Below, one piece after another: positions 1 to 64,000 of a stretch of DNA of 64,000 nucleotides. The DNA lies in contig JAOAET010000051.1 of assembly GCA_026416665.1 (NCBI GenBank), positions 139,800-203,799 of the forward strand, written 5' to 3'. Source of the stretch: Candidatus Omnitrophota bacterium. Its GTDB lineage: Bacteria; Omnitrophota; Gorgyraeia; Gygaellales; Profunditerraquicolaceae. Numbering within the stretch: position 1 is the first letter of the stretch; each line of letters opens with the position of its first letter. The notes under the pieces are model-generated. The model had not been told where the DNA came from. It saw nothing but the letters and a program-made list of their open reading frames with translations, and searched no databases. The translations under genes were made by a program, and so were the position numbers.

Positions 1-559
1 GATCAACGGTGATAATCCTATTGTGTTCTTTAGCTATCCCTATGATTTTACATAAAAGGTCGGGATAAAAAAGCCCCTTTCCGTAGTCTTCCAATATCAA
101 AGCATCCATCTTACTTATTATTTTCTCTGTAGACTTAAATATCTTCTCTGCAATTTTTTTACTTATCAAGTGAGTCTGTTCCCAATCAAGACGTAACATC
201 TGCTGATGCCTTGCAAAAATACGTGTTTTAAGAGTGGTCGGTCGACTGCTATCTTGGACAATACCATTGATATCTATTTTACTGTTCTCCAGCTTATCTA
301 ACAAAAGCTGGCTGTGGTGGTCTTTTCCAATTACCCCTACTAAATAAACTTGAGCTCCTAAACTGCGTAGATTATTTGCCACATTTGCTGCTCCTCCAGG
401 GACAAAAGTGCGTTTCTGCGCCCAGACTACTGGCACAGGTGCCTCAGGGGAAATACGCTCAACATCACCCCAAATATATTCATCAAGCATAAGATCTCCT
501 ACTACCAGAACCTTTGCATTTTTAAATCTTTTAATCGCTGCGAACAGTTTCTCTTTCAT
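1..559 (-). CDS. hldE: D-beta-D-heptose 7-phosphate kinase (ADP-heptose synthase domain I, PfkB family); 5' part only, the rest lies outside the window
   Basis: Reverse-strand translation starts MKEKLFAAIKRFKNAKVLVVGDLMLDEYIWGDVERISPEAPVPVVW...GGAANVANN, the classic RfaE/HldE kinase N-terminus. ATG at 557-559 (complement). Not in the ORF track because it is truncated by the window edge. Confidence 0.75.
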   Translation of the reverse strand, partial: MKEKLFAAIKRFKNAKVLVVGDLMLDEYIWGDVERISPEAPVPVVWAQKRTFVPGGAANVANNLRSLGAQVYLVGVIGKDHHSQLLLDKLENSKIDINGIVQDSSRPTTLKTRIFARHQQMLRLDWEQTHLISKKIAEKIFKSTEKIISKMDALILEDYGKGLFYPDLLCKIIGIAKEHNRIITVD

Positions 560-626
560 AAATACACCCTTCTAAAATAATAGTTTTTAAACTCTATCAC
601 AATTTTTGTCTTTTCGCAACAGCTAA

Positions 627-2417
627 CTATGACTGTATCTGTTGCACTTCAAACAACCGCCAGTATAACCCCTTATTTTGAAGTAACTGTTCGTGTGTCC
701 CCTCTTCAACAATTCTGCCTGCATCAAGCACAATTATGCGATTAGCATTTTTTATAGTGGACAGTCTATGCGCAATAATCAATACTGTTTTTCCTTCTAT
801 CAATTGATTTATAGCGCTCTGAACTAACCTTTCTGCCTCAGAATCTAATTGTGAGGTTGCCTCATCTAAAATTAAAATAGGTGCATTTTTTAATATTGCG
901 CGTGCAATTGCGATTCTCTGTCTTTCTCCGCCAGAAAGTTTTGCCCCTCGGTCACCAATAACTGTTTCATAACCACAAGGCAAACGCATAATTGTCTCGT
1001 GAATAAATGCCTTTTTAGCTGCTTCTTCTACAGCTTCATCAGAAACATCCTCCATACCATAAGCAATGTTGTTACGAACTGTGTCGTTAAACAGAATGGT
1101 CTCTTGGGTAACCATGCCAATTTGACTGCGTAAAGATTTAAAAGTAACCAGACGTAAATCTACTCCGTCAATAAGGACCCTTCCCTGTGTTGGATCGTAG
1201 AACCTGGGGACTAAATCAAGAAGCGTAGTTTTTCCTGCGCCACTAAGACCTACAAAAGCAATAATCTCTCCTTTCTTAATCTTAAGGGATATACCTTTAA
1301 TTACAGGACCAAACCCATAATCAAACCATACATTATCAAAAATAATCTCATTGCTAAATGGGGGTAATTCTTTAGCGTCAAGTTTTTCTCTGACAGTAGC
1401 AGCCGTGTTTAAAATCTGTTGAACACGAACAATAGCTGCTAATGCCTGTTGAATAATTACGTTTACCTGCGAAAGCTTCTTAAATGGCCTGACCATAGAT
1501 AAAAGTGCGGCCATAGAGACTGTCAAAGCCCCCAAAGATAATTTACCATCTATTACTTCTCTTCCTTTCCAGACTAAAACCGATACACCTATAATAATGG
1601 CGATTAACTCCGTCAAAGGACTCAATAACAGTGAACGCTTAATAGACTTCATAGAAAGGCGATAATACCAGCTATTTGCTTTATTAAATTTTTCTAATTC
1701 CTTCTGTTCAGTTCCAAATGCCTTCACCAGTCGAGCACCAAAAATTGTCTCGTAAAGTATTGAATTAAGGTCAGCCATCTTCTCCTGTCCCTTTAAAGAC
1801 AGCTTTTTAATCATCTTGCCTACACGCACCATCGGTACCCCAATAAGTGGAACCATAATCAAAGAAATAATTGCAAGTTTATAATCAATAAATATAATCA
1901 TTGCACCAAAAACCAGTACTTGCAGTGATTGATAAACCAAATCTGTAGTAGCATAAGATATGGCGTTAGCAATAAGCCCAACATCGTGGGTAACTCGAGA
2001 CATTAGTTCTCCTGAACGCATTACCGAAAAGTAATCTAAAGATAACTGATGAAATTTCTCAAATAATCGTGAACGAATATCCCGAATGACTCGTTGGGCA
2101 ATATCGTTCATCAGATACCCTTGGATAAAACCAAAAATTCCTTTAAGAAGAAACAAAATAACCACTAAAACCGCCATCAGTTGTAGAAGATCCCTGCGAG
2201 GAATTCTATTGATATAGTCGACAAATATATTGATTTTCTGTGGTGCACCATCAGGTAGCCGAATCGGCTTTCCTGACAAGATAATGTCACCAAGCGGCAT
2301 AATCATCCCTAATGAAATGCCATCAAAAAAAGCAGATAATCCCATAGCCACAGTTGCCATGACAAACAGACTAAGGTGTGGACGAATAAATTTCCATAAC
2401 TTAAGAAAATGCTTCAT
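627..2417 (-). CDS. msbA: ABC transporter, fused permease/ATPase, lipid A exporter MsbA-like
   Basis: 596 aa. N-terminal 6-TM domain. Walker A GLSGAGKTT, ABC signature LSGGERQRIAIARA, Walker B ILILDEATSQLD. Sits beside lpxB and hldE. Confidence 0.8.
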   Translation of the reverse strand: MKHFLKLWKFIRPHLSLFVMATVAMGLSAFFDGISLGMIMPLGDIILSGKPIRLPDGAPQKINIFVDYINRIPRRDLLQLMAVLVVILFLLKGIFGFIQGYLMNDIAQRVIRDIRSRLFEKFHQLSLDYFSVMRSGELMSRVTHDVGLIANAISYATTDLVYQSLQVLVFGAMIIFIDYKLAIISLIMVPLIGVPMVRVGKMIKKLSLKGQEKMADLNSILYETIFGARLVKAFGTEQKELEKFNKANSWYYRLSMKSIKRSLLLSPLTELIAIIIGVSVLVWKGREVIDGKLSLGALTVSMAALLSMVRPFKKLSQVNVIIQQALAAIVRVQQILNTAATVREKLDAKELPPFSNEIIFDNVWFDYGFGPVIKGISLKIKKGEIIAFVGLSGAGKTTLLDLVPRFYDPTQGRVLIDGVDLRLVTFKSLRSQIGMVTQETILFNDTVRNNIAYGMEDVSDEAVEEAAKKAFIHETIMRLPCGYETVIGDRGAKLSGGERQRIAIARAILKNAPILILDEATSQLDSEAERLVQSAINQLIEGKTVLIIAHRLSTIKNANRIIVLDAGRIVEEGTHEQLLQNKGLYWRLFEVQQIQS

Positions 2418-2532
2418 CTTTTTCTCTATCTTCCGGTTAAAAAATTACACCATAGAGCATCTTGACATATGAATAATTTACCTTTTGTTTATAGTATCAT
2501 ATCTATTGACTTTTGTCGAGGGCTTTGCTACG

Positions 2533-3474
2533 ATGATTTTTATGCACAAGATTAAAGTTGCGGTTATTGGTACTGGTTACTTAGGCAGTATTCACGCAAA
2601 GATTTATCAACAGCTACCCAACTGTCAACTCGTAGCTGTCTGTGATGTAAACCCTAATCGTTTAGAACAGGTCTGTCAAGATCTGAAGATCTGCGGGGTA
2701 ATAGACTACCGTGAGCTAATTGGTAAGGTAGATGCGGTAAGTATTTGTGTTCCTACAAGTCTTCACTTTAAGGTTGCCTGTGATTTCTTAACTGCAGGTA
2801 TTCCCTGTCTTGTAGAAAAACCTTTTACTAAAACACTTTCAGAAGCAGATATCCTTATTCGTATTGCCCGAAGGAAAAAAACTATTTTGGCTGTTGGACA
2901 TGTGGAACGTTACAACAGTGCCTTTACCGCTTGTCAGAAATATTTTCAACAACCCTATTTTATAGAATGCCACCGCCTCAGCCCTTTTACCCATCGTTCA
3001 TTAGACATAGGTGTGGTATTAGACTTAATGATTCATGATATTGATATTTGTCTGGGGTTGGTTCGTTTGCCACTAAGGCGTATTGAGGCAATTGGCGTCA
3101 ATGTCTTAACCAGTTATGAAGACATTGCTAATGCACGTTTGCATTTTGATAATGGCTGTATTGCCAACCTTACGGCTAGCCGTATCTCTGATGAAACGGT
3201 GCGTAAAATCCGCATCTTTTTAAAGAATGCTTATATTTCTTTAGATTATAAGAACCAACATGCCTTCTTATATCAAAAAAAATCTCAGACACAAATAACC
3301 AAAACGATTTTACCTATAGAGAAAGACCAACCTTTAGAAAAAGAGCTTTCTGCCTTCGTTTACGCAGTGGCTACTAAAACAAAACCATTGGTAACTGGTG
3401 AAATAGCTCGTCAAGCACTAGCAGTAGCCTTATCTATCCGTGACCAAATATGGAGAAAACTAAAAAAGTTTTAA
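2533..3474 (+). CDS. Gfo/Idh/MocA-family NAD(P)-dependent oxidoreductase (possible GnnA-like UDP-GlcNAc 3-dehydrogenase)
   Basis: Rossmann motif KVAVIGTGYLGSIHAKIY directly after MIFMHK. The track ORF begins at 2485; ATGs at 2533 or 2542 are more likely. Its 3' end overlaps the lpxB start. Confidence 0.65.
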   Translation: MIFMHKIKVAVIGTGYLGSIHAKIYQQLPNCQLVAVCDVNPNRLEQVCQDLKICGVIDYRELIGKVDAVSICVPTSLHFKVACDFLTAGIPCLVEKPFTKTLSEADILIRIARRKKTILAVGHVERYNSAFTACQKYFQQPYFIECHRLSPFTHRSLDIGVVLDLMIHDIDICLGLVRLPLRRIEAIGVNVLTSYEDIANARLHFDNGCIANLTASRISDETVRKIRIFLKNAYISLDYKNQHAFLYQKKSQTQITKTILPIEKDQPLEKELSAFVYAVATKTKPLVTGEIARQALAVALSIRDQIWRKLKKF

Positions 3475-4601
3475 TTGTTGCCGGAGAGGCTTCAGGAGAC
3501 CTGCATGCGGCTAATCTTGTTGAAGCTGTCAATGAGAAGTTGCCGAATGTAGAGTGGTTTGGCCTAGGCGGGAAACGCATGCTTAAAAAAGGTGTGCGGA
3601 TCATTGCTGATCCCACTGGGCTTGCTGTAGTTGGTTTCTGGGAAGTAGTAAAAAATATATTCTATTATAAAAAAATTTTTAAAAAGATACTTTGGCATTG
3701 TGCTCAAGAAAAACCAGACCTTGCTATATTAGTGGATTATCCTGGCTTTAATTTGCATTTATCTAAGGTCTTGAAGCAACGTGGCATTCCTGTCTTATAT
3801 TATATTAGTCCGCAAATTTGGGCCTGGGCGCCACAGCGAATAAAAACGATTAAAGAAACAGTAACTCATATGTTGGTCTTCTTTGATTTTGAGGAAGAAC
3901 TTTATCGGAAAGCAAAAGTTAAGGTAACCTGGGTCGGACATCCACTGGTAGAAACCACCAAATTAACCAGAAATACAAAAGAAATTTTTCAAGAACTAAA
4001 ACTGAGTCCTGAAAAACTAACTATCTGTCTTCTACCAGGTTCACGTGCCAAAGAAGTAAAAGTACTTCTCCCATTGATGCTCGAGTGTGCAAGGATTATC
4101 AAAGAATCTGTTGATAATATTCAATTTGTCTTGGCGAAATCCTCAACTGTAGAAGAAAAAGTTTATCTTAGATATTGTCAAGCACTTAATTTATCCCTTG
4201 CTGAGGTCTATGACAATACTGTAGAGGCGTTGGCAGTAAGCGATGTGGCTTTAGTTTGCTCAGGAACAGCAACTTTAGAAACAGCTTTAATGCAGGTTCC
4301 TATGGTTATCGTTTATAAGGTAAGTTTTCTAACCTGGATTTTTGCCCGACTTTTTATTCGTATTCCTTATATTGGTCTGGTAAATGTTGTATACGGGGCA
4401 AAATTAATCCCCGAATTTCTACAATCAAATGCTCGTGCTTTCACCATAGCCAACGTTATAATTAAGCTTTTAGAAGATAAAAAACAGCGAGAAAGAATAA
4501 GAGAAATTCTCTCTACTATCCGTCAGAAGTTAGGACCAAGCGGAGCCACTCTACGGGCTGCAGATATTGTTATCCGCTATCTAGAAGAAAAATCATCTTA
4601 A
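3450..4601 (+). CDS. lpxB: lipid-A-disaccharide synthase
   Basis: 383 aa. N-terminus KVLIVAGEASGDLHAANLVEAV and length are typical of LpxB (GT19). Confidence 0.85.
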   Translation: MEKTKKVLIVAGEASGDLHAANLVEAVNEKLPNVEWFGLGGKRMLKKGVRIIADPTGLAVVGFWEVVKNIFYYKKIFKKILWHCAQEKPDLAILVDYPGFNLHLSKVLKQRGIPVLYYISPQIWAWAPQRIKTIKETVTHMLVFFDFEEELYRKAKVKVTWVGHPLVETTKLTRNTKEIFQELKLSPEKLTICLLPGSRAKEVKVLLPLMLECARIIKESVDNIQFVLAKSSTVEEKVYLRYCQALNLSLAEVYDNTVEALAVSDVALVCSGTATLETALMQVPMVIVYKVSFLTWIFARLFIRIPYIGLVNVVYGAKLIPEFLQSNARAFTIANVIIKLLEDKKQRERIREILSTIRQKLGPSGATLRAADIVIRYLEEKSS

Positions 4602-4657
4602 AAAACGTAAACTAACCTATTATTATAGACTTCAACGTAGTTTTAGGAAAGTAAAAT

Positions 4658-6001
4658 TTAAATAAACTGTGCTAAAACCTTTCCTTCTTCGGAATAAGGG
4701 TCGATGGCCCTGGTAATATCAATAGTATGTGATTCTTCTGAAAGATTAATTAACTGTGGAGTATGTTCAGGGGGAAGGATTTCTACGATGGGTTTGAAAA
4801 TATTTTTAGTCTGCTGGCGCACCACTGCTTTGCTCTGGTTGCTTAGCTCAACTAATGTCCCTATTGGCCAGACTCCCATAATTTCAAAAAAAGTATCTAC
4901 TAGTTGCGGATAAAACATTTTCTCTTTTTCCTTCATCATTATCTCATATACTACATTAGGTGCAAGACCAGCTTTGTAACTTCTACGTGAGAACAATGCA
5001 TCGTAGATATCACATATACAGATAATCACACTACCTAAATGGGGTTTCTTATTAAAGTTAATCTTGGGGTAACCGTGCATATCACTTTTTAAATGATGTT
5101 CAAAAGCTGCCAGAACGGGCAGAGTCCCTAAAGTATCTACGTATCTTAGTAACAGTTCAGCACCATAAAGAGTGTGTCCTTTTATTTGTTCAAATTCACT
5201 GTTTGTCAAAGAAGAGGTTTTTCTAATAATTGTACGCGATACACCAAGTTTTCCGATATCATGAAAGAGCGCAGCAACCCCTATATCCAAAATATCCTCT
5301 TTATTAAACCCTAAGCGAGAAGCAAACAGCATCGCCAAAATTGCTACATTAATAATATGCGTAAAGGTACTTTGGTCATAACGTTTAAGCACAGTTATCT
5401 TTAGGAGATCCTTATGACCGTATACTAAACTTTCAAATAGGTTATTTAACTCAAAACGTATATCTAAAGCATTAATCTCCTGAGTATCTAAGATGTTATT
5501 TACACATCGCTGGAAAGACTGGGCAGACTTAGTGTAAAGACTAAGGGCATCCATAGCGGCTAAAGTATCTTTAACTTCTTGTTTATAGCTTTCGCCGCTA
5601 ATTCTACCTGCTTCAATAGTCTGCACTTTTTTTGCTGACAAAGCTTTCTGTATGTCTGGAATTTCCTTTTCGTTATGTGCAACCAACAACTCAAGGAATG
5701 TATAGAGATCATCTCTATTTAAACCTTTTCTGAATAGAATTCGTTCTATATTCCTCTTTTTTAGGAATTTAACGATGGGCTGTACTGTCTTAGAAAACTC
5801 AAAAAGTATATCCTTATCACAGGCAATCTCATCACCAATGATGCCAAAAACAATCTCCTGCTGTTGTTGCCATAATTCATCAAACGCCTGGATACAGCTT
5901 TCTATTGTTCCTTTTATTTTAGGATGCTCCAGCCCATACAAAGTGGTAAGCTGTAAGCTTGTCATAAAAGCACGCAATACTTTTTCAGCTTTCTCAACCA
6001 T
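4658..6001 (-). CDS. HD-GYP domain cyclic-di-GMP phosphodiesterase with an N-terminal ~110-aa domain paralogous to the upstream 643-aa protein
   Basis: Contains LFHDIGK (HD) and HHLKSDMHGYP (GYP). 447 aa. Confidence 0.75.
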   Translation of the reverse strand: MVEKAEKVLRAFMTSLQLTTLYGLEHPKIKGTIESCIQAFDELWQQQQEIVFGIIGDEIACDKDILFEFSKTVQPIVKFLKKRNIERILFRKGLNRDDLYTFLELLVAHNEKEIPDIQKALSAKKVQTIEAGRISGESYKQEVKDTLAAMDALSLYTKSAQSFQRCVNNILDTQEINALDIRFELNNLFESLVYGHKDLLKITVLKRYDQSTFTHIINVAILAMLFASRLGFNKEDILDIGVAALFHDIGKLGVSRTIIRKTSSLTNSEFEQIKGHTLYGAELLLRYVDTLGTLPVLAAFEHHLKSDMHGYPKINFNKKPHLGSVIICICDIYDALFSRRSYKAGLAPNVVYEIMMKEKEKMFYPQLVDTFFEIMGVWPIGTLVELSNQSKAVVRQQTKNIFKPIVEILPPEHTPQLINLSEESHTIDITRAIDPYSEEGKVLAQFI

Positions 6002-7925
6002 TTAATATTACCTTTGTTTCTCTTATTTTATTGCGCAAGGGGAAATTCCAGAACGGAGTTTTCTTCTCTAAATAATCAAGATAATAAATGGCCTGACGGT
6101 ATTGCAACTCAGCAAGAAGCGACAAATTCTCTATTATTGTTTTGTTGTTTTTACCCCACTTATTTTCTACTCCTAAAAGTATATCTAAGGCACGTTGGGT
6201 ATCATTCTGCTCAGTAATTACTGTAAGAGCCTCTTTCTTAAGATAACTGGTAGAATTACGAAGGATCTCAAAAATAAATTCCTTGTGATATTCACCCAAC
6301 TGCGCCATTAACCGTAAAATCTCTGCTTTAATAAAATCATTAGATACTTCATAGAGTTTTTCAAAAATAGTAATTTTATCTTCCAATTCCAAATTTTTAA
6401 TTACTTCAATAATCCGAACACAAAATTCTATGTCCTCTTCTTTTTTTCTAAAATACTCATAAAAATCTAGACAGCGATTTTTAAAAACTTTAAAATAAAT
6501 TTTTATAGGAAGCGGAAAAACTTTTCCTTCCTCAAAAATTTTTCTCAAGTATTCTTCAGCGGAAGCTGTGCTTTCTGCAATATTCTCAAGATAGGAATAG
6601 ACCTCTTGCGGAGGATTTTCTTGCCATATAAACGAATCAAGAAATAAATTGATTCTGTTTTCCAACTCCTCAAAAACCTCTTTAAAACCTTTATCTAATT
6701 CTTTCTTGTCTTCAATAATTTTTTTTAAATCCAAAATAAAACGAAATTTATTTTCCTTTAACACACTATCCCAAATTTTCAAAATTTTTTCTACTATATG
6801 AACAGCCTTTTTAGGACTGTTTTGAAAGGACAAAAGGTCTAACAGGATTAACTGATAGTTATATTCTACTGCCTGACGGTCAAAAATAACCTCTGCGATA
6901 ATTTTATTTCTTTCTAAAAATGACCGCATAGCTTCTCTATAAACGGGTGGAATTTCTATATTTTTATCTAAATTAAATAATTTTTCCAACTTCTGCGCCA
7001 CCATAAAAGCAATGGCCTGATTATTTTCTTTATTAGCTTTCTCAGCAAGAAAAGCGGCGATTTGCTGATGAGTGCCTTTGCCAATTAATTTTGTTAAGAA
7101 AACAAACTGAGCTAGCTCTAACTCCTCTTTACTTAATAACCTCTGCCAAAGGACTTCGCAAAATTTCTCATCTGACACATCAATAAGAAATTCTTTTAAT
7201 CGCCTGGAGGCATTTTCATTTTTAATGAGTTGACTATCATTGATGGCCGCATTTAAAAGTGAATCTAAACACTGTTTAAATTTTATATAGTTATGTTTTT
7301 TTAAATAATCCAGGAAGGTATGCAGGTGCCTGGAGAATTGTTCGTCTTGCAAGAATTGTGATGGTTTAATAGTCTCAAGCAAAGAATTAAAATTATGCAC
7401 AAATTCATCTATTTTTTTTAGGTCTTCTTTACTTATAACCTCCTGCATAAAAAATGCCCAAACATCTTTTATCTGTTGACCCTGACCATGCAAGAGTTGT
7501 GAATAGTCCAAATCTTCCAACTGACAGTGTTCCAAATTCCCTTCCTCCCCTAAAATTATGGCTAAACCTTTTCTCTGTATAATTTCCTTCGCCGGAAGCG
7601 CCAATTTTTCAAAAAGGATTTTAAGTTCATCTGTTGTTACACCTTCAAAGAAACGAATACTTTTTATTTTTCTCTGATGTAGAAGTTGAGCAACTTCCTT
7701 ATAGAAGCTTTCCTTACTATAAAAAACACTCTCAAACCAGACACCTTCAGGGCTAATTAATATTTCTATTTGTTGCTTATCCTTAAGAATTGAATCTAGT
7801 TTTATTTTAAGTTCTTCTAAAGAATTCAAGAAAGCTTTATGTTCTTTAGAGTATAAGAGGATAAAATTGTAGGTAATACGAAAGGCCTTAATAAATTCTT
7901 CAAACATTATATTCTTTTCATTCAT
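5994..7925 (-). CDS. hypothetical all-alpha K/E/L-rich protein (643 aa). Its N-terminal ~110 aa are homologous to the N-terminus of the adjacent HD-GYP protein
   Basis: No catalytic motif seen. An 8-nt overlap with the HD-GYP gene suggests translational coupling. Aligned patch with the HD-GYP N-terminus: LYSKEH/LYGLEH ... KQQIEIL/QQQEIVF ... RKIKSIRFFEGVTTDELKILFEKL vs RNIERILFRKGLNRDDLYTFLELL. Confidence 0.5.
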   Translation of the reverse strand: MNEKNIMFEEFIKAFRITYNFILLYSKEHKAFLNSLEELKIKLDSILKDKQQIEILISPEGVWFESVFYSKESFYKEVAQLLHQRKIKSIRFFEGVTTDELKILFEKLALPAKEIIQRKGLAIILGEEGNLEHCQLEDLDYSQLLHGQGQQIKDVWAFFMQEVISKEDLKKIDEFVHNFNSLLETIKPSQFLQDEQFSRHLHTFLDYLKKHNYIKFKQCLDSLLNAAINDSQLIKNENASRRLKEFLIDVSDEKFCEVLWQRLLSKEELELAQFVFLTKLIGKGTHQQIAAFLAEKANKENNQAIAFMVAQKLEKLFNLDKNIEIPPVYREAMRSFLERNKIIAEVIFDRQAVEYNYQLILLDLLSFQNSPKKAVHIVEKILKIWDSVLKENKFRFILDLKKIIEDKKELDKGFKEVFEELENRINLFLDSFIWQENPPQEVYSYLENIAESTASAEEYLRKIFEEGKVFPLPIKIYFKVFKNRCLDFYEYFRKKEEDIEFCVRIIEVIKNLELEDKITIFEKLYEVSNDFIKAEILRLMAQLGEYHKEFIFEILRNSTSYLKKEALTVITEQNDTQRALDILLGVENKWGKNNKTIIENLSLLAELQYRQAIYYLDYLEKKTPFWNFPLRNKIRETKVILNG

Positions 7926-7951
7926 ATTATTATTTTAAGAAAAAATAAAAT

Positions 7952-9070
7952 TTACTTCAAGTAGTAATTGGAATAGGCAGCTGTTATACGCTCTTCAATC
8001 GAAGGATGATCAAAAAAGATGAATTTTATGAAAGGATGAGGATTACGGTCAGCCAGATTATCCCTTGCTAACTTTTCCATTGTAGAGATAAATGCCTGGC
8101 GTTCAGAAATAAACATAAGTGCATACTTGTCCGCATTACTTTCTAAATGCCGACTTATAGCATTTACAAAGGGGCGACTAAAGACAGAAAAAATTATCCA
8201 ATAAATGAAGAATAGAGGCAAATTATCAATTCTCATAGTGAAGATTGTCCATTTTTGATTAAACAACCATAAAAAATAAAAGAACATTAAAGTTAATGCC
8301 GACTGTAACAAAAAAAGCTTGACAATATGATTCATACGTTGATGGGCAAACTCGTGGGCAAGTACAACTTCTATTTCTTGTGGTTCAAAACGTTGAAGTA
8401 GGTTGTCAGCAAGAAGAACTCTTCGTGTCTTACCCCAACCAACAAGAGCTGCGTTTACCTTATTAGTCTTAGAGCTTAAATCTATTTGGTATACTCCTAA
8501 TAAAGGAACTCCCATCTTGGCAGCTAAATCCATAATTTTTTGTCGAAGCTTTTCATCAGTTAAAACTTGGTATCTAAAAAAAATTGGGATAATAGTAAGG
8601 GGTGCTAAATAATTTAATAAGAAGCTCAAGGAAATCCAAATAAAAGCTGTTTGCCACCACCAGTTTAAGGGTTGCCAAATCATAACATACTGCCACAGCA
8701 CAATCCCTGAAAAAGTAATCACAAAACCTATTAGGTTCGCCTTTAAGTGATCCCGTAACCAACTAGTTACCTGTTGCTGACTTAACCCGAATTGATGTTC
8801 TAACAAGAAACAACTGTAGAAACTAAGAGGAAATTCTATAATAAAGTAAATTACTGCTAACAGAAAACTATACACAAGCAAAACACAGAAGAAATTGGAA
8901 CATACTTTCTGACTAAGGTTTGCCAAAAAAAATGATAAACCACTTCTCCAACAAATAGTCAAAAATATCAAAACATAAAATATTTCAACTAACTCTACTG
9001 TATATTTGATTGTACTGTATCTTCGGGCACGTTCTCTGACTTGCTTATTATCATTTTCAAAACTTCTCAT
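7952..9070 (-). CDS. M48-family zinc metallopeptidase (HtpX/Ste24-like), polytopic membrane protein
   Basis: HEXXH motif VLAHEFAHQRMNH. Multiple hydrophobic segments. 372 aa. Confidence 0.7.
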   Translation of the reverse strand: MRSFENDNKQVRERARRYSTIKYTVELVEIFYVLIFLTICWRSGLSFFLANLSQKVCSNFFCVLLVYSFLLAVIYFIIEFPLSFYSCFLLEHQFGLSQQQVTSWLRDHLKANLIGFVITFSGIVLWQYVMIWQPLNWWWQTAFIWISLSFLLNYLAPLTIIPIFFRYQVLTDEKLRQKIMDLAAKMGVPLLGVYQIDLSSKTNKVNAALVGWGKTRRVLLADNLLQRFEPQEIEVVLAHEFAHQRMNHIVKLFLLQSALTLMFFYFLWLFNQKWTIFTMRIDNLPLFFIYWIIFSVFSRPFVNAISRHLESNADKYALMFISERQAFISTMEKLARDNLADRNPHPFIKFIFFDHPSIEERITAAYSNYYLK

Positions 9071-9300
9071 TTGTTGGCAATAACATTAACAAAAGTGCGA
9101 ATTGCACCACTAGGAGTTTTTTTACGACTAAAAACTACCTTGCCATCAATTAGTGCATAAAGAGTGCCTGTTCCTTTTACATTCTTACCCGCTTTGTAGG
9201 TATCAATACCCCGAACCAGTATTTGTCCTGCCTTAACCAGTTGCCCTGCAGAAACTTTTAAGGCCTTGTCCTTCTTAGGAGTCGATTTGCCACCTGTCAT
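9067..9300 (-). CDS. rpmA: ribosomal protein bL27-family protein with a divergent/short N-terminus (possible paralog)
   Basis: 77 aa. Alignable to bL27: GGKST...AGQILVRGIDTYKAGKNVKGTGTLYALIDGKVVF vs GGST...[37 protein letters not shown]. It lacks the AHKK N-terminal tip. SD AAGGGAG lies upstream. There is no rplU or obg neighbour. Start overlaps the M48 gene by ATGA. Confidence 0.55.
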   Translation of the reverse strand: MTGGKSTPKKDKALKVSAGQLVKAGQILVRGIDTYKAGKNVKGTGTLYALIDGKVVFSRKKTPSGAIRTFVNVIANK

Positions 9301-9373
9301 AGAACCTGTCTCCCTTTTGTTTTTAAAACAGTTTTAAATAATAAGTTGTTTTATATTAGCATAGAAAGTAATT

Positions 9374-10771
9374 TTAAGCAAGTATAACTTGTTCACGCCA
9401 TGAGGGGATATAAGCGGGCATATTATTTTGAGTAAGGACATCTGCAAGTGCTTTACACTGATCCATTTCTCCATGCACTAGAAATATGTTTTTTAAAGGC
9501 ATACATCTGCCAATTAATTCTACCAATTCCTCTCTATCTGCATGTGCACTAAAGGCATCAACAATGACCACTTCGGCATTAAGCTCATATTCTATTCCAA
9601 AAATCTTTACATAACGCTGGCGCTCAACAATACGGCGACCTAACGTGTCCTGTGCCATAAAACCAACAATAAGGATAGTATTGCGAGAATCCTCTATATT
9701 ATTTTTTAAATGATGCAATATTCTTCCTGATTCACACATCCCTGAACCAGCAATAATAACCATAGGTCGTTTCTCAGTGTTTAATGCCTTTGACTGTTTT
9801 TGGTCACGTATAAAGTGAAGATGTAGAAATTCAAAAGGACTTCTGCCTGCTTCAATGGCCTTTTGTGTTTTAGTATTCATATAGATATGGTGATACTTAA
9901 AAACTTCTGTAATTTCTGTAGCCAGAGGACTATCAACATATATAGGTATAAGTGGAATTTGCTGTTCACGAACAAGTTCACTTAAAAAATACAATACCTC
10001 TTGCGTCCTCTCTAAAGAAAATGCAGGAATAATGATTTTACCTTTTCTTTCAATCGTCCGAATTATTGAATCACGTAATTTATTTTTTGCCTCTTGTATT
10101 GGACTGTGGATTCTTCCGCCATAGGTAGATTCTACAATCAGATAATCTAACCCTGAAGGCATATGCGGGTCATTAAGCATAGGTAGATTTTTTCTACCCA
10201 GGTCTACCGCATAACCAATACGCACCTTATGCTGTGCCTCTTGTATATCTAAAACGACGATTGCTGAACCTAATATATGCCCGGCGTCATAAAGTGTAAG
10301 AAATATATTTTTAGCTACACATATCTGCTGGTTGTAAGAGATAACTTGAAATCTCCTTTTTGCTGCACGCAATGCCTCTTGTCTTGTGTAAAGGGGTTTA
10401 CGTAAGGGAAGTCCCAGACGTCGATTAATCTTGTTGACATATCGAATATCTTCCTCCTGAATCTTGCCAGAGTCTTCAAGCATCAACTTTGTCAGATCAC
10501 GTGTGGCATGTGTACAAAAAATTTTACAGCGTAAACCCTGCTTTACAAGTGAAGGTATATTTCCACAGTGATCAATATGGGCGTGCGAAAGGATTAAGGC
10601 ATCAATTTGGCGAGGGCAGAAGGTAAATTTAGAATTTCTTTCATAAAACTCATCTCTTCTACCTTGGAAAAGACCACAATCAAGTAAAACTTTAGCTGTC
10701 TCTGACTCAACCAGATGCATTGAGCCAGTAACTGTGCGCACACCTCCCAAGAATTGTAGACGTATAGCCAC
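9374..10771 (-). CDS. MBL-fold beta-CASP ribonuclease-like hydrolase
   Basis: HxHxDH motif LILSHAHIDHCG. 465 aa, typical of bacterial beta-CASP RNA-metabolising MBL proteins. Confidence 0.7.
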   Translation of the reverse strand: MAIRLQFLGGVRTVTGSMHLVESETAKVLLDCGLFQGRRDEFYERNSKFTFCPRQIDALILSHAHIDHCGNIPSLVKQGLRCKIFCTHATRDLTKLMLEDSGKIQEEDIRYVNKINRRLGLPLRKPLYTRQEALRAAKRRFQVISYNQQICVAKNIFLTLYDAGHILGSAIVVLDIQEAQHKVRIGYAVDLGRKNLPMLNDPHMPSGLDYLIVESTYGGRIHSPIQEAKNKLRDSIIRTIERKGKIIIPAFSLERTQEVLYFLSELVREQQIPLIPIYVDSPLATEITEVFKYHHIYMNTKTQKAIEAGRSPFEFLHLHFIRDQKQSKALNTEKRPMVIIAGSGMCESGRILHHLKNNIEDSRNTILIVGFMAQDTLGRRIVERQRYVKIFGIEYELNAEVVIVDAFSAHADREELVELIGRCMPLKNIFLVHGEMDQCKALADVLTQNNMPAYIPSWREQVILA

Positions 10772-10785
10772 TCTTAAGACCTCTT

Positions 10786-12351
10786 TTAACTTACAAATAA
10801 ATTACGGGAAGAAAACTTACCGTCACTGGTAAGGTATACCCCTAGACGTTTAAAACCTACATCATCACCAGGGGTAGGTATATGAGTCATATGCACCTGG
10901 CAACCGCGTAACTGTTCCAGCTTCTGCATAGCTAATTCTGCAGTATGATTAGTAGTGGCACTAATAGATAAAGCAATAAGGGTCTCTTCTAAATCAAGAC
11001 TCTCTGAGTCGGTCTTAAGTATCTTCTTTTTTAAAAGAGCTATCTGTTTAATAATATGGGGTGACAGTAATAATATCTCATCTGGTATACCGGCCAAGGC
11101 CTTTACGGCATTAAGAACCAGGCTAGATGCAGCATGAAGAAGAGGAGAATTCTTCCCTGTAATAATCCTACCATCGGCTAACTCTATAGCTGCTCCACAA
11201 TATATACCGTCATGACCTTTTTGTAATACTTCTGCCTCCTGAGCGGCCTGACGTGCAGGTTCTACCACCACTCGATCAGTTACTTTAATAGATAATTCCT
11301 CCATCAATCTGGCTACGCGTTCAACTGTTTCTTTACGCTCAATTCCTAACATATATTCACAATGGTAACGAAAATATCTACGAATAATTTCCTGTTTAGC
11401 TGCTTCTTTAACTACTTCGTCATCTATAATACCAAACCCTGCCCGGTTGACTCCCATATCTGTAGGGGAGCGATAAGTAGGCATATTAGCTGAATCTCCA
11501 CTAATGCGTTGAAGAATACTTCTTAATATGGGGAAACATTCAACATCGCGGTTGTAATTAACTGCAATTTGGTTATACTCTGCTAAGTGAAAAGGGTCAA
11601 CCAGATTAAAATCCTGAATATCAGCAGTGGCTGCCTCATAGGCAACATTTACCGGATGTTTTAGCGGTAGATTCCAAATAGGGAATGTCTCAAACTTAGC
11701 ATAGCCGCAAGGAATTCCCCGTTTATATTCCTGGTAGAGTTGGGATAAACAAATAGCCAATTTCCCACTATTTGGACCAGGGGCTGTAACTACCACAATG
11801 GGTTTAGTAGTAGGAATATACTCATTTTTTCCTAATCCTTGTTCACTTACTACTGAATCCACATCCGTGGGATAGCCTTCAATAGGATAATGTAAAAATA
11901 CCTTAATTCCTCTTCGCTCAAGTTTCTGTTTAAAAATAATAGCTGCCTGCTGATTATTGAATCTGGTAATTACTACTCCACAAATATCAAGCCCCCAATT
12001 ACGTAAATCATCAATAAGTTTAAAAGTAGCAGCATCGTAAGTAATACCAAAATCTCCTCTTACCCTGCCCCTCTCAATGTCACCAGCATATATACCCAAG
12101 ATAATATCTACTTTATCTCTTAAACCTTGTAATAACCTTATTTTTACGTTTGGATCATAACCAGGTAAAACTCTTGCCGCATGATAGTCATAACAAAGTT
12201 TGCCACCAAATTCAAGATATAATTTATTACTGCAGGCATTAACCCGCTGAAGAATAGCGTCAGATTGTTCTTTTAGGTATCTCTCGTTATCAAAACCAAT
12301 TTTTGCACGCTGCATACCTACGATCCTTATATTCTGCAACCTTTTAAGCAA
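10786..12351 (-). CDS. DUF1846/UPF0371-family conserved protein
   Basis: 521 aa. N-terminus KIGFDNERYLKEQSDAILQRV...LYLEFGGKL resembles UPF0371 proteins from memory. No database check was possible. Confidence 0.45.
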   Translation of the reverse strand: MLKRLQNIRIVGMQRAKIGFDNERYLKEQSDAILQRVNACSNKLYLEFGGKLCYDYHAARVLPGYDPNVKIRLLQGLRDKVDIILGIYAGDIERGRVRGDFGITYDAATFKLIDDLRNWGLDICGVVITRFNNQQAAIIFKQKLERRGIKVFLHYPIEGYPTDVDSVVSEQGLGKNEYIPTTKPIVVVTAPGPNSGKLAICLSQLYQEYKRGIPCGYAKFETFPIWNLPLKHPVNVAYEAATADIQDFNLVDPFHLAEYNQIAVNYNRDVECFPILRSILQRISGDSANMPTYRSPTDMGVNRAGFGIIDDEVVKEAAKQEIIRRYFRYHCEYMLGIERKETVERVARLMEELSIKVTDRVVVEPARQAAQEAEVLQKGHDGIYCGAAIELADGRIITGKNSPLLHAASSLVLNAVKALAGIPDEILLLSPHIIKQIALLKKKILKTDSESLDLEETLIALSISATTNHTAELAMQKLEQLRGCQVHMTHIPTPGDDVGFKRLGVYLTSDGKFSSRNLFVS

Positions 12352-12664
12352 TTAGTTCAAATGCTTCTTTGACGGACATTCCCTCTTTGATACCTAATGC
12401 CTTTGCTTTAGAATTAGCCTTTGTAATATTGCGCCCAACAAAACGTTCAAGGTTACCAATAGGATTTTCTGGAGAACTTTCTACTAAAGCTGCTGCCTGC
12501 CCAAAGGCTTCAAGAGCAGTTAAATCAAATACACCACAGGCAAGAAAACCCTTTGACCCACAAGCTAATAAAATACTGAATCCCTGCCACTTTAAATGTA
12601 TTCCTTCAATAAAGCCATTTTTTGTATAGAATATTTTATTGGTAACTTCCATATAGCAGTTCAC
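12344..12664 (-). CDS. small conserved protein, DUF1805 (YunC-like) family candidate
   Basis: 106 aa. GFLACGVFDLTALEAFGQAAALVE segment. 8-nt overlap with the upstream gene. Confidence 0.35.
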   Translation of the reverse strand: MNCYMEVTNKIFYTKNGFIEGIHLKWQGFSILLACGSKGFLACGVFDLTALEAFGQAAALVESSPENPIGNLERFVGRNITKANSKAKALGIKEGMSVKEAFELIA

Positions 12665-12714
12665 TGTGGCTTTCTACCTGACATTTTAATAAATGATCTG
12701 TTATATTTTGAGTT

Positions 12715-13140
12715 TTAGCACGCTTTCTCGGCCTTATTAACAAGCCTACTTCGTATTTCTTCGGGCACCTTCGTTGTTTTAAAATTACTTAAAGTCACAG
12801 TTGCCCAAATAACTTCTGCATCTACTAAAAGTGTATTATCCCTGTAAATATCCTGAATAAAATGAATAGAAGAATTACCGATTTTTTTTACCTTAACATA
12901 AACTCTGACTATATCTGCATAGTATGCAGGCCTGCGATAATTAATCTGTAAATGAACTACTACAAAACCAATATCTTTCTTTAGCCACTCAGCAGTATCT
13001 ATTCCATAAGCTCTACAGAACTCTGTTCGTGCTTCTTCTAACATTAAAAGATAGTTGGCATAATAAACAACACCTCCTGCATCAGTATTATGGTAATAGA
13101 TTTTTTTTGTAATAAAGAAGGGTTCTGTTAATACTGACAT
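12715..13140 (-). CDS. acyl-CoA thioesterase, YbgC/4HBT hot-dog family
   Basis: 141 aa. YYHNTDAGGVVYYANYLLMLEEARTEF is the typical 4HBT N-terminal motif. Confidence 0.7.
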   Translation of the reverse strand: MSVLTEPFFITKKIYYHNTDAGGVVYYANYLLMLEEARTEFCRAYGIDTAEWLKKDIGFVVVHLQINYRRPAYYADIVRVYVKVKKIGNSSIHFIQDIYRDNTLLVDAEVIWATVTLSNFKTTKVPEEIRSRLVNKAEKAC

Positions 13141-13145
13141 TATTT

Positions 13146-14510
13146 CTACAGATATTTCGCAGGATTAGTAGTGTAGGATAAAATACTTTCGCGACTAACC
13201 AGTCCTTTGGTATAAAGCTCTTCTAGTGACTGCTCCATTGTATGCATTCCGAGACGAGAACCTGTCTCAATAACACCCTTTATCTCTTCAGTCTTTCCTT
13301 TGCGAATCATATTTGCCACAGCAGGAGTCACAATTAGCACCTCTGTTGCAACAATTCTACCTTGTTTATCCGCCCTTGGCAGAAGTACTTGACAAACAAC
13401 GCCACGTAATGTCTCAGCAAGCTGCATCCGAATCTGCTGTTGTTGGTTAGCAGGAAAGGCATCCACAATACGGTTAATACTAGAGACTGCATCCATGGTA
13501 TGTAGTGTCGTTAAAACCAAATGCCCAGTTTCAGCAGCAGAGAGAGCTACAGAGATAGAATTAAGGTCACGAATCTCACCAATGAATAATACATCTATAT
13601 CTTGACGCACAATATACTTTAGGGCACTTTGAAAAGAATGTGCGTCAATACCAATTTCGCGTTGCTCAATAATACTTTTCTTTGGACGGAAAAGATACTC
13701 TATTGGTTCCTCAAGACTCATCACCACACATTTTCGAGTATTGTTAATTATTTCAATCATTGCCGCTAAAGTTGTGCTTTTCCCTGAACCATTTGGACCA
13801 GTAACAAGCACCAAACCTGTAGGTTTTTTAGCTAATTCTTCTAATATAGACGGCAGATGTAACTGTTCTAAAGTAGGAATATCAGTAGGAATATACCGCA
13901 TAGAGGCACCGATTTGTCCTTTTTCCTGATGGACATTAAGACGAAATCTTCCTACGTCATTGCAGTAAGACACATCCAACTCCAAATCCCGTTCAAACCG
14001 TTCGCGTTGTTCACTGGATAACATACCATAGACCATAGAACGCACATCCTCTGCAGTTAATTCTTGGGGAGTAATTGGGCGAAGATCTCCAAATACACGC
14101 ATAGTAGGAGGCCTGCCCACCACTAAATGCACATCTGATGCCTGGTTGCGAACCGCTATACTTAATAAGCGGTCAATATCCACTGCTTGTAACCACTGAC
14201 GTATCAGAGAAAGGTCTTTTTCCCGTATCTCGGTAAAAGTCACTCCTGCTTCATAGGTTTTATTTGCCTTTAACTCTTTTACCCAAACTATCCGTGCTTT
14301 AGCATTTATAGGATTAGGTTGACGAAAGGTGATAAATTCTAATTCTAATACATTGCCGATAGCTACAGGTTCTTCTACAAACATCAAAAGCATTCCTCCT
14401 TCTCCCATATTCTCTGCAAACGCTTCGCTGATTTTTTTATCAAAAACTCCTTCTCTCCGATAACGAACCTTGATACTGACGGGTATCCGACGTGATTTTC
14501 TTTTCTCCAT
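13146..14510 (-). CDS. PilZ-domain / PilT-like type IV pilus retraction-family ATPase fusion
   Basis: The N-terminal ~110 aa carry PilZ signatures RKSRR (RxxxR) and NMGEGG (D/NxSxxG-like). The C-terminal ~340 aa are a PilT/PilU-type ATPase with Walker A GPNGSGKST and conserved His/Asp boxes. Confidence 0.65.
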   Translation of the reverse strand: MEKRKSRRIPVSIKVRYRREGVFDKKISEAFAENMGEGGMLLMFVEEPVAIGNVLELEFITFRQPNPINAKARIVWVKELKANKTYEAGVTFTEIREKDLSLIRQWLQAVDIDRLLSIAVRNQASDVHLVVGRPPTMRVFGDLRPITPQELTAEDVRSMVYGMLSSEQRERFERDLELDVSYCNDVGRFRLNVHQEKGQIGASMRYIPTDIPTLEQLHLPSILEELAKKPTGLVLVTGPNGSGKSTTLAAMIEIINNTRKCVVMSLEEPIEYLFRPKKSIIEQREIGIDAHSFQSALKYIVRQDIDVLFIGEIRDLNSISVALSAAETGHLVLTTLHTMDAVSSINRIVDAFPANQQQQIRMQLAETLRGVVCQVLLPRADKQGRIVATEVLIVTPAVANMIRKGKTEEIKGVIETGSRLGMHTMEQSLEELYTKGLVSRESILSYTTNPAKYL

Positions 14511-14617
14511 TGTCTACCCCTTTTTAAAAGATTTTTTTATATAGATATTTAAAGATTTTTAGTCATTTTTGTCTAGTCATAAATATATTCTTATAAAGGT
14601 AGTTCCCAACCTACTTG

Positions 14618-14917
14618 CTAATCAATCTCAAGAATAAATCCCTCTATAGCATCGCGGAATTCCTGCCATTCTGCACGACAGCGAAAAGCAATTTTTTTAT
14701 TACGTTTCCATTCTCCTTTTATTTTGCGCCAGCGATAAAAACAGACTTGTTTTTTCCCGTGATCTTCTACTAGTGCCACAACTGACCACCAACCCAATGC
14801 CATATTCTTTTTGATAGTTCTATACCGAATAAGACGAATAGGGGCATGAATAGGTGGCTTCTCCTCTTCTTTTGTCTTTTGGGATTCATCAAAAGGGGGC
14901 AAAGTTTCTTCTTTCAT
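14618..14917 (-). CDS. hypothetical basic Trp-rich small protein
   Basis: 99-aa ORF in the operon position between ptsN and the PilZ-PilT gene. No recognisable motif. Confidence 0.3.
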   Translation of the reverse strand: MKEETLPPFDESQKTKEEEKPPIHAPIRLIRYRTIKKNMALGWWSVVALVEDHGKKQVCFYRWRKIKGEWKRNKKIAFRCRAEWQEFRDAIEGFILEID

Positions 14918-14933
14918 CGTGTCTCCTTTCGGA

Positions 14934-15404
14934 CTATTTCTTGTGTCCTAATTCAAATTTTTTTAACACACTAATAAGCTCTTGAACAGTTGAGGCATGT
15001 AAAAATTCTTCTAAAAATTGCCGCTGGTTTACCAATTGTGCTAAAGAAGCTAATATTTTAAGGTAAGTAGAGATATCAGAAGGGCAAGTGCCAATCAAAA
15101 ATATGGCATTTACCTCCTGCCCGTCTAAAGATTGAAAATCAATTCCCTCAAGAGAACGACCAAAACAAAGTGCAATCCCATCTACCGAATGAGTTGGGGC
15201 GTGGGGTATAGCTACACGATTGCCAATACCTGTGGACCCTAACTGCTCACGTTCTAAGACATGTTTTATAAAATCTGCTTTATCTTTAATCTTTCCGTTT
15301 TTCTCTAGAACATCAGCCAACTCTCGGATTGCTTGTTCTTTATTTTTGGCTTTTAAATCCATAACGCACAATTCAGGACGCAGGAAATCTACTAATCTAG
15401 CCAT
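14934..15404 (-). CDS. ptsN: PTS EIIA(Ntr)-type nitrogen regulatory protein
   Basis: 156 aa. Active-site region GIGNRVAIPHAPT is typical of fructose/mannitol-family EIIA (PtsN). Confidence 0.65.
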   Translation of the reverse strand: MARLVDFLRPELCVMDLKAKNKEQAIRELADVLEKNGKIKDKADFIKHVLEREQLGSTGIGNRVAIPHAPTHSVDGIALCFGRSLEGIDFQSLDGQEVNAIFLIGTCPSDISTYLKILASLAQLVNQRQFLEEFLHASTVQELISVLKKFELGHKK

Positions 15405-15889
15405 TAAATAATCTCCTTATACAACTGTTCTACCATCGCAGGGTTTTTTACAATGAGCACCGGACAAGGAGCGGTACGGAATATTCGTTCGCCTTCATCA
15501 TAGAAAGTCTCGGTTCGTGAAATGATATCTTTAAGCTCTCCTAACACCAGAATATCTGCTGGTAAATCCTCAACTTTCTTAATTACCTCTTCGTGTATTG
15601 CACCGCGTAATAAATAAACTTCTGTGTTCACTGACTTTGCTTCTGCCATCTTCTTAATGCGTTCCAACATAATAGTTCCCTGCTGCTGTAGCTCCTCTTC
15701 ATAAGAACGCGCCTCCACCTCTACAAAAATACGACTTCTTAACAATTCTGCTAGGGCTTTAGTATCAATAACATAAACAACACTTAGCTTTGCCTGTAAA
15801 AGCCGTGCTAGGACAATTGCATATTTTGCGGCAACTAATGCCTGAGTAGAGCCTGAAACAGAAACAAGGATATTTTTTATCACCAGCAC
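15404..15889 (-). CDS. universal stress protein (UspA family)
   Basis: 161 aa. N-terminus ILVSVSGSTQALVAAKYAIVLA and C-terminus ADILVLGE...APCPVLIVK match the Usp fold. Confidence 0.6.
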   Translation of the reverse strand: MLVIKNILVSVSGSTQALVAAKYAIVLARLLQAKLSVVYVIDTKALAELLRSRIFVEVEARSYEEELQQQGTIMLERIKKMAEAKSVNTEVYLLRGAIHEEVIKKVEDLPADILVLGELKDIISRTETFYDEGERIFRTAPCPVLIVKNPAMVEQLYKEII

Positions 15890-15897
15890 TCCTTAGA

Positions 15898-16515
15898 TTA
15901 GAACTTATACTGTTTGATAAGTTTTAATAATGCAAAACTATCACGCGCCTCTTCTTCTAGACGTTCACTAATATACTTGGTTGCTTGCTTGTAATAAGGA
16001 ATATAGATTTTCTCTAATGCCTTTACCTTACGTATAGTGCGGCGTGTCTCTTCAGCAAGGCGCAGTAGAGCAATTTTTTTTTCGGCCAAAGCCACAATTG
16101 CTTTCAAGACTTCTTTAAAACTCATAATTGCTTCATCTACTGTTAGAGGTACCTGAGTCATACTGCAATAAGGTATTTTTTCCTTAATTTGAAGAGAGAT
16201 TACTGGCACAGTTACCCCCATAATGCGACGTTGCGATATTGCAAGTTGAGTATCTATATCCACAGCCATACTCAATATCTCAAGACGAGTTCTACCTATT
16301 TGAGCAATTGCTCTATCCAATATCCTATAAGCAGTCTGCATTATCTCATTTAACTTACTTTGGCTATGGTCTACACTGTCAATTAAAGCAGTCAACTCTT
16401 GTAAAAGAATTTTTCGTTTTTCATCAAGCAGGTCATAACCTTGTTGCGTAAGTTCTAAATTTTGTTTTATTTTAAGTAAATTAGTTTTTGTGGCAGCAAT
16501 GTTTACGTTACCCAT
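15898..16515 (-). CDS. atpD: V-type ATP synthase subunit D
   Basis: 205 aa. ATKTNLLKIKQNLELTQQGYDLLDEKRKIL is typical of V/A-type subunit D. Position after subunit B. Confidence 0.8.
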   Translation of the reverse strand: MGNVNIAATKTNLLKIKQNLELTQQGYDLLDEKRKILLQELTALIDSVDHSQSKLNEIMQTAYRILDRAIAQIGRTRLEILSMAVDIDTQLAISQRRIMGVTVPVISLQIKEKIPYCSMTQVPLTVDEAIMSFKEVLKAIVALAEKKIALLRLAEETRRTIRKVKALEKIYIPYYKQATKYISERLEEEARDSFALLKLIKQYKF

Positions 16516-16550
16516 AGATTTTAATTAGATAAAAAGAAAAAAATCTTACT

Positions 16551-17936
16551 CTATTTATTACTAGGTTTATAATAAATCTCAAGAAATTCCTCTTTTATTC
16601 GTGCAAGCTCTTCCTTAGGTAAAATAGAGATAATCTCCCAACCCAAGTCAAGCCCTTGTTCAATACTACGCCGTTCAAAATAACCTTGGCTTAAGAAACG
16701 CCTTTCAAACTCTTCACCAAATTTTAAATACAAGGCGTCTAAAGGAGAAAGCTCTTCTTCTCCGATAATAGAAGCCAATGCCCGAACATCCTTAACATGG
16801 GCGTAACAAGAAAATAATTGTGAGGTCAACGCAGGGTGATCTTCACGGGTCATACCCTTACCAATATTATCCTTCATTAAGCGCGATAAAGAAGGCAGAC
16901 CTGCTACTGGTGGATAGATACCGCGAGCATACAATTCTCTTTCCAAAACTATCTGGCCTTCAGTAATGTAACCTGTAAGATCGGGTATAGGATGGGTAAT
17001 ATCGTCATTAGGCATAGTAAGAATGGGTAATTGCGTAATAGATCCTTTAGCGTCTTTAATCATACCTGCCCGTTCATAAAGGCTGGCTAGGTCGCTATAA
17101 AGGTATCCTGGATATCCTTTACGTGCAGGAATCTCTCCACGGACCGTAGAAAGCTCCCTTAGCGCCTCACAATAATTAGACATATCGGTCATAATTACTA
17201 ATACATGCATATCCTTCTTAAATGCCAAAAACTCTGCACAACTTAATGCAAAACGTGGAGTCATCAAACGAGCAATAGAGGGTGCATCTGCTAAACTCAA
17301 AAATACTGCTACACGGTCAAGAACACCTGATTCCTCAAAACTCTTTATAAAAAATTGAGCAGTATCGTACTTAACCCCCATTGCTGCAAACACTACACAG
17401 AAATTCTCTTCTTTTACTCGTGCTTGACGTGCAATTTGAGTAGCAATCAAATCATGGGGAAGTCCACTTCCAGAGAATATAGGTAGTTTTTGCCCGCGTA
17501 CAAGAGTATTCATTACATCTATAGAAGAAATCCCTGTTTCAATAATGTTGCACGGATATTGTCTGCTAGTAGGATTAATTGCCAGACCATTTACGTCAAT
17601 AAATTCCTCATAGACAGGTTGTGGCAAGCCATCTAAAGGATTTCCTAATCCGTCAAATATTCGTCCCAACATATCAGTAGAAACACCTACTTTAAGAGGT
17701 TCTTCTGTAAATCTTACCCGACAATTGGACAGCGAAAGCCCACTTGTTCCTCCTAATACCTGCACTACCGCAAAGCCCTTTCCTACTTCTAAAGTTATTC
17801 CTAGTCTGTTTTTGTTCTCTTGATCAGTAATCTCAACGACCTCGTTGTACCCTACATTATGTATATTGCGAATAATAAAAATTGGTCCCACTACTTCTTC
17901 TAGTCCCACATATTCACGAAAAGTATACCTATTCAT
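16551..17936 (-). CDS. atpB: V-type ATP synthase subunit B (regulatory)
   Basis: 461 aa. V-type B family hallmarks. Confidence 0.85.
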
Positions 17937-17953
17937 CTTTATCCTTTGCTTGA

Positions 17954-19714
17954 TTATAAATCTAACTCTCTTAATGTCTCTTCAACTTTCCTAGGAAAAT
18001 TATTTAATTCCTCTAGCATATCTTCAGAGAACTTCTGGCGCATACGCATTATCTCATTGAAGATCGGCTGTTCTCTAAGCTCTTCTATGCTGATTCCCTT
18101 TTTAATTAATCCGTCTGCCTGCTGATAAAAAGTAATGATAGATTTAAGCATCAGAAACTGTTTACGCGCAGAAGAGTAAGTATCTATTTGATCAAAGGCA
18201 ACCTGTTGTAAGAAACCATTCTTAAAAAGGCTACAGACTTCTAGAACTAATCTCTGTGACGGAGGAAGCACATCTGTCCCTACCAACTTCACTACTTGTA
18301 AAAGACGTTGTTCCTTTTGTAACAACTCCATTATATTCTGACGTAATTTCTCCCATTCTGGACTAATTTGTCTATGCCACCAGTTTTTTACATCTTCTAG
18401 GTATTCAGAGTAACTATCTATCCAGCTGATGGCAGGATAATGCCGACTATTAGCTAGTTCCCTATCTAATGCCCAAAAACAACGGATAAAACGCTTGGTA
18501 TGTGAAGTCACTGGCTCTGAGAAATCTCCACCCTGTGGTGAAACAGCAGCAATAATAGTTATACTGCCATAATCGTTGGAGAGGGTTTTGACTTTCCCTG
18601 CTCGTTCATAAAATTCAGCAAGTCTTGAAGGTAGATACGCAGGAAACCCTTCTTCAAGAGGCATCTCTTCTAAACGTCCAGACAATTCCCTTAAAGCCTC
18701 TGCCCAACGTGAGGTAGAATCAGCCATCAAAGCTACATGATAACCCATATCACGATAATACTCAGCAAGAGTAATTCCGGTGTAAATACTTGCCTCACGC
18801 GCCGCAACAGGCATGTTAGAAGTATTGGCAATGAAAATTGTCCTTTCTGAGAGTGGCCGTTGGGTGCGTGGGTCAATAAGATTTGGGAAATTAAGTAGTA
18901 CATCTGTCATTTCATTACCACGTTCACCACAACCAACATAGATAACAATATCTGCATCTGACCATTTTGCTACCTGATGTTGAATCACAGTTTTACCTGT
19001 GCCGAATCCTCCAGGAACTGCCACACAACCGCCCTTAGCTACAGGAAAAAGGGTGTCAATCACCCGTTGACCAGTTAACAAGGGTTCCTCTAAACTTAGT
19101 CGTTTTAGGTAAGGCCGTGGTCTACGTACTGGCCAAAGTTGCACCATAGGAATTTTGTATTCTTTTCCTTTTTCATCCACTATTACGGCGATTTCTTCAT
19201 CTATTACATAATCTCCCTCAGGTTTAATAGCAATAATTTTTCCTTTAATATTTACCGGAACCATTATCTTATGTAAAATCCTTGCCGTCTCCTGAACCTG
19301 ACCAATCACTTCCCCACCAGAAACTTCTTTTCCAGTTTGCACTAATGGCACAAAATGCCATTTCTTTTCAGTATCAAGCGAGCGATTATGCATGCCTCGT
19401 TGAATAAAAACACCTTGTTTTTTTCGCATAACCTCAAGAGGTCGCTGAATTCCATCATAAATATTACCGAGTAGACCCGGACCAAGTTCAACAAAAAGAG
19501 GAAATCCTTCACTATAAACTTCATCACCAGCTCTTAAGGAAGTGGTATCTTCATAAACCTGTACAAAACCATGGTCACCTTTTAAACGAACCACCTCACC
19601 TATAAGACGTTGTGGCCCTACCTGAACCATATCCAGCATCTTTAAATTAGTAACTCCCTCTAACTCTACTACAGGGCCATTTACTCGATAAACTCTTCCT
19701 ACTAAATTAGCCAT
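17954..19714 (-). CDS. atpA: V-type ATP synthase subunit A (catalytic)
   Basis: 586 aa. Walker [12 protein letters not shown]-subunit non-homologous insert region. Confidence 0.85.
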
Positions 19715-19721
19715 ATAAGTC

Positions 19722-20369
19722 TCAACTTGTGGTATAACGTAACAATTCTTGTTCTATATTCTGTCTCTGCCTTTCTAAACGGCTAGAAAACCTGTTGTCA
19801 AACATCAAACGCCCATCTGCAGAATAAACAATTACCCCAATATCTTGAAAATCTGATTCCTTCCAGTGAAAAACTAAAGATTTTTTTGCCGTAGAGCAAC
19901 AGCTGGCTTCTATTTTCTTTCTAAAATTCTCATTGAAGATATTTCTGTCATATTTAGAATAAATCACTACCAGCTCGTTACTGCCAACTACCATCACAGC
20001 TTCAATAATGGCTTTTTCTAGGAAATAAGGATATTTACTATCCAAGCGAAAATCTTCTGCTTGTTTTTGTATTTGGGCAAAAACCTCTTTAATCAGGCGG
20101 TCTTTGTTCTGAAGAATAAGCCTTTTTTTCTCTAAGACCAAAGAAGATAAAATCTTCTCTTTTATCTTTTCTGTCTGCTTTTGACTGTCATCTAAAAGTT
20201 GCTGTTTTCTCTTCTGAGCTTCTTGCTGTGCCTGTTGAAGTATTTTTTCTTTTTGTCTAAGGGCAGCCTCTTTTATCTTAACGACCTCTTCTTCTGCCTG
20301 TTTAAGAATACGTTCACAAATAACCTCGGCATTCTCAACATTTGTCTGCTTCATTAATTGCTCACTCAT
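19722..20369 (-). CDS. atpE: V-type ATP synthase subunit E
   Basis: 215 aa. Long N-terminal coiled coil (KQAEEEVVKIKEAALRQKEKILQQAQQEAQKRK) with a globular C-terminus. Confidence 0.65.
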   Translation of the reverse strand: MSEQLMKQTNVENAEVICERILKQAEEEVVKIKEAALRQKEKILQQAQQEAQKRKQQLLDDSQKQTEKIKEKILSSLVLEKKRLILQNKDRLIKEVFAQIQKQAEDFRLDSKYPYFLEKAIIEAVMVVGSNELVVIYSKYDRNIFNENFRKKIEASCCSTAKKSLVFHWKESDFQDIGVIVYSADGRLMFDNRFSSRLERQRQNIEQELLRYTTS

Positions 20370-20668
20370 AAGTTTGCTCCTGCAAGCTCTTTCAACAAAA
20401 CAGCAACACTAGGCTGTTTTTTGATTTGCCCGCGAGAAGGTATCTCCAAGACAAGTGGCATAGGCTCATCTTTGATACGTATCTTAAGTAAGTCCGGTAT
20501 CATCTCAGCGACTTTTGAAGTAATTAAAATTATTCCTACACCTGGGGTTATTTTAGCTAAACGTAAAGCCTCTTGCGCTTCTTCTTTGTTCTGAACAATT
20601 CTAGTTTCTACTCCTACTAACTTAAATCCTAAAGCAGAATCAATATCTGCAATACAGAAAAATTTCAT
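20366..20668 (-). CDS. atpF: V-type ATP synthase subunit F
   Basis: 100 aa. MKFFCIADIDSALGFKLVGVETRIV is a subunit F signature. Confidence 0.7.
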   Translation of the reverse strand: MKFFCIADIDSALGFKLVGVETRIVQNKEEAQEALRLAKITPGVGIILITSKVAEMIPDLLKIRIKDEPMPLVLEIPSRGQIKKQPSVAVLLKELAGANL

Positions 20669-20669
20669 T

Positions 20670-20996
20670 TTACACCTTCCCTAAAATCATAATAGCAATA
20701 ATTAAACCGTAAATAGCAATTCCTTCAGCTAATCCTACAAAAATAAGGGCACGCCCAGCAACTTCGGGCTTCTCACTCATTGCACCTACTGCCGCAGCAC
20801 CCACATAAGCTACAGCAATTCCACCTGCAAGTGCACTGAGACCCGTAGCAATAGCTGCTGCCAAAAGTGCAAACTTGACTATACCAGGATCAGTGATTTT
20901 CGCAGTCGACTCTTGAGCCAAGACAACCGTAGTTGCACATAGAGACAGAAGTAAAATCCCTAGAATTGTTACCCAACATCCTCTTTTTTTATACAT
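20670..20996 (-). CDS. atpK: V-type ATP synthase proteolipid subunit K (c-ring)
   Basis: 108 aa. One hairpin of two TM helices plus an N-terminal signal/TM segment. Conserved carboxylate in GLAEGIAIYG. Confidence 0.75.
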   Translation of the reverse strand: MYKKRGCWVTILGILLLSLCATTVVLAQESTAKITDPGIVKFALLAAAIATGLSALAGGIAVAYVGAAAVGAMSEKPEVAGRALIFVGLAEGIAIYGLIIAIMILGKV

Positions 20997-21033
20997 CTTT
21001 CTCCTCCTATTTTAAATTGTTGTTTCTACTTCC

Positions 21034-22977
21034 CTATACTGAAAGTGGCTGATACAGACGTTTCCCACCAACAAAGAACTTGGATAAAAACTCATAGTAA
21101 TTAAGCCGAAGTGACTGAATAGTTACAATAAGTCCTTCCAATAACACTACTAAGATATTACCTATTATTATTACCAACCAAGAAATAAATATACCTGCTT
21201 TTGTGTTGGCATCCGTAAGTTGAGAGAGGGAAAAAATAGCCAAAAACAGTCCTGCATGAGCTAAAGCAAAAGCAGCCACACGAATAAAAGAGACAGTGTT
21301 GGATAAGTACCCAGTTAATATCTCCATAATTGTTACCATTCCTTCCATAAAGGATTCAAAAATTGCACTATGCCGTTTAATGAATAAACTTTCGAATATT
21401 GGATAAAGAAATAATAACAAAATACCCGTAAAGATAAAGTAATAATATATAAGTGGAATTTCAGTATTATGAAAAAATCTTTTGCTTATTAAACCAATAG
21501 CTAACCAATAAACCAAACCACCTATTAATCCTGCTTTATCAAACACAGCCTTTAGATAATTTTTGTCTCTTAAAGCATTTATAATATTAAGAATAATCCC
21601 CAGACTCACTAAAAAGATTCCCAAGAAAATCCCTGCTTTAAAAATTCCCATAATATCTTTCATAGGTTTTATCCATATAGAATCAAATTCAAAACCAAAG
21701 ACGCTGCCATAGAGAAAACCAAAGACCATTGCGCTTATCCCTGAGTATAACAATAATGTTCCTATCTGAGGATTAGGTTTACGTTTAAAATATTTCAGCC
21801 ACCAAGAATTCACTGGTTTTAGAAGTATAAGTAAACCAACCAAAGCTAAAACCAAACCATGCCCTATATCACCAAACATTGCTCCAAACATAATCAAAAA
21901 ACTAATGGCTACAAAAACCGTAGGGTCTATCGTCCCATAACGAGGGAGCCCGTATGATTCAAGAAGCAGCTCAAAAGGTTTTAAGAAACTATTGTGTTTA
22001 AGACATACAGGAATTTCTTCCTTTGGTATGGGCAAAGTATCTGCTTGGTGTGTCTCCAAATATACTACATCTGTAAGAGACTTAATCTTTCGGATTATCT
22101 CTTCTCTTTTATCGCGTGGCACCCAACCAGCGAATACTGCGCTGGTCTCAGTAGTAGAAGAAAAACGTTTTGCCTCTAACAAAGATTTTTTTAATTTAAG
22201 ATAAGAACTAAGCTGTCTTAACTGGTCACTATAGTGTTGGGCTAAATTATTAATTTTTCCTTCCGTTATACTAATATTTTTTCTGATTTGATTAATCTTC
22301 TCCTCGATTTGACTGCGTGATTCCTCAGAAAGCCTTTGTGAATCCTGTGGTAGCTCTACCTCTTGCCAAGCAACGTCACCGAGAACTTTTAATAATAAAT
22401 TTTTGTCTCTCCGTAATCCTATAAAAAGACAAGTAATTTTTGTTCCGTCTTTACGGAAAGGATAAACTACATGTGGCAGATCTATTAAGCTACGTTCAAG
22501 CATACCTAAGTTTCTTTCTTCTATCTGACCGCAAGAGACAAAGAGAAAGGAATAAGGACCACTTAAACTAAGTTTTTGAGGAAAATACTCCTTTATTTGA
22601 GACAGTATCGTCCGATTTGCGGATAGTTCTTCTTGGAGACGTTTTTTGTCTTCTAACAGAGGCTCTAATTCTTTGGATATAGCATCTAATTTTTGCTGGA
22701 TATCTGATAAAGATAACTGTTGCAGCTGTTGGCTTGACGTATAACCTGAAGTCAGATTTAACTTATGTGATATCTCACGGATTTTTGCTTCAAGATGTTC
22801 AATCTCGTGAGATTCTTTTTCTACCTGCGCTGGGGTAAGACCGCGAATCTTTTCTTCGATATTTACAATATCCACAGGATGGAAAAATCCAAGCTCAACT
22901 AGCTGTTGAGCAATTTGCTCTTGATGCTGGCGCAATACTACAAAACAAACTAAATCCATTGCTAAAGGTGTAATCAT
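21034..22977 (-). CDS. atpI: V-type ATP synthase subunit I (a-subunit)
   Basis: 647 aa. Coiled-coil soluble N-terminal half and a multi-TM C-terminal half. Confidence 0.8.
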   Translation of the reverse strand: MITPLAMDLVCFVVLRQHQEQIAQQLVELGFFHPVDIVNIEEKIRGLTPAQVEKESHEIEHLEAKIREISHKLNLTSGYTSSQQLQQLSLSDIQQKLDAISKELEPLLEDKKRLQEELSANRTILSQIKEYFPQKLSLSGPYSFLFVSCGQIEERNLGMLERSLIDLPHVVYPFRKDGTKITCLFIGLRRDKNLLLKVLGDVAWQEVELPQDSQRLSEESRSQIEEKINQIRKNISITEGKINNLAQHYSDQLRQLSSYLKLKKSLLEAKRFSSTTETSAVFAGWVPRDKREEIIRKIKSLTDVVYLETHQADTLPIPKEEIPVCLKHNSFLKPFELLLESYGLPRYGTIDPTVFVAISFLIMFGAMFGDIGHGLVLALVGLLILLKPVNSWWLKYFKRKPNPQIGTLLLYSGISAMVFGFLYGSVFGFEFDSIWIKPMKDIMGIFKAGIFLGIFLVSLGIILNIINALRDKNYLKAVFDKAGLIGGLVYWLAIGLISKRFFHNTEIPLIYYYFIFTGILLLFLYPIFESLFIKRHSAIFESFMEGMVTIMEILTGYLSNTVSFIRVAAFALAHAGLFLAIFSLSQLTDANTKAGIFISWLVIIIGNILVVLLEGLIVTIQSLRLNYYEFLSKFFVGGKRLYQPLSV

Positions 22978-24014
22978 ATTCTCACAATATACTCAGTTTC
23001 TTCAGAAGCAAGACCCAAAACTTTGGCATTTAAAAGAGAAATTACTGCCTGGGTTTCTTTTTGCATTAATAATAGGTATCCTAGCACAGTTCCGATGGTA
23101 AAAGGAAATCCTGACATTGCCTGCCTTATCTTCTGTTGTAAGAAATCAAAGAGAAATCCTTCAAGAAAAGTAATATTTTCTTCCACTAAGGATTTTAACT
23201 GTGCATAAGGACCCAAAGAAATACTTTCAATAACTTTACCTAATCCATCAGAGGCATAAACTTGACTTAATCTCTCTTTAGTAATCCAAGCTCCTCCTGG
23301 TAAAATGCCTTCTAACATCTCCCCAATTCCCATAGAATAATACTTACGCATTCGTATTAACCAATGAATATTCTCTATATCTACTACCACTGCCAAGATA
23401 TTGCGTGCAATAATTTTATCGTTGTTTGATAATTTATCAACGCACTGCCAGAGACGTCGGTAATAATCTACATCCAAAGCAGCTTCTATATAGAAGATTG
23501 AATTATGGACTTTATAGTTATTTCGTGCATTAATTAGTGGCTTCTTATAAGGTGTCTCATCTAAAAGTACAATTATCTCCTCTAAAGAGGCGCATGCAAG
23601 CAATTTATGGGGCTGTAGATGAGCACCTAAATCTTCGCCGATAAGATAATCTTCTATATTAACAGACAATTTCTTGTGCCAAATACGTAATATAACTTTT
23701 AACTCTTCTAATTCATAACGTTGTAACAATAAGTTAACCAAAACTTTTTCAACAGACCCGTTAATTGCAGTGTATACTCTTCGGAAACGCGCAATAGCAT
23801 ACCGTATAAGCCGGCGCTCTAAATCGGTAATATCAAAATTGCCCCAGTCTATGCTCCTTAGGACTTCTTGGTAATGCGTCTGTGTCAAACTATCAACTAA
23901 TTCATAAATATCCTTTACTCGTCTTAACTGCTGCAAAGTAGTGGAGTCTAAAATTCTTGAGAGCATAGCCCGGATTTTGGCATTAGCAAACGAATACTTG
24001 GCAAGTTCACGCAT
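22974..24014 (-). CDS. atpC: V-type ATP synthase subunit C (d-type)
   Basis: 346 aa all-helical protein. 4-nt overlap with subunit I. Confidence 0.7.
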   Translation of the reverse strand: MRELAKYSFANAKIRAMLSRILDSTTLQQLRRVKDIYELVDSLTQTHYQEVLRSIDWGNFDITDLERRLIRYAIARFRRVYTAINGSVEKVLVNLLLQRYELEELKVILRIWHKKLSVNIEDYLIGEDLGAHLQPHKLLACASLEEIIVLLDETPYKKPLINARNNYKVHNSIFYIEAALDVDYYRRLWQCVDKLSNNDKIIARNILAVVVDIENIHWLIRMRKYYSMGIGEMLEGILPGGAWITKERLSQVYASDGLGKVIESISLGPYAQLKSLVEENITFLEGFLFDFLQQKIRQAMSGFPFTIGTVLGYLLLMQKETQAVISLLNAKVLGLASEETEYIVRI

Positions 24015-24336
24015 TGTATTCAGGAATGTTTATGACTGATAAAAAATACTTATGGGCAAGCGCAGGGATATCCTGCGACCAGTTTGCATAACACTTTGTC
24101 ATTTCTTCAATAGTCCCCTGCAATTCTTTCTCTTTAAGCTCTTGATACTTTTTAACTATTTGTTCCTCTGTCGTGCGTATCTGTTGCTGGGTTTCTCTTA
24201 AGGTTTCTTCTAATAACAACCTGGCCTGTTCCTCTGCCTGTTTTATTATTGTTTGCGACTCAAACCGTGCTGTCTCAAGTAACTTACGTGCTTCATCTTC
24301 CTTCCGCAATATATTATCAATTATCTCTTTCATCAT
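24007..24336 (-). CDS. V-type ATP synthase peripheral-stalk subunit G/H
   Basis: 109-aa coiled-coil protein at the head of the operon, overlapping subunit C. Confidence 0.5.
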   Translation of the reverse strand: MMKEIIDNILRKEDEARKLLETARFESQTIIKQAEEQARLLLEETLRETQQQIRTTEEQIVKKYQELKEKELQGTIEEMTKCYANWSQDIPALAHKYFLSVINIPEYNA

Positions 24337-24399
24337 TTATTATGTAGTTTTAGCAGAAAAGAAATCTCCCCTAACCTGATATTAGAAAATTTTATAAAC

Positions 24400-24440
24400 A
24401 AATGTATTATATCGCGGGCGTAGGAAGGTGTCTATTATTT
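24400..24440 (-). promoter_or_regulatory. candidate sigma70-type promoter of the V-ATPase operon
   Basis: Minus strand: TAGACA (plus 24429-24434), 17-nt spacer, TATAAT (plus 24406-24411). Lies ~70 nt upstream of the subunit G/H start. Confidence 0.4.
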
Positions 24441-24467
24441 TTTATTAGAGAATTTTATTATGGGAAT

Positions 24468-24809
24468 TTAACCAATTGCAGTCGGACCTCGTTCTTCTGT
24501 TCTTATGCGTATACATTCTTTTAAGTCTAAGACAAAAATCTTACCATCACCTATCTCGCCGGTTTTCGCTCCACGAATAATTGCTTTAATCGTTGGTTCC
24601 ACGAAGTTTTCATTAACAGCTATCTCAAGCCGAATTTTTCTTAAGAGATTGCCTGTTTCTTTTACTCCACGATATATTTCAGTATAACCCTTCTGGCGAC
24701 CGTGCCCCATTACTTCACTAACAGTCAGCAGATTAACTTCTGCACGATACAATTCTTCTTTTACGTCATCAAGCTTATCCGGCTGAATAATAGCAATAAT
24801 AAGCTTCAT
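24468..24809 (-). CDS. glnK: P-II nitrogen regulatory protein (GlnK-type, downstream of amt)
   Basis: 113 aa. T-loop [12 protein letters not shown] and C-terminal GEIGDGKIF. Confidence 0.8.
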
Positions 24810-24818
24810 AATTCCTCC

Positions 24819-26039
24819 TTATTCTAGCACGCTGTAAGCGCGCTCATGATGTTGTGTAAGGTCAAGACCCATAATCTCATCTCTTAAGGTAACCCGCATA
24901 CCCATAACTAAATCCACCGCTTTGTATATTACAAAAGTAATTATCCCAGAGTAAAGCAGTGTTACTACTACTGCCTTTGCCTGAATAATAAGCTGTTGAG
25001 GATTTCCAAAGAATAAACCATCCGCTCCCGCAGGATTTACTGCCTTAGAACAAAATAAACCTGTAGCTAAAGCTCCCCAAATCCCACCTATACAGTGAAC
25101 ACCAAAGGCATCTAGACTATCATCATAACCTAAAGCTGGCTTTAAGACTGTCACCGCAAAGAAACAGAAAACACTTACTAAACCACCGATAATAATGGCA
25201 GGAACAACACTTACATATCCTGCGGCAGGGGTAATTGCAACCAATCCTGCTACTATTCCAGAGCATACGCCAAACACCGTAGGTTTACCATGTTTTAACC
25301 ATTCAATGACTGCCCAACTTAATCCTGCGGCTGCTGCTGCGGTATTGGTTACCACAAAAGCATTTGCTGCTAAACCATTTGCTGCTAGTGCACTTGCTGA
25401 ATTAAACCCAAACCATCCAAACCATAATAACCCTGTTCCAAGAACTACAAAGGGAACGTTATGTGGTGCTGCTGCTAAGGGTGGTTTTCTTTTTCCTAAA
25501 AGAATAGCGCAAATTAAAGCAGCAATACCTGCATTAATATGGACAACTGTGCCACCAGCAAAATCTAAAGCCCCCATCTTACGTAATATCCCACCTAATC
25601 CCCAAACCCAGTGGCAGATAGGACAATAAACAAAAGTAAACCAGAGAATCATAAAGGCCATAAAACTAGAAAATTTCATACGTTCAGCAAAAGCCCCAAT
25701 AATAAGTGCAGGAGTAATTATTGCAAACATTGCTTGAAATATCATAAATGCTTGATGTGGGATTGTCTCTGAATAACCACTAAATGGTTCTAATCCTACT
25801 GATTTGAGATTTAACCAAGCAAATCCACCCCAGAATCCTTCTGAAGGTGCAAAAGAAAGACTATAACCATAAACAACCCACAATACACTTACTACACACA
25901 TGAGCATAAAACATTGCATAAGAATACTAACTATATTTTTCCTGCGTACCATTCCTCCATAGAAAAAAGCTAGAGCCGGAGTCATCACAAAAACTAATGC
26001 TGCTCCCATTAACACAAATGCTGTATCAGCTGCGTTCAT
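24819..26039 (-). CDS. amt: ammonium transporter
   Basis: 406 aa, ~11 TM. Amt/MEP family. Confidence 0.85.
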   Translation of the reverse strand: MNAADTAFVLMGAALVFVMTPALAFFYGGMVRRKNIVSILMQCFMLMCVVSVLWVVYGYSLSFAPSEGFWGGFAWLNLKSVGLEPFSGYSETIPHQAFMIFQAMFAIITPALIIGAFAERMKFSSFMAFMILWFTFVYCPICHWVWGLGGILRKMGALDFAGGTVVHINAGIAALICAILLGKRKPPLAAAPHNVPFVVLGTGLLWFGWFGFNSASALAANGLAANAFVVTNTAAAAAGLSWAVIEWLKHGKPTVFGVCSGIVAGLVAITPAAGYVSVVPAIIIGGLVSVFCFFAVTVLKPALGYDDSLDAFGVHCIGGIWGALATGLFCSKAVNPAGADGLFFGNPQQLIIQAKAVVVTLLYSGIITFVIYKAVDLVMGMRVTLRDEIMGLDLTQHHERAYSVLE

Positions 26040-26064
26040 CTTATCCTCCTTTTTTCTTTATATT

Positions 26065-26409
26065 TCATAACGCACTTTCCCCTCGTTCACCTGTTCTGAT
26101 CCTAATTGCCTCTTCTACTGGTGAGATAAATATCTTGCCGTCGCCAAATTCTCCTGTTCGCGCTGAAGTAATTATGGTATCGACTATTCTGTCAACCATA
26201 TCGTCCTTAACCACAATTTCTATTTTTGTCTTTGGCAATACTCCTACTTTGTATTCCCTGCCTTGGAATTTTTGCACAACACCACCTTGATTTCCTCGGC
26301 CATCCACTTGTGTGATGTTAAAACCAGAAACCCCTAAGTTCTCTAATGCTTGTCTTACTTCTTTAATCTTCTCAGGGCGAACAAATGCCTCTATTTTTTT
26401 CATCGCCAC
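26065..26409 (-). CDS. P-II family nitrogen regulatory protein with a divergent T-loop (no Tyr51)
   Basis: 114 aa. T-loop GRGNQGGVVQKFQGREYKV has Phe at the canonical uridylylation position. C-terminus GEFGDGKIF. Confidence 0.75.
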   Translation of the reverse strand: MAMKKIEAFVRPEKIKEVRQALENLGVSGFNITQVDGRGNQGGVVQKFQGREYKVGVLPKTKIEIVVKDDMVDRIVDTIITSARTGEFGDGKIFISPVEEAIRIRTGERGESAL

Positions 26410-26417
26410 CTCCTTTT

Positions 26418-26465
26418 AAAGAAAAAAGACGTTTTGCTCTCGTTTTAAGAATCGCAAAACGTCTT
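26418..26465 (-). terminator. intrinsic-terminator-like hairpin plus T-run immediately 5' of the P-II gene SD (candidate leader attenuator)
   Basis: Minus strand: AAGACGTTTTGC, 16-nt loop, GCAAAACGTCTT, then TTTTTTCTTTAAAAGGAGGtggcgATG. Confidence 0.5.
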
Positions 26466-26474
26466 TGTTTCTCT

Positions 26475-26503
26475 GTAAAAAAATATGCCCTTATACAGGG
26501 CAT
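26475..26503 (-). terminator. intrinsic terminator (ends the sigma-like gene; second hairpin in the glnB-amt leader)
   Basis: Minus strand: ATGCCCT-gtata-AGGGCAT followed by ATTTTTTTAC. Confidence 0.5.
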
Positions 26504-26592
26504 TCTGTCTTACACTACATCGTGTTTATCTTTGTTACTTCACTTATACAAGTAAAAAATATTCATCTTTGGTAACAAAATTTTTAAGATAT

Positions 26593-27114
26593 CTACTCAA
26601 GGTGCTTCTTGCATTTTTTTAGAATAATCCTACGGTATTTAATTACAGAGACATGTGAAATAGACAATTTTCTTCCAATTTGGCGTGTGCTTAGCCCTTC
26701 AGCTAAAAGTAAAAGAATCTCTTTTTCTCGTTGGGTTAAACCATTATTATAAATTGCCTCACTAATAAGCTGGGTATTTAGCCTTTCAAAATAATCTTCT
26801 TGTCGGTTATCGCTTATTTCCCATAAATAATCGCTGGTTAAATCTGCACTTGAATTCACAGGTGCATCTAAACTTACTTCGTCTTTTCTCTTCTGGGCCG
26901 TGCGTAAGTAATTACGGATATGGTAGTAACATCCCTGTAGGATATAACTGTCGGTTTTGTCCTCTAATGCCTTATCAAGATATCTTTTCCAAAGGTACAC
27001 CAAGGCCTCTTGATAAAGGTCGTCTGCAGATAAAGACGCATCCTTTCTGTAGACGCGATTGCAAATAGCCTTAAGTCGACCAGAAAATTTTTCTACCAAC
27101 TCTTCGTAACTCAT
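26593..27114 (-). CDS. sigma-70-family (ECF-like) factor with a LuxR/GerE-like C-terminal HTH
   Basis: 173 aa. Region-2-like DDLYQEALVYLWKRY. C-terminal LTQREKEILLLLAEGLSTRQIGRKLSISHVSVIKYRRIILKK. Start overlaps the nadE stop. Confidence 0.55.
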   Translation of the reverse strand: MSYEELVEKFSGRLKAICNRVYRKDASLSADDLYQEALVYLWKRYLDKALEDKTDSYILQGCYYHIRNYLRTAQKRKDEVSLDAPVNSSADLTSDYLWEISDNRQEDYFERLNTQLISEAIYNNGLTQREKEILLLLAEGLSTRQIGRKLSISHVSVIKYRRIILKKCKKHLE

Positions 27115-28811
27115 TATTTACCTCTGTATTTATTGGTAATAGGCATACGCCTGTCTCTACCAAATGCCCGTGGAGTAATCTTTACGCCGGGGGGAGATTG
27201 CCTGCGTTTATATTCACTTTTGTCCACCATTTGAATAACCCGCTCTACTATGCCAGAGGGATATCCTTTTTTTATAATTTCCTCGTAGGACATGTCATAC
27301 TCTATATAGAACTTAAGAATTCCATCTAATATCTTATACTCTGGTAGTGTATCGCTATCTTTCTGATTATAGCGTAATTCTGCTGTTGGCTCCTTTTTAA
27401 AAACGGTAGCTGGTATTATTTCTTTATTACTGTTACAATAACTTGCTAATTCATAAACAACCGTTTTGGGAACATCTTTTAAAACAGCAAACCCACCAAT
27501 TAGGTCGCCATAAAGAGTAGTATAACCACAACTGATTTCAGACTTATTTGCCGTATTAAGAACTAACCAACCAAATTTATTAGATAAAGCCATTAGGATA
27601 TTACCTCTGATTCTGGCTTGGATATTCTCTTCAGTAACATCCCGCTGTGTCCCAAGAAATTCCTTCTCCAAAATAAGAAGATACATTTGATAAATCTGTT
27701 CAATAGAAATATTCTTAAAGGTTATGCCTAGATTTTCCGCAACCTTTTGTGCATCAGCTTGCGACTGTGGTGAGGAATATCGTGAAGGCATAAATACCCC
27801 GATAACATTTTCTTTTCCTAGAGCATCAGCGGCAATAGTAGCTACTAAACTTGAATCAATACCTCCGCTTAAACCGACAATTACTTTCGTAAAACCATTT
27901 TTATGCACATAATCGCGTAAACCCAAAACAAGGGCTTGATAAATCTCTTGAATGGGGGACAAAACCATTATCTTTTGCTTTGGTAGATTAATCTTATTTT
28001 GATTACCTGTGCCTACTGGTATCTTTTTTATATTCTTCGGTGTTCTCCTACTATCTTGCGCAACTAATAAATCTTCCAATAATAAATCCTCAGCAAAGGC
28101 CTTTGCTTGGCTGATCATTTTGCCATGGCTATCAACAATAAAACTTCTTCCGTCAAAGACTAATTCATCCTGTCCCCCCACCATATTGACATAGACAATA
28201 AAAACTTTATTTTCTTTAGCTTGTTGACGGATAATCTCTTGCCTCTCTTTAAATTTCTGTAGATGAAAAGGAGAGGCATTGCTTACCAAAATAATCTTTG
28301 CTCCTTTTTGGGCCTCTTCTTTTAAAGGACCAGTCTTGTGCCATACATCTTCACATATTGCCACACCTATTTTGATATAACTTTTGTTTTTTACCATACA
28401 AAAAACTAATGGCTTATTACCTGCCACAAAATATCTTTTTTCATCAAAAACTCCGCTATTTGGTAAAAGTGTTTTGTGATATGCTGTTTGAATGCGTCTG
28501 TTAGCAATAATTGCCGAGGCATTAAAGATACCTAATTCTGTTTTATCTACAAATCCAACCACCGCAATAATCCCCTCTACCTTTACAGCAATTTCTTTTA
28601 GAATAGCAATATTCTGCCTTACAAAGTGCTCCTTAAAAAGAAGGTCCTCAGGTGGATAACCTGTTAAGCATAACTCAGGAAACACTACTATATCTGCTCC
28701 CAAGTTTTTTGCTTTTTCAATATTTGAGATAATAAGTTGGTAATTCTCAAATAATGCTCCTACTGTGGGATTAACTTGTGCACAAGCTATGCGAATTCTA
28801 GTTCTTACCAT
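27114..28811 (-). CDS. nadE: glutamine-dependent NAD+ synthetase
   Basis: 565 aa. N-terminal carbon-nitrogen hydrolase domain plus C-terminal NAD synthetase domain with the PP-loop VGLSGGIDSS. Confidence 0.85.
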   Translation of the reverse strand: MVRTRIRIACAQVNPTVGALFENYQLIISNIEKAKNLGADIVVFPELCLTGYPPEDLLFKEHFVRQNIAILKEIAVKVEGIIAVVGFVDKTELGIFNASAIIANRRIQTAYHKTLLPNSGVFDEKRYFVAGNKPLVFCMVKNKSYIKIGVAICEDVWHKTGPLKEEAQKGAKIILVSNASPFHLQKFKERQEIIRQQAKENKVFIVYVNMVGGQDELVFDGRSFIVDSHGKMISQAKAFAEDLLLEDLLVAQDSRRTPKNIKKIPVGTGNQNKINLPKQKIMVLSPIQEIYQALVLGLRDYVHKNGFTKVIVGLSGGIDSSLVATIAADALGKENVIGVFMPSRYSSPQSQADAQKVAENLGITFKNISIEQIYQMYLLILEKEFLGTQRDVTEENIQARIRGNILMALSNKFGWLVLNTANKSEISCGYTTLYGDLIGGFAVLKDVPKTVVYELASYCNSNKEIIPATVFKKEPTAELRYNQKDSDTLPEYKILDGILKFYIEYDMSYEEIIKKGYPSGIVERVIQMVDKSEYKRRQSPPGVKITPRAFGRDRRMPITNKYRGK

Positions 28812-28868
28812 ATGTCTTACCTTCTCTTTGAACTTCCTTTTTTAAAATACCAAAAACTTGCAGGTATC

Positions 28869-28928
28869 ATAAAAATAAAAAAGGCGTCCATTCTTACATC
28901 AAAAATTGATGTTCTTTAGGACGCCTTT
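28869..28928 (-). terminator. intrinsic terminator (downstream of carB', second of a tandem pair)
   Basis: Minus strand: AAAGGCGTCC, loop, GGACGCCTTT, then TTTTATTTTT. Confidence 0.55.
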
Positions 28929-28929
28929 A

Positions 28930-28964
28930 TCCTAAAAATAAAAACGTTCGCTTTTTTGCGAACG
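28930..28964 (-). terminator. intrinsic terminator (downstream of carB')
   Basis: Minus strand: CGTTCGC-AAAAAA-GCGAACG followed by TTTTTATTTTT. Confidence 0.55.
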
Positions 28965-29272
28965 CCTTTGTCAGCTTACTTCTTTGTTCTATTTAAAATA
29001 TACCACAATTTCAGTTTTTGTCAAGGATTTTGTCACAGTAGGTAGTATCCTAAATCTTGTGTAAATCTTAATTGAAAAGCAACTTAAAAGGTGTATCTCT
29101 CTTGCAATATTTTATTAACCCGAAGTTTAAACTTTAGCCTTCTAAGAGAAAGAAGTATGTCTATCCAATACTTGGTTTCTAATTTTAATTTAACACAGAG
29201 AGATAAAGAAGGATAAACCTTTAAAGGAATTTACACAATTTATTTGACATCACCGTTAGCGCTGATGAAATA

Positions 29273-30943
29273 TTAATCTCCTTTTTTTGCTTCGTAGGTT
29301 GAATAGTAGTAGGGTGTAAATGCCTGAAACTCGGCAGCACAAGTATCCACTAGTTTATATTGGGGATGTATCCCTAGATTTCTTCGTAAGGCTTCTATAT
29401 GCTCTGGAGGCATATTACGTAGTCGGGCAATCTGGATATCGCTAAAACCATATTCCTTTGCCTTGCGCAGTAAGGAAGGTTCTAGTTGCTTTTCTTGAAT
29501 TAACCTTTTTTCCAAATTAACTATCTCCTTTATATTATATAAAAACCAACGGTCTATCTTGGAGAGAGAATTTATTTCATCAATACCTATACCATACCGC
29601 ATTGCATCTGCAATATAAAATATCCGCTCAGGAGTAGCTACACGGACTTTATTCTTAAGAAATGTAATCAATTCCTCAGGCGATTTATCTTTCCACTCCG
29701 AAGGATTAATTAAAGAAACCAACCCTTCTTTCTTTATCTCAAGCGACCTTAGAGCCTTTTGTAGAGCTTCTTTGAAACTACGACCAATTGCCATAACCTC
29801 TCCAACAGATTTCATTGAAACCGTCAGTTCGCTGGATGCCTTAGGAAACTTCTCAAAGGTAAAACGCGGTATTTTCACGACGCAATAATCTATGGCAGGC
29901 TCAAAGCAAGCTGGTGTTTCCTTAGTTATGTCATTAGGTATCTCATCCAAAGTATAGCCCACTGCAAGTTTTGCTGCGATTTTTGCGATGGGAAATCCTG
30001 TGGCCTTAGAAGCTAAAGCAGAACTTCTTGATACGCGGGGGTTCATCTCAATAATTACACGACGACCAGTCTCCGGATTAACTGCAAATTGTATGTTTGA
30101 GCCTCCTGTTTCTACACCAATTGCTCTTATACATTTTATTGCATCATCGCGCATTTCTTGATATTCGCGGTCTGACAATGTCTGCTGTGGAGCAACGGTA
30201 ATACTATCTCCAGTATGTATCCCCATAGGGTCCAAATTCTCAATGGAACAGACAATCACCACATTATCTTTTTTATCCCGCATAACCTCTAATTCAAACT
30301 CTTTCCAACCAATTAGAGATTCTTCAATTAGGATTTCGGAAATCATACTTGCCTCAAGACCACGCTTAGCCAGTTCCTTAAACTCTTCTTTATTGTAGGC
30401 TATCGCACCACCTGTTCCACCCAGAGTAAAACTTGGTCTAATAATAAGGGGAAAACCTATTCGCTCAGCTACTTCTTGAGCCTGTTTAATATTATAGGCC
30501 TTATCACTTTTAGGAATGGCTATACCTACCTTCTGCATAGCCTTTTTAAAAAGCTGTCTGTCTTCTCCACGTTTAATTGCTGATATATTTGCGCCTATTG
30601 TCTCAACCTTATATTTTTCTAGCACACCTTTCTTAGATAAACACACAGCGAGATTAAGCGCGGTTTGTCCGCCTAAAGTAGGCAATAATGCATCTGGTCT
30701 TTCTCTTGCTATAATCTTTTCAATTGTCTGAGGTTCCAAAGGCTCAATATAAACACGTTGGGCGGTCTGTGGGTCAGTCATAATGGTAGCAGGATTAGAA
30801 TTAACTAATATTACAAAATATCCTTCTTTAGTAAGCACCCTACAAGCTTGTGTCCCTGAATAATCAAATTCACAGGCTTGTCCAATCACAATGGGTCCTG
30901 AGCCAAGAACTAAAATTTTATGAATATCGGTTCGTTTAGGCAT
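29273..30943 (-). CDS. carB: carbamoyl-phosphate synthase large subunit, N-terminal half only (split carB)
   Basis: 556 aa. [24 protein letters not shown] through the oligomerisation domain, ending ...[25 protein letters not shown] exactly at the junction with the second ATP-grasp half. Followed by terminators, not by the second half. Confidence 0.85.
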
Positions 30944-32051
30944 ACCTTCTTTTCCTATAATTTTTTATTAATTGCACAAACTCATCAAAAAGATACCTTG
31001 CATCATGCGGACCTGGCCCAGCTTCGGGATGAAATTGTACCGAAAAAACAGGAAGCTTTTTATGGCGTATTCCCTCTAATGTATTATCATTTAAATTTAT
31101 ATGGGTCATCTCTAATTCTTTTTTATTGACGGTTGCCATATCAATACAAAAACCATGGTTTTGCACAGTAATAAATACTTTATTGTTGCGTAGGTCTTTT
31201 ACAGGGTGGTTCCCACCGTGATGGCCAAATTTAAGTTTATAAGTTTTTGCACCCAAAGCTAGCCCAATCATCTGTTGTCCTAAGCATATACCAAATATAG
31301 GAACTTTACCTATTAGTTTCCTTACTGTTTCATATACATAAGGCACAGCTGCGGGGTCTCCTGGACCATTAGAAAGAAGCACTCCATCAGGGTTATATTT
31401 GAGAATATCTTCATCAGTAGAAGTTGCAGGAACCACAAAAACCCAACATCCCCGTTTATGAAGTTCCCAGAGCGTAGAATACTTAACACCGCAATCTACC
31501 ACTACCACCTTAAAAGCTTTTGCAGAGATACTTTTATTCAATGAGGCAGCCCAAATATAGGTTTTATTGATAGTAACCTCTTTTACTAAATCTATACCAA
31601 CTAATCCTTTACTCTGACGCGCTTTCTCTACCAGACTTTTTTTATCGTAATCTTGTGTTGATAACACCGCCTTAAGTGCTCCTTTTTGGCGAATATGTAA
31701 TGTGAGTTCCCTGGTATCAACTGCTTCTATGCCAAGGATATTATACTGTTTCAAATAGTCAGCAAGGGTTATTTGACTACGCCAATTACTTGCACATTTA
31801 GAATACTCTTTTACTACCAAACCCTCTAAAAAAGGACGTCTTGATTCAGCATCTTCTGAATTTATGCCGTAGTTTCCTATAAGTGGATAAGTCATAGTAA
31901 CAATTTGCCCTTTGTAAGAAGGGTCGGTGATTATTTCTTGATAGCCACTCATAGATGTATTAAAAACAATTTCACCATAACACTCTCCTTCTGCACCAAA
32001 CGACTCACCACTAATTACAAAACCATCTTCTAAAGCAAGAAATGCTTTCAT
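30936..32051 (-). CDS. carA: carbamoyl-phosphate synthase small (glutaminase) subunit
   Basis: 371 aa. Class I GATase catalytic Cys in FGICLGQQ. 8-nt overlap with carB. Confidence 0.85.
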
Positions 32052-32086
32052 AAAAAACCTCTTTATTTTCTTGTATTAAGATTATG

Positions 32087-33718
<1,632 letters not shown>

Positions 33719-33732
33719 TTAGCTCCTTATTT

Positions 33733-33778
33733 AACAAAAAACGGCGTTTATGGGATATTCCCTTTCCCCAAAAACGCC
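33733..33778 (-). terminator. terminator-like hairpin in the pyrG 5' leader (candidate attenuator)
   Basis: Minus strand: GGCGTTT, 22-nt loop (itself containing GGGAATATCCC), AAACGCC, then GTTTTTTGTT and SD AGGAG before the ATG. Confidence 0.45.
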
Positions 33779-33798
33779 TTTGTTTTCGGTCTGGTACT

Positions 33799-33827
33799 AT
33801 TATATTCTTCTTTTACCTGTAGGTCAA
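33799..33827 (-). promoter_or_regulatory. candidate sigma70 promoter for pyrG-carA-carB'
   Basis: Minus strand: TTGACC (plus 33822-33827), 17 nt, TATAAT (plus 33799-33804). Predicted start ~80 nt upstream of the pyrG ATG. Confidence 0.5.
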
Positions 33828-33863
33828 TTTTTTTATAAAAAATTTTAACCAACCAAACTGTCT

Positions 33864-35303
33864 TTACATTACTAACAGGTTACTCTTACCCATAAGATAA
33901 GTATCAATAGCATAGGCACAACGACGTGCATCTGCGATAGCCCACACTACCAAAGACTGTCCTCTACGCATGTCGCCACAAGAAAAAACGTTTTTACAAG
34001 AGGTCATATACCTTTCATCTGTCTTGATGTTCCCTTTTTGGTCAAGAGCAAGCCCTAACTGTTTTACAATCCCTTCATGTTCTGTATGTAAAAATCCTAC
34101 GCAAATGAATACAAGGTCAGCTTCTAACTCAAATTCTGAACCAGGGATTTCTTCCATAACTAAACAACCCTCTTCATTATACTTATATTCCAAACGTTTA
34201 CATTTAATCTTTCTTACCTGTGTATCTCCAATAAATTCCTTAGTAAGAACTGACCACATACGCTCACCACCTTCTTGGTGGCTACTTGAAACTTTTAAGG
34301 TCATCGGATAAGTTGGCCAAGGCATACTTTCGGTTCTACACGACGGTGGTTTGGGCATAATTTCAAGTTGCACTACGCATTGCGCTCCTTGACGGTGTGC
34401 AGTGCCCACACAATCAGCGCCGGTATCTCCTCCACCAATTACCACTACTTTTTTACCTCGGGCATCAATAATTTCATTTTCTTTTATCTGCTGGCCAGCT
34501 ACTCTTCTATTTACTTGAGTAAGATAATCCATTGCAAAATAAATACCTTTAAGTTGCCTTCCCGGGATTAAGATATCGCGGGGTTTACGACAACCACAAC
34601 AAAGACAGGTAACATCAAATTCTTGTAACAGTCGCCCTACAGAGTAATCTTTACCTACTTCTACTTTTGTTTTAAAAATGATTCCTTCTTTTTCCCATAG
34701 ACTAATACGGCGGTCTAATATATGCTTCTCTAACTTAAAATCAGGTATACCATACCGAAGTATTCCTCCGATTTTATCATCCCGTTCAAATACAGTAACT
34801 TTATGTCCTGCGCAATTTAACTGGTCTGCCAACGCCAACCCTGCCGGACCAGACCCTACTATTGCTATAGATTTTCCTGTTCTTCTTTTAGGAGTGCAAG
34901 GATTTATGTATCCTTCTTTAAAAGCACGTTCTATGATATCTAACTCATTATCACGAATTGTTACTGGCTCATCATTAATACCCAAAACACAGGCATATTC
35001 ACAAAGCGCAGGACAAACCCTTCCAGTAACATCAGCTAAAGGATTGGTGGCTACCAACAACTTCAATGCCTCTTTCCATTGATTACGATAAACAAGGTCA
35101 TTTGTCTCTGGAATATAGTTTCCTAATGGGCAACCATAATGGCAAAAAGGTGTCCCACAGTCCATACACCGAGAAGCCTGTTGTTTTGTCTGTTCACTAG
35201 AACGCTCAAGGGCTATCTGGCTATAATCTTTAATCCTCTCACAAACAGGACGATAACCTCGTTCCTTACGTTTAATTTTTAGAAATCCTCTGGGGTCAGC
35301 CAT
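33864..35303 (-). CDS. gltD: glutamate synthase (NADPH) small subunit
   Basis: 479 aa. N-terminal Cys clusters. FAD site IAIVGSGPAGLALADQL. Immediately downstream of gltB. Confidence 0.8.
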   Translation of the reverse strand: MADPRGFLKIKRKERGYRPVCERIKDYSQIALERSSEQTKQQASRCMDCGTPFCHYGCPLGNYIPETNDLVYRNQWKEALKLLVATNPLADVTGRVCPALCEYACVLGINDEPVTIRDNELDIIERAFKEGYINPCTPKRRTGKSIAIVGSGPAGLALADQLNCAGHKVTVFERDDKIGGILRYGIPDFKLEKHILDRRISLWEKEGIIFKTKVEVGKDYSVGRLLQEFDVTCLCCGCRKPRDILIPGRQLKGIYFAMDYLTQVNRRVAGQQIKENEIIDARGKKVVVIGGGDTGADCVGTAHRQGAQCVVQLEIMPKPPSCRTESMPWPTYPMTLKVSSSHQEGGERMWSVLTKEFIGDTQVRKIKCKRLEYKYNEEGCLVMEEIPGSEFELEADLVFICVGFLHTEHEGIVKQLGLALDQKGNIKTDERYMTSCKNVFSCGDMRRGQSLVVWAIADARRCAYAIDTYLMGKSNLLVM

Positions 35304-35326
35304 ATCTTGTTTCTACTTTAATAAAT

Positions 35327-38300
35327 TTATCCCTCTGTTTGTTCTATTAAAGCTGCTTCTGTTTTTTGACTTTCTAAAATACGTTTATACTCTAAAGGCA
35401 TCACTTTAACAAAATAATCTTTTTCTACACTAAAGTTATCTAATATCTTCCTGGCAAGAGAACTCTGAGTATAGCGGTAGTGATTACTCAACAATCTTTG
35501 CAGCAAAGATTGATCAGTTATATCAATTTTTTCTAGATTTACCATCTCGAAATTACAGAAGTTTCGGAATTTGTTTTCAGGGTCATATACATAGGCAATC
35601 CCTCCAGACATACCAGCAGCAAAATTACGACCCGTCTTTCCTAAGATAATTACTCTTCCACCGGTCATGTATTCACAACCATGGTCACCAACGCCTTCAA
35701 CCACTGCTAACATACCTGAGTTTCTTATTGCAAAACGTTCTCCGGCACAACCCCTAATATACGCCTCTCCGCTGGTTGCACCATAGAATGTAGTATTTCC
35801 AATAATAATATTTTTATGCGCCTGGTAAGTAACCTCTTTACCCGGGTAAATAATAATCCTGCCACCTGAAAGACCTTTTCCTACATAGTCATTTGCCATT
35901 CCTTCTAACTCAAACACCACACCGGGACACAAGAAAGCTCCGAAACTTTGTCCCGCAACACCGTAAAATTTGCAGTGGATAGTATCATCACTTAGCCCAT
36001 ATTCACCAAAACGCTTACAGAGATAACCACTTAACATTGCCCCTACTGCTCGTTGTGAGTTATCTATCGGTAAACTAATCTGCACCTGACTTTTCTTTTC
36101 CAACTGTTCTTTAACATTTTCAATAATAGTTTTGTCCAAGACTTTTTCCAGATTGTGTTGTTGTGCAATGGAACAATAAACCGTCTCTTTCTCAGCAACA
36201 GGGGGCTGATATAAGATAGTTGAAAGGTCCAGATTTTTTGCCTTCCATGGCAACCTGTCTTTGTTTACAACCAGCATATCACTTCTTCCAACCATTTCAT
36301 CAATAGTTCGAAAACCTAACTCTGCCATAATTGCACGTAGTTCCTCAACAATAAAATGGAAGTAGTTAATTAAATGTTCAGGACGACCAGCAAATTTCTT
36401 CTCTAAAACTTCTTCCTGAGTTGCTATACCCACAGCACAGGTGTTAAGATTACAGTGTCTTAACATCACACAACCCAAACAAACAAGTACTGCTGAAGCA
36501 AATCCGAATTCCTCAGCTCCTAATAAACAGGCAATAGCCACATCTCTACCCGTTCGTAAACCACCATCTACCTGTAACCTTACCCGGCTACGAAGGTTAT
36601 TTAAAATAAGTGTCTGGTGGGTTTCAGAAAGCCCCAGCTCCCAAGGTAATCCCGCATGCTTAATAGAACTCCAAGGAGAAGCACCTGTTCCACCTTCTCC
36701 TCCAGAAATTAGTATCATATCTGCATGGGCTTTTGCAACCCCTGCGGCAACGGTACCTACTCCTACTTCAGAAACAAGCTTTACACTGATACGCGCACAA
36801 GGATTAACATTTTTTAAATCAAAAATCAGTTGGGCAAGGTCTTCAATAGAATAAATATCATGATGTGGTGGCGGTGAGATAAGGGTCACTCCTGGTGTAG
36901 TATACCGAGTAGCAGCTATCACTGCACTTACTTTATGTCCAGGCAATTGGCCACCCTCACCTGGCTTTGCCCCTTGGCATATCTTTATCTGAATTTCTTC
37001 GGCATTTACTAAATAGTTACAGGTAACGCCAAAACGCCCTGAGGCAACCTGTTTAACTGCGCTACACAAGCTATCTCCGTTGGGTAATGGATGAAAACGC
37101 GCAGGGTCTTCACCACCTTCTCCAGAATTGGAATGTGCCTTCATCCTATTCATGGCAATTGCAATCGTCCGATGACAGGCACCGCTTATTGATCCAAAAC
37201 TCATTGCCCCTGAATAGAACCTGGTAATAATTTTCTCAAACGGTTCTACTTCTTCAATAGGAACAGGCGGTTGAGAAGTCTTGAAATCAAATAAACTGCG
37301 TAAAGTTACTGGCTGTGTTGCTTGATTATTCACCAATTGCGCAAAGGCCTTGTACTTCTCAAGAGAATTCTTACGCACCGCCTCATGTAGCAAAGTAATC
37401 GTATCTGGATTCCAAAGATGGTATTCTCCATCCCTGCGGTAATGGTAATACCCTCCTGTGGGCAATATATTTTCTTCCTTTTGAGGTGATTCCTTTGAAA
37501 ATGCCTCAGTGTGCCTTAGAAGTGTCTCCTGGCAAAGCACCGTAAAATCTGCTCCGCTGAGTCTTGAGACAGTGCCTCTAAAACATCTTTCAATAACTTG
37601 TTGATGTAGTCCCAATGCCTCAAATATCTGTGCACCACGATAGCTCTGTAGAGTAGAAATTCCCATCTTGGAAAGAATTTTTTGTAATCCTTTATGTAAC
37701 GCCTTACGATAATTGGCAATTGCCTGTTCCTCGGAGATATTCAATGTCTCTTCTTGTGCCATTAGCTTGGCTACTTCATATGCTAAATAAGGATTTACAC
37801 AATCTGCTCCATAACCAAACAGAAGAGCAATATGATGAGTCTGACGCGGTTCTCCGCTTTCAATTATGATTCCGATTCGGGTGCGCAAACACTTTTCTAT
37901 AAGGTAATGGTGAACTGCTCCACAGGCAAGAAGGGCTGACAAGGCAGCTTTTTGTTCATTGATTCCTCGGTCACTTAAAATAATAAAACTATAACCCTCT
38001 TCAATGGCCTTTTCTGCCTGCTGGCAGATTCCTTCTAAAGCGTTAAGAAAATTATCTTTATCGCTGTTATCAAACAGTAAAGAGATTGTTTTGGTTTTAA
38101 AAGAATTGATTTTTATATTACGAATTTTCTCAAGCTCGCTGTTTGTCAAAATTGGCTCTTCCACAAATAACTTATGACAATTATTGGCATCTTCTTCAAG
38201 AAAATTGCCTTCTGGTCCAAGATAAGTTGCCAAAGACATTACTATCTCTTCTCTTATATGATCGATAGCGGGGTTAGTTACTTGAGCAAAGAGCTGTTTG

Positions 38301-39883
38301 AAATAAGAATATAGTAATTGTGGTTTCTTTGATAGGACTGCACAGGGTGTGTCATCTCCCATAGAACCTACCGGTTCTTGGGCAGTCTCAACCATTGGTT
38401 TCAGAATAAGTCTCAGCTCCTCTCTGGTATAACCAAATGTTTTTAAAAGCTTTCCGATTTCTACTTCTTTAGGCTTTTCATCTTGAGACAAATAGGGTAC
38501 TTGTTTCAAATTAATAAGATACTTAGCACACCATTGCCCATAGGGTCTCTTTGCAGCAATTATACTTTTAAGTTCATTATCTTCAATTATTCTTTTCTTT
38601 TGAGTATCAATAAAAAATATCTTACCGGGTTCAAGCCTACCTGAAGTAAGAATATCTCTTGGAGGAACATCTATCACACCTACCTCTGAAGCCATAATAA
38701 CGTGATTGTCTTTGGTCTGAATATATCTACAAGGACGCAATCCATTGCGGTCTAAAGCCGAAGCTATATTTACTCCATCGGTAACCACTAATGCTGCAGG
38801 TCCATCCCATGGTTCTGCGATACAAGCATGGTAGCGATAAAAATGCCGAATCTGCTCGGGCATATCGTGCATCTTCTCCCACGCCGCAGGAACAAGCATC
38901 ATTAATGCATGTGCAAGTGACCTTCCATTTAATACCAATAACTCAAGGACATTATCTAAGGCAGCGGAATCACTACCCCCAGGAACAATCACAGGTTTCA
39001 ACCATTCAATATCTTTTCCGAAATAACTACTTGAAAGTTGACCTTCTCGAGAATGCATCCAGTTAATATTACCCCTTAAGGTATTTATTTCACCATTATG
39101 GGCCAGAAATCGCATCGGCTGTGCCCTATCCCACGAAGGAAAAGTATTGGTAGAATAGCGTGAGTGCACTACTACCAGTGCCGAAGTTATTCGTTTATCC
39201 TTTAAATCAGGGAAGTAATCTTCAAGCTGATGAGGCATTAAAAGTCCTTTATAACAAAGAGTCCTTGAGGAAAGATTAGTAATGTAAAAACATTCATCCT
39301 CTGGTAACTTACCTGTTAAGAGTTTCTCTATTTTCTTTCTAATAAGATACAGTCTTCTCTCAAAAACGAGGGGGTCTTTTTTGTTTTGTTTATCAATGGT
39401 GTTTTTTGCAATGAAGACTTGCTCAATAACCGGCTGAGTATTTTTTGCTATTTTTCCTATATTTGTGTCATCAATAGGAACCTTGCGCCAACCTAAAAGA
39501 GTAGCGCCTGTTTCTTTAACCACAGAAGCAAATACTTGTTTACAAAATTCTCTTTTCTCTTTAGAACGAGGCAAGAACACTAATCCTGTGCCATATTCGG
39601 CGTTCTCGGGTAAATTGATTTTGTTTTTCTGACACTCTTCTAAAAGAAACTCATGAGGAATCTGTAATAAAATACCTGCACCGTCTCCTGTCTTAGGATC
39701 AGCACCAGTTGCTCCGCGATGGCTCAAACGGCGAAGCACCTCAAGACCATCCTCTATAATTTTGTGAGAACGCCTACCCTGAACATCACAGACAAAACCT
39801 ACTCCACAGGAATCTCGTTCAAAAGAATAGTCATAAAGTCCTTGTCTTGCGGGGAAACCATAGGGTTTCATAGTACTTTCCAT
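35327..39883 (-). CDS. gltB: glutamate synthase large subunit
   Basis: ~1515 aa. N-terminal amidotransferase Cys in CGVGFV. FMN and GXGXG C-terminal domains. The true start is probably the internal Met at 39871-39873 (MKPYGF), which abuts the upstream gene's stop. Confidence 0.9.
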   Translation of the reverse strand: MESTMKPYGFPARQGLYDYSFERDSCGVGFVCDVQGRRSHKIIEDGLEVLRRLSHRGATGADPKTGDGAGILLQIPHEFLLEECQKNKINLPENAEYGTGLVFLPRSKEKREFCKQVFASVVKETGATLLGWRKVPIDDTNIGKIAKNTQPVIEQVFIAKNTIDKQNKKDPLVFERRLYLIRKKIEKLLTGKLPEDECFYITNLSSRTLCYKGLLMPHQLEDYFPDLKDKRITSALVVVHSRYSTNTFPSWDRAQPMRFLAHNGEINTLRGNINWMHSREGQLSSSYFGKDIEWLKPVIVPGGSDSAALDNVLELLVLNGRSLAHALMMLVPAAWEKMHDMPEQIRHFYRYHACIAEPWDGPAALVVTDGVNIASALDRNGLRPCRYIQTKDNHVIMASEVGVIDVPPRDILTSGRLEPGKIFFIDTQKKRIIEDNELKSIIAAKRPYGQWCAKYLINLKQVPYLSQDEKPKEVEIGKLLKTFGYTREELRLILKPMVETAQEPVGSMGDDTPCAVLSKKPQLLYSYFKQLFAQVTNPAIDHIREEIVMSLATYLGPEGNFLEEDANNCHKLFVEEPILTNSELEKIRNIKINSFKTKTISLLFDNSDKDNFLNALEGICQQAEKAIEEGYSFIILSDRGINEQKAALSALLACGAVHHYLIEKCLRTRIGIIIESGEPRQTHHIALLFGYGADCVNPYLAYEVAKLMAQEETLNISEEQAIANYRKALHKGLQKILSKMGISTLQSYRGAQIFEALGLHQQVIERCFRGTVSRLSGADFTVLCQETLLRHTEAFSKESPQKEENILPTGGYYHYRRDGEYHLWNPDTITLLHEAVRKNSLEKYKAFAQLVNNQATQPVTLRSLFDFKTSQPPVPIEEVEPFEKIITRFYSGAMSFGSISGACHRTIAIAMNRMKAHSNSGEGGEDPARFHPLPNGDSLCSAVKQVASGRFGVTCNYLVNAEEIQIKICQGAKPGEGGQLPGHKVSAVIAATRYTTPGVTLISPPPHHDIYSIEDLAQLIFDLKNVNPCARISVKLVSEVGVGTVAAGVAKAHADMILISGGEGGTGASPWSSIKHAGLPWELGLSETHQTLILNNLRSRVRLQVDGGLRTGRDVAIACLLGAEEFGFASAVLVCLGCVMLRHCNLNTCAVGIATQEEVLEKKFAGRPEHLINYFHFIVEELRAIMAELGFRTIDEMVGRSDMLVVNKDRLPWKAKNLDLSTILYQPPVAEKETVYCSIAQQHNLEKVLDKTIIENVKEQLEKKSQVQISLPIDNSQRAVGAMLSGYLCKRFGEYGLSDDTIHCKFYGVAGQSFGAFLCPGVVFELEGMANDYVGKGLSGGRIIIYPGKEVTYQAHKNIIIGNTTFYGATSGEAYIRGCAGERFAIRNSGMLAVVEGVGDHGCEYMTGGRVIILGKTGRNFAAGMSGGIAYVYDPENKFRNFCNFEMVNLEKIDITDQSLLQRLLSNHYRYTQSSLARKILDNFSVEKDYFVKVMPLEYKRILESQKTEAALIEQTEG

Positions 39884-40248
39884 TTTATCGGTTGAATGTT
39901 GTGTTTACGAATTTTCGCACGCAAGGTATTACGATTAACACCCAGAATCTTTGCTGCCTGTAACTGATTACCAAATGTCCTGCACAAGACGTATTCAAAT
40001 AAATTTTTCTCAATGTACCCAATTATTGCTTTATACAGATTACCTTTTCTTTCCTGATAAAGTAGCTCTAACTTGTCTATTAGTTTTTCTTCAAAATTAA
40101 CTAGTGAACGTATTTCTTGCCCTTCTAAAATTTGGATGACATCTTCGTTTTTTTTTATACTGACTACAGCATTAGTCTTTACAGATAGAATAGTTGAAAT
40201 TAAATGGTATATACGCTTTTCCTTTTCTGTGCAAAAAACAGTAATCAT
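39868..40248 (-). CDS. small Fis-family HTH DNA-binding protein (putative nitrogen-cluster regulator)
   Basis: 126 aa. C-terminal Fis/NtrC-type HTH GNQLQAAKILGVNRNTLRAKIRKHNI. N-terminal 80 aa of unknown fold. First gene of the gltB-gltD unit. Confidence 0.6.
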   Translation of the reverse strand: MITVFCTEKEKRIYHLISTILSVKTNAVVSIKKNEDVIQILEGQEIRSLVNFEEKLIDKLELLYQERKGNLYKAIIGYIEKNLFEYVLCRTFGNQLQAAKILGVNRNTLRAKIRKHNIQPIKWKVL

Positions 40249-40265
40249 TTTTTTTGAACACTCTC

Positions 40266-40282
40266 TGCCTAATAATTAGGCA
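40266..40282. promoter_or_regulatory. perfect 17-bp palindrome TGCCTAATAATTAGGCA 18 nt upstream of the Fis-like gene start (candidate operator)
   Basis: Seen directly in sequence. T-run on the plus side only. Lies in the glnN/gltB intergenic region. Confidence 0.4.
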
Positions 40283-40332
40283 CAATTTTTTAAAAAACAA
40301 ACTCTTCATCACGCAACTACTTCATAAGAGTA

Positions 40333-42525
40333 TTATTTTACAAAGAGCATCTCACGGTATTTTGGTAAAGGCCAGAGATGGTCAGGCACAACTTTTTCTA
40401 ATTCATCAACATGTTTTCTGATATGTTCCATTGCTGGCTTTAGCTTATTAAAAAACACTGCAGCTCTCTTCTCTGGACTTAGTGATTCACTATCCTTTAC
40501 CAATTCTATCATCTCCTTAGTATTATGCCGTACGTAGTAGATTTTATTTACTATATCTAAAAGCTGTTCCTGGTGATCCTTAAGGGCTTTATTATCAATC
40601 TTCAAAGAACGCCCCGATGACAAAGACTTAAGTTTCTCGTAACTATTTAAAAGAAGATTCTCATACTCTAACGCTGCAGGAATAATTGAAGTATCAACCA
40701 TATCTTCTAAAGTATAGGCCTCTATCTCAAGTAACTTTGAATACATCTCAACCCAGATATGGTATCGTGCAGTCAATTCTTCTCTGGAAAACACTTTGTA
40801 TCGTTCAAAGAGAGCGATATTTTCTTCCTTTATTAGTGCCTTTAAAGCCTCAGCAGTAGAAACAATATTGGGTAAACCTCTTTTTTTCGCCTCCTGCTTC
40901 CACTGTTCAGAATAATTATTTCCTTCAAAACGAATTGGCTTGGTTTGTTTAACAATATCGGAAACTACACTAAGGACAGCTGAATTAAAATCCTGCTTTG
41001 AAGCCTTCTCTGCAATGCTGTTTGTCACATACTCTAGGGATTCTGCAATAATGGTATTTAGAAAAGTCACAGGTGTTGAGATGTTCTGTGATGACCCAAC
41101 TGCACGGAACTCGAATTTAGAACCCGTAAAAGCAAAAGGTGAAGTTCGGTTCCTATCTGTGGTATCTTTTGCAAACTGAGGTAGTCTGCCTATCCCAAGG
41201 TCAATAATATCCTTCCTTGAGACAGCTGCCTTCTTACCTTCCTCAATCATATCTAAAACTTTACTCAACTGTTCTCCCAGAAAAATACTAATAATTGCGG
41301 GTGGTGCTTCATTGGCACCAAGACGGTGCTCATTACCCGCGAAGGCGACACTGGCACGAATTACATCAGCATGTAAGTATACTGCCCTCAATACCGCAGA
41401 AAGAAAAGCTAAGAACTGTAAGTTCTCCTCAGGGGTTTCACCTGGATTAAGTAAGTTATTACCCTTATCATCTGCTAGTGACCAGTTAAGATGTTTTCCG
41501 CTACCGTTTATACCTGCAAATGGTTTTTCATGAAGCAAACACACTAAATCGTGTCTTAAAGCAATTTTGCGCATTAATTCCATTAAAAGCTGATTGTGGT
41601 CAGCTGCTAAGTTGGATTCTTCAAATACGGGAGCAAACTCATACTGATGAGGAGCAACTTCATTATGACGGGTCATAAGAGGAATCCCAACTTTATAAGC
41701 CTCCTGAGCCACTTCGTACATAAAGTTAAGCACTCGTTCTTTTATTGAGCCGAAATATTGGTCCTCTAATTGTTGCCCCTTAGGCGATGCTGCTCCCACT
41801 AATGTGCGACCAGTCAACAGTAGGTCAGGACGCAAAAGATAATATTTTCTATCAATTAGAAAATACTCTTGTTCAGGTCCACAAGTTGAAACAACTTTGC
41901 GAACATCATTATGCCCAAAAATTTTTAGTAAACTAATTGCTGCTTTACTTAAAGCCTCTTCAGAACGAAGAAGTGGCAATTTTTTATCCAGTGCCTCTCC
42001 ATGATAAGAAATAAAAATACTAGGTATACATAAGGTCTTACCGAGTTTGCTTTCTATAAGAAAGGCAGGGCTAGAAGGATCCCAAGCCGTATATCCCCGT
42101 GCTTCAAAGGTAGAACGAATACCTCCTGAAGGAAAACTTGAAGCATCAGGTTCACCTTGAATGAGCTTTGAACCAGAGAAACGTTCGATCACTTTGGCAT
42201 GACCAATTGGAGAAATAAAACTATCGTGCTTCTCAGCAGTTAACCCAGTCATCGGTTGGAACCAATGGGTATAATAAGTTGCCCCTTTGGCAATAGCCCA
42301 TTCCTTCATCGCAGCTGCTATCTCATCTGCTTCAGCACGACTAATCACCTTGCCCTCGGTTAACCAACGTTGAAAAGCAGCAAAAGTCCGCGCAGAAACC
42401 ATCTTCTCCATTACTTCTTGACTGAACGTATTTTCCCCAAAATAGCTACTTACCTTCTTATAATCTGTCTTTTCACCCAACATAACAGGTTTTACCTTTA
42501 ACAATACAGCCTCTCTTATTCTCAT
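40333..42525 (-). CDS. glnN: glutamine synthetase type III
   Basis: 730 aa. Length and N-terminus MRIREAVLLKVKPVMLGEKTDYKKV...FGENTF are typical of GSIII. Confidence 0.8.
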   Translation of the reverse strand: MRIREAVLLKVKPVMLGEKTDYKKVSSYFGENTFSQEVMEKMVSARTFAAFQRWLTEGKVISRAEADEIAAAMKEWAIAKGATYYTHWFQPMTGLTAEKHDSFISPIGHAKVIERFSGSKLIQGEPDASSFPSGGIRSTFEARGYTAWDPSSPAFLIESKLGKTLCIPSIFISYHGEALDKKLPLLRSEEALSKAAISLLKIFGHNDVRKVVSTCGPEQEYFLIDRKYYLLRPDLLLTGRTLVGAASPKGQQLEDQYFGSIKERVLNFMYEVAQEAYKVGIPLMTRHNEVAPHQYEFAPVFEESNLAADHNQLLMELMRKIALRHDLVCLLHEKPFAGINGSGKHLNWSLADDKGNNLLNPGETPEENLQFLAFLSAVLRAVYLHADVIRASVAFAGNEHRLGANEAPPAIISIFLGEQLSKVLDMIEEGKKAAVSRKDIIDLGIGRLPQFAKDTTDRNRTSPFAFTGSKFEFRAVGSSQNISTPVTFLNTIIAESLEYVTNSIAEKASKQDFNSAVLSVVSDIVKQTKPIRFEGNNYSEQWKQEAKKRGLPNIVSTAEALKALIKEENIALFERYKVFSREELTARYHIWVEMYSKLLEIEAYTLEDMVDTSIIPAALEYENLLLNSYEKLKSLSSGRSLKIDNKALKDHQEQLLDIVNKIYYVRHNTKEMIELVKDSESLSPEKRAAVFFNKLKPAMEHIRKHVDELEKVVPDHLWPLPKYREMLFVK

Positions 42526-42547
42526 TTTAAGCCCCCTTGATAAAAAA

Positions 42548-42582
42548 GGTGTTCAGAAGAGAATTATTCTCTTTTGAACACC
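42548..42582 (-). terminator. 17-bp-stem hairpin plus T-run immediately 5' of the glnN SD (candidate attenuator or operator)
   Basis: Minus strand: GGTGTTCAAAAGAGAAT-A-ATTCTCTTCTGAACACC, then TTTTTTTATCAAGGGGGCTTAAAATG. Confidence 0.45.
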
Positions 42583-42735
42583 CCTGTCCAACCTCGTTAG
42601 CCTAACACAACCGTGTGTAGCTACCATTAGTTACAAGTAAAAAAAGTTTTAAACTGGTAACTATTTTTTTCTAAAGAATTATTTATTGCTTGTTTTTTGT
42701 TGACTGTTTTAAACTTTCACGATAGATTAATTACG

Positions 42736-44052
42736 ATGCTTGTAGCTATCCGTAGATTGTATAATTCTGTAACCAAAAAAGAGCGTAAGATATTATTAGA
42801 GAACTTTTTTTCCCTAACTACCCTGCAAGGAATAAGCTACATTCTACCTGTTCTTGTTCTGCCATATCTTATCCGCACTATCGGTCCAGAGCGTTTTGGT
42901 CTTATTGCCTTTGCCCAATCATTGATGCAATACTTTATGATTATTACTGAGTATGGCTTTAATGTTACTGCCACCCGCCAAATCGCTCTTTGCCAGCAAA
43001 AACAACAACAAGTCTGTAATATTTTTTCTGGGGTAATGACTATAAAGATTATCCTCCTTTGTTTGTGTTTTTTTATTCTAATTCTGCTTATTAAGTTTGT
43101 TCCCCGTTTCACAAGAGACTGGCAAGTTTATTGTATCAGCTTCGGCACAGTGGTAGGCAACACTTTATTCCCTGTCTGGTTTTACCAAGGAAAAGAAAAT
43201 ATGCGTTATATTGCCGTTTTAAATATTATCTCAGGATTAGTTTTAGTTCTGGGTATTTTTATTTTTGTAAAAGACCCTTCTGGCTTTATTATTGCTGTTT
43301 TCTTGCAGTCAGCTATCTCTATAATTATAGGTTTATACGCACTTATCTTTGCATTTCGTAAATTTAATCTTTATTTTACTGTACAGACTTACCCGCAGTT
43401 AAAAAACCAGCTTAAAGAAGGCTGGCAAATCTTCTCTTCAATTATTGCAGTTAACGCCTATACTACTAGTCGTATTTTTATTCTTGGCTTTTTAACTAAC
43501 AACACAATTACTGGCTATTATGCAGTAGCTGAACGTATTGCATACTGCATCCAAACTTTTCCTCTGCAATCTTTTATCCAAGCCGTATTCCCACGCCTTA
43601 GCCACATATTTCAAAAAAATAAAAAACGTGCCTTTAGTCTTCTCTCCAAGATGCATACCACTACTATCCAGGGCTTTCTAATTAGTCTACCACTTATTTT
43701 TTTAATCTCAGGCTGGATGATTGAGTTAGTCACAGGTTACCGCTCTCAGATAGCTAATGCCAGTCTTCAAATTTTACTCTTAGCTGTGGCTGTTGTAGGC
43801 TTTAATTCCTTTCGTCTTCAATATCTTTTAATTGCCAATAGAACTCAAATCTATGCCCAAATACATTATACCATGGCTTTATTAGGAGTGTTTTTAATCT
43901 TTATCTGGACATATCTTTTTTCATATATTGGCACTGCCATTGCAACGGTGTTTATTGAAATAGGGATATTTTTGCTTACCGCTGAAGCCCTTAAGGAAGA
44001 GAGACAACAACAAGTTTACTCATCAAACACTAAAGCGTTATTTACTTTTTAG
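42736..44052 (+). CDS. polysaccharide/oligosaccharide flippase (Wzx-like, MOP superfamily)
   Basis: ~12 predicted TM helices, ~440 aa. The track ORF starts at a TTG at 42697. The ATG at 42736 is more likely but has no SD. A TTGACT-17-TAGATT motif sits at 42700-42728. Confidence 0.55.
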   Translation: MLVAIRRLYNSVTKKERKILLENFFSLTTLQGISYILPVLVLPYLIRTIGPERFGLIAFAQSLMQYFMIITEYGFNVTATRQIALCQQKQQQVCNIFSGVMTIKIILLCLCFFILILLIKFVPRFTRDWQVYCISFGTVVGNTLFPVWFYQGKENMRYIAVLNIISGLVLVLGIFIFVKDPSGFIIAVFLQSAISIIIGLYALIFAFRKFNLYFTVQTYPQLKNQLKEGWQIFSSIIAVNAYTTSRIFILGFLTNNTITGYYAVAERIAYCIQTFPLQSFIQAVFPRLSHIFQKNKKRAFSLLSKMHTTTIQGFLISLPLIFLISGWMIELVTGYRSQIANASLQILLLAVAVVGFNSFRLQYLLIANRTQIYAQIHYTMALLGVFLIFIWTYLFSYIGTAIATVFIEIGIFLLTAEALKEERQQQVYSSNTKALFTF

Positions 44053-45339
44053 TAAAATGTCTTCAGATCTTTTATCAGAAGCTAACAATGAGGAACAAGC
44101 TTCTTGATAAACCTTTAAAGCCTCAGGAAACGGTGAAAGGGTTCGTTCAAGGACATTCTGCAGAGCCGAAACAGCAATTCCGTAATTAGTAATAGGTACT
44201 TTTTGTGTCTTTGCTTTATGAATACGCCAAAGCATCTCACGCCGGGTAATCATACAACCGCCACAATGGATAATTAATTTGTAAACAGAAAGGTCATCAG
44301 GATAATCTCTTCCTGCACAGGTCTCAATAATTATATTTTTACCTGTTCTCATACGCAACCAACGTGGTATCTTTACTCTTCCTATATCATCTTCAATAGG
44401 ATGATGGCTACAAGACTCGGCAATAAGAACACGGTCATTATCTTCTAAAGCATGGATTTGGGCAGCACCACGGGCTAACTCTATTAAATCACCTTTTGCG
44501 CGAGCAAAAAGAATAGAAAAAGTTGTACACGCCACAGAAGCAGGTGTGTCACGCACCATCTGGTCTACTACTTGAGAATCACAAACCACCAGATTAGGAT
44601 ACTCTTTTAATTTCTTAAGTAAACTTATATATTCTACCTCGTTAACTACTACAGCTGCCTGATGATGGTCAAGTAAATCCCTAATGGTCTGAACCTGTGG
44701 CAAAATAATCCTTCCTTTTGGTGCTTCTTTATCAATAGGAACAATCAAAACCGCCAACCCCTGGGATGGAATGATGTCTCCTATAATAGGTGGTGGTCGA
44801 AAATAATCTTCAGGACATACTTCTAAAAGATGCTTTTTAAGAGGATTAACATAATTATCCCGATTCTTGTAATCAAGGCTTGATACCAAAATAAAACGTT
44901 TTACTTTTTCTTCCACTAACCGTAAAAAGTCCTCCGATGGTGGATTAACATCAATCTTATTAATTACTACAATAACTGGCAAAGAACGCTTTTTTGCCTC
45001 TTCCAGAACCTCGGACTCATATTCATTCCACTGATTTGCCTCTGTTACCAAAATAATCACATCTGCACGGTCAAATACCTTCTGCGTCTTTTTAATACGA
45101 AGTGACCCCAAAATAGAGCGGTCATCTAAACCTGCTGTATCTAAAAATACTACTGGACCAACAGGGAGAAGCTCCATTGTCTTTTCTACAACATCCGTAG
45201 TTGTCCCTGGCACAGGTGAAGTAATCGCTACATCTTGCCCAGCCACTAAATTAAGAAAACTTGACTTTCCTACGTTAGTTCTTCCAAATATTCCTATTTG
45301 TAATCTCAACGATTTAGGCGTCTTTTTCATTACACCCAC
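44038..45339 (-). CDS. hydF: [FeFe]-hydrogenase H-cluster maturation GTPase
   Basis: 433 aa. G1 GRTNVGKSS, G2 GTTTD. C-terminal Cys residues. Adjacent to hydE and hydG. Confidence 0.75.
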   Translation of the reverse strand: MGVMKKTPKSLRLQIGIFGRTNVGKSSFLNLVAGQDVAITSPVPGTTTDVVEKTMELLPVGPVVFLDTAGLDDRSILGSLRIKKTQKVFDRADVIILVTEANQWNEYESEVLEEAKKRSLPVIVVINKIDVNPPSEDFLRLVEEKVKRFILVSSLDYKNRDNYVNPLKKHLLEVCPEDYFRPPPIIGDIIPSQGLAVLIVPIDKEAPKGRIILPQVQTIRDLLDHHQAAVVVNEVEYISLLKKLKEYPNLVVCDSQVVDQMVRDTPASVACTTFSILFARAKGDLIELARGAAQIHALEDNDRVLIAESCSHHPIEDDIGRVKIPRWLRMRTGKNIIIETCAGRDYPDDLSVYKLIIHCGGCMITRREMLWRIHKAKTQKVPITNYGIAVSALQNVLERTLSPFPEALKVYQEACSSLLASDKRSEDILLKSK

Positions 45340-46283
45340 TCCTTGTTAGTTAAATTCAGTAAACTTTTTATCTGCGTGAAAGTAAGAGAATTTTTATGGT
45401 CATAAATCTTATAATTTTTACGGTAATTTGCCGGTGTGAAATTGCACATAATCACATTTGCCCCTGCCTTAAATGCCTCAATAACTGCTTTTTTTTGTCC
45501 AAGTGTAGCTAACGCAGTGGTTGCGGGAATATTTATTTTTCCAAGAAGAATACGCGTTAAAGCAATAACCTGATAAACCAGCAGAACATTTGGCGAAGGA
45601 TAATTGGCTAAAGGGGTCTGACTTTGCGCAAAAAAAGGTCCTACTGCCGCCATATCTACAGCTAAATTTTTCATAAGTAAGATGTCTTCAGCTAAATCTT
45701 CTGGTGTCTGGCCTGGTAAACCTATAATGTTTCCTGAACCTATCTGATAACCTATTTTTTTTAAAAAAAGCAGTGTCTTTATTCTCTGCTTTAATTTCTG
45801 TGAAGGATGTAAATATGCATAAAGCTTAGAATTAGCTGTTTCATGCTTAAGTAAGTATCTATCCGCTCCACTATCCCTTAAACAACGATATTCATCAAAA
45901 GACCTTTCTCCAATAGATAAGGTAATTGCAACCGCTGGAGCCCTTTTTTTTATCAGCTTAATAACTTTTGCCAAATCTTTAGCTTTTATACCAGGGTCGT
46001 CACCAGACTGAAGGATTACTGTTTTTATGCCTTTCTCTATAATTTTCTGTGCTGTTTTATCTATCTCCGACATACTCATTCTGTAACGTTTAAGTTTAGA
46101 ATTATCACGCCTTAAACCACAATAAAGACAGTTGCGAATACAGATATTAGAAAACTCAATAACACCTCTTAAATAAATCTCCCTGTCAAAATACATCCTA
46201 GTTAATTGTTCGGACTTGTGGATAAGTGATGAATATCGTTGTATATGAGTAAGACAATCTACTATTTCAGACTTGTTCATCAT
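45330..46283 (-). CDS. hydE: [FeFe]-hydrogenase maturase radical-SAM protein
   Basis: 317 aa. CX3CX2C motif CIRNCLYCGLRRDN. BioB-like fold. Operon context with hydG and hydF. Confidence 0.7.
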   Translation of the reverse strand: MMNKSEIVDCLTHIQRYSSLIHKSEQLTRMYFDREIYLRGVIEFSNICIRNCLYCGLRRDNSKLKRYRMSMSEIDKTAQKIIEKGIKTVILQSGDDPGIKAKDLAKVIKLIKKRAPAVAITLSIGERSFDEYRCLRDSGADRYLLKHETANSKLYAYLHPSQKLKQRIKTLLFLKKIGYQIGSGNIIGLPGQTPEDLAEDILLMKNLAVDMAAVGPFFAQSQTPLANYPSPNVLLVYQVIALTRILLGKINIPATTALATLGQKKAVIEAFKAGANVIMCNFTPANYRKNYKIYDHKNSLTFTQIKSLLNLTNKEWV

Positions 46284-46319
46284 TTAAGTTAAATTTAAAT
46301 TACGATTAACCTAGTTAAA

Positions 46320-47813
46320 TTAAAACCAGAGGTCACGTTCTCCTCTTTTAATTCTCTCTAAATATCCCAAAAATGCCTGATACAACTGCAAAGGAAAATC
46401 CTTTGGTCTTGTCCTAATTTCTTCTATTTCTCTAGCAATCAATGCCTCACCGATTTTTTTTGTTTCAAAACTTGCAAAATCTTCTAACCACTCCTGAAAG
46501 GTAAGCACTGCGTTTAACTTGCAGAAGCAACCTTCCTTACCACTACGCAAGAGATTCATAATGGTATCCCCTGTTCTTCCACAACGATACCCTGCAGTGC
46601 AAAAAGAGGTAATATAACCTAAATCTGCCAATTCCCTAATTACCTCATCCAGAGAACGACTATCTCCTAGGATAAACTGTTGTCGGAGTGGTTGCTGTTT
46701 AGTAAGACTCTGTGAATAGGAACCAACCCCTATTCGAGATGAGGCATCACGTTGAGTACACATTCCAATAACCGAACGAATAAATTCTGCTTTTTCACGA
46801 CAGGTGATAATAAGTCCTGCGTAAGGGATAGATAATCGCAAAACCGCAATAAGTTTTCTAAAGTCTTCATCCTTTACTCTATACGGTGGATTATTACAAA
46901 AAGGTGTATTAATCGCTGGTTCAATTCTCGGCACAGACACAGTGTGTGGCCCAACGCCAAAACACCTTTCTAAATCCCGTGCCTGAGCAAGCATACCCAA
47001 TACTTCATATCTCCAGTCATATAAACCAAACAGAGCCCCTATTGCCACATCATCAATTCCTGCTTCCATTGCCCGATGAAGCGAATAAAGCCTCCAGCGA
47101 TAATTTCCTTTAATAGTATCAGCAGGATGTAACTTTTCATAAGTTGATCTATGATATGTCTCTTGGAATACTTGATATGTCCCAATTCCTGCTTTTTTTA
47201 AAAGATATAAGTCCTGAATACTCATTGGTGCGGCATTAACATTTACTCTACGAATCTGCCCTATGCCGTTTCTTACTTTTATCTTAACACTATAAATTGT
47301 ACGCAGACTTTCACAAATATAGTTTATGTTGGTAAGTGGATGTTCTCCAAAAACCGCAATTACACGCTTATGACCTATGGTACCCGCTATTCTCTCTGTC
47401 TCTTGACGAATTTCTTCTTGGGTTAAAAACTTGCGTTGGATTTGGTGATTCTCTTTTCGGAAACCACAGTAAATACAGTTATTCACACAGAGATTAGAAA
47501 TATAAAGAGGGGCAAAGGTAACAATACGGTTATCGTAAACTTTTTTCTTAATTTCTTGGGCTGCTTCAAAAATTCTCTGCCAGATATCTTGCTCTGATAC
47601 CGCCATAAGAGAAGCTGCTTCTTCTAACTCCAAGGTTTGTATACTTCTTGCCTTCTCAATAATTTGTGAAATATACCCTCTGTCAGGTGGTTTTAGATTA
47701 GCTAAAATTTCTTCAATATTTGCCTTGGCTACAAAATCTTTTCCTTGGACGAGATATTTATTAACCTGTTCAGGTATGATAATTTTTTCTAAACTTATTT
47801 CTGTGTTAATCAT
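46320..47813 (-). CDS. hydG: [FeFe]-hydrogenase maturase radical-SAM tyrosine lyase
   Basis: 497 aa. CVNNCIYCGF radical-SAM motif. ThiH-like core. C-terminal Cys cluster CTAGYRCGRTGD. Confidence 0.75.
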   Translation of the reverse strand: MINTEISLEKIIIPEQVNKYLVQGKDFVAKANIEEILANLKPPDRGYISQIIEKARSIQTLELEEAASLMAVSEQDIWQRIFEAAQEIKKKVYDNRIVTFAPLYISNLCVNNCIYCGFRKENHQIQRKFLTQEEIRQETERIAGTIGHKRVIAVFGEHPLTNINYICESLRTIYSVKIKVRNGIGQIRRVNVNAAPMSIQDLYLLKKAGIGTYQVFQETYHRSTYEKLHPADTIKGNYRWRLYSLHRAMEAGIDDVAIGALFGLYDWRYEVLGMLAQARDLERCFGVGPHTVSVPRIEPAINTPFCNNPPYRVKDEDFRKLIAVLRLSIPYAGLIITCREKAEFIRSVIGMCTQRDASSRIGVGSYSQSLTKQQPLRQQFILGDSRSLDEVIRELADLGYITSFCTAGYRCGRTGDTIMNLLRSGKEGCFCKLNAVLTFQEWLEDFASFETKKIGEALIAREIEEIRTRPKDFPLQLYQAFLGYLERIKRGERDLWF

Positions 47814-47831
47814 AACTACTCCTTAAATATC

Positions 47832-48083
47832 TTACATTTTCGCAGGTGTAGATTTCACAGTTACTTCCTTACACATGCCTAATTTCCCGGTTAAAGCACC
47901 TATTTCATCATTTGTCCCATCAACAATTAAGGTAATAATATTTACCCTACGAGCTTGGTAAGGAAAACCCATCCGTGCAACAATAATATCTCCGAATTCC
48001 GTTAAAATACTATTTATCTTAGGTGCTGCCTCCTTTCGCTTTCTGACCACAATAAGCACTGCCGCAATGTGTCTTTCTGACAT
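47832..48083 (-). CDS. small ACT/NikR-C-like protein, TM1266-type putative iron-only hydrogenase system regulator
   Basis: 83 aa. Sits immediately upstream of hydG-hydE-hydF in one operon. Confidence 0.5.
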   Translation of the reverse strand: MSERHIAAVLIVVRKRKEAAPKINSILTEFGDIIVARMGFPYQARRVNIITLIVDGTNDEIGALTGKLGMCKEVTVKSTPAKM

Positions 48084-48093
48084 AATCTCCTCC

Positions 48094-48133
48094 TTTAAAA
48101 CAAAAATACCCTCGCCTGAAGTTACAACGAGGG
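48094..48133 (-). terminator. terminator-like hairpin plus T-run abutting the SD of the hyd-maturation operon (candidate attenuator)
   Basis: Minus strand: CCCTCG, 13-nt loop, CGAGGG, then TATTTTTGTTTTAAAGGAGGAGATTATG. Confidence 0.5.
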
Positions 48134-48196
48134 TAAAACAATACTTCTTTTTTTCTTTTCCCCCTCGGCCTCAGAATCGGCTCCTTAACCTCAGGT

Positions 48197-48240
48197 TAAA
48201 AATATTATAGCATAAAAATTTTATTTATGAATAAAAAGTT
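48197..48240 (-). promoter_or_regulatory. candidate extended -10 promoter (TGcTATAAT) for the hyd-maturation leader
   Basis: Minus strand: TTATGCTATAATATTT (TATAAT = plus 48203-48208). The -35 is poorly defined. Confidence 0.35.
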
Positions 48241-48258
48241 TTCAAACTTCTTTCAGAG

Positions 48259-48621
48259 CTAATGGCTTCTGCCACGAATTTTGTAACCTTTCTTTCTTAG
48301 GGCATCGGTTTTTGCTTTAGAGCAGTCCATACATAAGAAGACTGGTACGGCATTGCGCCGGTCATAAGAAGGGGCATAAACAAGTCTCCATAGGCTTTCT
48401 TCTTTACCACAGGCATCACAGGTTCCTTTATCCTTAAATTGCCAGACTTCTATGGCATAACTGGTAAAAATAAACCGGTCAACCCAAAAGAAAATTACTC
48501 CACCAATAAGATTGGCAATAACCGTGGACCAAATGCCTGTTCCTAAATTTCTTACTACTAACCATAAAATCGGTGTGCTTAATTGCCAACGAACAAGATA
48601 AAGAATAAAACGCCTTACCAT
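48259..48621 (-). CDS. small membrane protein (GtrA-like 2-TM N-terminus) with a C-terminal CxxC...CxxC zinc ribbon
   Basis: 120 aa. Hydrophobic N-terminal 75 aa. CDACGKEE...CMDCSKAK. Confidence 0.4.
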   Translation of the reverse strand: MVRRFILYLVRWQLSTPILWLVVRNLGTGIWSTVIANLIGGVIFFWVDRFIFTSYAIEVWQFKDKGTCDACGKEESLWRLVYAPSYDRRNAVPVFLCMDCSKAKTDALRKKGYKIRGRSH

Positions 48622-48672
48622 CTTTTATTTCTCCTTTTTTTAAAAAAATATACTGTTCATTAAAAGTTAAAA

Positions 48673-49281
48673 TTATTGAATATTTATTTTTCTTGCCTTT
48701 AACAGATAAAGCTTTTTTTGATTTCTATAACAGAGAACCTGAAAACCTGTTTTTGCAAGCATATTATAAAGTTTTCTTTTGGAAGGAAGTCTATCATTAA
48801 AAACAGGCCCACCTGCACGTTTATGAATACTGGCAATCTTTCTTGAAGAGGCAGTGTGGCTTATAATTAAATATCCCCCCACCTTCAACACCCGCCCCGC
48901 TTCTTTTAAAGCACTTAGTTTATCTTTAAAATGTGGAAAGCTTGAAAAATAAATTACTCGGTCAAAATAACCTGCCTTAAAAGGTAAATTCGCTGCGTCT
49001 GCAACAAAAAAGTTTTTCCGATAACGCTGGAATTTTCTTTTGGCATATTCAATCATACAAGAAGAAGCATCCACCGCTAATACCCTGCCTTTTTTGCCTA
49101 CTCTCTTTGTTAATATACCAAACATATTGCCTGTTCCACAACCAACCTCTAGGATTTTTTCACCTTTTCTAATACCGTATAAGCTACTGTGCCTTAAAAG
49201 CATATTAAGATAATCTTTGCTATTGTGTTTTATATCCCAACTATGGGCAAGCTTATTAAAAAAAACTATTTTTTTATACAT
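48673..49281 (-). CDS. class I SAM-dependent methyltransferase
   Basis: 202 aa. Motif I ILEVGCGTGNM. Confidence 0.65.
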   Translation of the reverse strand: MYKKIVFFNKLAHSWDIKHNSKDYLNMLLRHSSLYGIRKGEKILEVGCGTGNMFGILTKRVGKKGRVLAVDASSCMIEYAKRKFQRYRKNFFVADAANLPFKAGYFDRVIYFSSFPHFKDKLSALKEAGRVLKVGGYLIISHTASSRKIASIHKRAGGPVFNDRLPSKRKLYNMLAKTGFQVLCYRNQKKLYLLKARKINIQ

Positions 49282-50117
49282 TATATACTTTCCTTTAAAA
49301 GAAATATCTTTTTAAGAAAACCTTTCTTAGGAGAGAAAATTAATGATAGCATAAAAATAATACTGGAGACCAGAATGATCATTGCACCTGTAGGTAAATT
49401 CCAATGATATGATAATAGAAGTCCCAATAGACAAGAGCCAACACCTATAACAACTGCTACAATGCAAACTCTGGAAAAGGTATAACAAAGTTGAAGTGCG
49501 CTTGCTGCCGGATTAATCAGTAGGCTAAATATCAAAAGCCCACCGATACTACTCATATTTGCAGTAATTACCAGGGAACATAAAATAATAATTGTATAAT
49601 AAATAAACCGTTCTGGAATTCCCAAAGAATTTGCAACCTGTCGATTAAAAAGAACAACTTTTATTTGTTTAAATAAAAATACTAAAAAAAGCAGAACCAA
49701 TAAGCTTGTTATAGCCATAATCAGAAGTTGTGTCCGGTTAATTGTTAAGATACTACCCCACATTAACGAAAGCGCCTCTGTCTTTGCGCCAGGAATATTT
49801 GCCAAAAATAAAAAGGCCAAACCCAGCATAAGAGAAAAGAGAATCCCTACACTAATCTCCGGCCTAAAATTTGCTTTATCTGCCAGGGGCCCAATTATAA
49901 AAGTAACGATTGCACAAAATAAATAAGCCATCCATAAGGGATTAATCCCTAACACTATACCACATATTGCCCCAGCAAATGCAGCGTGAGAAATAGCTAC
50001 CCCCAGAAAAGGGATCTGTAACGTCACCACTAATACACCGACCAAAGAACAGCCTATACCTGCCAAAATACTTCCCCAAAAGGCATAGCGAAGAAATGAA
50101 TATTCAAGTAACTGCAT
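49281..50117 (-). CDS. znuB: metal (Zn/Mn) ABC transporter permease, ABC-3 family
   Basis: 278 aa, 8-9 TM helices. ZnuB/MntB-like. Confidence 0.65.
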   Translation of the reverse strand: MQLLEYSFLRYAFWGSILAGIGCSLVGVLVVTLQIPFLGVAISHAAFAGAICGIVLGINPLWMAYLFCAIVTFIIGPLADKANFRPEISVGILFSLMLGLAFLFLANIPGAKTEALSLMWGSILTINRTQLLIMAITSLLVLLFLVFLFKQIKVVLFNRQVANSLGIPERFIYYTIIILCSLVITANMSSIGGLLIFSLLINPAASALQLCYTFSRVCIVAVVIGVGSCLLGLLLSYHWNLPTGAMIILVSSIIFMLSLIFSPKKGFLKKIFLLKESI

Positions 50118-50914
50118 TAAGATTTCCCTTCTACAAAAATGGCGCCCCTTTGCTTATAAGGGACTACTTTTACTGGGCAGTCATAAAGATTAGACAAAAC
50201 ATCCTCTCTTAACGCCACTTCCTTAGACGCAGATAAAATAACTCTTCCTTTTTTCATCAGAACTATTTGATTACAACTTTTTGGTAAAAGTGTAAGGTCA
50301 TGGCTAACCAACAAAATGGTAAGCTCTTTTTCGCTTTTTATTTTATCTATTAGCTCAAGAAGCATTGCCTGTGCAGGAAGGTCAAGATTAGCTAGCGGCT
50401 CATCAAGTAATAGTAGTTTTGGTTGTTGGGCAAGAACTCTGGCCAAGGCAACTTTTCGCTGTTCACCTGCTGACAGATAACCGAATGGTCTATTTAACAA
50501 ATGCCTAATACCTACAAGCTCTGCTGCTTCTTCTATTGTCTCTTTGTCTTTTTTAGAAAAATTATGAAATAAAGAACTATGTGCCAGACGACCAAAACTA
50601 ATTACATCCCAAACTAAGAGGGGTATTTGGGGGTCAATACCAACATTTTGTGGGACATAACCCGTATGTTTTCGAATAAACTTTGGTGAATCTCTTAAAT
50701 CTCTCCCCAACACCTTTACCAAACCCGTTCGGATTTGGCAAAGGCCAAGGATACTTGCCAAAAGAGTAGTTTTACCTGCGCCATTAGGACCTGCTATGGT
50801 TACACAGGAATTTGCTAATACACAAAGACTTACCTGATGTAACGCTTGATGGTAACCATATTCTACATTAACACTATCCAGTACAATAACTGCTTCAGAA
50901 GTAGAATAATTCAT
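50117..50914 (-). CDS. znuC: metal (Zn/Mn) ABC transporter ATP-binding protein
   Basis: 265 aa. GPNGAGKTT and LSAGEQRKVALARVL. Confidence 0.7.
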   Translation of the reverse strand: MNYSTSEAVIVLDSVNVEYGYHQALHQVSLCVLANSCVTIAGPNGAGKTTLLASILGLCQIRTGLVKVLGRDLRDSPKFIRKHTGYVPQNVGIDPQIPLLVWDVISFGRLAHSSLFHNFSKKDKETIEEAAELVGIRHLLNRPFGYLSAGEQRKVALARVLAQQPKLLLLDEPLANLDLPAQAMLLELIDKIKSEKELTILLVSHDLTLLPKSCNQIVLMKKGRVILSASKEVALREDVLSNLYDCPVKVVPYKQRGAIFVEGKS

Positions 50915-51765
50915 TTTTGAATTGCTTCAATAAGACTTTGAATATTCTCTTCCAAGGTTCCTAAATATGAAAATTTACCATTTACTTCTTTGGGGAAATT
51001 ACTTAATACGACACGGGGAATACCTACGGAAGAGGAGATGGGATTGACACTGTTAGCTGAGCTCTGAAGATTATCTACTACTATTTTTACTTTTTCTTTT
51101 TTAGCCAAATCTATTAATTGCATCAGTGTCTTAGGAGTAATTTCTTCTGGTCTACCATAACTTGCAACTATTTTGAAACCCAACCAAGCTAACAAATCTT
51201 TCTGCATGTTGTTAACAATTACTTTTGATTCTTGAGGATAATTTTTTCGTAATTTATTCAATAATTGTAGACTTCTGTGTTTAATCAAAGAAATATATCG
51301 CTTACTATTATTTTTAAAAAAATCTGCTTTCTCTGGCCAGTAAGCTGACAAAACTTGGCTGATTTTCTCTGTTGCCTTCAAATACACTTCGGGGACCATC
51401 CAGCTACCTTCTACATCAAGCGCAATAACAGTAGTTAATGCCTTATCTTTTCCAGTTAACGAACGTAGCTTTTCTAATATTGTCTTTTCCTCGAATCTAT
51501 GCCCAATAATCAATGTTGCCTGCTGTAACAATTGTGCCTCTTTTACAGTAAGGTCAAAATGCCCGGGACAACTCTGTGGTGGGATAAGGCAGTGTAGTTT
51601 GACTGAATCGGTTGCAATTTCCTGGACAATACTAGCAATATCCGAAGTAGTTACAACTATGATAGGTTTTGCTTCAACATAACTAATAGATAGACAATTA
51701 GAAACACAAAACAATAGAAATGACTTTTCTATAAAATGCCTTATCTTATCTAACAAATTTACCAT
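50911..51765 (-). CDS. znuA: metal ABC transporter substrate-binding protein (TroA/ZnuA family)
   Basis: 284 aa. IVVTTSDIASIVQEIATDSVKLHCLIPPQSCPGHFD parallels the ZnuA VVTT...SLVQ...LVPP...H.YE pattern. Confidence 0.6.
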   Translation of the reverse strand: MVNLLDKIRHFIEKSFLLFCVSNCLSISYVEAKPIIVVTTSDIASIVQEIATDSVKLHCLIPPQSCPGHFDLTVKEAQLLQQATLIIGHRFEEKTILEKLRSLTGKDKALTTVIALDVEGSWMVPEVYLKATEKISQVLSAYWPEKADFFKNNSKRYISLIKHRSLQLLNKLRKNYPQESKVIVNNMQKDLLAWLGFKIVASYGRPEEITPKTLMQLIDLAKKEKVKIVVDNLQSSANSVNPISSSVGIPRVVLSNFPKEVNGKFSYLGTLEENIQSLIEAIQK

Positions 51766-53558
51766 TTAAAAGTTAATCCTATTTCATAATTACGTTTAGG
51801 TTGCACAAAAACACCTGAGGCACCTGGTATATCAGCATAAATCTTATGTTCTACGTTTAACACATTATTTACCGCCCCAAAAACTTCCCAACCTTCTTTT
51901 ACATTATACACAGTTTTTAGATTAAGTAAGAAAAAATTTGGTATTGCTTGCTGCTTATTATCTGCTGCATAGTATTCATCCACTATTTGTGCCATTACAC
52001 TATTTCTCCAACGCCCTACAGAATTTAAAATAGAGACATCTACTTCATGCTTGGGTCTGCCTTGAGTAAATCTACCTGTGTGTAGCCAGCTGTAGGAAAC
52101 ACGGCCTTGCCAATGCTTGTTAAAGGCATAATTTAAGGAAGATTCGTGTCCTCTAAAACGCACTTTATCTAAGTTTTGAAATTTACCCGCACTTATGCGG
52201 ATAAAATCCCGTGCATGCATAATGAAATAAGTAGTCTCTAAACTAATTTTTTCATTAAAAATATGATTAATACCTACCTCGTAATTCCAAACAGTCTCTT
52301 CTTTTAAATCCGGATTTGCCTGGGTGGCAAATCGCAATTCATTTAATTGTGGGGCACGGAACCCGCGATTAACTACTGCCCGCAGGCTTGTTGTGTCCAA
52401 AACGCGTAGCACTGCACCTGTTTGAGTAGCGATTAATGAACCTGCATATTCATCCTCATTATAGCGTACACCTGCAGTTAAAATTAATCTATCCAAAAAT
52501 CTCTGCTCATCCTGTAGAAAAAAACCATATTCGTCTTTTTCGTATTTACCCAAGGTTACACCTGGTCCATTTAATACTTTACCTCCTTGTTGACGAAACT
52601 CGCCCCCAATAAGCAGTTGGTTTGTTTCTATCAATTTCACCCCATAGTGCATTATGACACCATTGGTATAATCTTTAGAATGGGTTTTGTCAGAAAATCT
52701 ATGTGTCCCAAAGTCCCGGTATAGTTTGCCCAAAATACTTAAATTCTCACCAATTTCACCCTCTAAACTTAAATCATACGAGCCCCGTTCATAATTATTC
52801 CAAGAATAAGCAGGTGAAGGGGCGGGTTCACGTTTGAATCCATCATATGCACGGCTGTTGAATATTAATTTAAGCTCATCATTTAACTGTTGGGCAAGGC
52901 GCAAAGTTAGATTTTTTCTATTAAAATCAGAATTAGGCAGATGCCCACGTGTTTTTAGGGTATCAAAGGTAACAAAATAATCAAATCTATCGTATTTGCC
53001 ACCTTGTTTAAGCAGAACCTCCCAGAGGTCATATGAACCATAAAGAGTTTTTAATTCTCCTTGAAACTCTTTGGTAGGTTTTTCAGTTATAATATTTAAA
53101 ACACCTCCTAATGCATCAGAACCATAAAGCACAGAGGCAGGACCACGAACTACTTCTATACGTTGAACATTATCCAAGGGGAAAGCATCGGTTATCGTGC
53201 AACCATACAGACCCATTTTTTCAGGCTTACCATCTACTAAAACCATAATACGCCTACCACGGCTACCGTGTCCTCGGATAACTACATCTGCCCTGCCAAA
53301 ACCGGTGGTTTTATGTACAAAAACACCTGGTAACCCAGAAAGTAAATCTGTAGCAGAATGGCTCGTTGTTGCCTCTATATCCTTTTTGGTGATAACACTT
53401 ACTGCCAAAGAAGAATCTGATACTGATAGAGAATAACGTGAAGGCGTAACCACAATTTTACCTAAAGAATATTCATCTTCCTGTTGTTGGGCAAAGACCG
53501 TAATACCACTAAATAAAACCACACCCGATAAAGTTACAAGTAACCACTTGCTTTTCAT
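51759..53558 (-). CDS. TonB-dependent outer-membrane receptor
   Basis: 599 aa. Signal peptide. TonB box GKIVVTPSR. Plug plus beta-barrel. C-terminal aromatic residue (..TFKW). Confidence 0.8.
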   Translation of the reverse strand: MKSKWLLVTLSGVVLFSGITVFAQQQEDEYSLGKIVVTPSRYSLSVSDSSLAVSVITKKDIEATTSHSATDLLSGLPGVFVHKTTGFGRADVVIRGHGSRGRRIMVLVDGKPEKMGLYGCTITDAFPLDNVQRIEVVRGPASVLYGSDALGGVLNIITEKPTKEFQGELKTLYGSYDLWEVLLKQGGKYDRFDYFVTFDTLKTRGHLPNSDFNRKNLTLRLAQQLNDELKLIFNSRAYDGFKREPAPSPAYSWNNYERGSYDLSLEGEIGENLSILGKLYRDFGTHRFSDKTHSKDYTNGVIMHYGVKLIETNQLLIGGEFRQQGGKVLNGPGVTLGKYEKDEYGFFLQDEQRFLDRLILTAGVRYNEDEYAGSLIATQTGAVLRVLDTTSLRAVVNRGFRAPQLNELRFATQANPDLKEETVWNYEVGINHIFNEKISLETTYFIMHARDFIRISAGKFQNLDKVRFRGHESSLNYAFNKHWQGRVSYSWLHTGRFTQGRPKHEVDVSILNSVGRWRNSVMAQIVDEYYAADNKQQAIPNFFLLNLKTVYNVKEGWEVFGAVNNVLNVEHKIYADIPGASGVFVQPKRNYEIGLTFKW

Positions 53559-53753
53559 CCTTCCTCCTTTTTAAAAGGGTTTTTAACAAAAAAGAATATA
53601 TTTTTATTACTTTTCTAAATTTCGTGTTACAAATAATAAAAAAAATATAACTTTATGCCAAAAGCTAGATTAAAAATTATATGGGGCAAATAGACCAAAC
53701 ATTGTTTTTCGCGTAGAAAATAAAAGTACTTATTTGTTATTACTTTTTTAAAA

Positions 53754-53782
53754 ATCATAACACAAAATTATTCTCTGTCAAG
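53754..53782 (-). promoter_or_regulatory. candidate sigma70 promoter for the TonB-receptor/znuACB operon, with a long (~185-nt) leader
   Basis: Minus strand: TTGACA (plus 53777-53782), 17 nt, TATGAT (plus 53754-53759). A near-palindromic AT-rich box AATAAGTACTTTTATT lies at about +1 to +30. Confidence 0.4.
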
Positions 53783-53809
53783 TTTTTTAGAGATTCTAGT
53801 AGTAAAAAA

Positions 53810-54397
53810 TCAGAACCTTGCCTGCACAATCTTCCAGTTGATAACATTTAAAAAATTTTCTACATACTTTGCCCGCTCAAGTTGATAATCTATTAGATAA
53901 GCATGTTCAAAAACGTCTAAGACCAGAATAACTTTAGCAGTAACTAAATGTCCTACATCGTGTTCATTAACCCAGACATTAAATAACTGCTTACTCTGAG
54001 AGTCCTGATACAATAACACCCAACCAATACCTCTCATTAATGCAGTAGAGACAAAATCCTTCTTCCATTGTTCAAGACTTGTAAAATCCTCAATTATTTT
54101 CTTAGCTAATTCGCTCTTAGGGTCTAAAGGGTTATTTGCTCCAATATTTTCAAAGTATAACTCATGCAAACGCATACCATTAAATTCCCAACCAAATCGG
54201 CGTTTTAGTTCGGCAAAATCAACAGCCCTATCTTTTCCTTCTTTTTTTAATAAATTTAATTGTTCCAGAATAATATTTGTGTTTTTTACATAACCCTGGT
54301 ATAGTTTGAAATGATTTTCTAATAAGGTATCACTAAAACCTGCTGTGCCTTTTAAGTAAGAAAAATCTTTAGCTTGGTAAACTATGCTCTCACCCAT
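53810..54397 (-). CDS. Fe/Mn-family superoxide dismutase (divergent)
   Basis: 195 aa. N-terminus YQAKDFSYLKG.FSDTLLENHFKLYQGYVKNTN aligns to SOD helix 1. C-terminus DVFEHAYLIDYQLERAKYVENFLNVINW matches DxWEHAYY...NW. Last gene of the hyd operon. Confidence 0.65.
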   Translation of the reverse strand: MGESIVYQAKDFSYLKGTAGFSDTLLENHFKLYQGYVKNTNIILEQLNLLKKEGKDRAVDFAELKRRFGWEFNGMRLHELYFENIGANNPLDPKSELAKKIIEDFTSLEQWKKDFVSTALMRGIGWVLLYQDSQSKQLFNVWVNEHDVGHLVTAKVILVLDVFEHAYLIDYQLERAKYVENFLNVINWKIVQARF

Positions 54398-54437
54398 AGC
54401 GCCTCCTTTTTTAGATACTGTGTATTGGTCTTCAATT

Positions 54438-56237
54438 TTATATTTTTACAGTTTTGTTTAATAAAAAAGGGGTATCTAGTTCATTTCTTTCATGGTAATG
54501 TGTATGTAACAACTGATGAGAAAGTTCAGAAAGAGGTTTACCTAAAAACTCTTGATAAATCTGTTTTATCGCAGGATTCTCATGGGATTTACGAACAGAT
54601 TTACTGCGGTCTTCCTCGTAAATTGCCTCCATTCGTTTTTGTCTTGTCTGTGTATCTGTAGGAATTGGTTGTCCACCACCACCCAAACACCCACCAGGGC
54701 AGGTCATTATTTCAATAAAAGTATAAGGAGATTTACCATTCTGAACCTCCTCTAATAAAACACGGGCATTACTTAAGGAATTCGCTACGGCTACTTTAAG
54801 TAACAATCCATTTAAATCTAACTCGGCAGTTTTTATTCCCTCAAGGCCTCTTACTTGTTTAAATTCAACATCACTAAGTGGCTGATTAGTTAAAACTTCG
54901 TAGGCGGTACGTAGAGCTGCTTCCATTACACCACCTGTTGCTCCAAATACAACCGCCGCACCTGTAGAAATACCAAGAGGCTCGTCAAATTCTTCATCTG
55001 CTAAACGAGTAAAATCAATACCTGCTTCTTTCATCATGCGAGCAGCCTCTCGCGTAGTTAAAACGAAATCCACATCTACAAAATGTTCTTTTTCATCTAA
55101 ATTCATAACATTTTTCCAATACCTGAAGGCTGCATCCATCTCAGGCCTATGTGCCTCAAATTTTTTGGCAGTACAGGGCATTATTGATACAACTACTATT
55201 TTACGTGGGTCAATACCTATTTTTTTTGCATAGTAAGTTTTTGCCACTGCTCCAAACATCTGTTGTGGCGATTTACAACTGGAAATGTGCTTAAGCACTT
55301 TAGGATAGAAATGCTCGGCAAACTTAATCCAACCAGGAGAACAAGAAGTAATCAGCGGTAAAGGTCCTTTATTTTTAATCCGATGAATTAATTCGTGTGC
55401 TTCTTCCATAATAGTAAGGTCAGCAGAAAATTGGGTATCAAATACTTTTTTAAACCCAAGCCTACGTAAAGCAGCAACCATCTTACCCGTTATACGACTT
55501 CCTGCAGCCAACCCAAATTCTTCACCAATAGAAGCCCTTACTGCCGGAGCTGTTTCTACCACTACAAATTTTTGGTTATCTGACAATGCCTTCCAGACCC
55601 CTTGAATATGATAATTCTCAACTAAAGCGCCCGTCGGACAAACCAAAAGACATTGTCCACAATTAACACACGAAGAATTTCCTAACCCTCTATCCATAAA
55701 AGTGCTGATACGCGTGCGTTTACCCCGGTTTATCGCCTCTATAGCCCGCACAGATTGAATTTTTTCACAAACTGCAGTGCATCTACGACAGAGAATACAT
55801 TTATTAGGGTCACGAACAATAGCCGAAGAACTTTGGTCTATGGGTAAAGATATGCTGGTTTCTTTAGAAAACCGCACTCTTTGGATTCCCATCTCAAAAG
55901 CAAGACGGCGCAGTTGGCAATTCTGGTTACGTTCACAGACAAAACAGTCTTGAGGATGGCTTGCCAAAAGTAGTTCTAAGTTTAAAAGGCGCCCTTTACG
56001 TACACGCTCGGTGTTAGTTCGAATTACCATTCCGTCTGTAACTTCTGTGACGCAAGCACGCATTAGCGTCTTTGCTCCTTCCACCTCTACAAGGCAAATA
56101 GAACAAGAGGCTTCTTCGCTTACTCCGTCTAAATAACAGAGATTAGGAATAATAATACCTAACTCTTCACAAGCCTTCAAAATAGTAGTGGCTTTAGCAA
56201 TCTGGTATTCTTGTCCATCAATAGTGATTTTGGGCAT
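54438..56237 (-). CDS. hydA: [FeFe]-hydrogenase catalytic subunit HydA (multimeric/bifurcating type) with a variant L1 motif
   Basis: 599 aa. N-terminal [2Fe-2S] ferredoxin-like domain, then [4Fe-4S] Cys clusters. H-cluster motifs L2 MPCTAKKFE and L3 EIMTCPGGCLGGGGQP are canonical. L1 reads TSCSPGW (from DNA, plus 55336-55350) instead of TSCCPxW. Confidence 0.8.
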   Translation of the reverse strand: MPKITIDGQEYQIAKATTILKACEELGIIIPNLCYLDGVSEEASCSICLVEVEGAKTLMRACVTEVTDGMVIRTNTERVRKGRLLNLELLLASHPQDCFVCERNQNCQLRRLAFEMGIQRVRFSKETSISLPIDQSSSAIVRDPNKCILCRRCTAVCEKIQSVRAIEAINRGKRTRISTFMDRGLGNSSCVNCGQCLLVCPTGALVENYHIQGVWKALSDNQKFVVVETAPAVRASIGEEFGLAAGSRITGKMVAALRRLGFKKVFDTQFSADLTIMEEAHELIHRIKNKGPLPLITSCSPGWIKFAEHFYPKVLKHISSCKSPQQMFGAVAKTYYAKKIGIDPRKIVVVSIMPCTAKKFEAHRPEMDAAFRYWKNVMNLDEKEHFVDVDFVLTTREAARMMKEAGIDFTRLADEEFDEPLGISTGAAVVFGATGGVMEAALRTAYEVLTNQPLSDVEFKQVRGLEGIKTAELDLNGLLLKVAVANSLSNARVLLEEVQNGKSPYTFIEIMTCPGGCLGGGGQPIPTDTQTRQKRMEAIYEEDRSKSVRKSHENPAIKQIYQEFLGKPLSELSHQLLHTHYHERNELDTPFLLNKTVKI

Positions 56238-56280
56238 AGTAGACTCCTTGCAAACTCTTGTTAAACGAAAGAAAAATGAT

Positions 56281-59200
56281 TTACTCAGTTTTTACATCAC
56301 AACGCAAACACCGAAGTGTCTCTAAATGTGCCTGATTTTCTGTCAGTCCCAATGAAATTTCTTTAAAGTTGTTCAACCTTTGGGAAAGTTTTAATCTTTG
56401 CCCTGTTTGTTTCTTAGCAGCAGCTGGTTTAGGGGGAACAGACATAGAATAAGCAAATTTACCTGTTAACAGACAAGACCTGTCCTCATGCATAAGATAA
56501 CGGTCAATGGCAAAAGCAGCTGTTTTGCCGTCAGCCATAGCCTCTACGGCTGTAGCAGGTCCTCTCACTAAATCGCCACCAGCAAATACCTTATCCACTG
56601 TGGTCTTAAGGGTAAAACGATTAACTAATACTGTGCCATCTTTGTTACAAACTAATCCAAACTGACGTAAGAAGTCCGAATCTACTGATTCACCTATCGC
56701 AGTAAGTATTGTATCAGCCTCTATCTCAAAAGTTTCTTCTGTAGGAATAGGTCTTCTTCTTCCTGAGGCATCAAAATCTCCAGGCACCATCTTTTGAACA
56801 AGTAATGCACGCACACAACCTTTGTTATCGGATAGAATTTCTTTAGGGGCTGCATAGAAAACAAATCTAACACCCTCTCGCTGTGCTTCTTTTATCTCAT
56901 CTTCATTAGCAGGCATATCATCGTGGCCCCTGCGATAAACAATAGTAGGTTGAGCGCCAAATCTTAAAGCAGTGCGCGCAGCATCTACTGCAACATTACC
57001 CGCACCTATAATTATTACCTTTCTACCAATATTTGGTTTCTTTTTCTGGGCAACTGCCTCAAGATAACTAACACCGCTGGTAACTCCTTTTAGATTCTCT
57101 CCAGGAATACCTAAAGGTACACTCTTATAAGCACCTGTAGCTAAAAACACTGCATCGTTCTTACTGGCAATAATGCGTAAGGAGTCAGCGTCAACCTTTG
57201 TATTAAACACAAATCTTACCCCTAGTTTTTTAATAAAACTTATTTCTTTGGCAAGAACTTTTTTAGGAAGACGATATTCAGGGATACCATAACGTAAGAT
57301 TCCTCCTGCCTCAGCAAACTTTTCATAAACTGTTACCGAATGGCCCAGACGAATAAGATAAAACGCTGCTGTCAACCCCGCAGGCCCTGCGCCTATAATA
57401 GCAACTTTTTTCTTAGTAGAAGCAGGTTTTTCTGCAAATAACTTTTTAATAATGGTTAATTCCTTTTTCTTTTTATAAATAGTATCTGCTACAAACCTAT
57501 GAACTTCTCCCTGCGATACAGGTTCATCAATATCTTCTCTACGACAACGTAATTTGCAATGGAAGTGACAAATTCTACCTGAAGAAGCAGGAAAAGGATT
57601 GTCTCTGTAAATCAACTCAAATGCCTGGCGTAATTTACCTTCTTTTAACAATGTTAGATAGCCAGGAATATTTATGTGTAAAGGACAAGAATTTTCACAA
57701 GGGGCAAGAAAAAGCTTAAGACATACACCTGCATCACAACGTTTTTCTTCAATATGCTGTTCATACTCCTGACGAAAATACTTTAGAGTTGTTAAAACAG
57801 GATTAGGAGCGGTCTGACCTAATCCACAAAGTGCAGAATCTTTGATACCATTTCCTATCTCCTCTAATAAAACCAAATCTTCCTGCTCAGCTTGACCTGC
57901 AGTAACCTTACGAAGAATATTTAATATCTGATATAAACCTTCCCTACAGGGAGTACACTTACCGCAGGATTCGGACATAACAAATTCGGTAAAGTAGCGC
58001 GCAACATCCACCATACAATTGTCCTGGTCCATAACTACCATTCCACCTGACCCCATTATTGCACCTAGACTATTTAGTGATTCGTAATCTACAGGCGTAT
58101 CAAACAAAGAAACCGGAATACAGCCACCGGAAGGACCACCTGACTGCACTGCCTTTACTTTCTTACGTGTTCCTGTGCCTGCACCAATATTGTAAACTAA
58201 TACTTTTAAAGGCTGGCCCAAAGGAAGTTCCACCAGACCTGTATTTTTAACCTTGCCAACAAGTGAGAATACCTTGGTACCACTTGAGGTAGCAGTTCCT
58301 GTTTGGGTAAACCATTCACCACCTTTAGCTATAATTACTGGAATATTACACCAAGTTTCCACGTTGTTGATGGTGGTTGGCTTATCGTATAGACCTTTCT
58401 GGGCAGGAAATGGTGGACGTAATCTGGGTCTTCCAGATTTTCCTTCAATAGAGGCAATCATAGCTGTTTCTTCTCCACAGACAAAAGCACCCGCACCTTC
58501 AACTAAACGCAGACTAAAAGAAAATTCCGTTCCCAAGATTTTGGAACCCAATATGCCATACTCTTCAGCCTGCTTTATTGCCTGCTTTAGACGCAGAACC
58601 GCTAAAGGATACTCTGCTCTAATATAAATTATTCCTTCTTTTGCACCCATTGCATAAGCGCCAATAATCATACCTTCTATAAGCATATGTGGGTCTGACT
58701 CTATTTCATTACGGTTCATATAGGCACCTGGGTCTCCTTCATCAGCATTACAGATTACATACTTTTGGTCTGAGACTACCTGTTTCATTAATTCCCATTT
58801 TCTGCCAGTAGGAAAACCTGCTCCACCTCTTCCGCGTAGTTTAGATTTCTTCACCTCTTCAATTACTGATTCAGGAGTAAATTTGGTTAATACCTTATAA
58901 AGAGAATAATAACCACCAACAGCAATATATTCTTCGATATCTTCAGGATTAATTAGACCAGCATTGCGCAATACAATCTTCTTTTGCCATTTGAAAAAAT
59001 CAAGCTCGTTCCAAAGAGGAATATGCTCAAGCCCTTGTCCAAATTCTATCTTTTCGGTCAGATGGTCCCATGTATCTATCCTACATAGACACAATCGTTC
59101 CAAAATAGAACCTTTTTTAAGTTCTGAGATTATACGACTAACATCTTTTTCCGATACTTTTTTAAGAATTACCAAGGGCTTACCCGGCAGGTGAATATTA

Positions 59201-59424
59201 ACCAGTGGCTCTTGGGCACAGAAACCAAAGCAACCAGTTTTGGTTATTTGCCAGTTGAGTTTGTTTTTGGCAATAGTTTTCTGAAAAGCTGTGTATACTT
59301 TATCGGCATCATTACCAATACCACAGGTACCCATCCCTATGGCAATACGAATGTTTTGGGAAAGATATTTCTTTAGACCCCGGGCTTTTATTTCTTGTAA
59401 TTGCTCAAGATTAGTTATTTTCAT
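56281..59424 (-). CDS. hydB: fusion of a HydB/NuoF-like flavoprotein subunit with a C-terminal GltD/NfnB-like FAD/NAD(P)H oxidoreductase domain
   Basis: 1047 aa. N-terminal thioredoxin-like [2Fe-2S] domain. NuoF core (GRGGAGFPTGRKW, ESCGKCTPCREG). Ferredoxin-like Cys motifs. Then a GltD-type module (CENSCPLHINIP...; KKVAIIGAGPAGLTAAFYL; VIIIGAGNVAVDAARTALRFGA). Confidence 0.75.
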   Translation of the reverse strand: MKITNLEQLQEIKARGLKKYLSQNIRIAIGMGTCGIGNDADKVYTAFQKTIAKNKLNWQITKTGCFGFCAQEPLVNIHLPGKPLVILKKVSEKDVSRIISELKKGSILERLCLCRIDTWDHLTEKIEFGQGLEHIPLWNELDFFKWQKKIVLRNAGLINPEDIEEYIAVGGYYSLYKVLTKFTPESVIEEVKKSKLRGRGGAGFPTGRKWELMKQVVSDQKYVICNADEGDPGAYMNRNEIESDPHMLIEGMIIGAYAMGAKEGIIYIRAEYPLAVLRLKQAIKQAEEYGILGSKILGTEFSFSLRLVEGAGAFVCGEETAMIASIEGKSGRPRLRPPFPAQKGLYDKPTTINNVETWCNIPVIIAKGGEWFTQTGTATSSGTKVFSLVGKVKNTGLVELPLGQPLKVLVYNIGAGTGTRKKVKAVQSGGPSGGCIPVSLFDTPVDYESLNSLGAIMGSGGMVVMDQDNCMVDVARYFTEFVMSESCGKCTPCREGLYQILNILRKVTAGQAEQEDLVLLEEIGNGIKDSALCGLGQTAPNPVLTTLKYFRQEYEQHIEEKRCDAGVCLKLFLAPCENSCPLHINIPGYLTLLKEGKLRQAFELIYRDNPFPASSGRICHFHCKLRCRREDIDEPVSQGEVHRFVADTIYKKKKELTIIKKLFAEKPASTKKKVAIIGAGPAGLTAAFYLIRLGHSVTVYEKFAEAGGILRYGIPEYRLPKKVLAKEISFIKKLGVRFVFNTKVDADSLRIIASKNDAVFLATGAYKSVPLGIPGENLKGVTSGVSYLEAVAQKKKPNIGRKVIIIGAGNVAVDAARTALRFGAQPTIVYRRGHDDMPANEDEIKEAQREGVRFVFYAAPKEILSDNKGCVRALLVQKMVPGDFDASGRRRPIPTEETFEIEADTILTAIGESVDSDFLRQFGLVCNKDGTVLVNRFTLKTTVDKVFAGGDLVRGPATAVEAMADGKTAAFAIDRYLMHEDRSCLLTGKFAYSMSVPPKPAAAKKQTGQRLKLSQRLNNFKEISLGLTENQAHLETLRCLRCDVKTE

Positions 59425-59951
59425 TTTGCCTTTCCCCTTCTGGCTATTCTTGATACCAGTTCTTTTAATTTGTTTTCTGTCATATGGCTATAAATTACAC
59501 CGTCAATCTCTACTACCGGAGCCAATGCACACTGTCCAAAACATGCCACTGTTTTAATAGTGAACTTTTTATCTGCAGTAGTAAGGAATACTTTTTCTCC
59601 CTCCTGGGATTCCTCTTCTTTTATTCCCAGCATCTTTTTAATAAACTCCAATAGCTCTTTAGAACGGCGGGTATGGCAGGCTGTCCCGCGACAGATAATG
59701 ATGGAATGTTCTCCTTGTGGTTTGAGATTAAAAAATGCATAAAAGGTAACTACACTGTAAATACGAGAAAGAGGAATAGCTGTCTTTTTTGATATATAAG
59801 CAAGAACTTCTTCGGGAAGATATTTATGTTTATTAAGATTCTGAACTTCTTCTAATATGCTTAAAAGTCCTCCGGGTTTTCCAACATACTTATTTATTAC
59901 TGCGTCTACTTTAGCTAAGGAAAATTCTTCTTTCGTAATAGTCTTACCCAT
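59421..59951 (-). CDS. hydC: NuoE/HydC-like [2Fe-2S] thioredoxin-fold subunit
   Basis: 176 aa. CRGTACH...CFGQCALAP. 4-nt overlap with hydB. Confidence 0.75.
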   Translation of the reverse strand: MGKTITKEEFSLAKVDAVINKYVGKPGGLLSILEEVQNLNKHKYLPEEVLAYISKKTAIPLSRIYSVVTFYAFFNLKPQGEHSIIICRGTACHTRRSKELLEFIKKMLGIKEEESQEGEKVFLTTADKKFTIKTVACFGQCALAPVVEIDGVIYSHMTENKLKELVSRIARRGKAK

Positions 59952-59976
59952 ACTTTACCCTTTCAAAATTAAAGTT

Positions 59977-61395
59977 TTATTTTTTACTGTTTAGATATAA
60001 ATCAATGGCCTTTGCAGCTTTACGACCCGCACCCATTGCAGTAATAACCGTAGCTGCACCTGTTACCACATCTCCTCCTGCAAATACACCTGCAAGAGAT
60101 GTCTGTCCATTCTCATCTGCCTCAATCTCACCTTTCTTTTTTACCTTTAATCCCGGAGTGGTTCGCGAAATAATCGGATTGGGAGTGTTACCAATAGCTA
60201 CAATTACCTCATCGACATCTAACAAGAACTCAGAACCTGCTATGGGAATTGGACTTCTACGGCCTGAGGCATCGGGTTCACCTAATTTCATCTTAATACA
60301 TTCTACTTGTCTTACCATCCCTGAATCATTACCCAAATAGCGAATAGGATTAGTAAGTAAGCAAAAATCAATTCCCTCTTCTTTAGCTCTTTCAATCTCT
60401 TCTTGACGTGCAGGCATTTCTGTTTCTGAACGTCGATAGATTAAATATACATGCTCAGCGCCCAAACGCAAAGCAGTTCTTGCAGAATCCATAGCGACAT
60501 TGCCACCACCAATAACTGCAACAAATTTACCCCGTTTTACCGGTGTATCATACTCAGGGAACTTATAAGCCTGCATTAAATTAACACGTGTTAGAAACTC
60601 GTTTGCCGAATAAATTCCACCCAAATTTTCGCCTGGAATACCCATAAAATTAGGAAGACCTGCACCCGCACCAATAAAAATAGCTTGAAAACCTTCTTTA
60701 AAAAGGTCTTCTATAGTCAATGCTCTACCAATTAGGGCATTAGTTACAAAATTTACTCCTAATTCTGCTAACTTTTCTATCTCCGCCTGAACAATTGCTT
60801 TAGGTAGACGAAATTCTGGTATCCCGTACACTAACACTCCCCCTAACTTATGGTAACCTTCAAAGACAGTAACCTCATAGCCCATTTTGGCTAATTCTGC
60901 AGCACACGTTAATCCTGCTGGCCCTGACCCAACCACTGCTACCTTCTTATTTTTCTTCGGTACGCTTATTAATACTGCTGTCTTTTGTTTTTTTCTATTA
61001 GCTAAATCCCAGTCAGCTAAAAACCGTTCTAGTCTTCCAATAGAAATAGGGTCGCCCATTTTTTTCATCACACAAACTGCCTGACACTGTTCTTCCTGGG
61101 GGCAAACACGACCAGTCATACAAGGCAGGGAATCGTTTTCGTGAATTATATCAATTGCCTTTTGGAACTCCTTCTGACGCAGGGCCTTTATAAAGGAAGG
61201 TATATCTATGTGAACCGGACAGCCTTCTACACAAGGTTTCTTCGCACATTGAAGACAACGCGATGCTTCTTCAATTGCCTCTTGTTCGTTATAACCTAAG
61301 GGAACCTCATTAAAATTTTTAATGCGCTCTACAACTGGCTGTTGGCGCATTGGAACTGCTTTTTTCTTAATTTCCATAATATATAGCTTTTGCAA
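59977..61395 (-). CDS. NfnB/GltD/SudA-like NAD(P)H:ferredoxin oxidoreductase large subunit
   Basis: ~465-472 aa. N-terminal 2x[4Fe-4S] Cys motifs (CLQCAKKPCVEGCP...). FAD site KVAVVGSGPAGLTCAAEL. NAD(P)H site VAVIGGGNVAMDSARTALRLGA. Confidence 0.75.
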   Translation of the reverse strand: MQKLYIMEIKKKAVPMRQQPVVERIKNFNEVPLGYNEQEAIEEASRCLQCAKKPCVEGCPVHIDIPSFIKALRQKEFQKAIDIIHENDSLPCMTGRVCPQEEQCQAVCVMKKMGDPISIGRLERFLADWDLANRKKQKTAVLISVPKKNKKVAVVGSGPAGLTCAAELAKMGYEVTVFEGYHKLGGVLVYGIPEFRLPKAIVQAEIEKLAELGVNFVTNALIGRALTIEDLFKEGFQAIFIGAGAGLPNFMGIPGENLGGIYSANEFLTRVNLMQAYKFPEYDTPVKRGKFVAVIGGGNVAMDSARTALRLGAEHVYLIYRRSETEMPARQEEIERAKEEGIDFCLLTNPIRYLGNDSGMVRQVECIKMKLGEPDASGRRSPIPIAGSEFLLDVDEVIVAIGNTPNPIISRTTPGLKVKKKGEIEADENGQTSLAGVFAGGDVVTGAATVITAMGAGRKAAKAIDLYLNSKK

Positions 61396-61421
61396 AATTT
61401 TACTTTCTTAAATAAGTAATA

Positions 61422-62234
61422 TTATTTTTTACAGCAATAACATTCCTCCTCTCTATAGGTATCCAGACGTTTTATCAAAAGGTCAAAATTAACTTGATGG
61501 CCATCAAAGTCAGGGCCATCCATACAAGTAAAATAGGTCTTACCACCCACCTCTACACGACAGGCACCGCACATACCCATTGCACAAACCATAAGCGAAT
61601 TAAGACTAACTATTGTTTTTATATTATAAGGACGTGTCAATTCTGCCACTGCCTTCATCATTACCGCTGGACCAATAGCGAAGATAACAGAAGGCTTGTA
61701 ATCTTCGGCAATAAGTGTCTTTAAAATATCTGTGACAAAACCTTTTTGCCCGTAAGAACCATCATTGGTAGTAATAAATAACTGGTCTGTCACCAAACGC
61801 ATCTTTTCTTCCCAGAAGACATATTCTTTGGAACGATAACCAATAATAGCAGTAACAACGTTACCTTTTTCTTTTAGTGCTCGTGCAATAGGAAAAACAG
61901 CAGCAACACCAATACCACCGCCAACTAAAATAACTTTACCATAAAGTGCTATTTCTGTTGGATTACCTTGAGGACCCAGCACATCTAAAAGATAATCACC
62001 TTTTCTTAATGAAGCAAGAAGTTGTGTTGTTTTGCCTACCTCTTGGAATACCAAGGCTATAGTGCCTTGATTGCGTTCAAAATCCGCAATCGTCAAAGGT
62101 ATACGCTCTCCCTGTTGGTGTATTCTAACAATTACAAATTGCCCTGGCTGTGCTTTAGCAGAAATAATCGGTGCCTCTATTAAAACATAGTGTGTCTTGG
62201 AAGCTAGTTTGTATTTATCAATTATCTTAAACAT
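61422..62234 (-). CDS. NfnA/SudB/PyrK-like FAD plus [2Fe-2S] electron-transfer subunit
   Basis: 270 aa. FNR-like FAD/NAD-binding core. C-terminal MVCAMGMCGACRVEVGG...C [2Fe-2S] motif. Confidence 0.7.
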   Translation of the reverse strand: MFKIIDKYKLASKTHYVLIEAPIISAKAQPGQFVIVRIHQQGERIPLTIADFERNQGTIALVFQEVGKTTQLLASLRKGDYLLDVLGPQGNPTEIALYGKVILVGGGIGVAAVFPIARALKEKGNVVTAIIGYRSKEYVFWEEKMRLVTDQLFITTNDGSYGQKGFVTDILKTLIAEDYKPSVIFAIGPAVMMKAVAELTRPYNIKTIVSLNSLMVCAMGMCGACRVEVGGKTYFTCMDGPDFDGHQVNFDLLIKRLDTYREEECYCCKK

Positions 62235-62244
62235 ATTACTATTT

Positions 62245-63435
62245 TTATTGTTGTGCTAAGCGATAAGTATCTTGTGCTATCTGTAATTCCTCATTCGTAG
62301 GGATAACAAAAATTTTAACCAAAGAATTATCTGCACTAATTAGACACTCTTGCGTAGGCAAAGCAGTGTTGTTTTTTGTCTCATCTAAAATTATACCTAA
62401 CTGTTTAAGCCCTTTTAAACAAAGTTCTCTTATAAATGCATTATTTTGCCCTATACCACCTGTAAAGATAAGCGCATCCACTTCACCTAATACCGCAAAA
62501 TATGCCCCGATATATTTTTTTATACGATAGCAGAATATCTCTATAGCAATCCGAGCACGTTCTTCTCCTTTTCTACTTGCTTCAACTAAATTGCGCATAT
62601 CGTTAGAAACACCAGAGATTCCTAACAGACCACTACGTTTATTAAGGATTGCGTTAATTTCGTCTATAGAATATCCTTTGTCTGCAAGATAGAATATAAT
62701 CGCAGGGTCAATATCTCCTGAGCGTGTACCCATCACCAATCCTTCTAAAGGGGTAAGTCCCATACTGGTATCAACAGACCTTCCTTTTTCAACAGCAGTG
62801 ATGCTACAGCCATTTCCCAAGTGACAACTTATTAAGTTTGCCTGTGGTTTATTAAGAAGTAAGGAGGCTCTTCTGCAAACATATAGATGGGATGTCCCAT
62901 GGAATCCATATTTGCGTATCTTGTATTTTTTATAAAAATCAAAAGGTATAGCATATAAATAAGCCTGAGGAGAAAGGCTTTGGTGGAAGGCTGTATCAAA
63001 TACTGCTACCTGAGTAGCATAAGGTAAAAATTTCTTACACGCCATAATTCCCATCAGGTTCGGTGGATTATGTAATGGCGCTAATTCTGAAAATTTTTTT
63101 ATCTGAGCAATTACCTCATCACTAATAATCACAGAAGAAGTAAACTCTTCGCCTCCATGAACTACACGATGGCCAATACCCTTAATCTCTTCTGGCGAAG
63201 ATACTGCTCCTTTCTGAGAATCAGTCAATAATGATAAAATAATCATTACCCCTTTTTCATGGTCAATAATTTTCTCTTTTGCCTCTATCTGACCTTGTTC
63301 ACTTTTATAGGTAACAAAACTGGTTTCTTCTCCTATCTTTTCAATAAGACCTTTGGCGAGGACCTTTTCTTCGGGCATGGCAAAAAGCTGGAATTTTATA
63401 GAGGAGCTACCTGAATTTATTACGAGGATTTTCAT
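62245..63435 (-). CDS. ackA: acetate kinase
   Basis: 396 aa. N-terminus MKILVINSGSSSIKFQLF is diagnostic. Confidence 0.9.
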   Translation of the reverse strand: MKILVINSGSSSIKFQLFAMPEEKVLAKGLIEKIGEETSFVTYKSEQGQIEAKEKIIDHEKGVMIILSLLTDSQKGAVSSPEEIKGIGHRVVHGGEEFTSSVIISDEVIAQIKKFSELAPLHNPPNLMGIMACKKFLPYATQVAVFDTAFHQSLSPQAYLYAIPFDFYKKYKIRKYGFHGTSHLYVCRRASLLLNKPQANLISCHLGNGCSITAVEKGRSVDTSMGLTPLEGLVMGTRSGDIDPAIIFYLADKGYSIDEINAILNKRSGLLGISGVSNDMRNLVEASRKGEERARIAIEIFCYRIKKYIGAYFAVLGEVDALIFTGGIGQNNAFIRELCLKGLKQLGIILDETKNNTALPTQECLISADNSLVKIFVIPTNEELQIAQDTYRLAQQ

Positions 63436-63522
63436 GGGAGATTCTCTTTAAAAAACGTTACCTTATTCTACCATACTTTAGCGTATGGTCAAGCTTACTT
63501 AAAACTCAAAAGACTTCTTTTA

Positions 63523-64000
63523 TTATTGGTAACGATACAAACTGAGGCGTTTAATACGCTTGAGCATATTAGGATGTGTACTATAAAGCTCAAGCATTTT
63601 TTCGGTGAAACTTAACCGAACTTGTTTTTGTCTGATAGCTTCTAATTCTGAAGGCTCAATACTACCGCTTCGATTAAGGTCTAATTCTTTTAAATCAAAC
63701 AACTCCTGTTTTGCCCGCGATGGGTCGCTTGCGAAAAATGCCTTAAGACCTTCTACCTCATAAAACTTTTCTCTCTCAAGACGTGCTGCACCGTAAACAA
63801 GTTTAAAAAGCGCAGAAGCAAGATTAGAGGGTTTATTTCCTAACTTTACGGAACCAATATCCGCAAAATACTCTCTTATCCTTGAACCATACAGAACCAG
63901 AAGACTGCTTATAAGGTAAAAAATAAAAGCTGCCAGCCCAATAAGCACAGTATTTGAATTACGCTCGCGTCTGCGGTAACCAAAGACAAAATTAAGGTAA
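63523..64000 (-). CDS. htpX: HtpX-like M48 zinc metallopeptidase, C-terminal part (N-terminus with HEXXH lies beyond the window)
   Basis: GSRIREYFADIGSVKLGNKPSNLASALFKL and THPNMLKRIKRL match the HtpX C-terminal motifs. The frame stays open to the window edge. Confidence 0.6.
   Translation of the reverse strand, partial: YLNFVFGYRRRERNSNTVLIGLAAFIFYLISSLLVLYGSRIREYFADIGSVKLGNKPSNLASALFKLVYGAARLEREKFYEVEGLKAFFASDPSRAKQELFDLKELDLNRSGSIEPSELEAIRQKQVRLSFTEKMLELYSTHPNMLKRIKRLSLYRYQ

Follow-up and report, generated by a model that had tools for sequence, protein, structure and literature searches.

A conserved pseudo-symmetric RNA hairpin in a predicted attenuation leader of the [FeFe]-hydrogenase maturation operon, with the TM1266-like protein as a candidate factor

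The DNA analysed here, a stretch of 64,000 nucleotides from a Candidatus Omnitrophota bacterium that we refer to as the window, carries an operon in which the gene for a small TM1266-like protein precedes hydG, hydE and hydF, the maturation genes of the [FeFe]-hydrogenase. This gene order had been proposed in a sequence-only reading of the DNA, and it is borne out by profile searches in which all four products score above the NCBIfam equivalog cut-offs (TIGR03955, TIGR03956 and TIGR03918 for the hydG/hydE/hydF maturase block, 44038..47813). All relevant genes are located on the minus strand; the stop codon of the upstream 120-aa open reading frame is found at 48259, and hydA, the structural hydrogenase gene, occupies 54438-56237. 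A leader of about 115 nt lies between the promoter and the TM1266-like gene. In the direction of transcription, the features of this region are the following:

48204..48231, minus strand: sigma-70-type promoter (-35 TTCATA at 48231-48226, 16-nt spacer, extended -10 TGcTATAAT at 48212-48204)
48162..48195, minus strand: pseudo-symmetric sensor hairpin ("hyd leader motif"), from the covariance model, the minimum-energy fold, covariation and RNAalifold
48195-48193 with 48164-48162, minus strand: helix P1 of the hairpin, CCU paired with GGG
48192-48191 opposite 48166-48165, minus strand: outer internal loop, GA opposite GA
48190-48187 with 48170-48167, minus strand: helix P2, GGUU paired with GGCC
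48186-48185 opposite 48172-48171, minus strand: inner internal loop, AA opposite GA
48184-48181 with 48176-48173, minus strand: helix P3, GGAG paired with UUCU
48180-48177, minus strand: terminal loop, CCGA
48156..48167, minus strand: predicted antiterminator 5' strand CGAGGGGGAAAA, overlapping the 3' strand of sensor P2 and P1
48128..48138, minus strand: predicted antiterminator 3' strand UUUUACCCUCG, doubling as the terminator 5' arm
48097..48135, minus strand: intrinsic terminator, hairpin UACCCUCGUUGUAACUUCAGGCGAGGGUA at 48135-48107 followed by the U-tract UUUUUGUUUU at 48106-48097
48081..48096, minus strand: Shine-Dalgarno (SD) sequence AAAGGAGG (48096-48089) and ATG (48083-48081) of the TM1266-like gene
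47832..48083, minus strand: TM1266-family gene, 83 aa, first gene of the operon (TIGR03959, PF21699)
46320-47813, minus strand: hydG, above the NCBIfam equivalog cut-off
45330-46283, minus strand: hydE, above the NCBIfam equivalog cut-off
44038-45339, minus strand: hydF, above the NCBIfam equivalog cut-off

The promoter attains a score of 10 out of 12, with the TG extension, in a consensus scan. Its extended -10 box had already been noticed and is indeed present; we add the -35 element, and the placement of the box upstream of the start codon stands, with the correction that it ends about 120 nt, not 110 nt, from the ATG. Transcription is predicted to start near 48197, about 7 nt past the TGcTATAAT sequence and 0-2 nt ahead of the sensor hairpin. 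At the other end of the leader, the terminator hairpin is formed by the arms UACCCUCG...CGAGGGUA (48135-48107), in which CCCUCG pairs with CGAGGG; the stem comprises seven continuous pairs and two further ones beyond a single-nucleotide bulge, nine in all. Folded alone, this hairpin reaches -11.7 kcal/mol (z = -3.4 versus shuffles), and it is G+C-rich and directly followed by the U-tract on the transcribed strand, as befits an intrinsic (Rho-independent) terminator. The hairpin and U-tract thus exist as originally described (48135..48097), with the SD sequence right behind the U-tract. Our consensus scan missed this terminator since its loop, when the stem is counted as one continuous stem, measures 13 nt and thereby exceeds the 8-nt limit of the scan.

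The antiterminator duplex (48167-48156 with 48138-48128) has a calculated energy of -10.6 kcal/mol. As segment 48128-48138 serves both the antiterminator and the terminator, the two pairings are mutually exclusive. The leader contains no AUG ahead of the start codon of the TM1266-like gene, and we rejected attenuation through a leader peptide on this ground.

Two CUGAGG segments, at 48194-48189 and 48174-48169, had been pointed out as duplications within the leader. Both are present; they are, however, the two strands of a single conserved and covarying hairpin that had been overlooked in that first inspection. The hairpin recurs in many phyla, and it is the true sensor of the leader. In the window it spans 34 nt and reads 5'-CCU GA GGUU AA GGAG CCGA UUCU GA GGCC GA GGG-3', and the minimum-energy fold of the window leader yields the same structure at -12.1 kcal/mol. 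The folding analysis that had been suggested for the leader thus returns the hairpin; the stability of the whole-leader fold is no better than that of shuffled sequences (z = -1.2). Because a single leader is unremarkable by this measure, we judged its significance by comparing genomes.

Inspection of upstream regions revealed that paired elements of the form YCUGMG...RAGG occur twice in front of the TM1266 genes of very different bacteria. Our sample consisted of 160 TM1266-homologue loci from genomes and metagenomes and of seven closer Omnitrophota relatives, 167 in total, all of them picked for containing TM1266. A covariance model was built on 30 sequences and rebuilt on 71 (model R2). In the 167 loci together with the window (about 0.8 Mb), this model finds 125 matches at E<1, of which 124 are on the gene strand and most are situated no more than 200 nt upstream of the TM1266 start; the E-values are rough, as they stem from a shortened calibration. 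The only match in the window is the one at 48156-48199 on the minus strand (37.6-38 bits, E about 1e-6). At E<0.01 there are 86 matches, and about 80 of the 167 loci, i.e., roughly half of them, carry the motif.

The consensus derived from these sequences is CCU GA NNNN AA GG nn-(3-5 nt loop)-nn CU GA NNNN RA GGG, followed by a purine-rich tail. It describes a pseudo-dyad in which each half consists of a helix end made of C-G, C-G and U.G pairs and then of a G.A/A.R 2x2 loop, so that two near-identical, purine-rich 2x2 internal loops arise, each formed between a CUGA strand and a RAGG strand. The spacer helix P2 between them is nearly always 4 bp long, and the terminal stem varies in length. 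Conservation over at least nine phyla is very strong for about 17 nucleotides in the two internal loops and the pairs that close them, and the helices covary. In the 86 matches at E<0.01, canonical pairs fill 88.3% of the cells, and the covariation score amounts to 0.519 versus 0.178 +/- 0.012 for column shuffles, with none of 500 shuffles reaching the observed value and slid partners attaining at most 0.23; the covariation analysis of homologous leaders that had been called for hence comes out strongly in favor of the hairpin. Double-sided changes are seen at 8 of the 11 pairs, and the four P2 pairs display every Watson-Crick type. The pair counts were taken from alignments fitted to the model, and we therefore checked them independently: given a MAFFT alignment that had not been fitted to the model, RNAalifold likewise predicts helices P1, P2 and P3.

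For P1 and P3, the pairing register is ambiguous by one nucleotide, allowing either a closing U.G pair with a 2x2 loop or a closing U-A pair with a smaller loop. Covariation favors the register given here (column 5/72: CG 64, UA 13, GC 2; column 18/59: AU 37, GC 21). We also considered two local hairpins (CCU..AGG) with kissing loops and rejected them for one nested hairpin; terminal-stem insertions in four loci (L003, L004, L007, L009), the covariation of the outermost P1 pair and the nested fold predicted by RNAalifold all argue against two local hairpins.

In seven Omnitrophota relatives, the order of -10 box, hairpin, terminator, SD sequence and TM1266 gene is retained, and the genes located upstream differ: they encode a phosphorylase, LemA, hydA (L165), acetate kinase, CSD or ACR_tran. 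In all but one of the relatives compared for this purpose (L161, L162, L165, L166, L169, L170 and L081), the distance from the end of the -10 box to the CCU of the hairpin is 7-9 nt, and the transcript should consequently start essentially at P1. One might suppose that there is no regulatory leader at all, with the hairpin and its U-tract simply ending the upstream 120-aa gene and with the CUGAGG duplication and the CGAGGG complementarity being due to chance. No separate terminator is present between the stop codon of the 120-aa reading frame (48259) and the promoter, and the single-sequence fold with its z of -1.2 would agree with such a view. However, an extended -10 promoter close to the consensus precedes the terminator; relatives with unrelated upstream genes keep the promoter, the hairpin and the terminator; and the matches covary strongly, with 124 of the 125 on the gene strand. 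The comparative data already contradict this explanation, which we consider extremely improbable. Since the layout is preserved while the upstream gene changes, mere termination of the 120-aa gene, a doubt that had been raised about the hairpin at the outset, is excluded.

An intrinsic terminator follows 41 of the approximately 62 motif copies upstream of TM1266 under a strict test, and more can be seen by eye. When the 3' half of the motif, extended by four flanking nucleotides, is paired with the terminator 5' arm, the mean energy is -12.1 kcal/mol for matched loci and -10.0 kcal/mol for mismatched ones. This locus-specific complementarity is significant by permutation (p 5e-5 to 2e-4, 38 leaders), whereas the control with reversed sequences of the same composition is not (p = 0.22); the 5' half of the motif gives a weaker signal against the terminator arm (p = 0.013). 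The alternative pairing with the terminator 5' arm that had been noticed in the window thus recurs in the relatives with different sequences: CGAGGG/CCCUCG in the window, GGCUAG/CUAGYC in L081, L166 and L169, and GGGGGUAA/UUACCCCC in L161. A competing upstream segment whose pairing is kept in relatives is what one would expect of a terminator/antiterminator attenuator, and, as judged from this sequence comparison, the conserved layout and the locus-specific pairing support the original suggestion of conditional termination in the control of the maturase genes. Other loci have no terminator. Two of them (L132 and L124) place the SD sequence and the AUG inside the motif, and in two more (L057 and L117) the 3' strand of the motif is itself the SD sequence. 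The three platform types share one logic, from which it follows that the stabilized hairpin would represent the OFF state.

These observations lend themselves to a model in which the region functions as a transcription-attenuation leader of the [FeFe]-hydrogenase maturation operon. Transcription would begin about 7 nt past the -10 box, and the sensor hairpin would emerge at once. The 3' strand of the hairpin and its G/A-rich tail could pair instead with the 5' arm of the terminator, thereby forming the antiterminator, and the hairpin would thus act as an anti-antiterminator. Stabilized by a trans-acting factor, it would permit the terminator to form and the operon would be switched off; when it is left unstabilized, the antiterminator would compete and RNA polymerase would read into TM1266-hydG-hydE-hydF. 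Before the 3' arm of the terminator has been made, the energies in the window are nearly equal, with -12.1 kcal/mol for the hairpin and -10.6 kcal/mol plus a residual P3 for the antiterminator, and a stabilization of the hairpin by a few kcal/mol could presumably decide the outcome. Once the full leader is available, the hairpin together with the terminator (about -24 kcal/mol) wins over the antiterminator state (about -12 kcal/mol) at equilibrium, and read-through would therefore have to result from a kinetic competition. We are highly confident of the cis-acting element and of its attenuation logic as such; the OFF direction, the co-transcriptional nature of the competition and the identity of the factor are what we infer in this model.

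Matches at E<0.01 stem from at least nine phyla: Omnitrophota, Spirochaetota, Desulfobacterota/Syntrophales, Bacillota, Lentisphaerota, Caldisericota, Atribacterota, Auribacterota and Riflebacteria. Among the carriers from the Bacillota are Moorella thermoacetica, Clostridium lundense and Desulfotomaculum copahuensis. Many of the loci that were scored negative carry a subtype of the motif, type B (CUGA-N2-3-CAU-GA-GGG-UUCGU-CCC-RA-AUG-N-GA-AGG), which has the same architecture as type A, exhibits compensatory changes at 5 of 8 pairs and is found, for instance, in Sporomusa ovata, Propionispira and members of the Acidaminococcaceae. Within the approximately 0.8 Mb that were searched, the motif is confined to the hyd maturation genes. 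Furthermore, a covariance-model search of the window detected no motif at hydA, and the regulon therefore appears to consist of the maturation genes only.

The motif also occurs inside these operons. In four loci (L027, L098, L104 and L025) it is situated between TM1266 and hydG; in L098 and L104 no motif was found upstream of TM1266, where the region is AT-rich, and the sequence of L025 begins 25 nt before the TM1266 gene. In several others (L047, L012, L137 and further loci) it lies about 1.1 kb downstream of TM1266 within the operon.

What might the trans-acting factor be? Our preferred candidate is the first product of the operon, the TM1266-like protein. It belongs to the TM1266 family (TIGR03959, 101.6 bits versus a cut-off of 60.8; PF21699, 101.9 versus 27), and its gene adjoins hydG-hydE-hydF. 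The family is annotated only as a putative regulator, and it represents the sole conserved non-enzymatic product of these operons. An AF2 model of the protein (pLDDT 95) adopts a beta-alpha-beta-beta-alpha-beta fold whose closest solved structures are 2NZC (TM 0.90) and then the C-terminal nickel-binding domain of NikR and ACT domains; as modeled, the protein would thus present a sensor fold without a DNA-binding or other output domain. A dimer of this protein would bind the dyad-symmetric RNA, and would probably do so once loaded with a signal of H-cluster assembly, thereby establishing a negative feedback of the PyrR/HutP/TRAP type. An RNA of dyad symmetry with a fixed 4-bp spacer suits a homodimer. 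We also count in favor of the TM1266-like protein that motif copies stand before TM1266 and again inside the operon, ahead of hydG or of the aspartase gene, and that the regulator gene is followed by one or more motifs with a terminator and then by hydG in the four loci with an intercistronic motif. Moreover, types A and B of the RNA go along with different TM1266 subfamilies, with residues I39/G64-T65-T66/G70/T73/L88 versus Y39/A64-P65-N66/S70/S73/Y88, a match that could also reflect co-inheritance of the leader with the gene next to it. In addition, our sample has an association of RNA with protein partly built into it, since the loci were chosen for TM1266.

Several points weigh against the TM1266-like protein as the factor. 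The window protein has a pI of 9.8, but with a median pI of 8.2 and a median net charge of +1 the family is not markedly basic. No TM1266 residues distinguish motif-positive from motif-negative loci, a comparison in which many of the "negatives" carry the type B motif. The PDB holds 2NZC alone for the family, deposited as a hypothetical protein, and no complex with RNA. The folds nearest to the protein are domains that sense small molecules or metals, and these usually act via protein-protein contacts or through fused domains. Finally, riboswitches, too, typically display dual expression platforms, tandem copies and a distribution over many phyla. Taken as a whole, the statement that the region is an attenuation leader with the TM1266-like protein as its trans factor is one that we advance tentatively, with a chance that falls slightly short of even.

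The main contender is an orphan riboswitch, in which the hairpin would serve as an aptamer that takes up a small molecule or an ion in each internal loop, and TM1266 would merely be one more regulated gene. A connection of the ligand with H-cluster biosynthesis would be expected, for example as a by-product or intermediate of HydG or HydE, and its binding would lead to termination or to occlusion of the SD sequence. The roughly 17 deeply conserved loop and closing-pair nucleotides within covarying helices fit such an aptamer well, as does the co-existence of terminator-type and SD/AUG-sequestering platforms. So do the directly adjacent tandem copies that we found in five loci (L056, L022, L109, L104 and L012), tandem aptamers being a known arrangement. 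Rod-like riboswitches built around internal loops exist (xanthine/NMT1, THF-II, NAD+-I and nhaA-I/DUF1646, the last of which have been reported as Li+/Na+ sensors). The motif can, in addition, precede genes other than TM1266: in L028 it stands upstream of hydG without a TM1266 gene in front, and in L091 upstream of the cluster's aspartase gene. Conversely, among the loci scanned, some TM1266 genes (those of Thermotogota and Caldatribacterium) have no detectable motif nearby, which suggests that the main role of the protein need not be RNA binding. Against a riboswitch speak the short rod without a pseudoknot, a junction or an obvious tertiary contact; the two identical, dyad-related loops, which suit a homodimeric protein; and the multiple copies within a single operon, which would be unusual for one and the same riboswitch. 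Furthermore, the ligand of an OFF switch has to report that maturation is sufficient or excessive, and no obvious free metabolite of this sort is known; Fe2+, SAM, tyrosine and cysteine should turn the operon on, not off. We regard a riboswitch in general as possible, if on balance rather doubtful, and the narrower proposal of a new riboswitch class whose aptamer recognizes an H-cluster-specific small molecule (a HydG/HydE intermediate or by-product) as unlikely, though deserving of serious attention.

In principle, the hairpin might instead be no conditional switch tied to TM1266 or to a metabolite, and rather be bound by a general RNA-binding protein, serve as a ribosome or RNase determinant, or stabilize the 5' end. 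Located at the very 5' terminus of the predicted transcript, it invites this thought, as 5'-terminal stem-loops can shield mRNAs from degradation; its RAGG elements are similar to SD sequences, and the minimum-energy state already has both the hairpin and the terminator formed. Yet a stabilizer needs neither conserved purine loops nor a fixed 4-bp spacer, neither complementarity to a terminator arm nor copies within the operon. Nor would it readily account for a motif that is limited to the hyd maturation genes (about 0.8 Mb) and lacking before hydA in the window; no conserved non-enzymatic gene other than TM1266 accompanies the motif. We judge another cellular factor or a constitutive element to be quite improbable.

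A crystal structure from the TM1266 family has been available since 2006, and we know of no function that has been assigned to the family. An RNA switch that is shared by at least nine phyla, and that acetogens in culture such as Moorella thermoacetica and Sporomusa ovata carry as well, provides a testable entry both to the control of the maturases and to the function of TM1266. Should the TM1266-like protein bind this RNA, an ACT/NikR-C-fold protein would emerge as a new kind of RNA-binding attenuation factor. If a riboswitch with a ligand specific to H-cluster biosynthesis were at work instead, it would be the first RNA sensor dedicated to the assembly of an organometallic cofactor; it would report on a metabolite of H-cluster assembly and offer a handle on free intermediates of [FeFe]-hydrogenase maturation in vivo. 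The upside is hence considerable if the factor proves to be either TM1266 or a maturation-specific metabolite. In practical terms, the motif marks hyd maturation operons in metagenomes, and it is worth considering when such operons are expressed heterologously for hydrogen production.

How does this leader relate to known RNA families? Across the whole window, none of the 4227 models of Rfam 15, among which are all of its curated riboswitch classes and leaders bound by proteins, matches at its gathering threshold. When positions 47700-48700 are searched at E<=10, the best hits are L10_leader with 26.8 bits (<44) and then preQ1-II with 22.6 bits (<47); both are carried by the terminator and the SD sequence, are absent from the homologues and were discarded. 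The likeness to L10_leader (RF00557) consists of a leader with a terminator, in which CCGAGG and a terminator stem with U-tract are shared; the score falls short of the threshold, and the downstream gene here is not rplJ. An Rfam scan of twenty homologous loci found no match in their leaders, and the leaders of L082 and L068 yielded only noise at E<=10. In the papers that we found, no leader, riboswitch or attenuator of hydG/hydEFG and no function of TM1266 is described; the initial statement that no such element was known for hydEFG agrees with both searches.

Some protein-binding sites were considered and set aside. A CsrA site, or a generic SD-like GGA site, leaves the invariant CUGA and the covariation of P2 unexplained. 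The ANTAR dual hairpin consists of two tandem short hairpins with hexaloops that carry a conserved A1 and G4; the second overlaps a terminator, and binding leads to antitermination. The repeats of the hyd leader motif pair with one another (columns 10-13/64-67 and 5-7/70-72) instead of each forming a local hexaloop hairpin, and the predicted outcome is termination. The kink-turn, which is bound by L7Ae/YbxF, connects a canonical to a non-canonical stem through a bulge of three nucleotides and, next to it, tandem sheared G.A pairs; the type A loops are symmetric 2x2 loops without a three-nucleotide bulge, and a tandem G.A geometry is possible in them.

Rod-like riboswitches such as xanthine/NMT1, THF-II/folE, NAD+-I/nadA and guanidine-II/mini-ykkC share with the hyd leader motif a hairpin of about 35-55 nt with conserved (internal) loops; two similar sub-sites are present in some of them, a terminator follows or the SD sequence is overlapped, and tandems occur. 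As far as can be read from the sequences, the architecture, in which the loops are conserved, the stems covary and the expression platform comes in two kinds, is consistent with a generic riboswitch. However, none of those Rfam families matches the window leader, the exclusive association with H-cluster maturases is new, and the perfect pseudo-dyad of identical CUGA/RAGG loops 4 bp apart is absent from those classes.

Among protein-mediated systems, the closest counterpart is PyrR with the pyr operon of Bacillus subtilis. There, as may hold for the candidate here, the regulator is encoded by the first gene of the operon, and a small conserved anti-antiterminator hairpin, when bound, frees a downstream intrinsic terminator. 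Several sites exist in the 5' leader and between cistrons, with three attenuators in the B. subtilis pyr operon, and translational variants occur in other lineages. Nevertheless, the leader is no PyrR binding site, as RF00515 gives no match at E<=10 and the downstream genes are the hyd maturases. The RNA resembles the PyrR binding loop neither in sequence nor in structure and is dyad-symmetric with two G.A-type internal loops, and the candidate protein has a NikR-C/ACT fold whereas PyrR has a phosphoribosyltransferase fold. With HutP and TRAP, the proposed mechanism would have in common that a small, effector-activated oligomer binds repeated purine-rich leader elements and chooses between terminator and antiterminator; the loci in which the regulator gene is followed by motif, terminator and structural genes (again L027, L098, L104 and L025) are, moreover, reminiscent of hutP-hutH. 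HutP, in contrast, binds single-stranded UAG repeats and promotes antitermination, and TRAP binds 11 (G/U)AG repeats around an 11-mer ring, whereas the repeats described here are base-paired with each other in one covarying hairpin whose stabilization is predicted to result in termination. By membership, the leader belongs to none of the described families; in its mode of action, as foreseen from its sequence, it is predicted to work like a PyrR- or riboswitch-type anti-antiterminator sensor, and the gene order, the multiple sites, the dyad symmetry and the sensor fold without an output domain together make a circumstantial case for protein-mediated attenuation of the PyrR/HutP/TRAP type.

The hyd leader motif, the covarying hairpin found in front of TM1266-like genes, also occurs as a second structural subtype, type B, with the consensus CUGA-N2-3-CAU-GA-GGG-UUCGU-CCC-RA-AUG-N-GA-AGG. 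Its outer loop is asymmetric, its terminal loop is conserved as UUCGU or UUAGU, and copies of it are missed by the covariance model built on type A. The type B motif goes together with a separate subfamily of TM1266 (Y39, A64-P65-N66, S70, S73, Y88) and was found in the following fetched TM1266 loci:

~100-290 nt upstream of TM1266: type B motif in L048, L055, L060, L066, L068, L077, L078, L120
~100-290 nt upstream of TM1266: type B motif in the further loci L121, L122, L129, L144, L150, L154, L158, L159

In L122 a TPP riboswitch (2019-2123, minus strand; 73 bits) is encoded some 230 nt upstream of the type B leader, on the strand opposite to it; this riboswitch has no relation to the hyd leader finding.

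Two motif copies can also share one leader or intergenic region:

L056, 322-406: two motif copies
L022, 2254-2352: two motif copies
L109, 346-439: two motif copies
L104, 2786-2903: two motif copies
L012, 3670-3769: two motif copies
L098, 2782-2991: two motif copies

The gap between the paired copies is only 5-17 nt in L056, L022, L109, L104 and L012; in L098 it is ~125 nt, and the second copy there is a weak match (E 0.69). The sole model match opposite to the TM1266 strand (27.5 bits) lies in L008 at 158-200 on the minus strand, with an ORF carrying a twin-arginine-like signal peptide just upstream; the gene downstream of this motif falls outside the end of the fetched locus.

The surroundings of the maturation operon in the window comprise these features:

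33864-42525, minus strand: nitrogen-assimilation block, consisting of the 1518-aa large subunit of glutamate synthase, a GltD-like subunit and a 730-aa glutamine synthetase of type III
42697-44052, plus strand: polysaccharide-biosynthesis (flippase-like) gene
48259-48621, minus strand: 120-aa ORF directly upstream of the hyd leader promoter
49281-53558 and 48673-49281, minus strand: metal-uptake cassette (TonB-dependent receptor, ZnuA-like binding protein, ABC ATPase, ABC-3 permease) and, after it, a class I methyltransferase whose match to the DVU_1556 family stays below threshold
54438-59424, minus strand: HydA, the large subunit of an [FeFe]-hydrogenase, to which a small-subunit domain is fused, and a 1047-aa protein

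The oppositely oriented flippase-like gene alone stands between the nitrogen-assimilation block and hydF. Within the operon hydE directly follows hydG, without an aspartase gene; in the close relatives L161, L166 and L167 and on the contig of P0008, an aspartate ammonia-lyase-like gene (Lyase_1) lies directly 3' of hydG, followed immediately by hydF in L161 and L166. The N-terminal half of the 120-aa ORF is hydrophobic, and its C-terminus carries a zinc-ribbon-like CxxC...CxxC segment; the ORF matched nothing in Pfam or NCBIfam, and is not conserved beside the hyd leader in relatives.

The metal-uptake cassette and the methyltransferase separate the maturation operon from the hydrogenase genes, which have no copy of the leader motif in front of them. 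Since HydA adjoins the 1047-aa protein, a fusion of NuoF-like and GltD-like domains, this arrangement suggests an NAD(P)H-linked hydrogenase.

Follow-up and report, generated by a model that had tools for sequence, protein, structure and literature searches.

An Omnitrophota [FeFe]-hydrogenase whose HydB subunit carries an NfnL/GltD-like module in place of the ferredoxin-like domain

Gene content of the locus

The window, a stretch of 64,000 nucleotides from a Candidatus Omnitrophota MAG, holds seven co-directional ORFs on the minus strand that encode AckA, NfnA, NfnB, HydC, a HydB fusion, HydA and a SOD-like protein (Table 1). The close spacing and common direction noted in the original prediction are borne out by the ORF coordinates: from ackA to the sod-like gene, the intergenic distances are 10, 26, 25, -4 (an ATGA overlap, in which the hydC stop and the hydB start share 4 nt), 43 and 40 nt. 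Since these gaps are short and a scan of them found no terminator-like site between the seven genes, a single transcript running from ackA to sod is plausible; we grade it no higher because the promoter scan (23 found versus 30.3 expected from shuffled sequence) fell below expectation and the terminator scan likewise did not exceed it.

Table 1. Features of the hydrogenase locus (positions in the window)
Feature	Position	Strand	Basis or content
Promoter-like site, TTGACC-16-TAGAAT with TG	63465..63492	-	consensus match; 87-nt gap upstream of ackA
ackA, acetate kinase, 396 aa	62245..63435	-	PF00871 528 bits; TIGR00016 537 bits (cutoff 293)
nfnA, NfnS-type small subunit, FAD/NAD-binding and [2Fe-2S], 270 aa	61422..62234	-	PRK06222, PF10418
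nfnB, NfnL-type large subunit, 2x[4Fe-4S]/FAD/NADPH, 472 aa, TTG start	59977..61395	-	TIGR01316
hydC, NuoE/BfuC-like [2Fe-2S] subunit, 176 aa	59421..59951	-	PF01257, 141 bits
hydB fusion, 1047 aa	56281..59424	-	Trx-like [2Fe-2S], NuoF core, Zn hinge, permuted NfnL-like module
HydB 1-125, thioredoxin-like domain, B5 [2Fe-2S] site	59050..59424	-	aligns with BfuB structure N-termini
HydB 150-557, NuoF core: FMN/NAD(H)/[4Fe-4S]	57754..58977	-	profile matches, structure alignment, conservation
HydB 557-568, hinge site H557, C563, C568 (with C470)	57721..57756	-	99-100% conserved
HydB 572-1047, NfnL/GltD-like module	56284..57711	-	2x[4Fe-4S], FAD, NADP(H) sites
HydB 1012-1047, permuted tail with RCLRC pair	56284..56391	-	counterpart of NfnB/NfnL N-terminus
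hydA, 599 aa, M3-type [FeFe]-hydrogenase	54438..56237	-	[2Fe-2S], three [4Fe-4S], H-cluster; NF040763, PF02906, PF02256
Fe/Mn-SOD-like protein, 195 aa	53810..54397	-	Sod_Fe_C 97 bits; Sod_Fe_N 23.2 (below cutoff 27)
hydG	46320-47813	-	Radical_SAM+BATS
hydE	45330-46283	-	Radical_SAM
hydF	44038-45339	-	HydF_dimer/HydF_tetramer/MMR_HSR1

Judged by its domains and motifs, the locus encodes a trimeric [FeFe]-hydrogenase of the HydABC/Bfu lineage with an intact HydA H-cluster site. HydA matches NF040763 with 877 bits (cutoff 765) and bears the H-cluster motifs TSCSPGW (297), MPCTAK (353) and EIMTCPGGCLGG (509), while HydC carries CRGTAC (87-92) and CFGQC (137-141). The genes for the H-cluster maturases (44038..47813) lie 6.6 kb downstream. 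Just upstream of the hydrogenase genes, the predicted Nfn pair proved by profile matches to be canonical NfnAB: NfnA scores 381 bits with PRK06222 (cutoff 220) and has Cys217/222/225/237, and NfnB scores 602 bits with TIGR01316 (cutoff 472), shows no permutation and carries C47-x2-C-x4-C-x3-CP, the Glu ligand motif LERF (122-125) and YRR (320-322). The SOD-like gene, called a divergent SOD, diverges in sequence and not in direction. Its NCBIfam equivalog scores fall far under cutoff, and its segment LENHFKLYQGYV, aligned to HHQKHHQAYV of 1ma1, has lost the first His metal ligand. The gene also adjoins a metal-uptake cluster.

A permuted NfnL-like module replaces the B3/B4 domain of HydB

HydB had been read as a fusion in which a GltD/NfnB-type FAD/NAD(P)H module with two [4Fe-4S] sites follows a NuoF-like part, and both profile matches (Complex1_51K 191-362, NADH_4Fe-4S 473-557, Fer4_20 559-652 and Pyr_redox_2 672-966) and conserved motifs agree. 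In the B5 domain, C34, C65, C69 and C114 are kept in 89-96% of fusions (n=130). The NuoF core contains an FMN loop (G198-W210), an NAD(H) motif (C225-R238) and the B1 [4Fe-4S] ligands C487/C490/C493/C533, and reaches a Foldseek TM-score of 0.96 (normalised to target) with Caldicellulosiruptor saccharolyticus (Csac) NfnB (9bov_B). The hinge residues H557/C563/C568 align to H524/C529/C534 of Thermococcus sibiricus (Tsi) NfnB, and in Bfu enzymes this Zn/'B2' site precedes the ferredoxin-like domain (PMC12018979).

In the Omnitrophota protein, the GltD-like module starts at residue 572, directly behind this hinge; the domain search found no Fer4 family match and the motif search no CxxCxxCxxxCP motif in the 1047 residues. 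Because HydB lacks these ferredoxin signatures and the module begins at the hinge that precedes the ferredoxin domain, we conclude from the encoded sequence that an NfnL/GltD-type module has replaced the ferredoxin-like 2x[4Fe-4S] (B3/B4) domain. The predicted module is thus present, but it occupies the place of B3/B4 and is not extra to a standard HydB. Its cluster ligands are C576, C580, C619, C623, C627, H642, C1039 and C1042, its FAD site is a GxGxxG motif (678-683), and its NADP(H) site comprises 807-812 plus Y830-R831-R832. The FMN, NAD, FAD and NADP (Y830-R831-R832) motifs are conserved across the fusion proteins (n=130), so that the C-terminal part does have FAD/NAD(P) motifs on alignment, with the Y-R-R motif and both Rossmann motifs conserved at 97-99%. 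A preference for NADP is predicted from the YRR motif and from homology.

Among solved structures, the module scores highest with residues 102-567 of Csac NfnA (9bov_A, 393 bits), followed by Tsi NfnA (351) and StnC (345), with lower scores for Pyrococcus furiosus (Pfu) NfnL (327) and GltD (205 bits). BLASTP aligned the HydB tail (1015-1045) to residues 23-53 of the window's NfnB (45% identity, E 1e-7), and HMMER aligned it to Pfu NfnL 15-48. C1039 and C1042 in this tail are 100% conserved (n=130 fusions), and the tail is confidently modelled (pLDDT 87-90) in a predicted structure of the HydB single chain, modelled apart from HydA and HydC. Foldseek aligned 480-485 columns to 9bov_A and 8oh5_C versus 429 to NfnL. 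The module is therefore a circularly permuted NfnL-like unit of the type found in the A subunit of Stn/NfnABC transhydrogenases. Nor is it a stray GltD, since a complete gltB-gltD glutamate synthase pair is encoded separately within the window. At the aligned proximal-cluster ligand position HydB has His642, unlike either of the states characterised so far: StnC has a strictly conserved Lys, and NfnB a Glu.

The fusion is widespread, and its conserved unit is hydC-hydB-hydA

The fusion is a full-length single ORF in all 80 of the 80 best genome loci and recurs in 120 protein clusters (61-100% identity, 100% coverage), with lengths of 1042-1057 aa by protein record and 1043-1062 aa among ORF calls whose start was not over-extended. 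It occurs in Omnitrophota, Bacteroidales, Spirochaetia, Planctomycetia and Ignavibacteriota, among others; a protein from a Candidatus Omnitrophica MAG (P0001) is 100% identical, and complete genomes or cultured isolates with the fusion include Bacteroidales bacterium CF (CP006772) and Seramator thermalis. The probability that assembly or sequencing errors joined two neighbouring genes into this ORF is practically negligible: nothing was found in favour of such an error, and against it stand the same uninterrupted ORF in 120 independent protein clusters and 80 genome loci and the invariant H557, C563, C568, C576 and C580 at the junction. We rejected this explanation on the recurrence of the ORF, complete genomes and cultured isolates included.

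A neighbourhood survey of the 80 loci returned the same fusion in many lineages with hydC-hydB-hydA kept. Adjacent hydC was found in at least 72 of 79 loci, a lower bound because the automated count missed the hydC of L002, and adjacent hydA in 68 of 79; only these three genes form the conserved unit. Although nfn genes beside multimeric hydrogenase genes are known in Clostridium (PMC6405883), nfnAB adjoins the fusion in only 5 of 80 loci, at two different positions, which speaks against the predicted membership of the Nfn pair in the hydrogenase system. The ackA association is lineage-specific (2 of 80 loci: a direct neighbour in L002 alone, while in L051 ackA follows hydA at a distance of 1.2 kb downstream), and no SOD gene was found near the fusion in the 80 loci; the SOD-like gene probably has no relation to the hydrogenase genes next to it. 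These counts, and the lost His ligand, leave the suggestion that ackA and SOD tie the hydrogenase to acetate formation and oxygen protection without support.

Relation to known enzymes

The architecture had been thought to match none of the known trimeric HydABC, NfnAB, Stn-type and GltD-fused group A2 enzymes. It is, however, both common and on record: a GltD-carrying HydB is noted in the Vallitalea guaymasensis L81 genome paper of 2018 (PMC6163223), and an mSystems 2024 paper (PMC11406978) defines a 'sub-type I BfuABC' for Hydrogenedentota and several other phyla. Both follow the same domain logic as the Omnitrophota trimer; in sub-type I, as here, DPD_II (2x[4Fe-4S]) and an FAD/NAD(P) domain replace B3/B4 of the B subunit, HydA is M3a-type and a BfuD subunit is absent, whereas the upstream ackA-nfnAB is particular to the Omnitrophota lineage. 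The possibility raised earlier that the architecture is common and already characterised holds for its frequency and in-silico description; biochemical or structural characterisation of any member was not found in the papers searched or in the PDB. The architecture is thus widespread and already described in silico, and the Omnitrophota copy is of a biochemically uncharacterised kind.

With canonical HydABC (Thermotoga maritima, Acetobacterium woodii, Thermoanaerobacter kivui; 7p5h, 7q4v, 8a6t) the enzyme has in common HydA, HydC and a HydB core of B5 domain, FMN/NAD site, B1 cluster and Zn hinge (543-613 bits; Foldseek TM-scores 0.83-0.92, normalised to target), but the ferredoxin-reducing B3/B4 end of those enzymes gives way here to an NADP(H)/FAD module. 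Both halves of HydB match StnABC/NfnABC (Nfn-Bfu; 8oh5, 9bov, 9n5u) best in sequence and fold; these transhydrogenases combine a BfuBC-type core with the same permuted module. In Stn, this module sits on the A subunit and feeds the mid-potential path, B3/B4 is retained and there is no H-cluster; in the fusion, it replaces B3/B4 on the B subunit, beside a HydA that is a true hydrogenase. NfnAB/NfnSL (4ylf, 5jca) is the family to which the two genes upstream canonically belong; compared with it, the module shares homology with NfnB/NfnL but is permuted, has His for the Glu ligand and lacks an NfnA partner in most genomes. The HydB of the non-bifurcating Syntrophomonas wolfei Hyd1ABC type likewise lacks the B3/B4 clusters, yet there the domain is simply absent, often along with B5, while here B5 is kept and a new redox module added. 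Group A2 [FeFe]-hydrogenases with a GltD partner and HytA-E/FdhA are also proposed or shown to use NADP(H). In group A2 enzymes, GltD is linked to HydA and not to the NuoF-like subunit; in the NADP-specific HytA-E/FdhA, the NuoF-like subunit confers this specificity by itself, and a GltD module is missing.

A proposed link between H2 and both pyridine-nucleotide pools

Direct wiring of the hydrogenase to NADP(H), as predicted, is the interpretation that makes most sense. We propose, with a confidence near the midpoint, that the enzyme links H2 to NAD(H) and NADP(H) through a low-potential arm that ends in NADP(H) and not in ferredoxin. Electrons would move between the H-cluster and the HydB FMN via the HydA clusters and cluster B1, and NAD(H) would react at this FMN. 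In Bfu enzymes, the canonical low-potential arm runs from the HydC [2Fe-2S] cluster via B3/B4 to ferredoxin (PMC10482914, PMC12018979). Here, the third arm would pass through the two module clusters, putatively close enough to the HydC cluster or B1 for electron transfer, to FAD and NADP(H), and H2 would therefore be linked to both pools according to 2 H2 + NAD+ + NADP+ <-> NADH + NADPH + 2 H+. The module FAD would be a simple two-electron/one-electron converter like that of StnC, and not a second bifurcating flavin; the FAD of the homologous Stn/NfnABC module is experimentally non-bifurcating (PMC10482914, PMC12018979). A docking site for ferredoxin may still exist at another place, such as close to the His-ligated cluster.

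It is unlikely, if still worth weighing, that the enzyme is instead an uncoupled, NAD(P)H-dependent non-bifurcating hydrogenase like the HydABC of S. wolfei, which depends on NADH and not on ferredoxin, so that here the module would be an independent entry or exit for NADPH, the two nucleotides would lack energetic coupling, and transhydrogenase side activity may occur. Loss of B3/B4 goes with non-bifurcating behaviour in S. wolfei Hyd1ABC (PMC11406978), and coupling is not thermodynamically required, because the potentials of both nucleotide couples are near or above that of H2. Yet HydB retains H557, the His of the hinge (100%), as well as the B5 domain at its N-terminus, Bfu-specific features that are missing from non-bifurcating homologues (PMC12018979), and the module joins HydB where the low-potential arm has its mobile hinge and not on the HydA side, where the mid-potential donor of Stn enters.

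We consider it improbable that the enzyme bifurcates twice, with the module FAD acting like that of NfnB beside the FMN/[Fe-S] site, four substrates (H2, NAD, NADP and ferredoxin) and ferredoxin docking at the module clusters. The module does share homology with bifurcating NfnB, at 38% identity to the copy encoded in the window, the Arg of GIPEYRLPK that touches FAD N5 in NfnB is kept as R718 (100%), nfnAB adjoins the fusion in those five loci, and the mSystems 2024 paper (PMC11406978) speculates on this possibility. But the module is nearer to, and permuted like, that of Stn/NfnABC, which keeps the same Arg with a non-bifurcating FAD and a single exit path; NfnB needs the [2Fe-2S]/FAD of NfnA as a second path, and NfnA is not nearby in 75 of 80 loci; and the NfnB Glu ligand thought to hold the proximal cluster at low potential is His in HydB. 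The predicted second flavin-based bifurcation site finds no support in a module closest to a non-bifurcating relative and, at most loci, without an NfnA-like partner. Far less probable still is service to another substrate, as a glutamate synthase donor, a sulfide-dehydrogenase-like polysulfide reductase or an NADH-specific module: GltD/SudA/NfnB-family proteins are functionally diverse, and a link to glutamate is speculated on for Vallitalea in the 2018 paper (PMC6163223), but the window has its separate gltB-gltD pair, a gltB-like gene never recurs beside the fusion in the 80 loci, and the NADPH-type signature is conserved.

If the low-potential arm does end in NADP(H), a Bfu-type gated core would have no obvious energetic rationale in H2 uptake, because NADP(H) is not a low-potential acceptor. 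In H2 evolution, NADPH (about -380 mV in vivo; redox potentials from PMC9304861, Table 1) would supply the lower-potential electrons, the role of ferredoxin in canonical HydABC, and by Nernst arithmetic on these potentials NADH re-oxidation would be possible up to roughly 100 Pa H2. In the Omnitrophota lineage only, the upstream NfnAB would tie this NADPH to reduced ferredoxin and NADH; ackA would mark an acetate-forming fermenter.

A run of seven genes with a predicted hydrogenase

The original prediction of seven co-directional genes was confirmed: seven ORFs, all on the minus strand, lie within positions 53810-63435 and are separated, in transcription order, by gaps of 10, 26, 25, -4, 43 and 40 nt. 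From the sequence, it is plausible that they form one transcript. The 87-nt gap 5' of ackA holds a promoter-like site and no terminator-like sites were found between the seven genes, but neither scan gave a total above the shuffled expectation, so the idea of one transcript is neither strengthened nor weakened by them. The entire window was also scanned against Rfam, with zero matches. The ORF immediately upstream of ackA resembles HtpX/M48 peptidases over their C-terminal part alone, and the gene may be truncated or its start misassigned; a full M48 peptidase is encoded elsewhere in the window.

Features of the window and of three related loci
Feature	Position (strand)	Length	Match or content
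ackA		396 aa	PF00871, 528 bits
nfnA		270 aa	PRK06222, 381 bits (cutoff 220)
nfnB		472 aa	TIGR01316, 602 bits (cutoff 472)
hydC		176 aa	PF01257
hydB fusion	56281-59424 (-)	1047 aa	Bfu-type B core and NfnL/GltD-type module
hydA		599 aa	NF040763, 877 bits (cutoff 765)
SOD-like gene	53810-54397 (-)	195 aa	C-terminal SOD domain match
ORF upstream of ackA	63523-63948 (-)	141 aa	HtpX/M48 peptidases, about profile positions 190-263 of 298
Genes directly downstream of SOD-like gene	49281-53558 (-)		TonB-dependent receptor, ZnuA, ABC ATPase, ABC-3 permease
Maturase cluster	44038-47813 (-)		hydG, hydE, hydF
Nitrogen-assimilation block	24468-42525 (-)		two P-II genes flanking amt, NAD synthase, CPSase small and large chains, CTP synthase, gltD, gltB, Fis-type HTH protein, GS type III
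gltB	35327-39883
gltD	33864-35303
V/A-type ATPase genes	15898-24014 (-)		D, B, A, E, I, C/AC39; then universal stress protein, PTS EIIA-2
Full M48 peptidase	7952-9070
ORF between HD-domain protein and M48 peptidase	5994-7925 (-)	643 aa	no Pfam match at E<=1e-10
Related locus L039	15030-22079		hydC, hydB fusion, hydA, nfnA, nfnB, second canonical hydrogenase
Related locus L053	15025-22053		same gene order
Related locus L060	8248-15354		same gene order

HydA carries all three H-cluster motifs, TSCSPGW at 297-303 (P1, pattern TSCxPxW), MPCTAK at 353-358 (P2, MPCxxK) and EIMTCPGGCLGG at 509-520 (P3, ExMxCxxGCxxG), and scores above the curated cutoff of the multimeric M3 [FeFe]-hydrogenase model. 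Its domains (Fer2_4, NADH-G_4Fe-4S_3, two Fer4 motifs, Fe_hyd_lg_C and Fe_hyd_SSU) give the pattern of one N-terminal [2Fe-2S] and three [4Fe-4S] clusters, and the protein is of the M3a type, without a C-terminal [2Fe-2S]. We conclude that HydA is by sequence the catalytic subunit of a group A multimeric M3 [FeFe]-hydrogenase, with predicted H2 turnover. HydC has the four Cys of a NuoE-type [2Fe-2S]. The maturase genes are clustered on their own, 6.6 kb downstream of those for the hydrogenase; the interval holds a methyltransferase gene and a 120-aa ORF without Pfam match, beside metal-uptake genes.

An NfnL-type module replaces the ferredoxin arm of HydB

Residues 1-572 of the HydB fusion are a typical B subunit of the HydABC type (Bfu) lineage. 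In a sequence search against solved structures, this half scored highest with the Acetomicrobium mobile (Amo) NiFe-HydB (650 bits) and Thermococcus sibiricus (Tsi) NfnB (633), followed by NfnB of Caldicellulosiruptor saccharolyticus (Csac, 624), A. woodii HydB (613), StnB (591) and T. maritima HydB (543 bits), and the best Foldseek TM-score of the fusion, normalised to the target, was 0.96. BfuB is defined by the domains IPR011538, IPR019575, SLBB (IPR019554) and ferredoxin-type IPR017896, for which Pfam served as a proxy. The NuoF FMN-binding and [4Fe-4S] domains are present (PF01512, 154 bits; PF10589, 113 bits); the SLBB domain PF10531 was not matched at E<=1e-3, yet it is recorded for some homologues and the region aligns unbroken to BfuB structures. 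Across an alignment of 130 fusions, the ligands of the B5 [2Fe-2S] (C34/C65/C69/C114), the FMN loop, the NAD(H) motif and the ligands of cluster B1 (C487/C490/C493/C533) are all kept, and the hinge site C470/H557/C563/C568, which aligns with Tsi NfnB C437/H524/C529/C534, is conserved at 99-100%. In Tsi NfnB this site stands before the ferredoxin-like domain, and the hinge His is described as specific to Bfu B subunits (PMC12018979).

What follows the hinge is different. The 1047-aa protein has neither a Fer4-family Pfam match nor a CxxCxxCxxxCP motif that would denote the ferredoxin-like B3/B4 domain; instead, Fer4_20 (559-652) and Pyr_redox_2 (672-966) come directly after NADH_4Fe-4S. The predicted GltD-type module is thus present, but it is not an extra on a complete HydB: it begins at residue 572, right after the hinge, and with no B3/B4 behind that point we conclude that it replaces the ferredoxin arm.

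The C-terminal half scored best with the NfnL-like insert that Nfn-Bfu enzymes carry in their A subunits, namely residues 102-567 of Csac NfnA (393 bits), Tsi NfnA (351) and residues 102-567 of StnC (345). Scores were lower with NfnL of Pyrococcus furiosus (Pfu, 327), with NfnB of T. maritima (308) and with true GltD (205 bits). Its last 35 residues (QRLNNFKEISLGLTENQAHLETLRCLRC) align with the N-terminus of NfnL and match residues 23-53 of the NfnB encoded in the window (45% identity, E 1e-7), while residues 564-977 match NfnB 43-468 (38% identity). Compared with NfnB, the module is thus a circular permutation, exactly as in StnC and NfnA, and the CxxC pair completing the cluster site stands at its end (C1039 and C1042, 100% conserved in the 130 fusions). 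In a single-chain AlphaFold model (pTM 0.71), the permuted tail has a pLDDT of 87-90.

The module is predicted to hold two [4Fe-4S] clusters on eight ligands, seven Cys and His642. The FAD-proximal cluster has its non-Cys ligand at position 642, which is His in 93% of the fusions and throughout the window's clade; its equivalent is Glu in bifurcating NfnB and, in StnC, the strictly conserved and functionally essential Lys170 (PMC10482914). Fusion families more distant from the window's clade have Lys or Glu here. Conservation of the FAD and NADP(H) motifs, Y830-R831-R832 among them, is 97-99%. We also considered the Arg that contacts FAD N5 in NfnB as a sequence marker of a bifurcating FAD and rejected it, since non-bifurcating StnC has kept this Arg as well; the difference between the two is positional. 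A role of the module as the cell's glutamate synthase subunit was likewise rejected, since complete gltB and gltD genes are encoded separately in the window.

The fusion is widespread and may have arisen repeatedly

An assembly fusion of two genes, a possibility that the original prediction had itself raised, was rejected on the basis of the homologues. The best 120 clusters (at 90% identity) cover 98-100% of the query at 61-100% identity with lengths of 1024-1057 aa, and belong to Omnitrophota, Margulisiibacteriota, Bacteroidales/Rikenellaceae and 'Deltaproteobacteria'. When one genome per species was scanned, 347 related stretches emerged, and all of the best 80 encode the fusion as a full-length single ORF. 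Among these 80 are complete genomes and cultured strains (Bacteroidales bacterium CF, Seramator thermalis) as well as MAGs of Paludibacter and Proteiniphilum; Spirochaetia, Planctomycetia, Ignavibacteriota and FCPU426 are covered too. One recorded protein, from a Candidatus Omnitrophica MAG, is 100% identical; an exact-sequence look-up in assemblies gave no match.

Clustering at 50% added full-length NuoF-GltD fusions of only 35-56% identity. In a rough NJ tree without support values, the NuoF cores of the fusions occupy at least three separate positions, and this sequence comparison hints that the NuoF-GltD fusion arose repeatedly. Eight divergent fusions at 35-48% identity (P0122, P0129, P0136, P0141, P0147, P0164, P0190 and P0203) are placed apart from the window's clade in that tree; they have Lys or Glu, not His, at the proximal-cluster ligand, and some also have a ferredoxin-type motif.

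The conserved unit is the HydC/HydB/HydA trio

In 79 loci with the fusion, hydC adjoins it in at least 72 (a lower bound, as our script missed the hydC present in L002) and hydA in 68, most remaining loci being cut by contig ends. By contrast, the original prediction had drawn nfnAB, ackA and a SOD into the hydrogenase system, and conservation does not bear this out. The upstream pair is by sequence NfnAB: both proteins score above their cutoffs, the genes are 26 nt apart, and NfnB has the Glu-ligated cluster motif LERF (122-125) and the NADPH motif YRR (320-322). Genes for nfn next to those for multimeric hydrogenases are known in Clostridium (PMC6405883). Here, nfnAB is adjacent to the trio in only five loci. 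It lies upstream in L001 and L002, the two closest Omnitrophota relatives (72-75% identity), and downstream of hydA in two loci of Spirochaetia and one of FCPU426, in each case followed by a second, canonical hydrogenase; judged by gene order in L039, L053 and L060, nfnAB thus stands between two hydrogenases. The N-terminal domain of the second HydB in these three loci is a separate ORF of 127-138 aa. No nfnAB was found in about 9.5 kb of upstream sequence in each of three other Omnitrophota loci, L004, L008 and L013. The ackA gene recurs in L002 and, 1.2 kb off, in L051, and in no other locus, and no SOD gene stands beside the trio in any locus compared.

The last gene of the run did not qualify as a canonical Fe/Mn superoxide dismutase. 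Its C-terminal SOD domain is matched, but Sod_Fe_N scores 23.2 against a Pfam cutoff of 27, and the best NCBIfam equivalog reaches 117 against 300, all SOD equivalog cutoffs lying far above. When the protein is aligned to archaeal SODs, Leu stands in place of the first metal-ligand His (KLYQGYV vs KHHQAYV), while the other three of the four ligands (His, His, Asp, His) are retained. The gene may belong with the downstream metal-uptake genes, and its product may be a SOD homologue that is metal-related or non-catalytic, and not the hydrogenase's partner in oxygen defence.

The commonest neighbour of the fusion trio, at about 13 of the 79 loci, is a second HydC/HydB/HydA trio, which suggests that the fusion enzyme is not redundant with an ordinary HydABC. 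Beyond this trio and lineage-specific synteny, the 79 loci revealed no functionally informative recurrent partner. In many Bacteroidales, a second trio lies directly upstream of the fusion-type trio and has a short HydB of 394-400 aa without N- or C-terminal cluster domains, resembling non-bifurcating types (L011, L014, L020, L021, L055, L064, L067, L075 and L080, at about 5.4-9.5 kb; L048, at 0.2-3.7 kb; on the opposite strand in L005).

Relation to described enzymes

The architecture, which the original prediction took as possibly undescribed, is already in the literature, so we do not present it as a discovery. In a 2024 in-silico study of Hydrogenedentota, sub-type I BfuABC is defined by the replacement of B3/B4 with DPD_II and a C-terminal FAD/NAD(P) domain, together with an M3a-type BfuA, and homologues are named from Spirochaetota, Pseudomonadota, Planctomycetota, Verrucomicrobiota, Kiritimatiellota and Thermodesulfobacteriota (PMC11406978). 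The window's enzyme has both the domain replacement and the M3a-type HydA, and our fusion loci include Spirochaetia and Planctomycetia relatives, from phyla that the study also names. The window thus appears from sequence to encode a known architecture, here in Omnitrophota, with a predicted function.

The formal Bfu definition requires a ferredoxin-type 4Fe-4S domain in BfuB (Schut et al., 2022; PMC9304861). The HydB fusion shares with the family the FMN and [4Fe-4S] domains and the hinge His and three Cys, and is paired with a NuoE-type BfuC, but it lacks the ferredoxin-type domain with clusters B3/B4 and would for this reason probably have been missed by that Bfu census. With the Nfn-Bfu transhydrogenases (Stn/NfnABC), it has in common the circularly permuted NfnL-like NADP(H)/FAD module. 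There, however, the module belongs to an A subunit without an H-cluster, whereas here it forms the C-terminus of the B subunit next to a HydA with all H-cluster motifs, and the Lys ligand of StnC (K170) is His642 in the window's HydB. Two points may go beyond the accessible published descriptions: that the module is permuted and of the Stn type, and that the proximal-cluster ligand is divided among His, Lys and Glu. Outside subscription-only papers, a literature search for biochemistry or structure of a HydB-GltD hydrogenase returned only in-silico mentions, and no PDB chain spans both HydB halves, either by sequence or by fold.

A possible NADH- and NADPH-coupled hydrogenase

In Bfu enzymes of known structure, electrons of the third substrate pass through the A-subunit clusters and B1 to FMN, where NAD(H) reacts; the low-potential arm leads from C1, the [2Fe-2S] of the C subunit, through B3/B4 to ferredoxin, and the C-terminal domains gate it as they move (PMC12018979). 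In the HydB fusion, the mobile post-hinge domain would be the NADP(H)/FAD module. The simplest wiring would then have one path between the H-cluster, the HydA clusters, B1 and FMN with NAD(H), and a second path between C1, the two module clusters, FAD and NADP(H). The predicted link of the hydrogenase to NADP(H) is plausible given the conserved FAD/NADP(H) motifs; the double bifurcation that was envisaged with it is not supported. Two bifurcation centres have also been speculated for sub-type I BfuABC (PMC11406978). However, the FAD of the homologous module in StnC and Tsi NfnA is non-bifurcating with a single exit path (PMC10482914; PMC12018979), and most loci lack the NfnA-like partner that would supply a second path. 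We therefore favour a module FAD that would act as a converter and not as a second bifurcation site.

The fusion HydABC could be a ferredoxin-independent, obligately coupled NADH + NADPH confurcating hydrogenase or, in reverse, an H2-driven reducer of both pools, in which a Bfu flavin/[Fe-S] core has a low-potential arm ending in pyridine nucleotide and tuned by the His-ligated cluster; we offer this full reading tentatively and consider it rather unlikely as it stands. From in-vivo potentials of about -280 mV for NADH, -380 mV for NADPH and -500 mV for ferredoxin (PMC9304861), our own Nernst arithmetic allows H2 evolution only below about 3 Pa from NADH alone, up to roughly 100-150 Pa from NADH + NADPH, and up to about 0.15 bar from NADH + ferredoxin, so a coupled NADH/NADPH enzyme would occupy an intermediate niche. 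Electrons of ferredoxin could enter the NADPH pool through NfnAB in the window's lineage.

The window alone is not new to specialists, but the mechanistic question is real. The HydB fusion is a natural experiment on the Bfu mechanism, in which the FMN/B1/C1 core and the hinge are kept and the target of the low-potential arm is changed, and the existence of cultured carriers (Seramator thermalis, Bacteroidales bacterium CF, Vallitalea guaymasensis L81) makes the coupling directly testable. Ferredoxin-independent coupled NADH + NADPH confurcation would, if true, be a new hydrogenase reaction class. Classifiers that use HydA only label such enzymes 'group A3, NADH/ferredoxin-bifurcating', as do Omnitrophota genome papers, and many 'group A3 bifurcating' hydrogenases of Omnitrophota, Bacteroidales, Spirochaetota and others would then be mis-assigned in metabolic models. 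Should the B subunit be unable to bind ferredoxin and use NADP(H) in its place, electron flow and H2 thresholds as now inferred would have to be revised, which would touch many uncultured anaerobes as well as cultured Bacteroidales and Vallitalea.

Follow-up and report, generated by a model that had tools for sequence, protein, structure and literature searches.

The window analysed here is a 64,000-nucleotide stretch of DNA from a Candidatus Omnitrophota bacterium (contig JAOAET010000051.1). It contains a run of genes in the order nfnA-like, nfnB/gltA-like, hydC, hydB and hydA, with hydA as the last gene, and three H-cluster maturase genes, hydG, hydE and hydF, located 6.6-10 kb from hydA:

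61422-62234: nfnA-like gene
59977-61395: nfnB/gltA-like gene
59421..59951, minus strand: hydC, NuoE/HoxE-like thioredoxin-type [2Fe-2S] subunit, 176 aa (Pfam 2Fe-2S_thioredx, 2.2e-41; NuoE/HoxE models)
56281..59424, minus strand: hydB fused to a GltD/NfnB-like module, 1047 aa (Pfam Complex1_51K, NADH_4Fe-4S, Fer4_20 and Pyr_redox_2)
54438..56237, minus strand: hydA, M3-type [FeFe]-hydrogenase catalytic subunit, 599 aa (Pfam, NCBIfam and PDB matches)
46320..47813, minus strand: hydG, H-cluster radical SAM maturase (TIGR03955, 450.9 bits vs cutoff 312)
45330..46283, minus strand: hydE, H-cluster radical SAM maturase (TIGR03956, 306 bits vs cutoff 254.6)
44038..45339, minus strand: hydF, H-cluster maturation GTPase (TIGR03918, 523.6 bits vs cutoff 325.6)

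All three maturases scored above the NCBIfam equivalog cutoffs, and a tblastn search with the H-domain found no second hydrogenase within the window as an alternative client for them. An earlier note on this DNA had argued from the nearby hydEFG genes that the hydrogenase is functional. The maturases proved to be present as described, and with them function is probable. The NuoF-like hydB and the NuoE-like hydC lie directly upstream of hydA on the same strand, which is the arrangement of a HydABC/BfuABC (group A3) operon.

HydA consists of a 2Fe-2S domain, a NuoG-type 4Fe-4S domain, a 2x[4Fe-4S] domain, the H-domain and a small-subunit-like tail, as seen from Pfam matches to Fer2_4, NADH-G_4Fe-4S_3, two Fer4, Fe_hyd_lg_C (1.8e-96) and Fe_hyd_SSU. 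In Pfam terms, CpI-like and HydABC-type HydA proteins both have this M3 architecture. The NCBIfam model NF040763 ('NADH-dependent [FeFe] hydrogenase, group A6') matched residues 3-584 with 877 bits (cutoff 765), and a 100% identical protein in NCBI, from a Candidatus Omnitrophica MAG, is named "NADH-dependent [FeFe] hydrogenase, group A6". Among the full-length phmmer matches in the PDB, T. kivui HydA1 (8a6t) was the best with E = 1e-192, A. woodii HydA1 (7q4v) scored 604 bits with E = 2.7e-180, and CpI gave a value of ~1e-150. The proteins of A. woodii, T. kivui and CpI all lack an insertion of ~18 aa that is found in the window HydA at residues ~369-386.

Two other identities of the protein were considered and rejected. 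Sensory [FeFe]-hydrogenases (groups C/D, of the HydS type, such as T. maritima HydS) have lost the proton-relay Cys and carry PAS or signalling domains. HydA keeps this residue as Cys299, and no PAS or other sensory or signalling domain was detected in it with Pfam, so a HydS-like identity was ruled out. A C-terminal histidine kinase was present in two homologues (P0046 and P0073) but absent from the window HydA. Group B enzymes, according to two preprints, have three Cys in a row in a TSCCCP motif (bioRxiv 10.1101/2023.06.23.541094 and 10.64898/2025.12.18.695218). A group B identity was ruled out by the TSCSP motif of HydA and by its score with the group B1 model TIGR04105, which at 162.6 bits is below the cutoff of 450.

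Group A H-domains are defined by the motifs L1 (TSCCPxW), L2 (MPCxxKxxE) and L3 (ExMxCxxGCxxGxGQP), which together provide the four ligands of the cubane. The H-domain of HydA carries all three, of which L2 and L3 are canonical, while L1 is a documented Ser variant. Their positions are given below:

55335..55349, minus strand: L1 motif TSCSP, residues 297-301, with Cys299 as proton relay and with Ser300 in the place of a [4Fe-4S]H ligand
55338..55340, minus strand: Ser300 codon TCT, equivalent to CpI Cys300
55155..55181, minus strand: L2 motif MPCTAKKFE, residues 353-361, with the ligand Cys355 and with Lys358
54666..54713, minus strand: L3 motif EIMTCPGGCLGGGGQP, residues 509-524, with Cys513 and Cys517 corresponding to CpI Cys499 and Cys503

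At 55335-55349 the minus strand reads ACT TCT TGT TCT CCT, which encodes T-S-C-S-P. The surrounding codons, CTG ATT ACT TCT TGT TCT CCT GGT TGG ATT AAG TTT, give L-I-T-S-C-S-P-G-W-I-K-F, and the wider protein context of L1 is LPLITSCSPGWIKFAEHF. The observation that L1 of HydA reads TSCSP (...ITSCSPGWIKF) and not TSCCP, which had started this analysis, was thus reproduced in the codons themselves. The site had been placed correctly, but its coordinates, given as 55336-55350, were one base off. The canonical state of L2 and L3, also claimed earlier, held as well, with MPCTAKKFE and EIMTCPGGCLGGGGQP both found in the translation.

The alignment between HydA and CpI has no gaps over residues 206-367, so the numbering is equal in that stretch: Ser300 occupies the position of CpI Cys300, and Cys299 that of CpI Cys299. 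Gapless alignment to solved structures at more than 500 bits fixes this residue correspondence. The assignment in the earlier note, that the first Cys of L1 is the proton relay and that the second position is the [4Fe-4S]H ligand, agreed with the CpI alignment, and the relay Cys is kept. Seventeen of 20 catalytic, proton-pathway and H-cluster-environment positions of CpI were identical in HydA, with C300S, S232A and A321C as the exceptions. The proton pathway was complete, since Cys299, Glu279, Ser319, Glu282 and Arg286 are all as in CpI (5/5). Ser323, Pro324, Gln325, Met353 and Lys358 were also conserved. T. kivui HydA1 (8A6T) and CpI thus resemble the window HydA in fold, domain order, catalytic residues and proton-pathway residues, but they differ from it in having the all-Cys motif TSCCP, with Cys299 (T. 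kivui) or Cys300 (CpI) as the ligand.

The Ser codon is only one base away from a Cys codon, so a single wrong base (TCT for TGT) could have produced the variant, and a base-calling error had been named at the outset as an observation that would speak against it. The relatives of HydA argue strongly against such an artefact. At L1, Cys-Ser was found in every one of the 120 best database homologues (66-100% identity), in 119 of them as TSCSP and in one as SSCSP. The sequence TSCSPGWIKF was found in all 80 related loci from GTDB-representative genomes, whose proteins are 60-76% identical to the window HydA. These loci span at least ten phyla, among them Omnitrophota, Planctomycetota, Lentisphaerota, Verrucomicrobiota, Margulisbacteria, Elusimicrobiota, Bacteroidota, Ignavibacteriota, Caldisericota, Spirochaetota, Acidobacteriota and Kryptoniota. 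They were gathered with six peptide patterns, one of which (WIKFAEHF) adjoins L1; this could skew the sample toward a sub-clade, but not toward Ser itself. Across the 80 relatives the Ser codon was TCG in 38, TCT in 26, TCA in 9 and TCC in 7. Because 200 independent relatives all have Ser, and through four different TCN codons, a sequencing or assembly error was rejected. A decaying gene is contradicted by the intact hydA reading frame and by the score of HydA above the family cutoff. The probability that we leave to error or decay is practically negligible. The codons drift synonymously while the amino acid stays constant, a pattern in the aligned genes that marks Ser at position 300 as a residue under selection.

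The variant is not confined to close relatives. The earlier note had described TSCCP as strictly conserved and had proposed a survey of L1 variants in homologues; the survey showed that strict conservation was a mistaken premise. We searched 1.84 billion 50%-identity cluster representatives with HMMER and analysed the best 150, in which [TS]SCSP occurred 24 times (16%) and [TS][ST]CCP about 100 times. Of 138 full H-domains aligned with MAFFT, 20 were Cys-Ser and 100 were Cys-Cys. Thr or Ala after the L1 Cys was seen only in single sequences of the broader H-domain set. Kertess et al. 2017 (PMC5855289) found Ser at this ligand position in about 20% of the sequences that they analysed, in agreement with the 16% counted here. 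Ser at the L1 ligand position is therefore an already known natural variant, which about 16-20% of the sequences in group A share. A single origin of the variant was disfavoured, as Fitch parsimony on a neighbour-joining tree required ~21 changes between Cys and Ser, with the Ser tips scattered; the tree is rough, with deep divergences and no support values, so this number is only indicative. The variant looks recurrent, and its distribution would fit frequent one-nucleotide switching between TGY and TCY.

The closest characterised counterpart is HydA1 of the A. woodii HydABC(D) complex (PDB 7Q4V, 7Q4W and 8A5E). It is identical to the window HydA over the 11 residues ITSCSPGWIKF at L1, shares the M3 architecture, the canonical L2 and L3 and the Cys at CpI position 321, and likewise has a NuoF-like HydB and a NuoE-like HydC as partners. 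Katsyv et al. 2023 (PMC10021017) solved the HydABC complexes of T. kivui (TSCCP) and A. woodii by cryo-EM, and described Ser301 of the latter as a ligand of the cubane, with no apparent effect on the FTIR signature of the H-cluster. The two complexes had similar IR signatures and catalytic activities (PMC10021017). The Ser-Fe bond of A. woodii HydA1 is taken from a cryo-EM model. Since this well-studied enzyme is active with the identical motif, an observation that the earlier note itself had named as counting against its reading, the TSCSP of the window HydA is an ordinary finding. The suggestion that the Ser would give a sensory-like or low-activity enzyme likewise found no support, because the A. 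woodii enzyme matches that of T. kivui in activity (PMC10021017).

By homology to A. woodii HydA1, we infer that Ser300 ligates the cluster and that HydA is active. In the proposed arrangement, the cubane of the H-cluster would be held by the Ser300 oxygen as a serinate and by Cys355, Cys513 and Cys517, with Cys517 bridging the [4Fe-4S] subcluster to the [2Fe] subsite. Cys299 would serve as the proton relay, with the rest of the pathway (Glu279, Glu282, Arg286 and Ser319) unchanged, and the H-cluster would be assembled by HydG, HydE and HydF. It is very likely that HydA is a functional group A enzyme in which one of the four [4Fe-4S] ligands is naturally Ser300 and the other three are Cys. This agrees with one of the two options raised by the earlier note, a Ser/O-ligated cubane, which is what the A. 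woodii HydABC cryo-EM paper describes (PMC10021017). On these grounds HydA is probably an ordinary, putatively functional catalytic subunit of a Ser-ligated group A ("A6", HydABC-type) hydrogenase.

Engineered enzymes show that such a ligand cannot be taken for granted. Kertess et al. 2017 (PMC5855289) mutated every cubane ligand of CrHydA1. The C115S protein, which has the same Cys-to-Ser change at the same ligand position as the window HydA but is engineered and not natural, lost most of its [4Fe-4S] cluster, took up no [2Fe] and was inactive (<1 umol H2 per min per mg; PMC5855289). The tolerance of Ser is thus context dependent and should not be assumed from the sequence alone, and the contrast with natural Ser enzymes that are active, A. 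woodii HydA1 among them, indicates that the surrounding scaffold matters. The failure of C115S to hold the cluster (PMC5855289) also lends some weight to a different arrangement, in which three Cys hold the cubane, the fourth Fe site is occupied by water, hydroxide or another residue, and Ser300 only forms hydrogen bonds. The same authors pointed out that a Ser ligand may become protonated and dissociate, depending on the redox state (Kertess 2017, PMC5855289), and the support from A. woodii is a cryo-EM model of moderate resolution (PMC10021017). Nevertheless, the authors of that structure modelled Ser301 as a ligand (PMC10021017), and the position is Ser, never Ala, Gly or Thr, in 200/200 relatives despite the synonymous codon changes. 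That Ser is retained through this codon drift speaks for a particular chemical function of its hydroxyl group. We regard a non-ligating Ser300 as quite improbable.

The other option of the earlier note, that the single Cys of L1 has shifted its role, would turn Cys299 into a cubane ligand, at the cost of the canonical proton relay, and leave a sensory-like or low-activity enzyme. A precedent of a kind exists in CrHydA1 C115A, for which Cys114 was suggested as a possible alternative ligand (Kertess 2017, PMC5855289). In A. woodii HydA1, however, the ligand was assigned to the Ser (PMC10021017), and the A. woodii enzyme has normal turnover, H/D exchange included, and adopts the states Hox, Hred, HoxH and Hhyd, all of which require a working relay. 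In the window HydA the relay residues Glu279, Glu282, Arg286 and Ser319 are conserved, and PAS or other sensory domains are absent. With the whole proton pathway conserved, the shifted role found no support and is very improbable.

A fourth thiolate might also come from a second Cys elsewhere in the H-domain, an outcome that had likewise been named at the outset as evidence against the Ser. The candidate is Cys321, which lies in SSCKSPQ where CpI has Ala321 in SSAKSPQ, and which is shared by the window HydA and A. woodii HydA1. This residue does not follow the Ser closely: Cys321 was present in 54% of the Cys-Cys and 70% of the Cys-Ser representatives, and six Cys-Ser representatives have Ala at this position. 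The H-domain of the window HydA has only five Cys, namely 299, 321, 355, 513 and 517. A column scan of the 138-sequence H-domain alignment found no column besides 321 that was enriched in Cys in the Ser group. The regex survey and this full column scan, together with the Cys inventory, ruled out a compensating Cys, and the idea that Cys321 or another Cys supplies the fourth thiolate is left with an exceedingly small probability.

Ser300 as the fourth ligand in a functional enzyme thus remains the preferred reading. TSCSPGW has been recorded before: Di Rienzi et al. 2013 (PMC3787301) noted it in two Melainabacteria ACD20 hydrogenases, encoded by uncultured bacteria in trimeric confurcating-type operons. 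In the ACD20 hydrogenases the L3 cysteine is replaced by Ile, whereas L3 is complete in the window HydA; the loss of this cysteine means that the ACD20 proteins may be non-catalytic.

As a side observation, the locus has an unusual HydB, which has a NuoF-type FMN/NAD(H) core followed by 2x[4Fe-4S], FAD and NAD(P)H-binding domains. Residues 25-572 match the HydB/BfuB chains 7t2r_B, 9n5u_B, 7q4v_B and 8a6t_B, while residues 574-1043 are closest to the GltD-like domain, binding NADPH and FAD, in StnC (8oh5_C, residues 102-567) and in the NfnA of Nfn-Bfu (9n5u_A). The HydB matches stop at residue 541 of 599 in A. woodii and at residue 572 of 630 in T. kivui (query ~572), and from residue 559 on the protein is a GltD-type Fer4_20 and Pyr_redox_2 module. 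By Pfam and by the chain matches, the window HydB lacks the proposed ferredoxin site, a C-terminal 2x[4Fe-4S] domain of the bacterial-ferredoxin-like type. The 599-aa HydB of A. woodii has this usual ferredoxin-like domain, where the window HydB has a GltD/NfnB-like FAD/NADPH module of ~480 aa instead. Because HydB is without the C-terminal ferredoxin-like domain, we did not assign the complex to the canonical bifurcating HydABC type, and bifurcation to ferredoxin should not be assumed.

Fused HydB-GltD proteins of 1045-1093 aa were encoded directly upstream of the TSCSP hydA in 70 of the 80 related loci. The HydB of A. woodii is unfused, which shows that the Ser can occur without the fusion. 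In the Stn and Nfn-Bfu enzymes, it is the BfuA-like subunit that carries the GltD module, which there replaces the H-cluster (PMC10482914, PMC9304861). The window differs from both in that HydB bears the module and that a HydA with a genuine H-cluster is encoded as well. The published Bfu classification places Nfn-like domains on BfuA and not on BfuB (PMC9304861, PMC10482914), and neither Schut 2022 (PMC9304861) nor the Hydrogenedentota BfuABC paper mentions a HydB-GltD fusion. The sole precedent that we found is a HydB with a GltA (glutamate-synthase-type) domain in archaeal hybrid hydrogenases (PMC11216029).

One might imagine that Ser300 is not neutral but an adaptation, found with multimeric hydrogenases coupled to pyridine nucleotides, that tunes the catalytic bias or the potential of [4Fe-4S]H. 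In this clade it would work in concert with HydB-GltD, and the enzymes would form a distinct and widespread subfamily in which H2 is coupled to both NAD(H) and NADP(H) and the ferredoxin domain is replaced. This proposal is speculative and we consider it unlikely. If it were true, it would mean an uncharacterised type of reaction in Omnitrophota, Bacteroidota, Ignavibacteriota and other phyla.

The TSCSP motif of HydA is in itself of very little importance, although it corrects the textbook simplification of an invariant TSCCP. The window HydA would be one more case, from an uncultured phylum, of a Ser-ligated H-cluster cubane. The clade to which it belongs, with at least 200 Ser-only sequences, would form a good comparative set for Ser tolerance together with its near relatives of the Cys-Cys type, for instance T. 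kivui HydA1. The clade with the HydB-GltD fusion is the more promising lead, and may matter more for the coupling of H2 and NAD(P)H in uncultured anaerobes.

The HydB subunit encoded in the window has an unusual architecture, in which a NuoF/BfuB core is fused to a GltD/NfnB-like module that stands in place of the usual C-terminal ferredoxin-like domain. The nearest likeness of this module is the NADPH domain of StnC/Nfn-Bfu. The genes of this part of the window are as follows.

56281-59424, minus strand: HydB fusion, 1047 aa, with a NuoF/BfuB core and a GltD/NfnB-like module (2x[4Fe-4S], FAD and NAD(P)H)
Within 59977-62234, minus strand: 270-aa protein matching PRK06222 (sulfide/dihydroorotate dehydrogenase-like FAD/NAD-binding protein)
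Within 59977-62234, minus strand: 472-aa protein matching gltA-type NADPH-dependent glutamate synthase/NfnB
62245-63435: acetate kinase

The fusion was found directly upstream of hydA in 70 of the 80 related genomic loci, which span at least 10 phyla. We looked for it in the published Bfu classification (PMC9304861) and did not find it there; the sole precedent found was the HydB with a GltA domain in archaeal hybrid hydrogenases (PMC11216029). This architecture suggests that NADP(H) is coupled to H2, and the ferredoxin site is possibly absent.

The 270-aa and 472-aa proteins form an NfnAB-like gene pair directly upstream of hydC, with the acetate kinase gene further upstream. Among the 80 loci, a separate upstream GltD-like gene occurred only in the closest Omnitrophota-type ones (L001, L002, L004 and L006-L008). 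The region directly downstream of hydA (48673-54397, minus strand) includes the following genes.

53810-54397, minus strand: Fe/Mn superoxide dismutase
51759-53558, minus strand: TonB-dependent receptor
49281-51765, minus strand: ZnuABC-type metal ABC transporter

A superoxide dismutase adjoining an O2-sensitive hydrogenase operon is noteworthy in a presumed anaerobe.

Two positions within HydA itself also drew attention.

About 55275-55277, minus strand: Cys321, in the SSxKSPQ loop adjoining the H-cluster
About 55080-55133, minus strand: insertion of ~18 aa (residues ~369-386), AAFRYWKNVMNLDEKEHF, located after L2 and ahead of the conserved block that follows

The Clostridium pasteurianum enzyme CpI has Ala321 instead of Cys. 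Because more than half of the surveyed group A representatives carry Cys321, irrespective of L1 type, this residue is a common HydA feature, and one that is seldom discussed. The insertion is extra relative to CpI and to HydA1 of T. kivui and A. woodii, and is kept in clade members such as P0046 (870 aa) and P0073 (877 aa). Both of the latter are metagenomic relatives with 67-70% identity, and each is a full M3-type HydA with TSCSP or SSCSP at L1 and intact L2 and L3, onto which a C-terminal histidine-kinase (HATPase_c) module is fused. They may be kinases that sense H2 or redox through a catalytic-type rather than a HydS-type hydrogenase.
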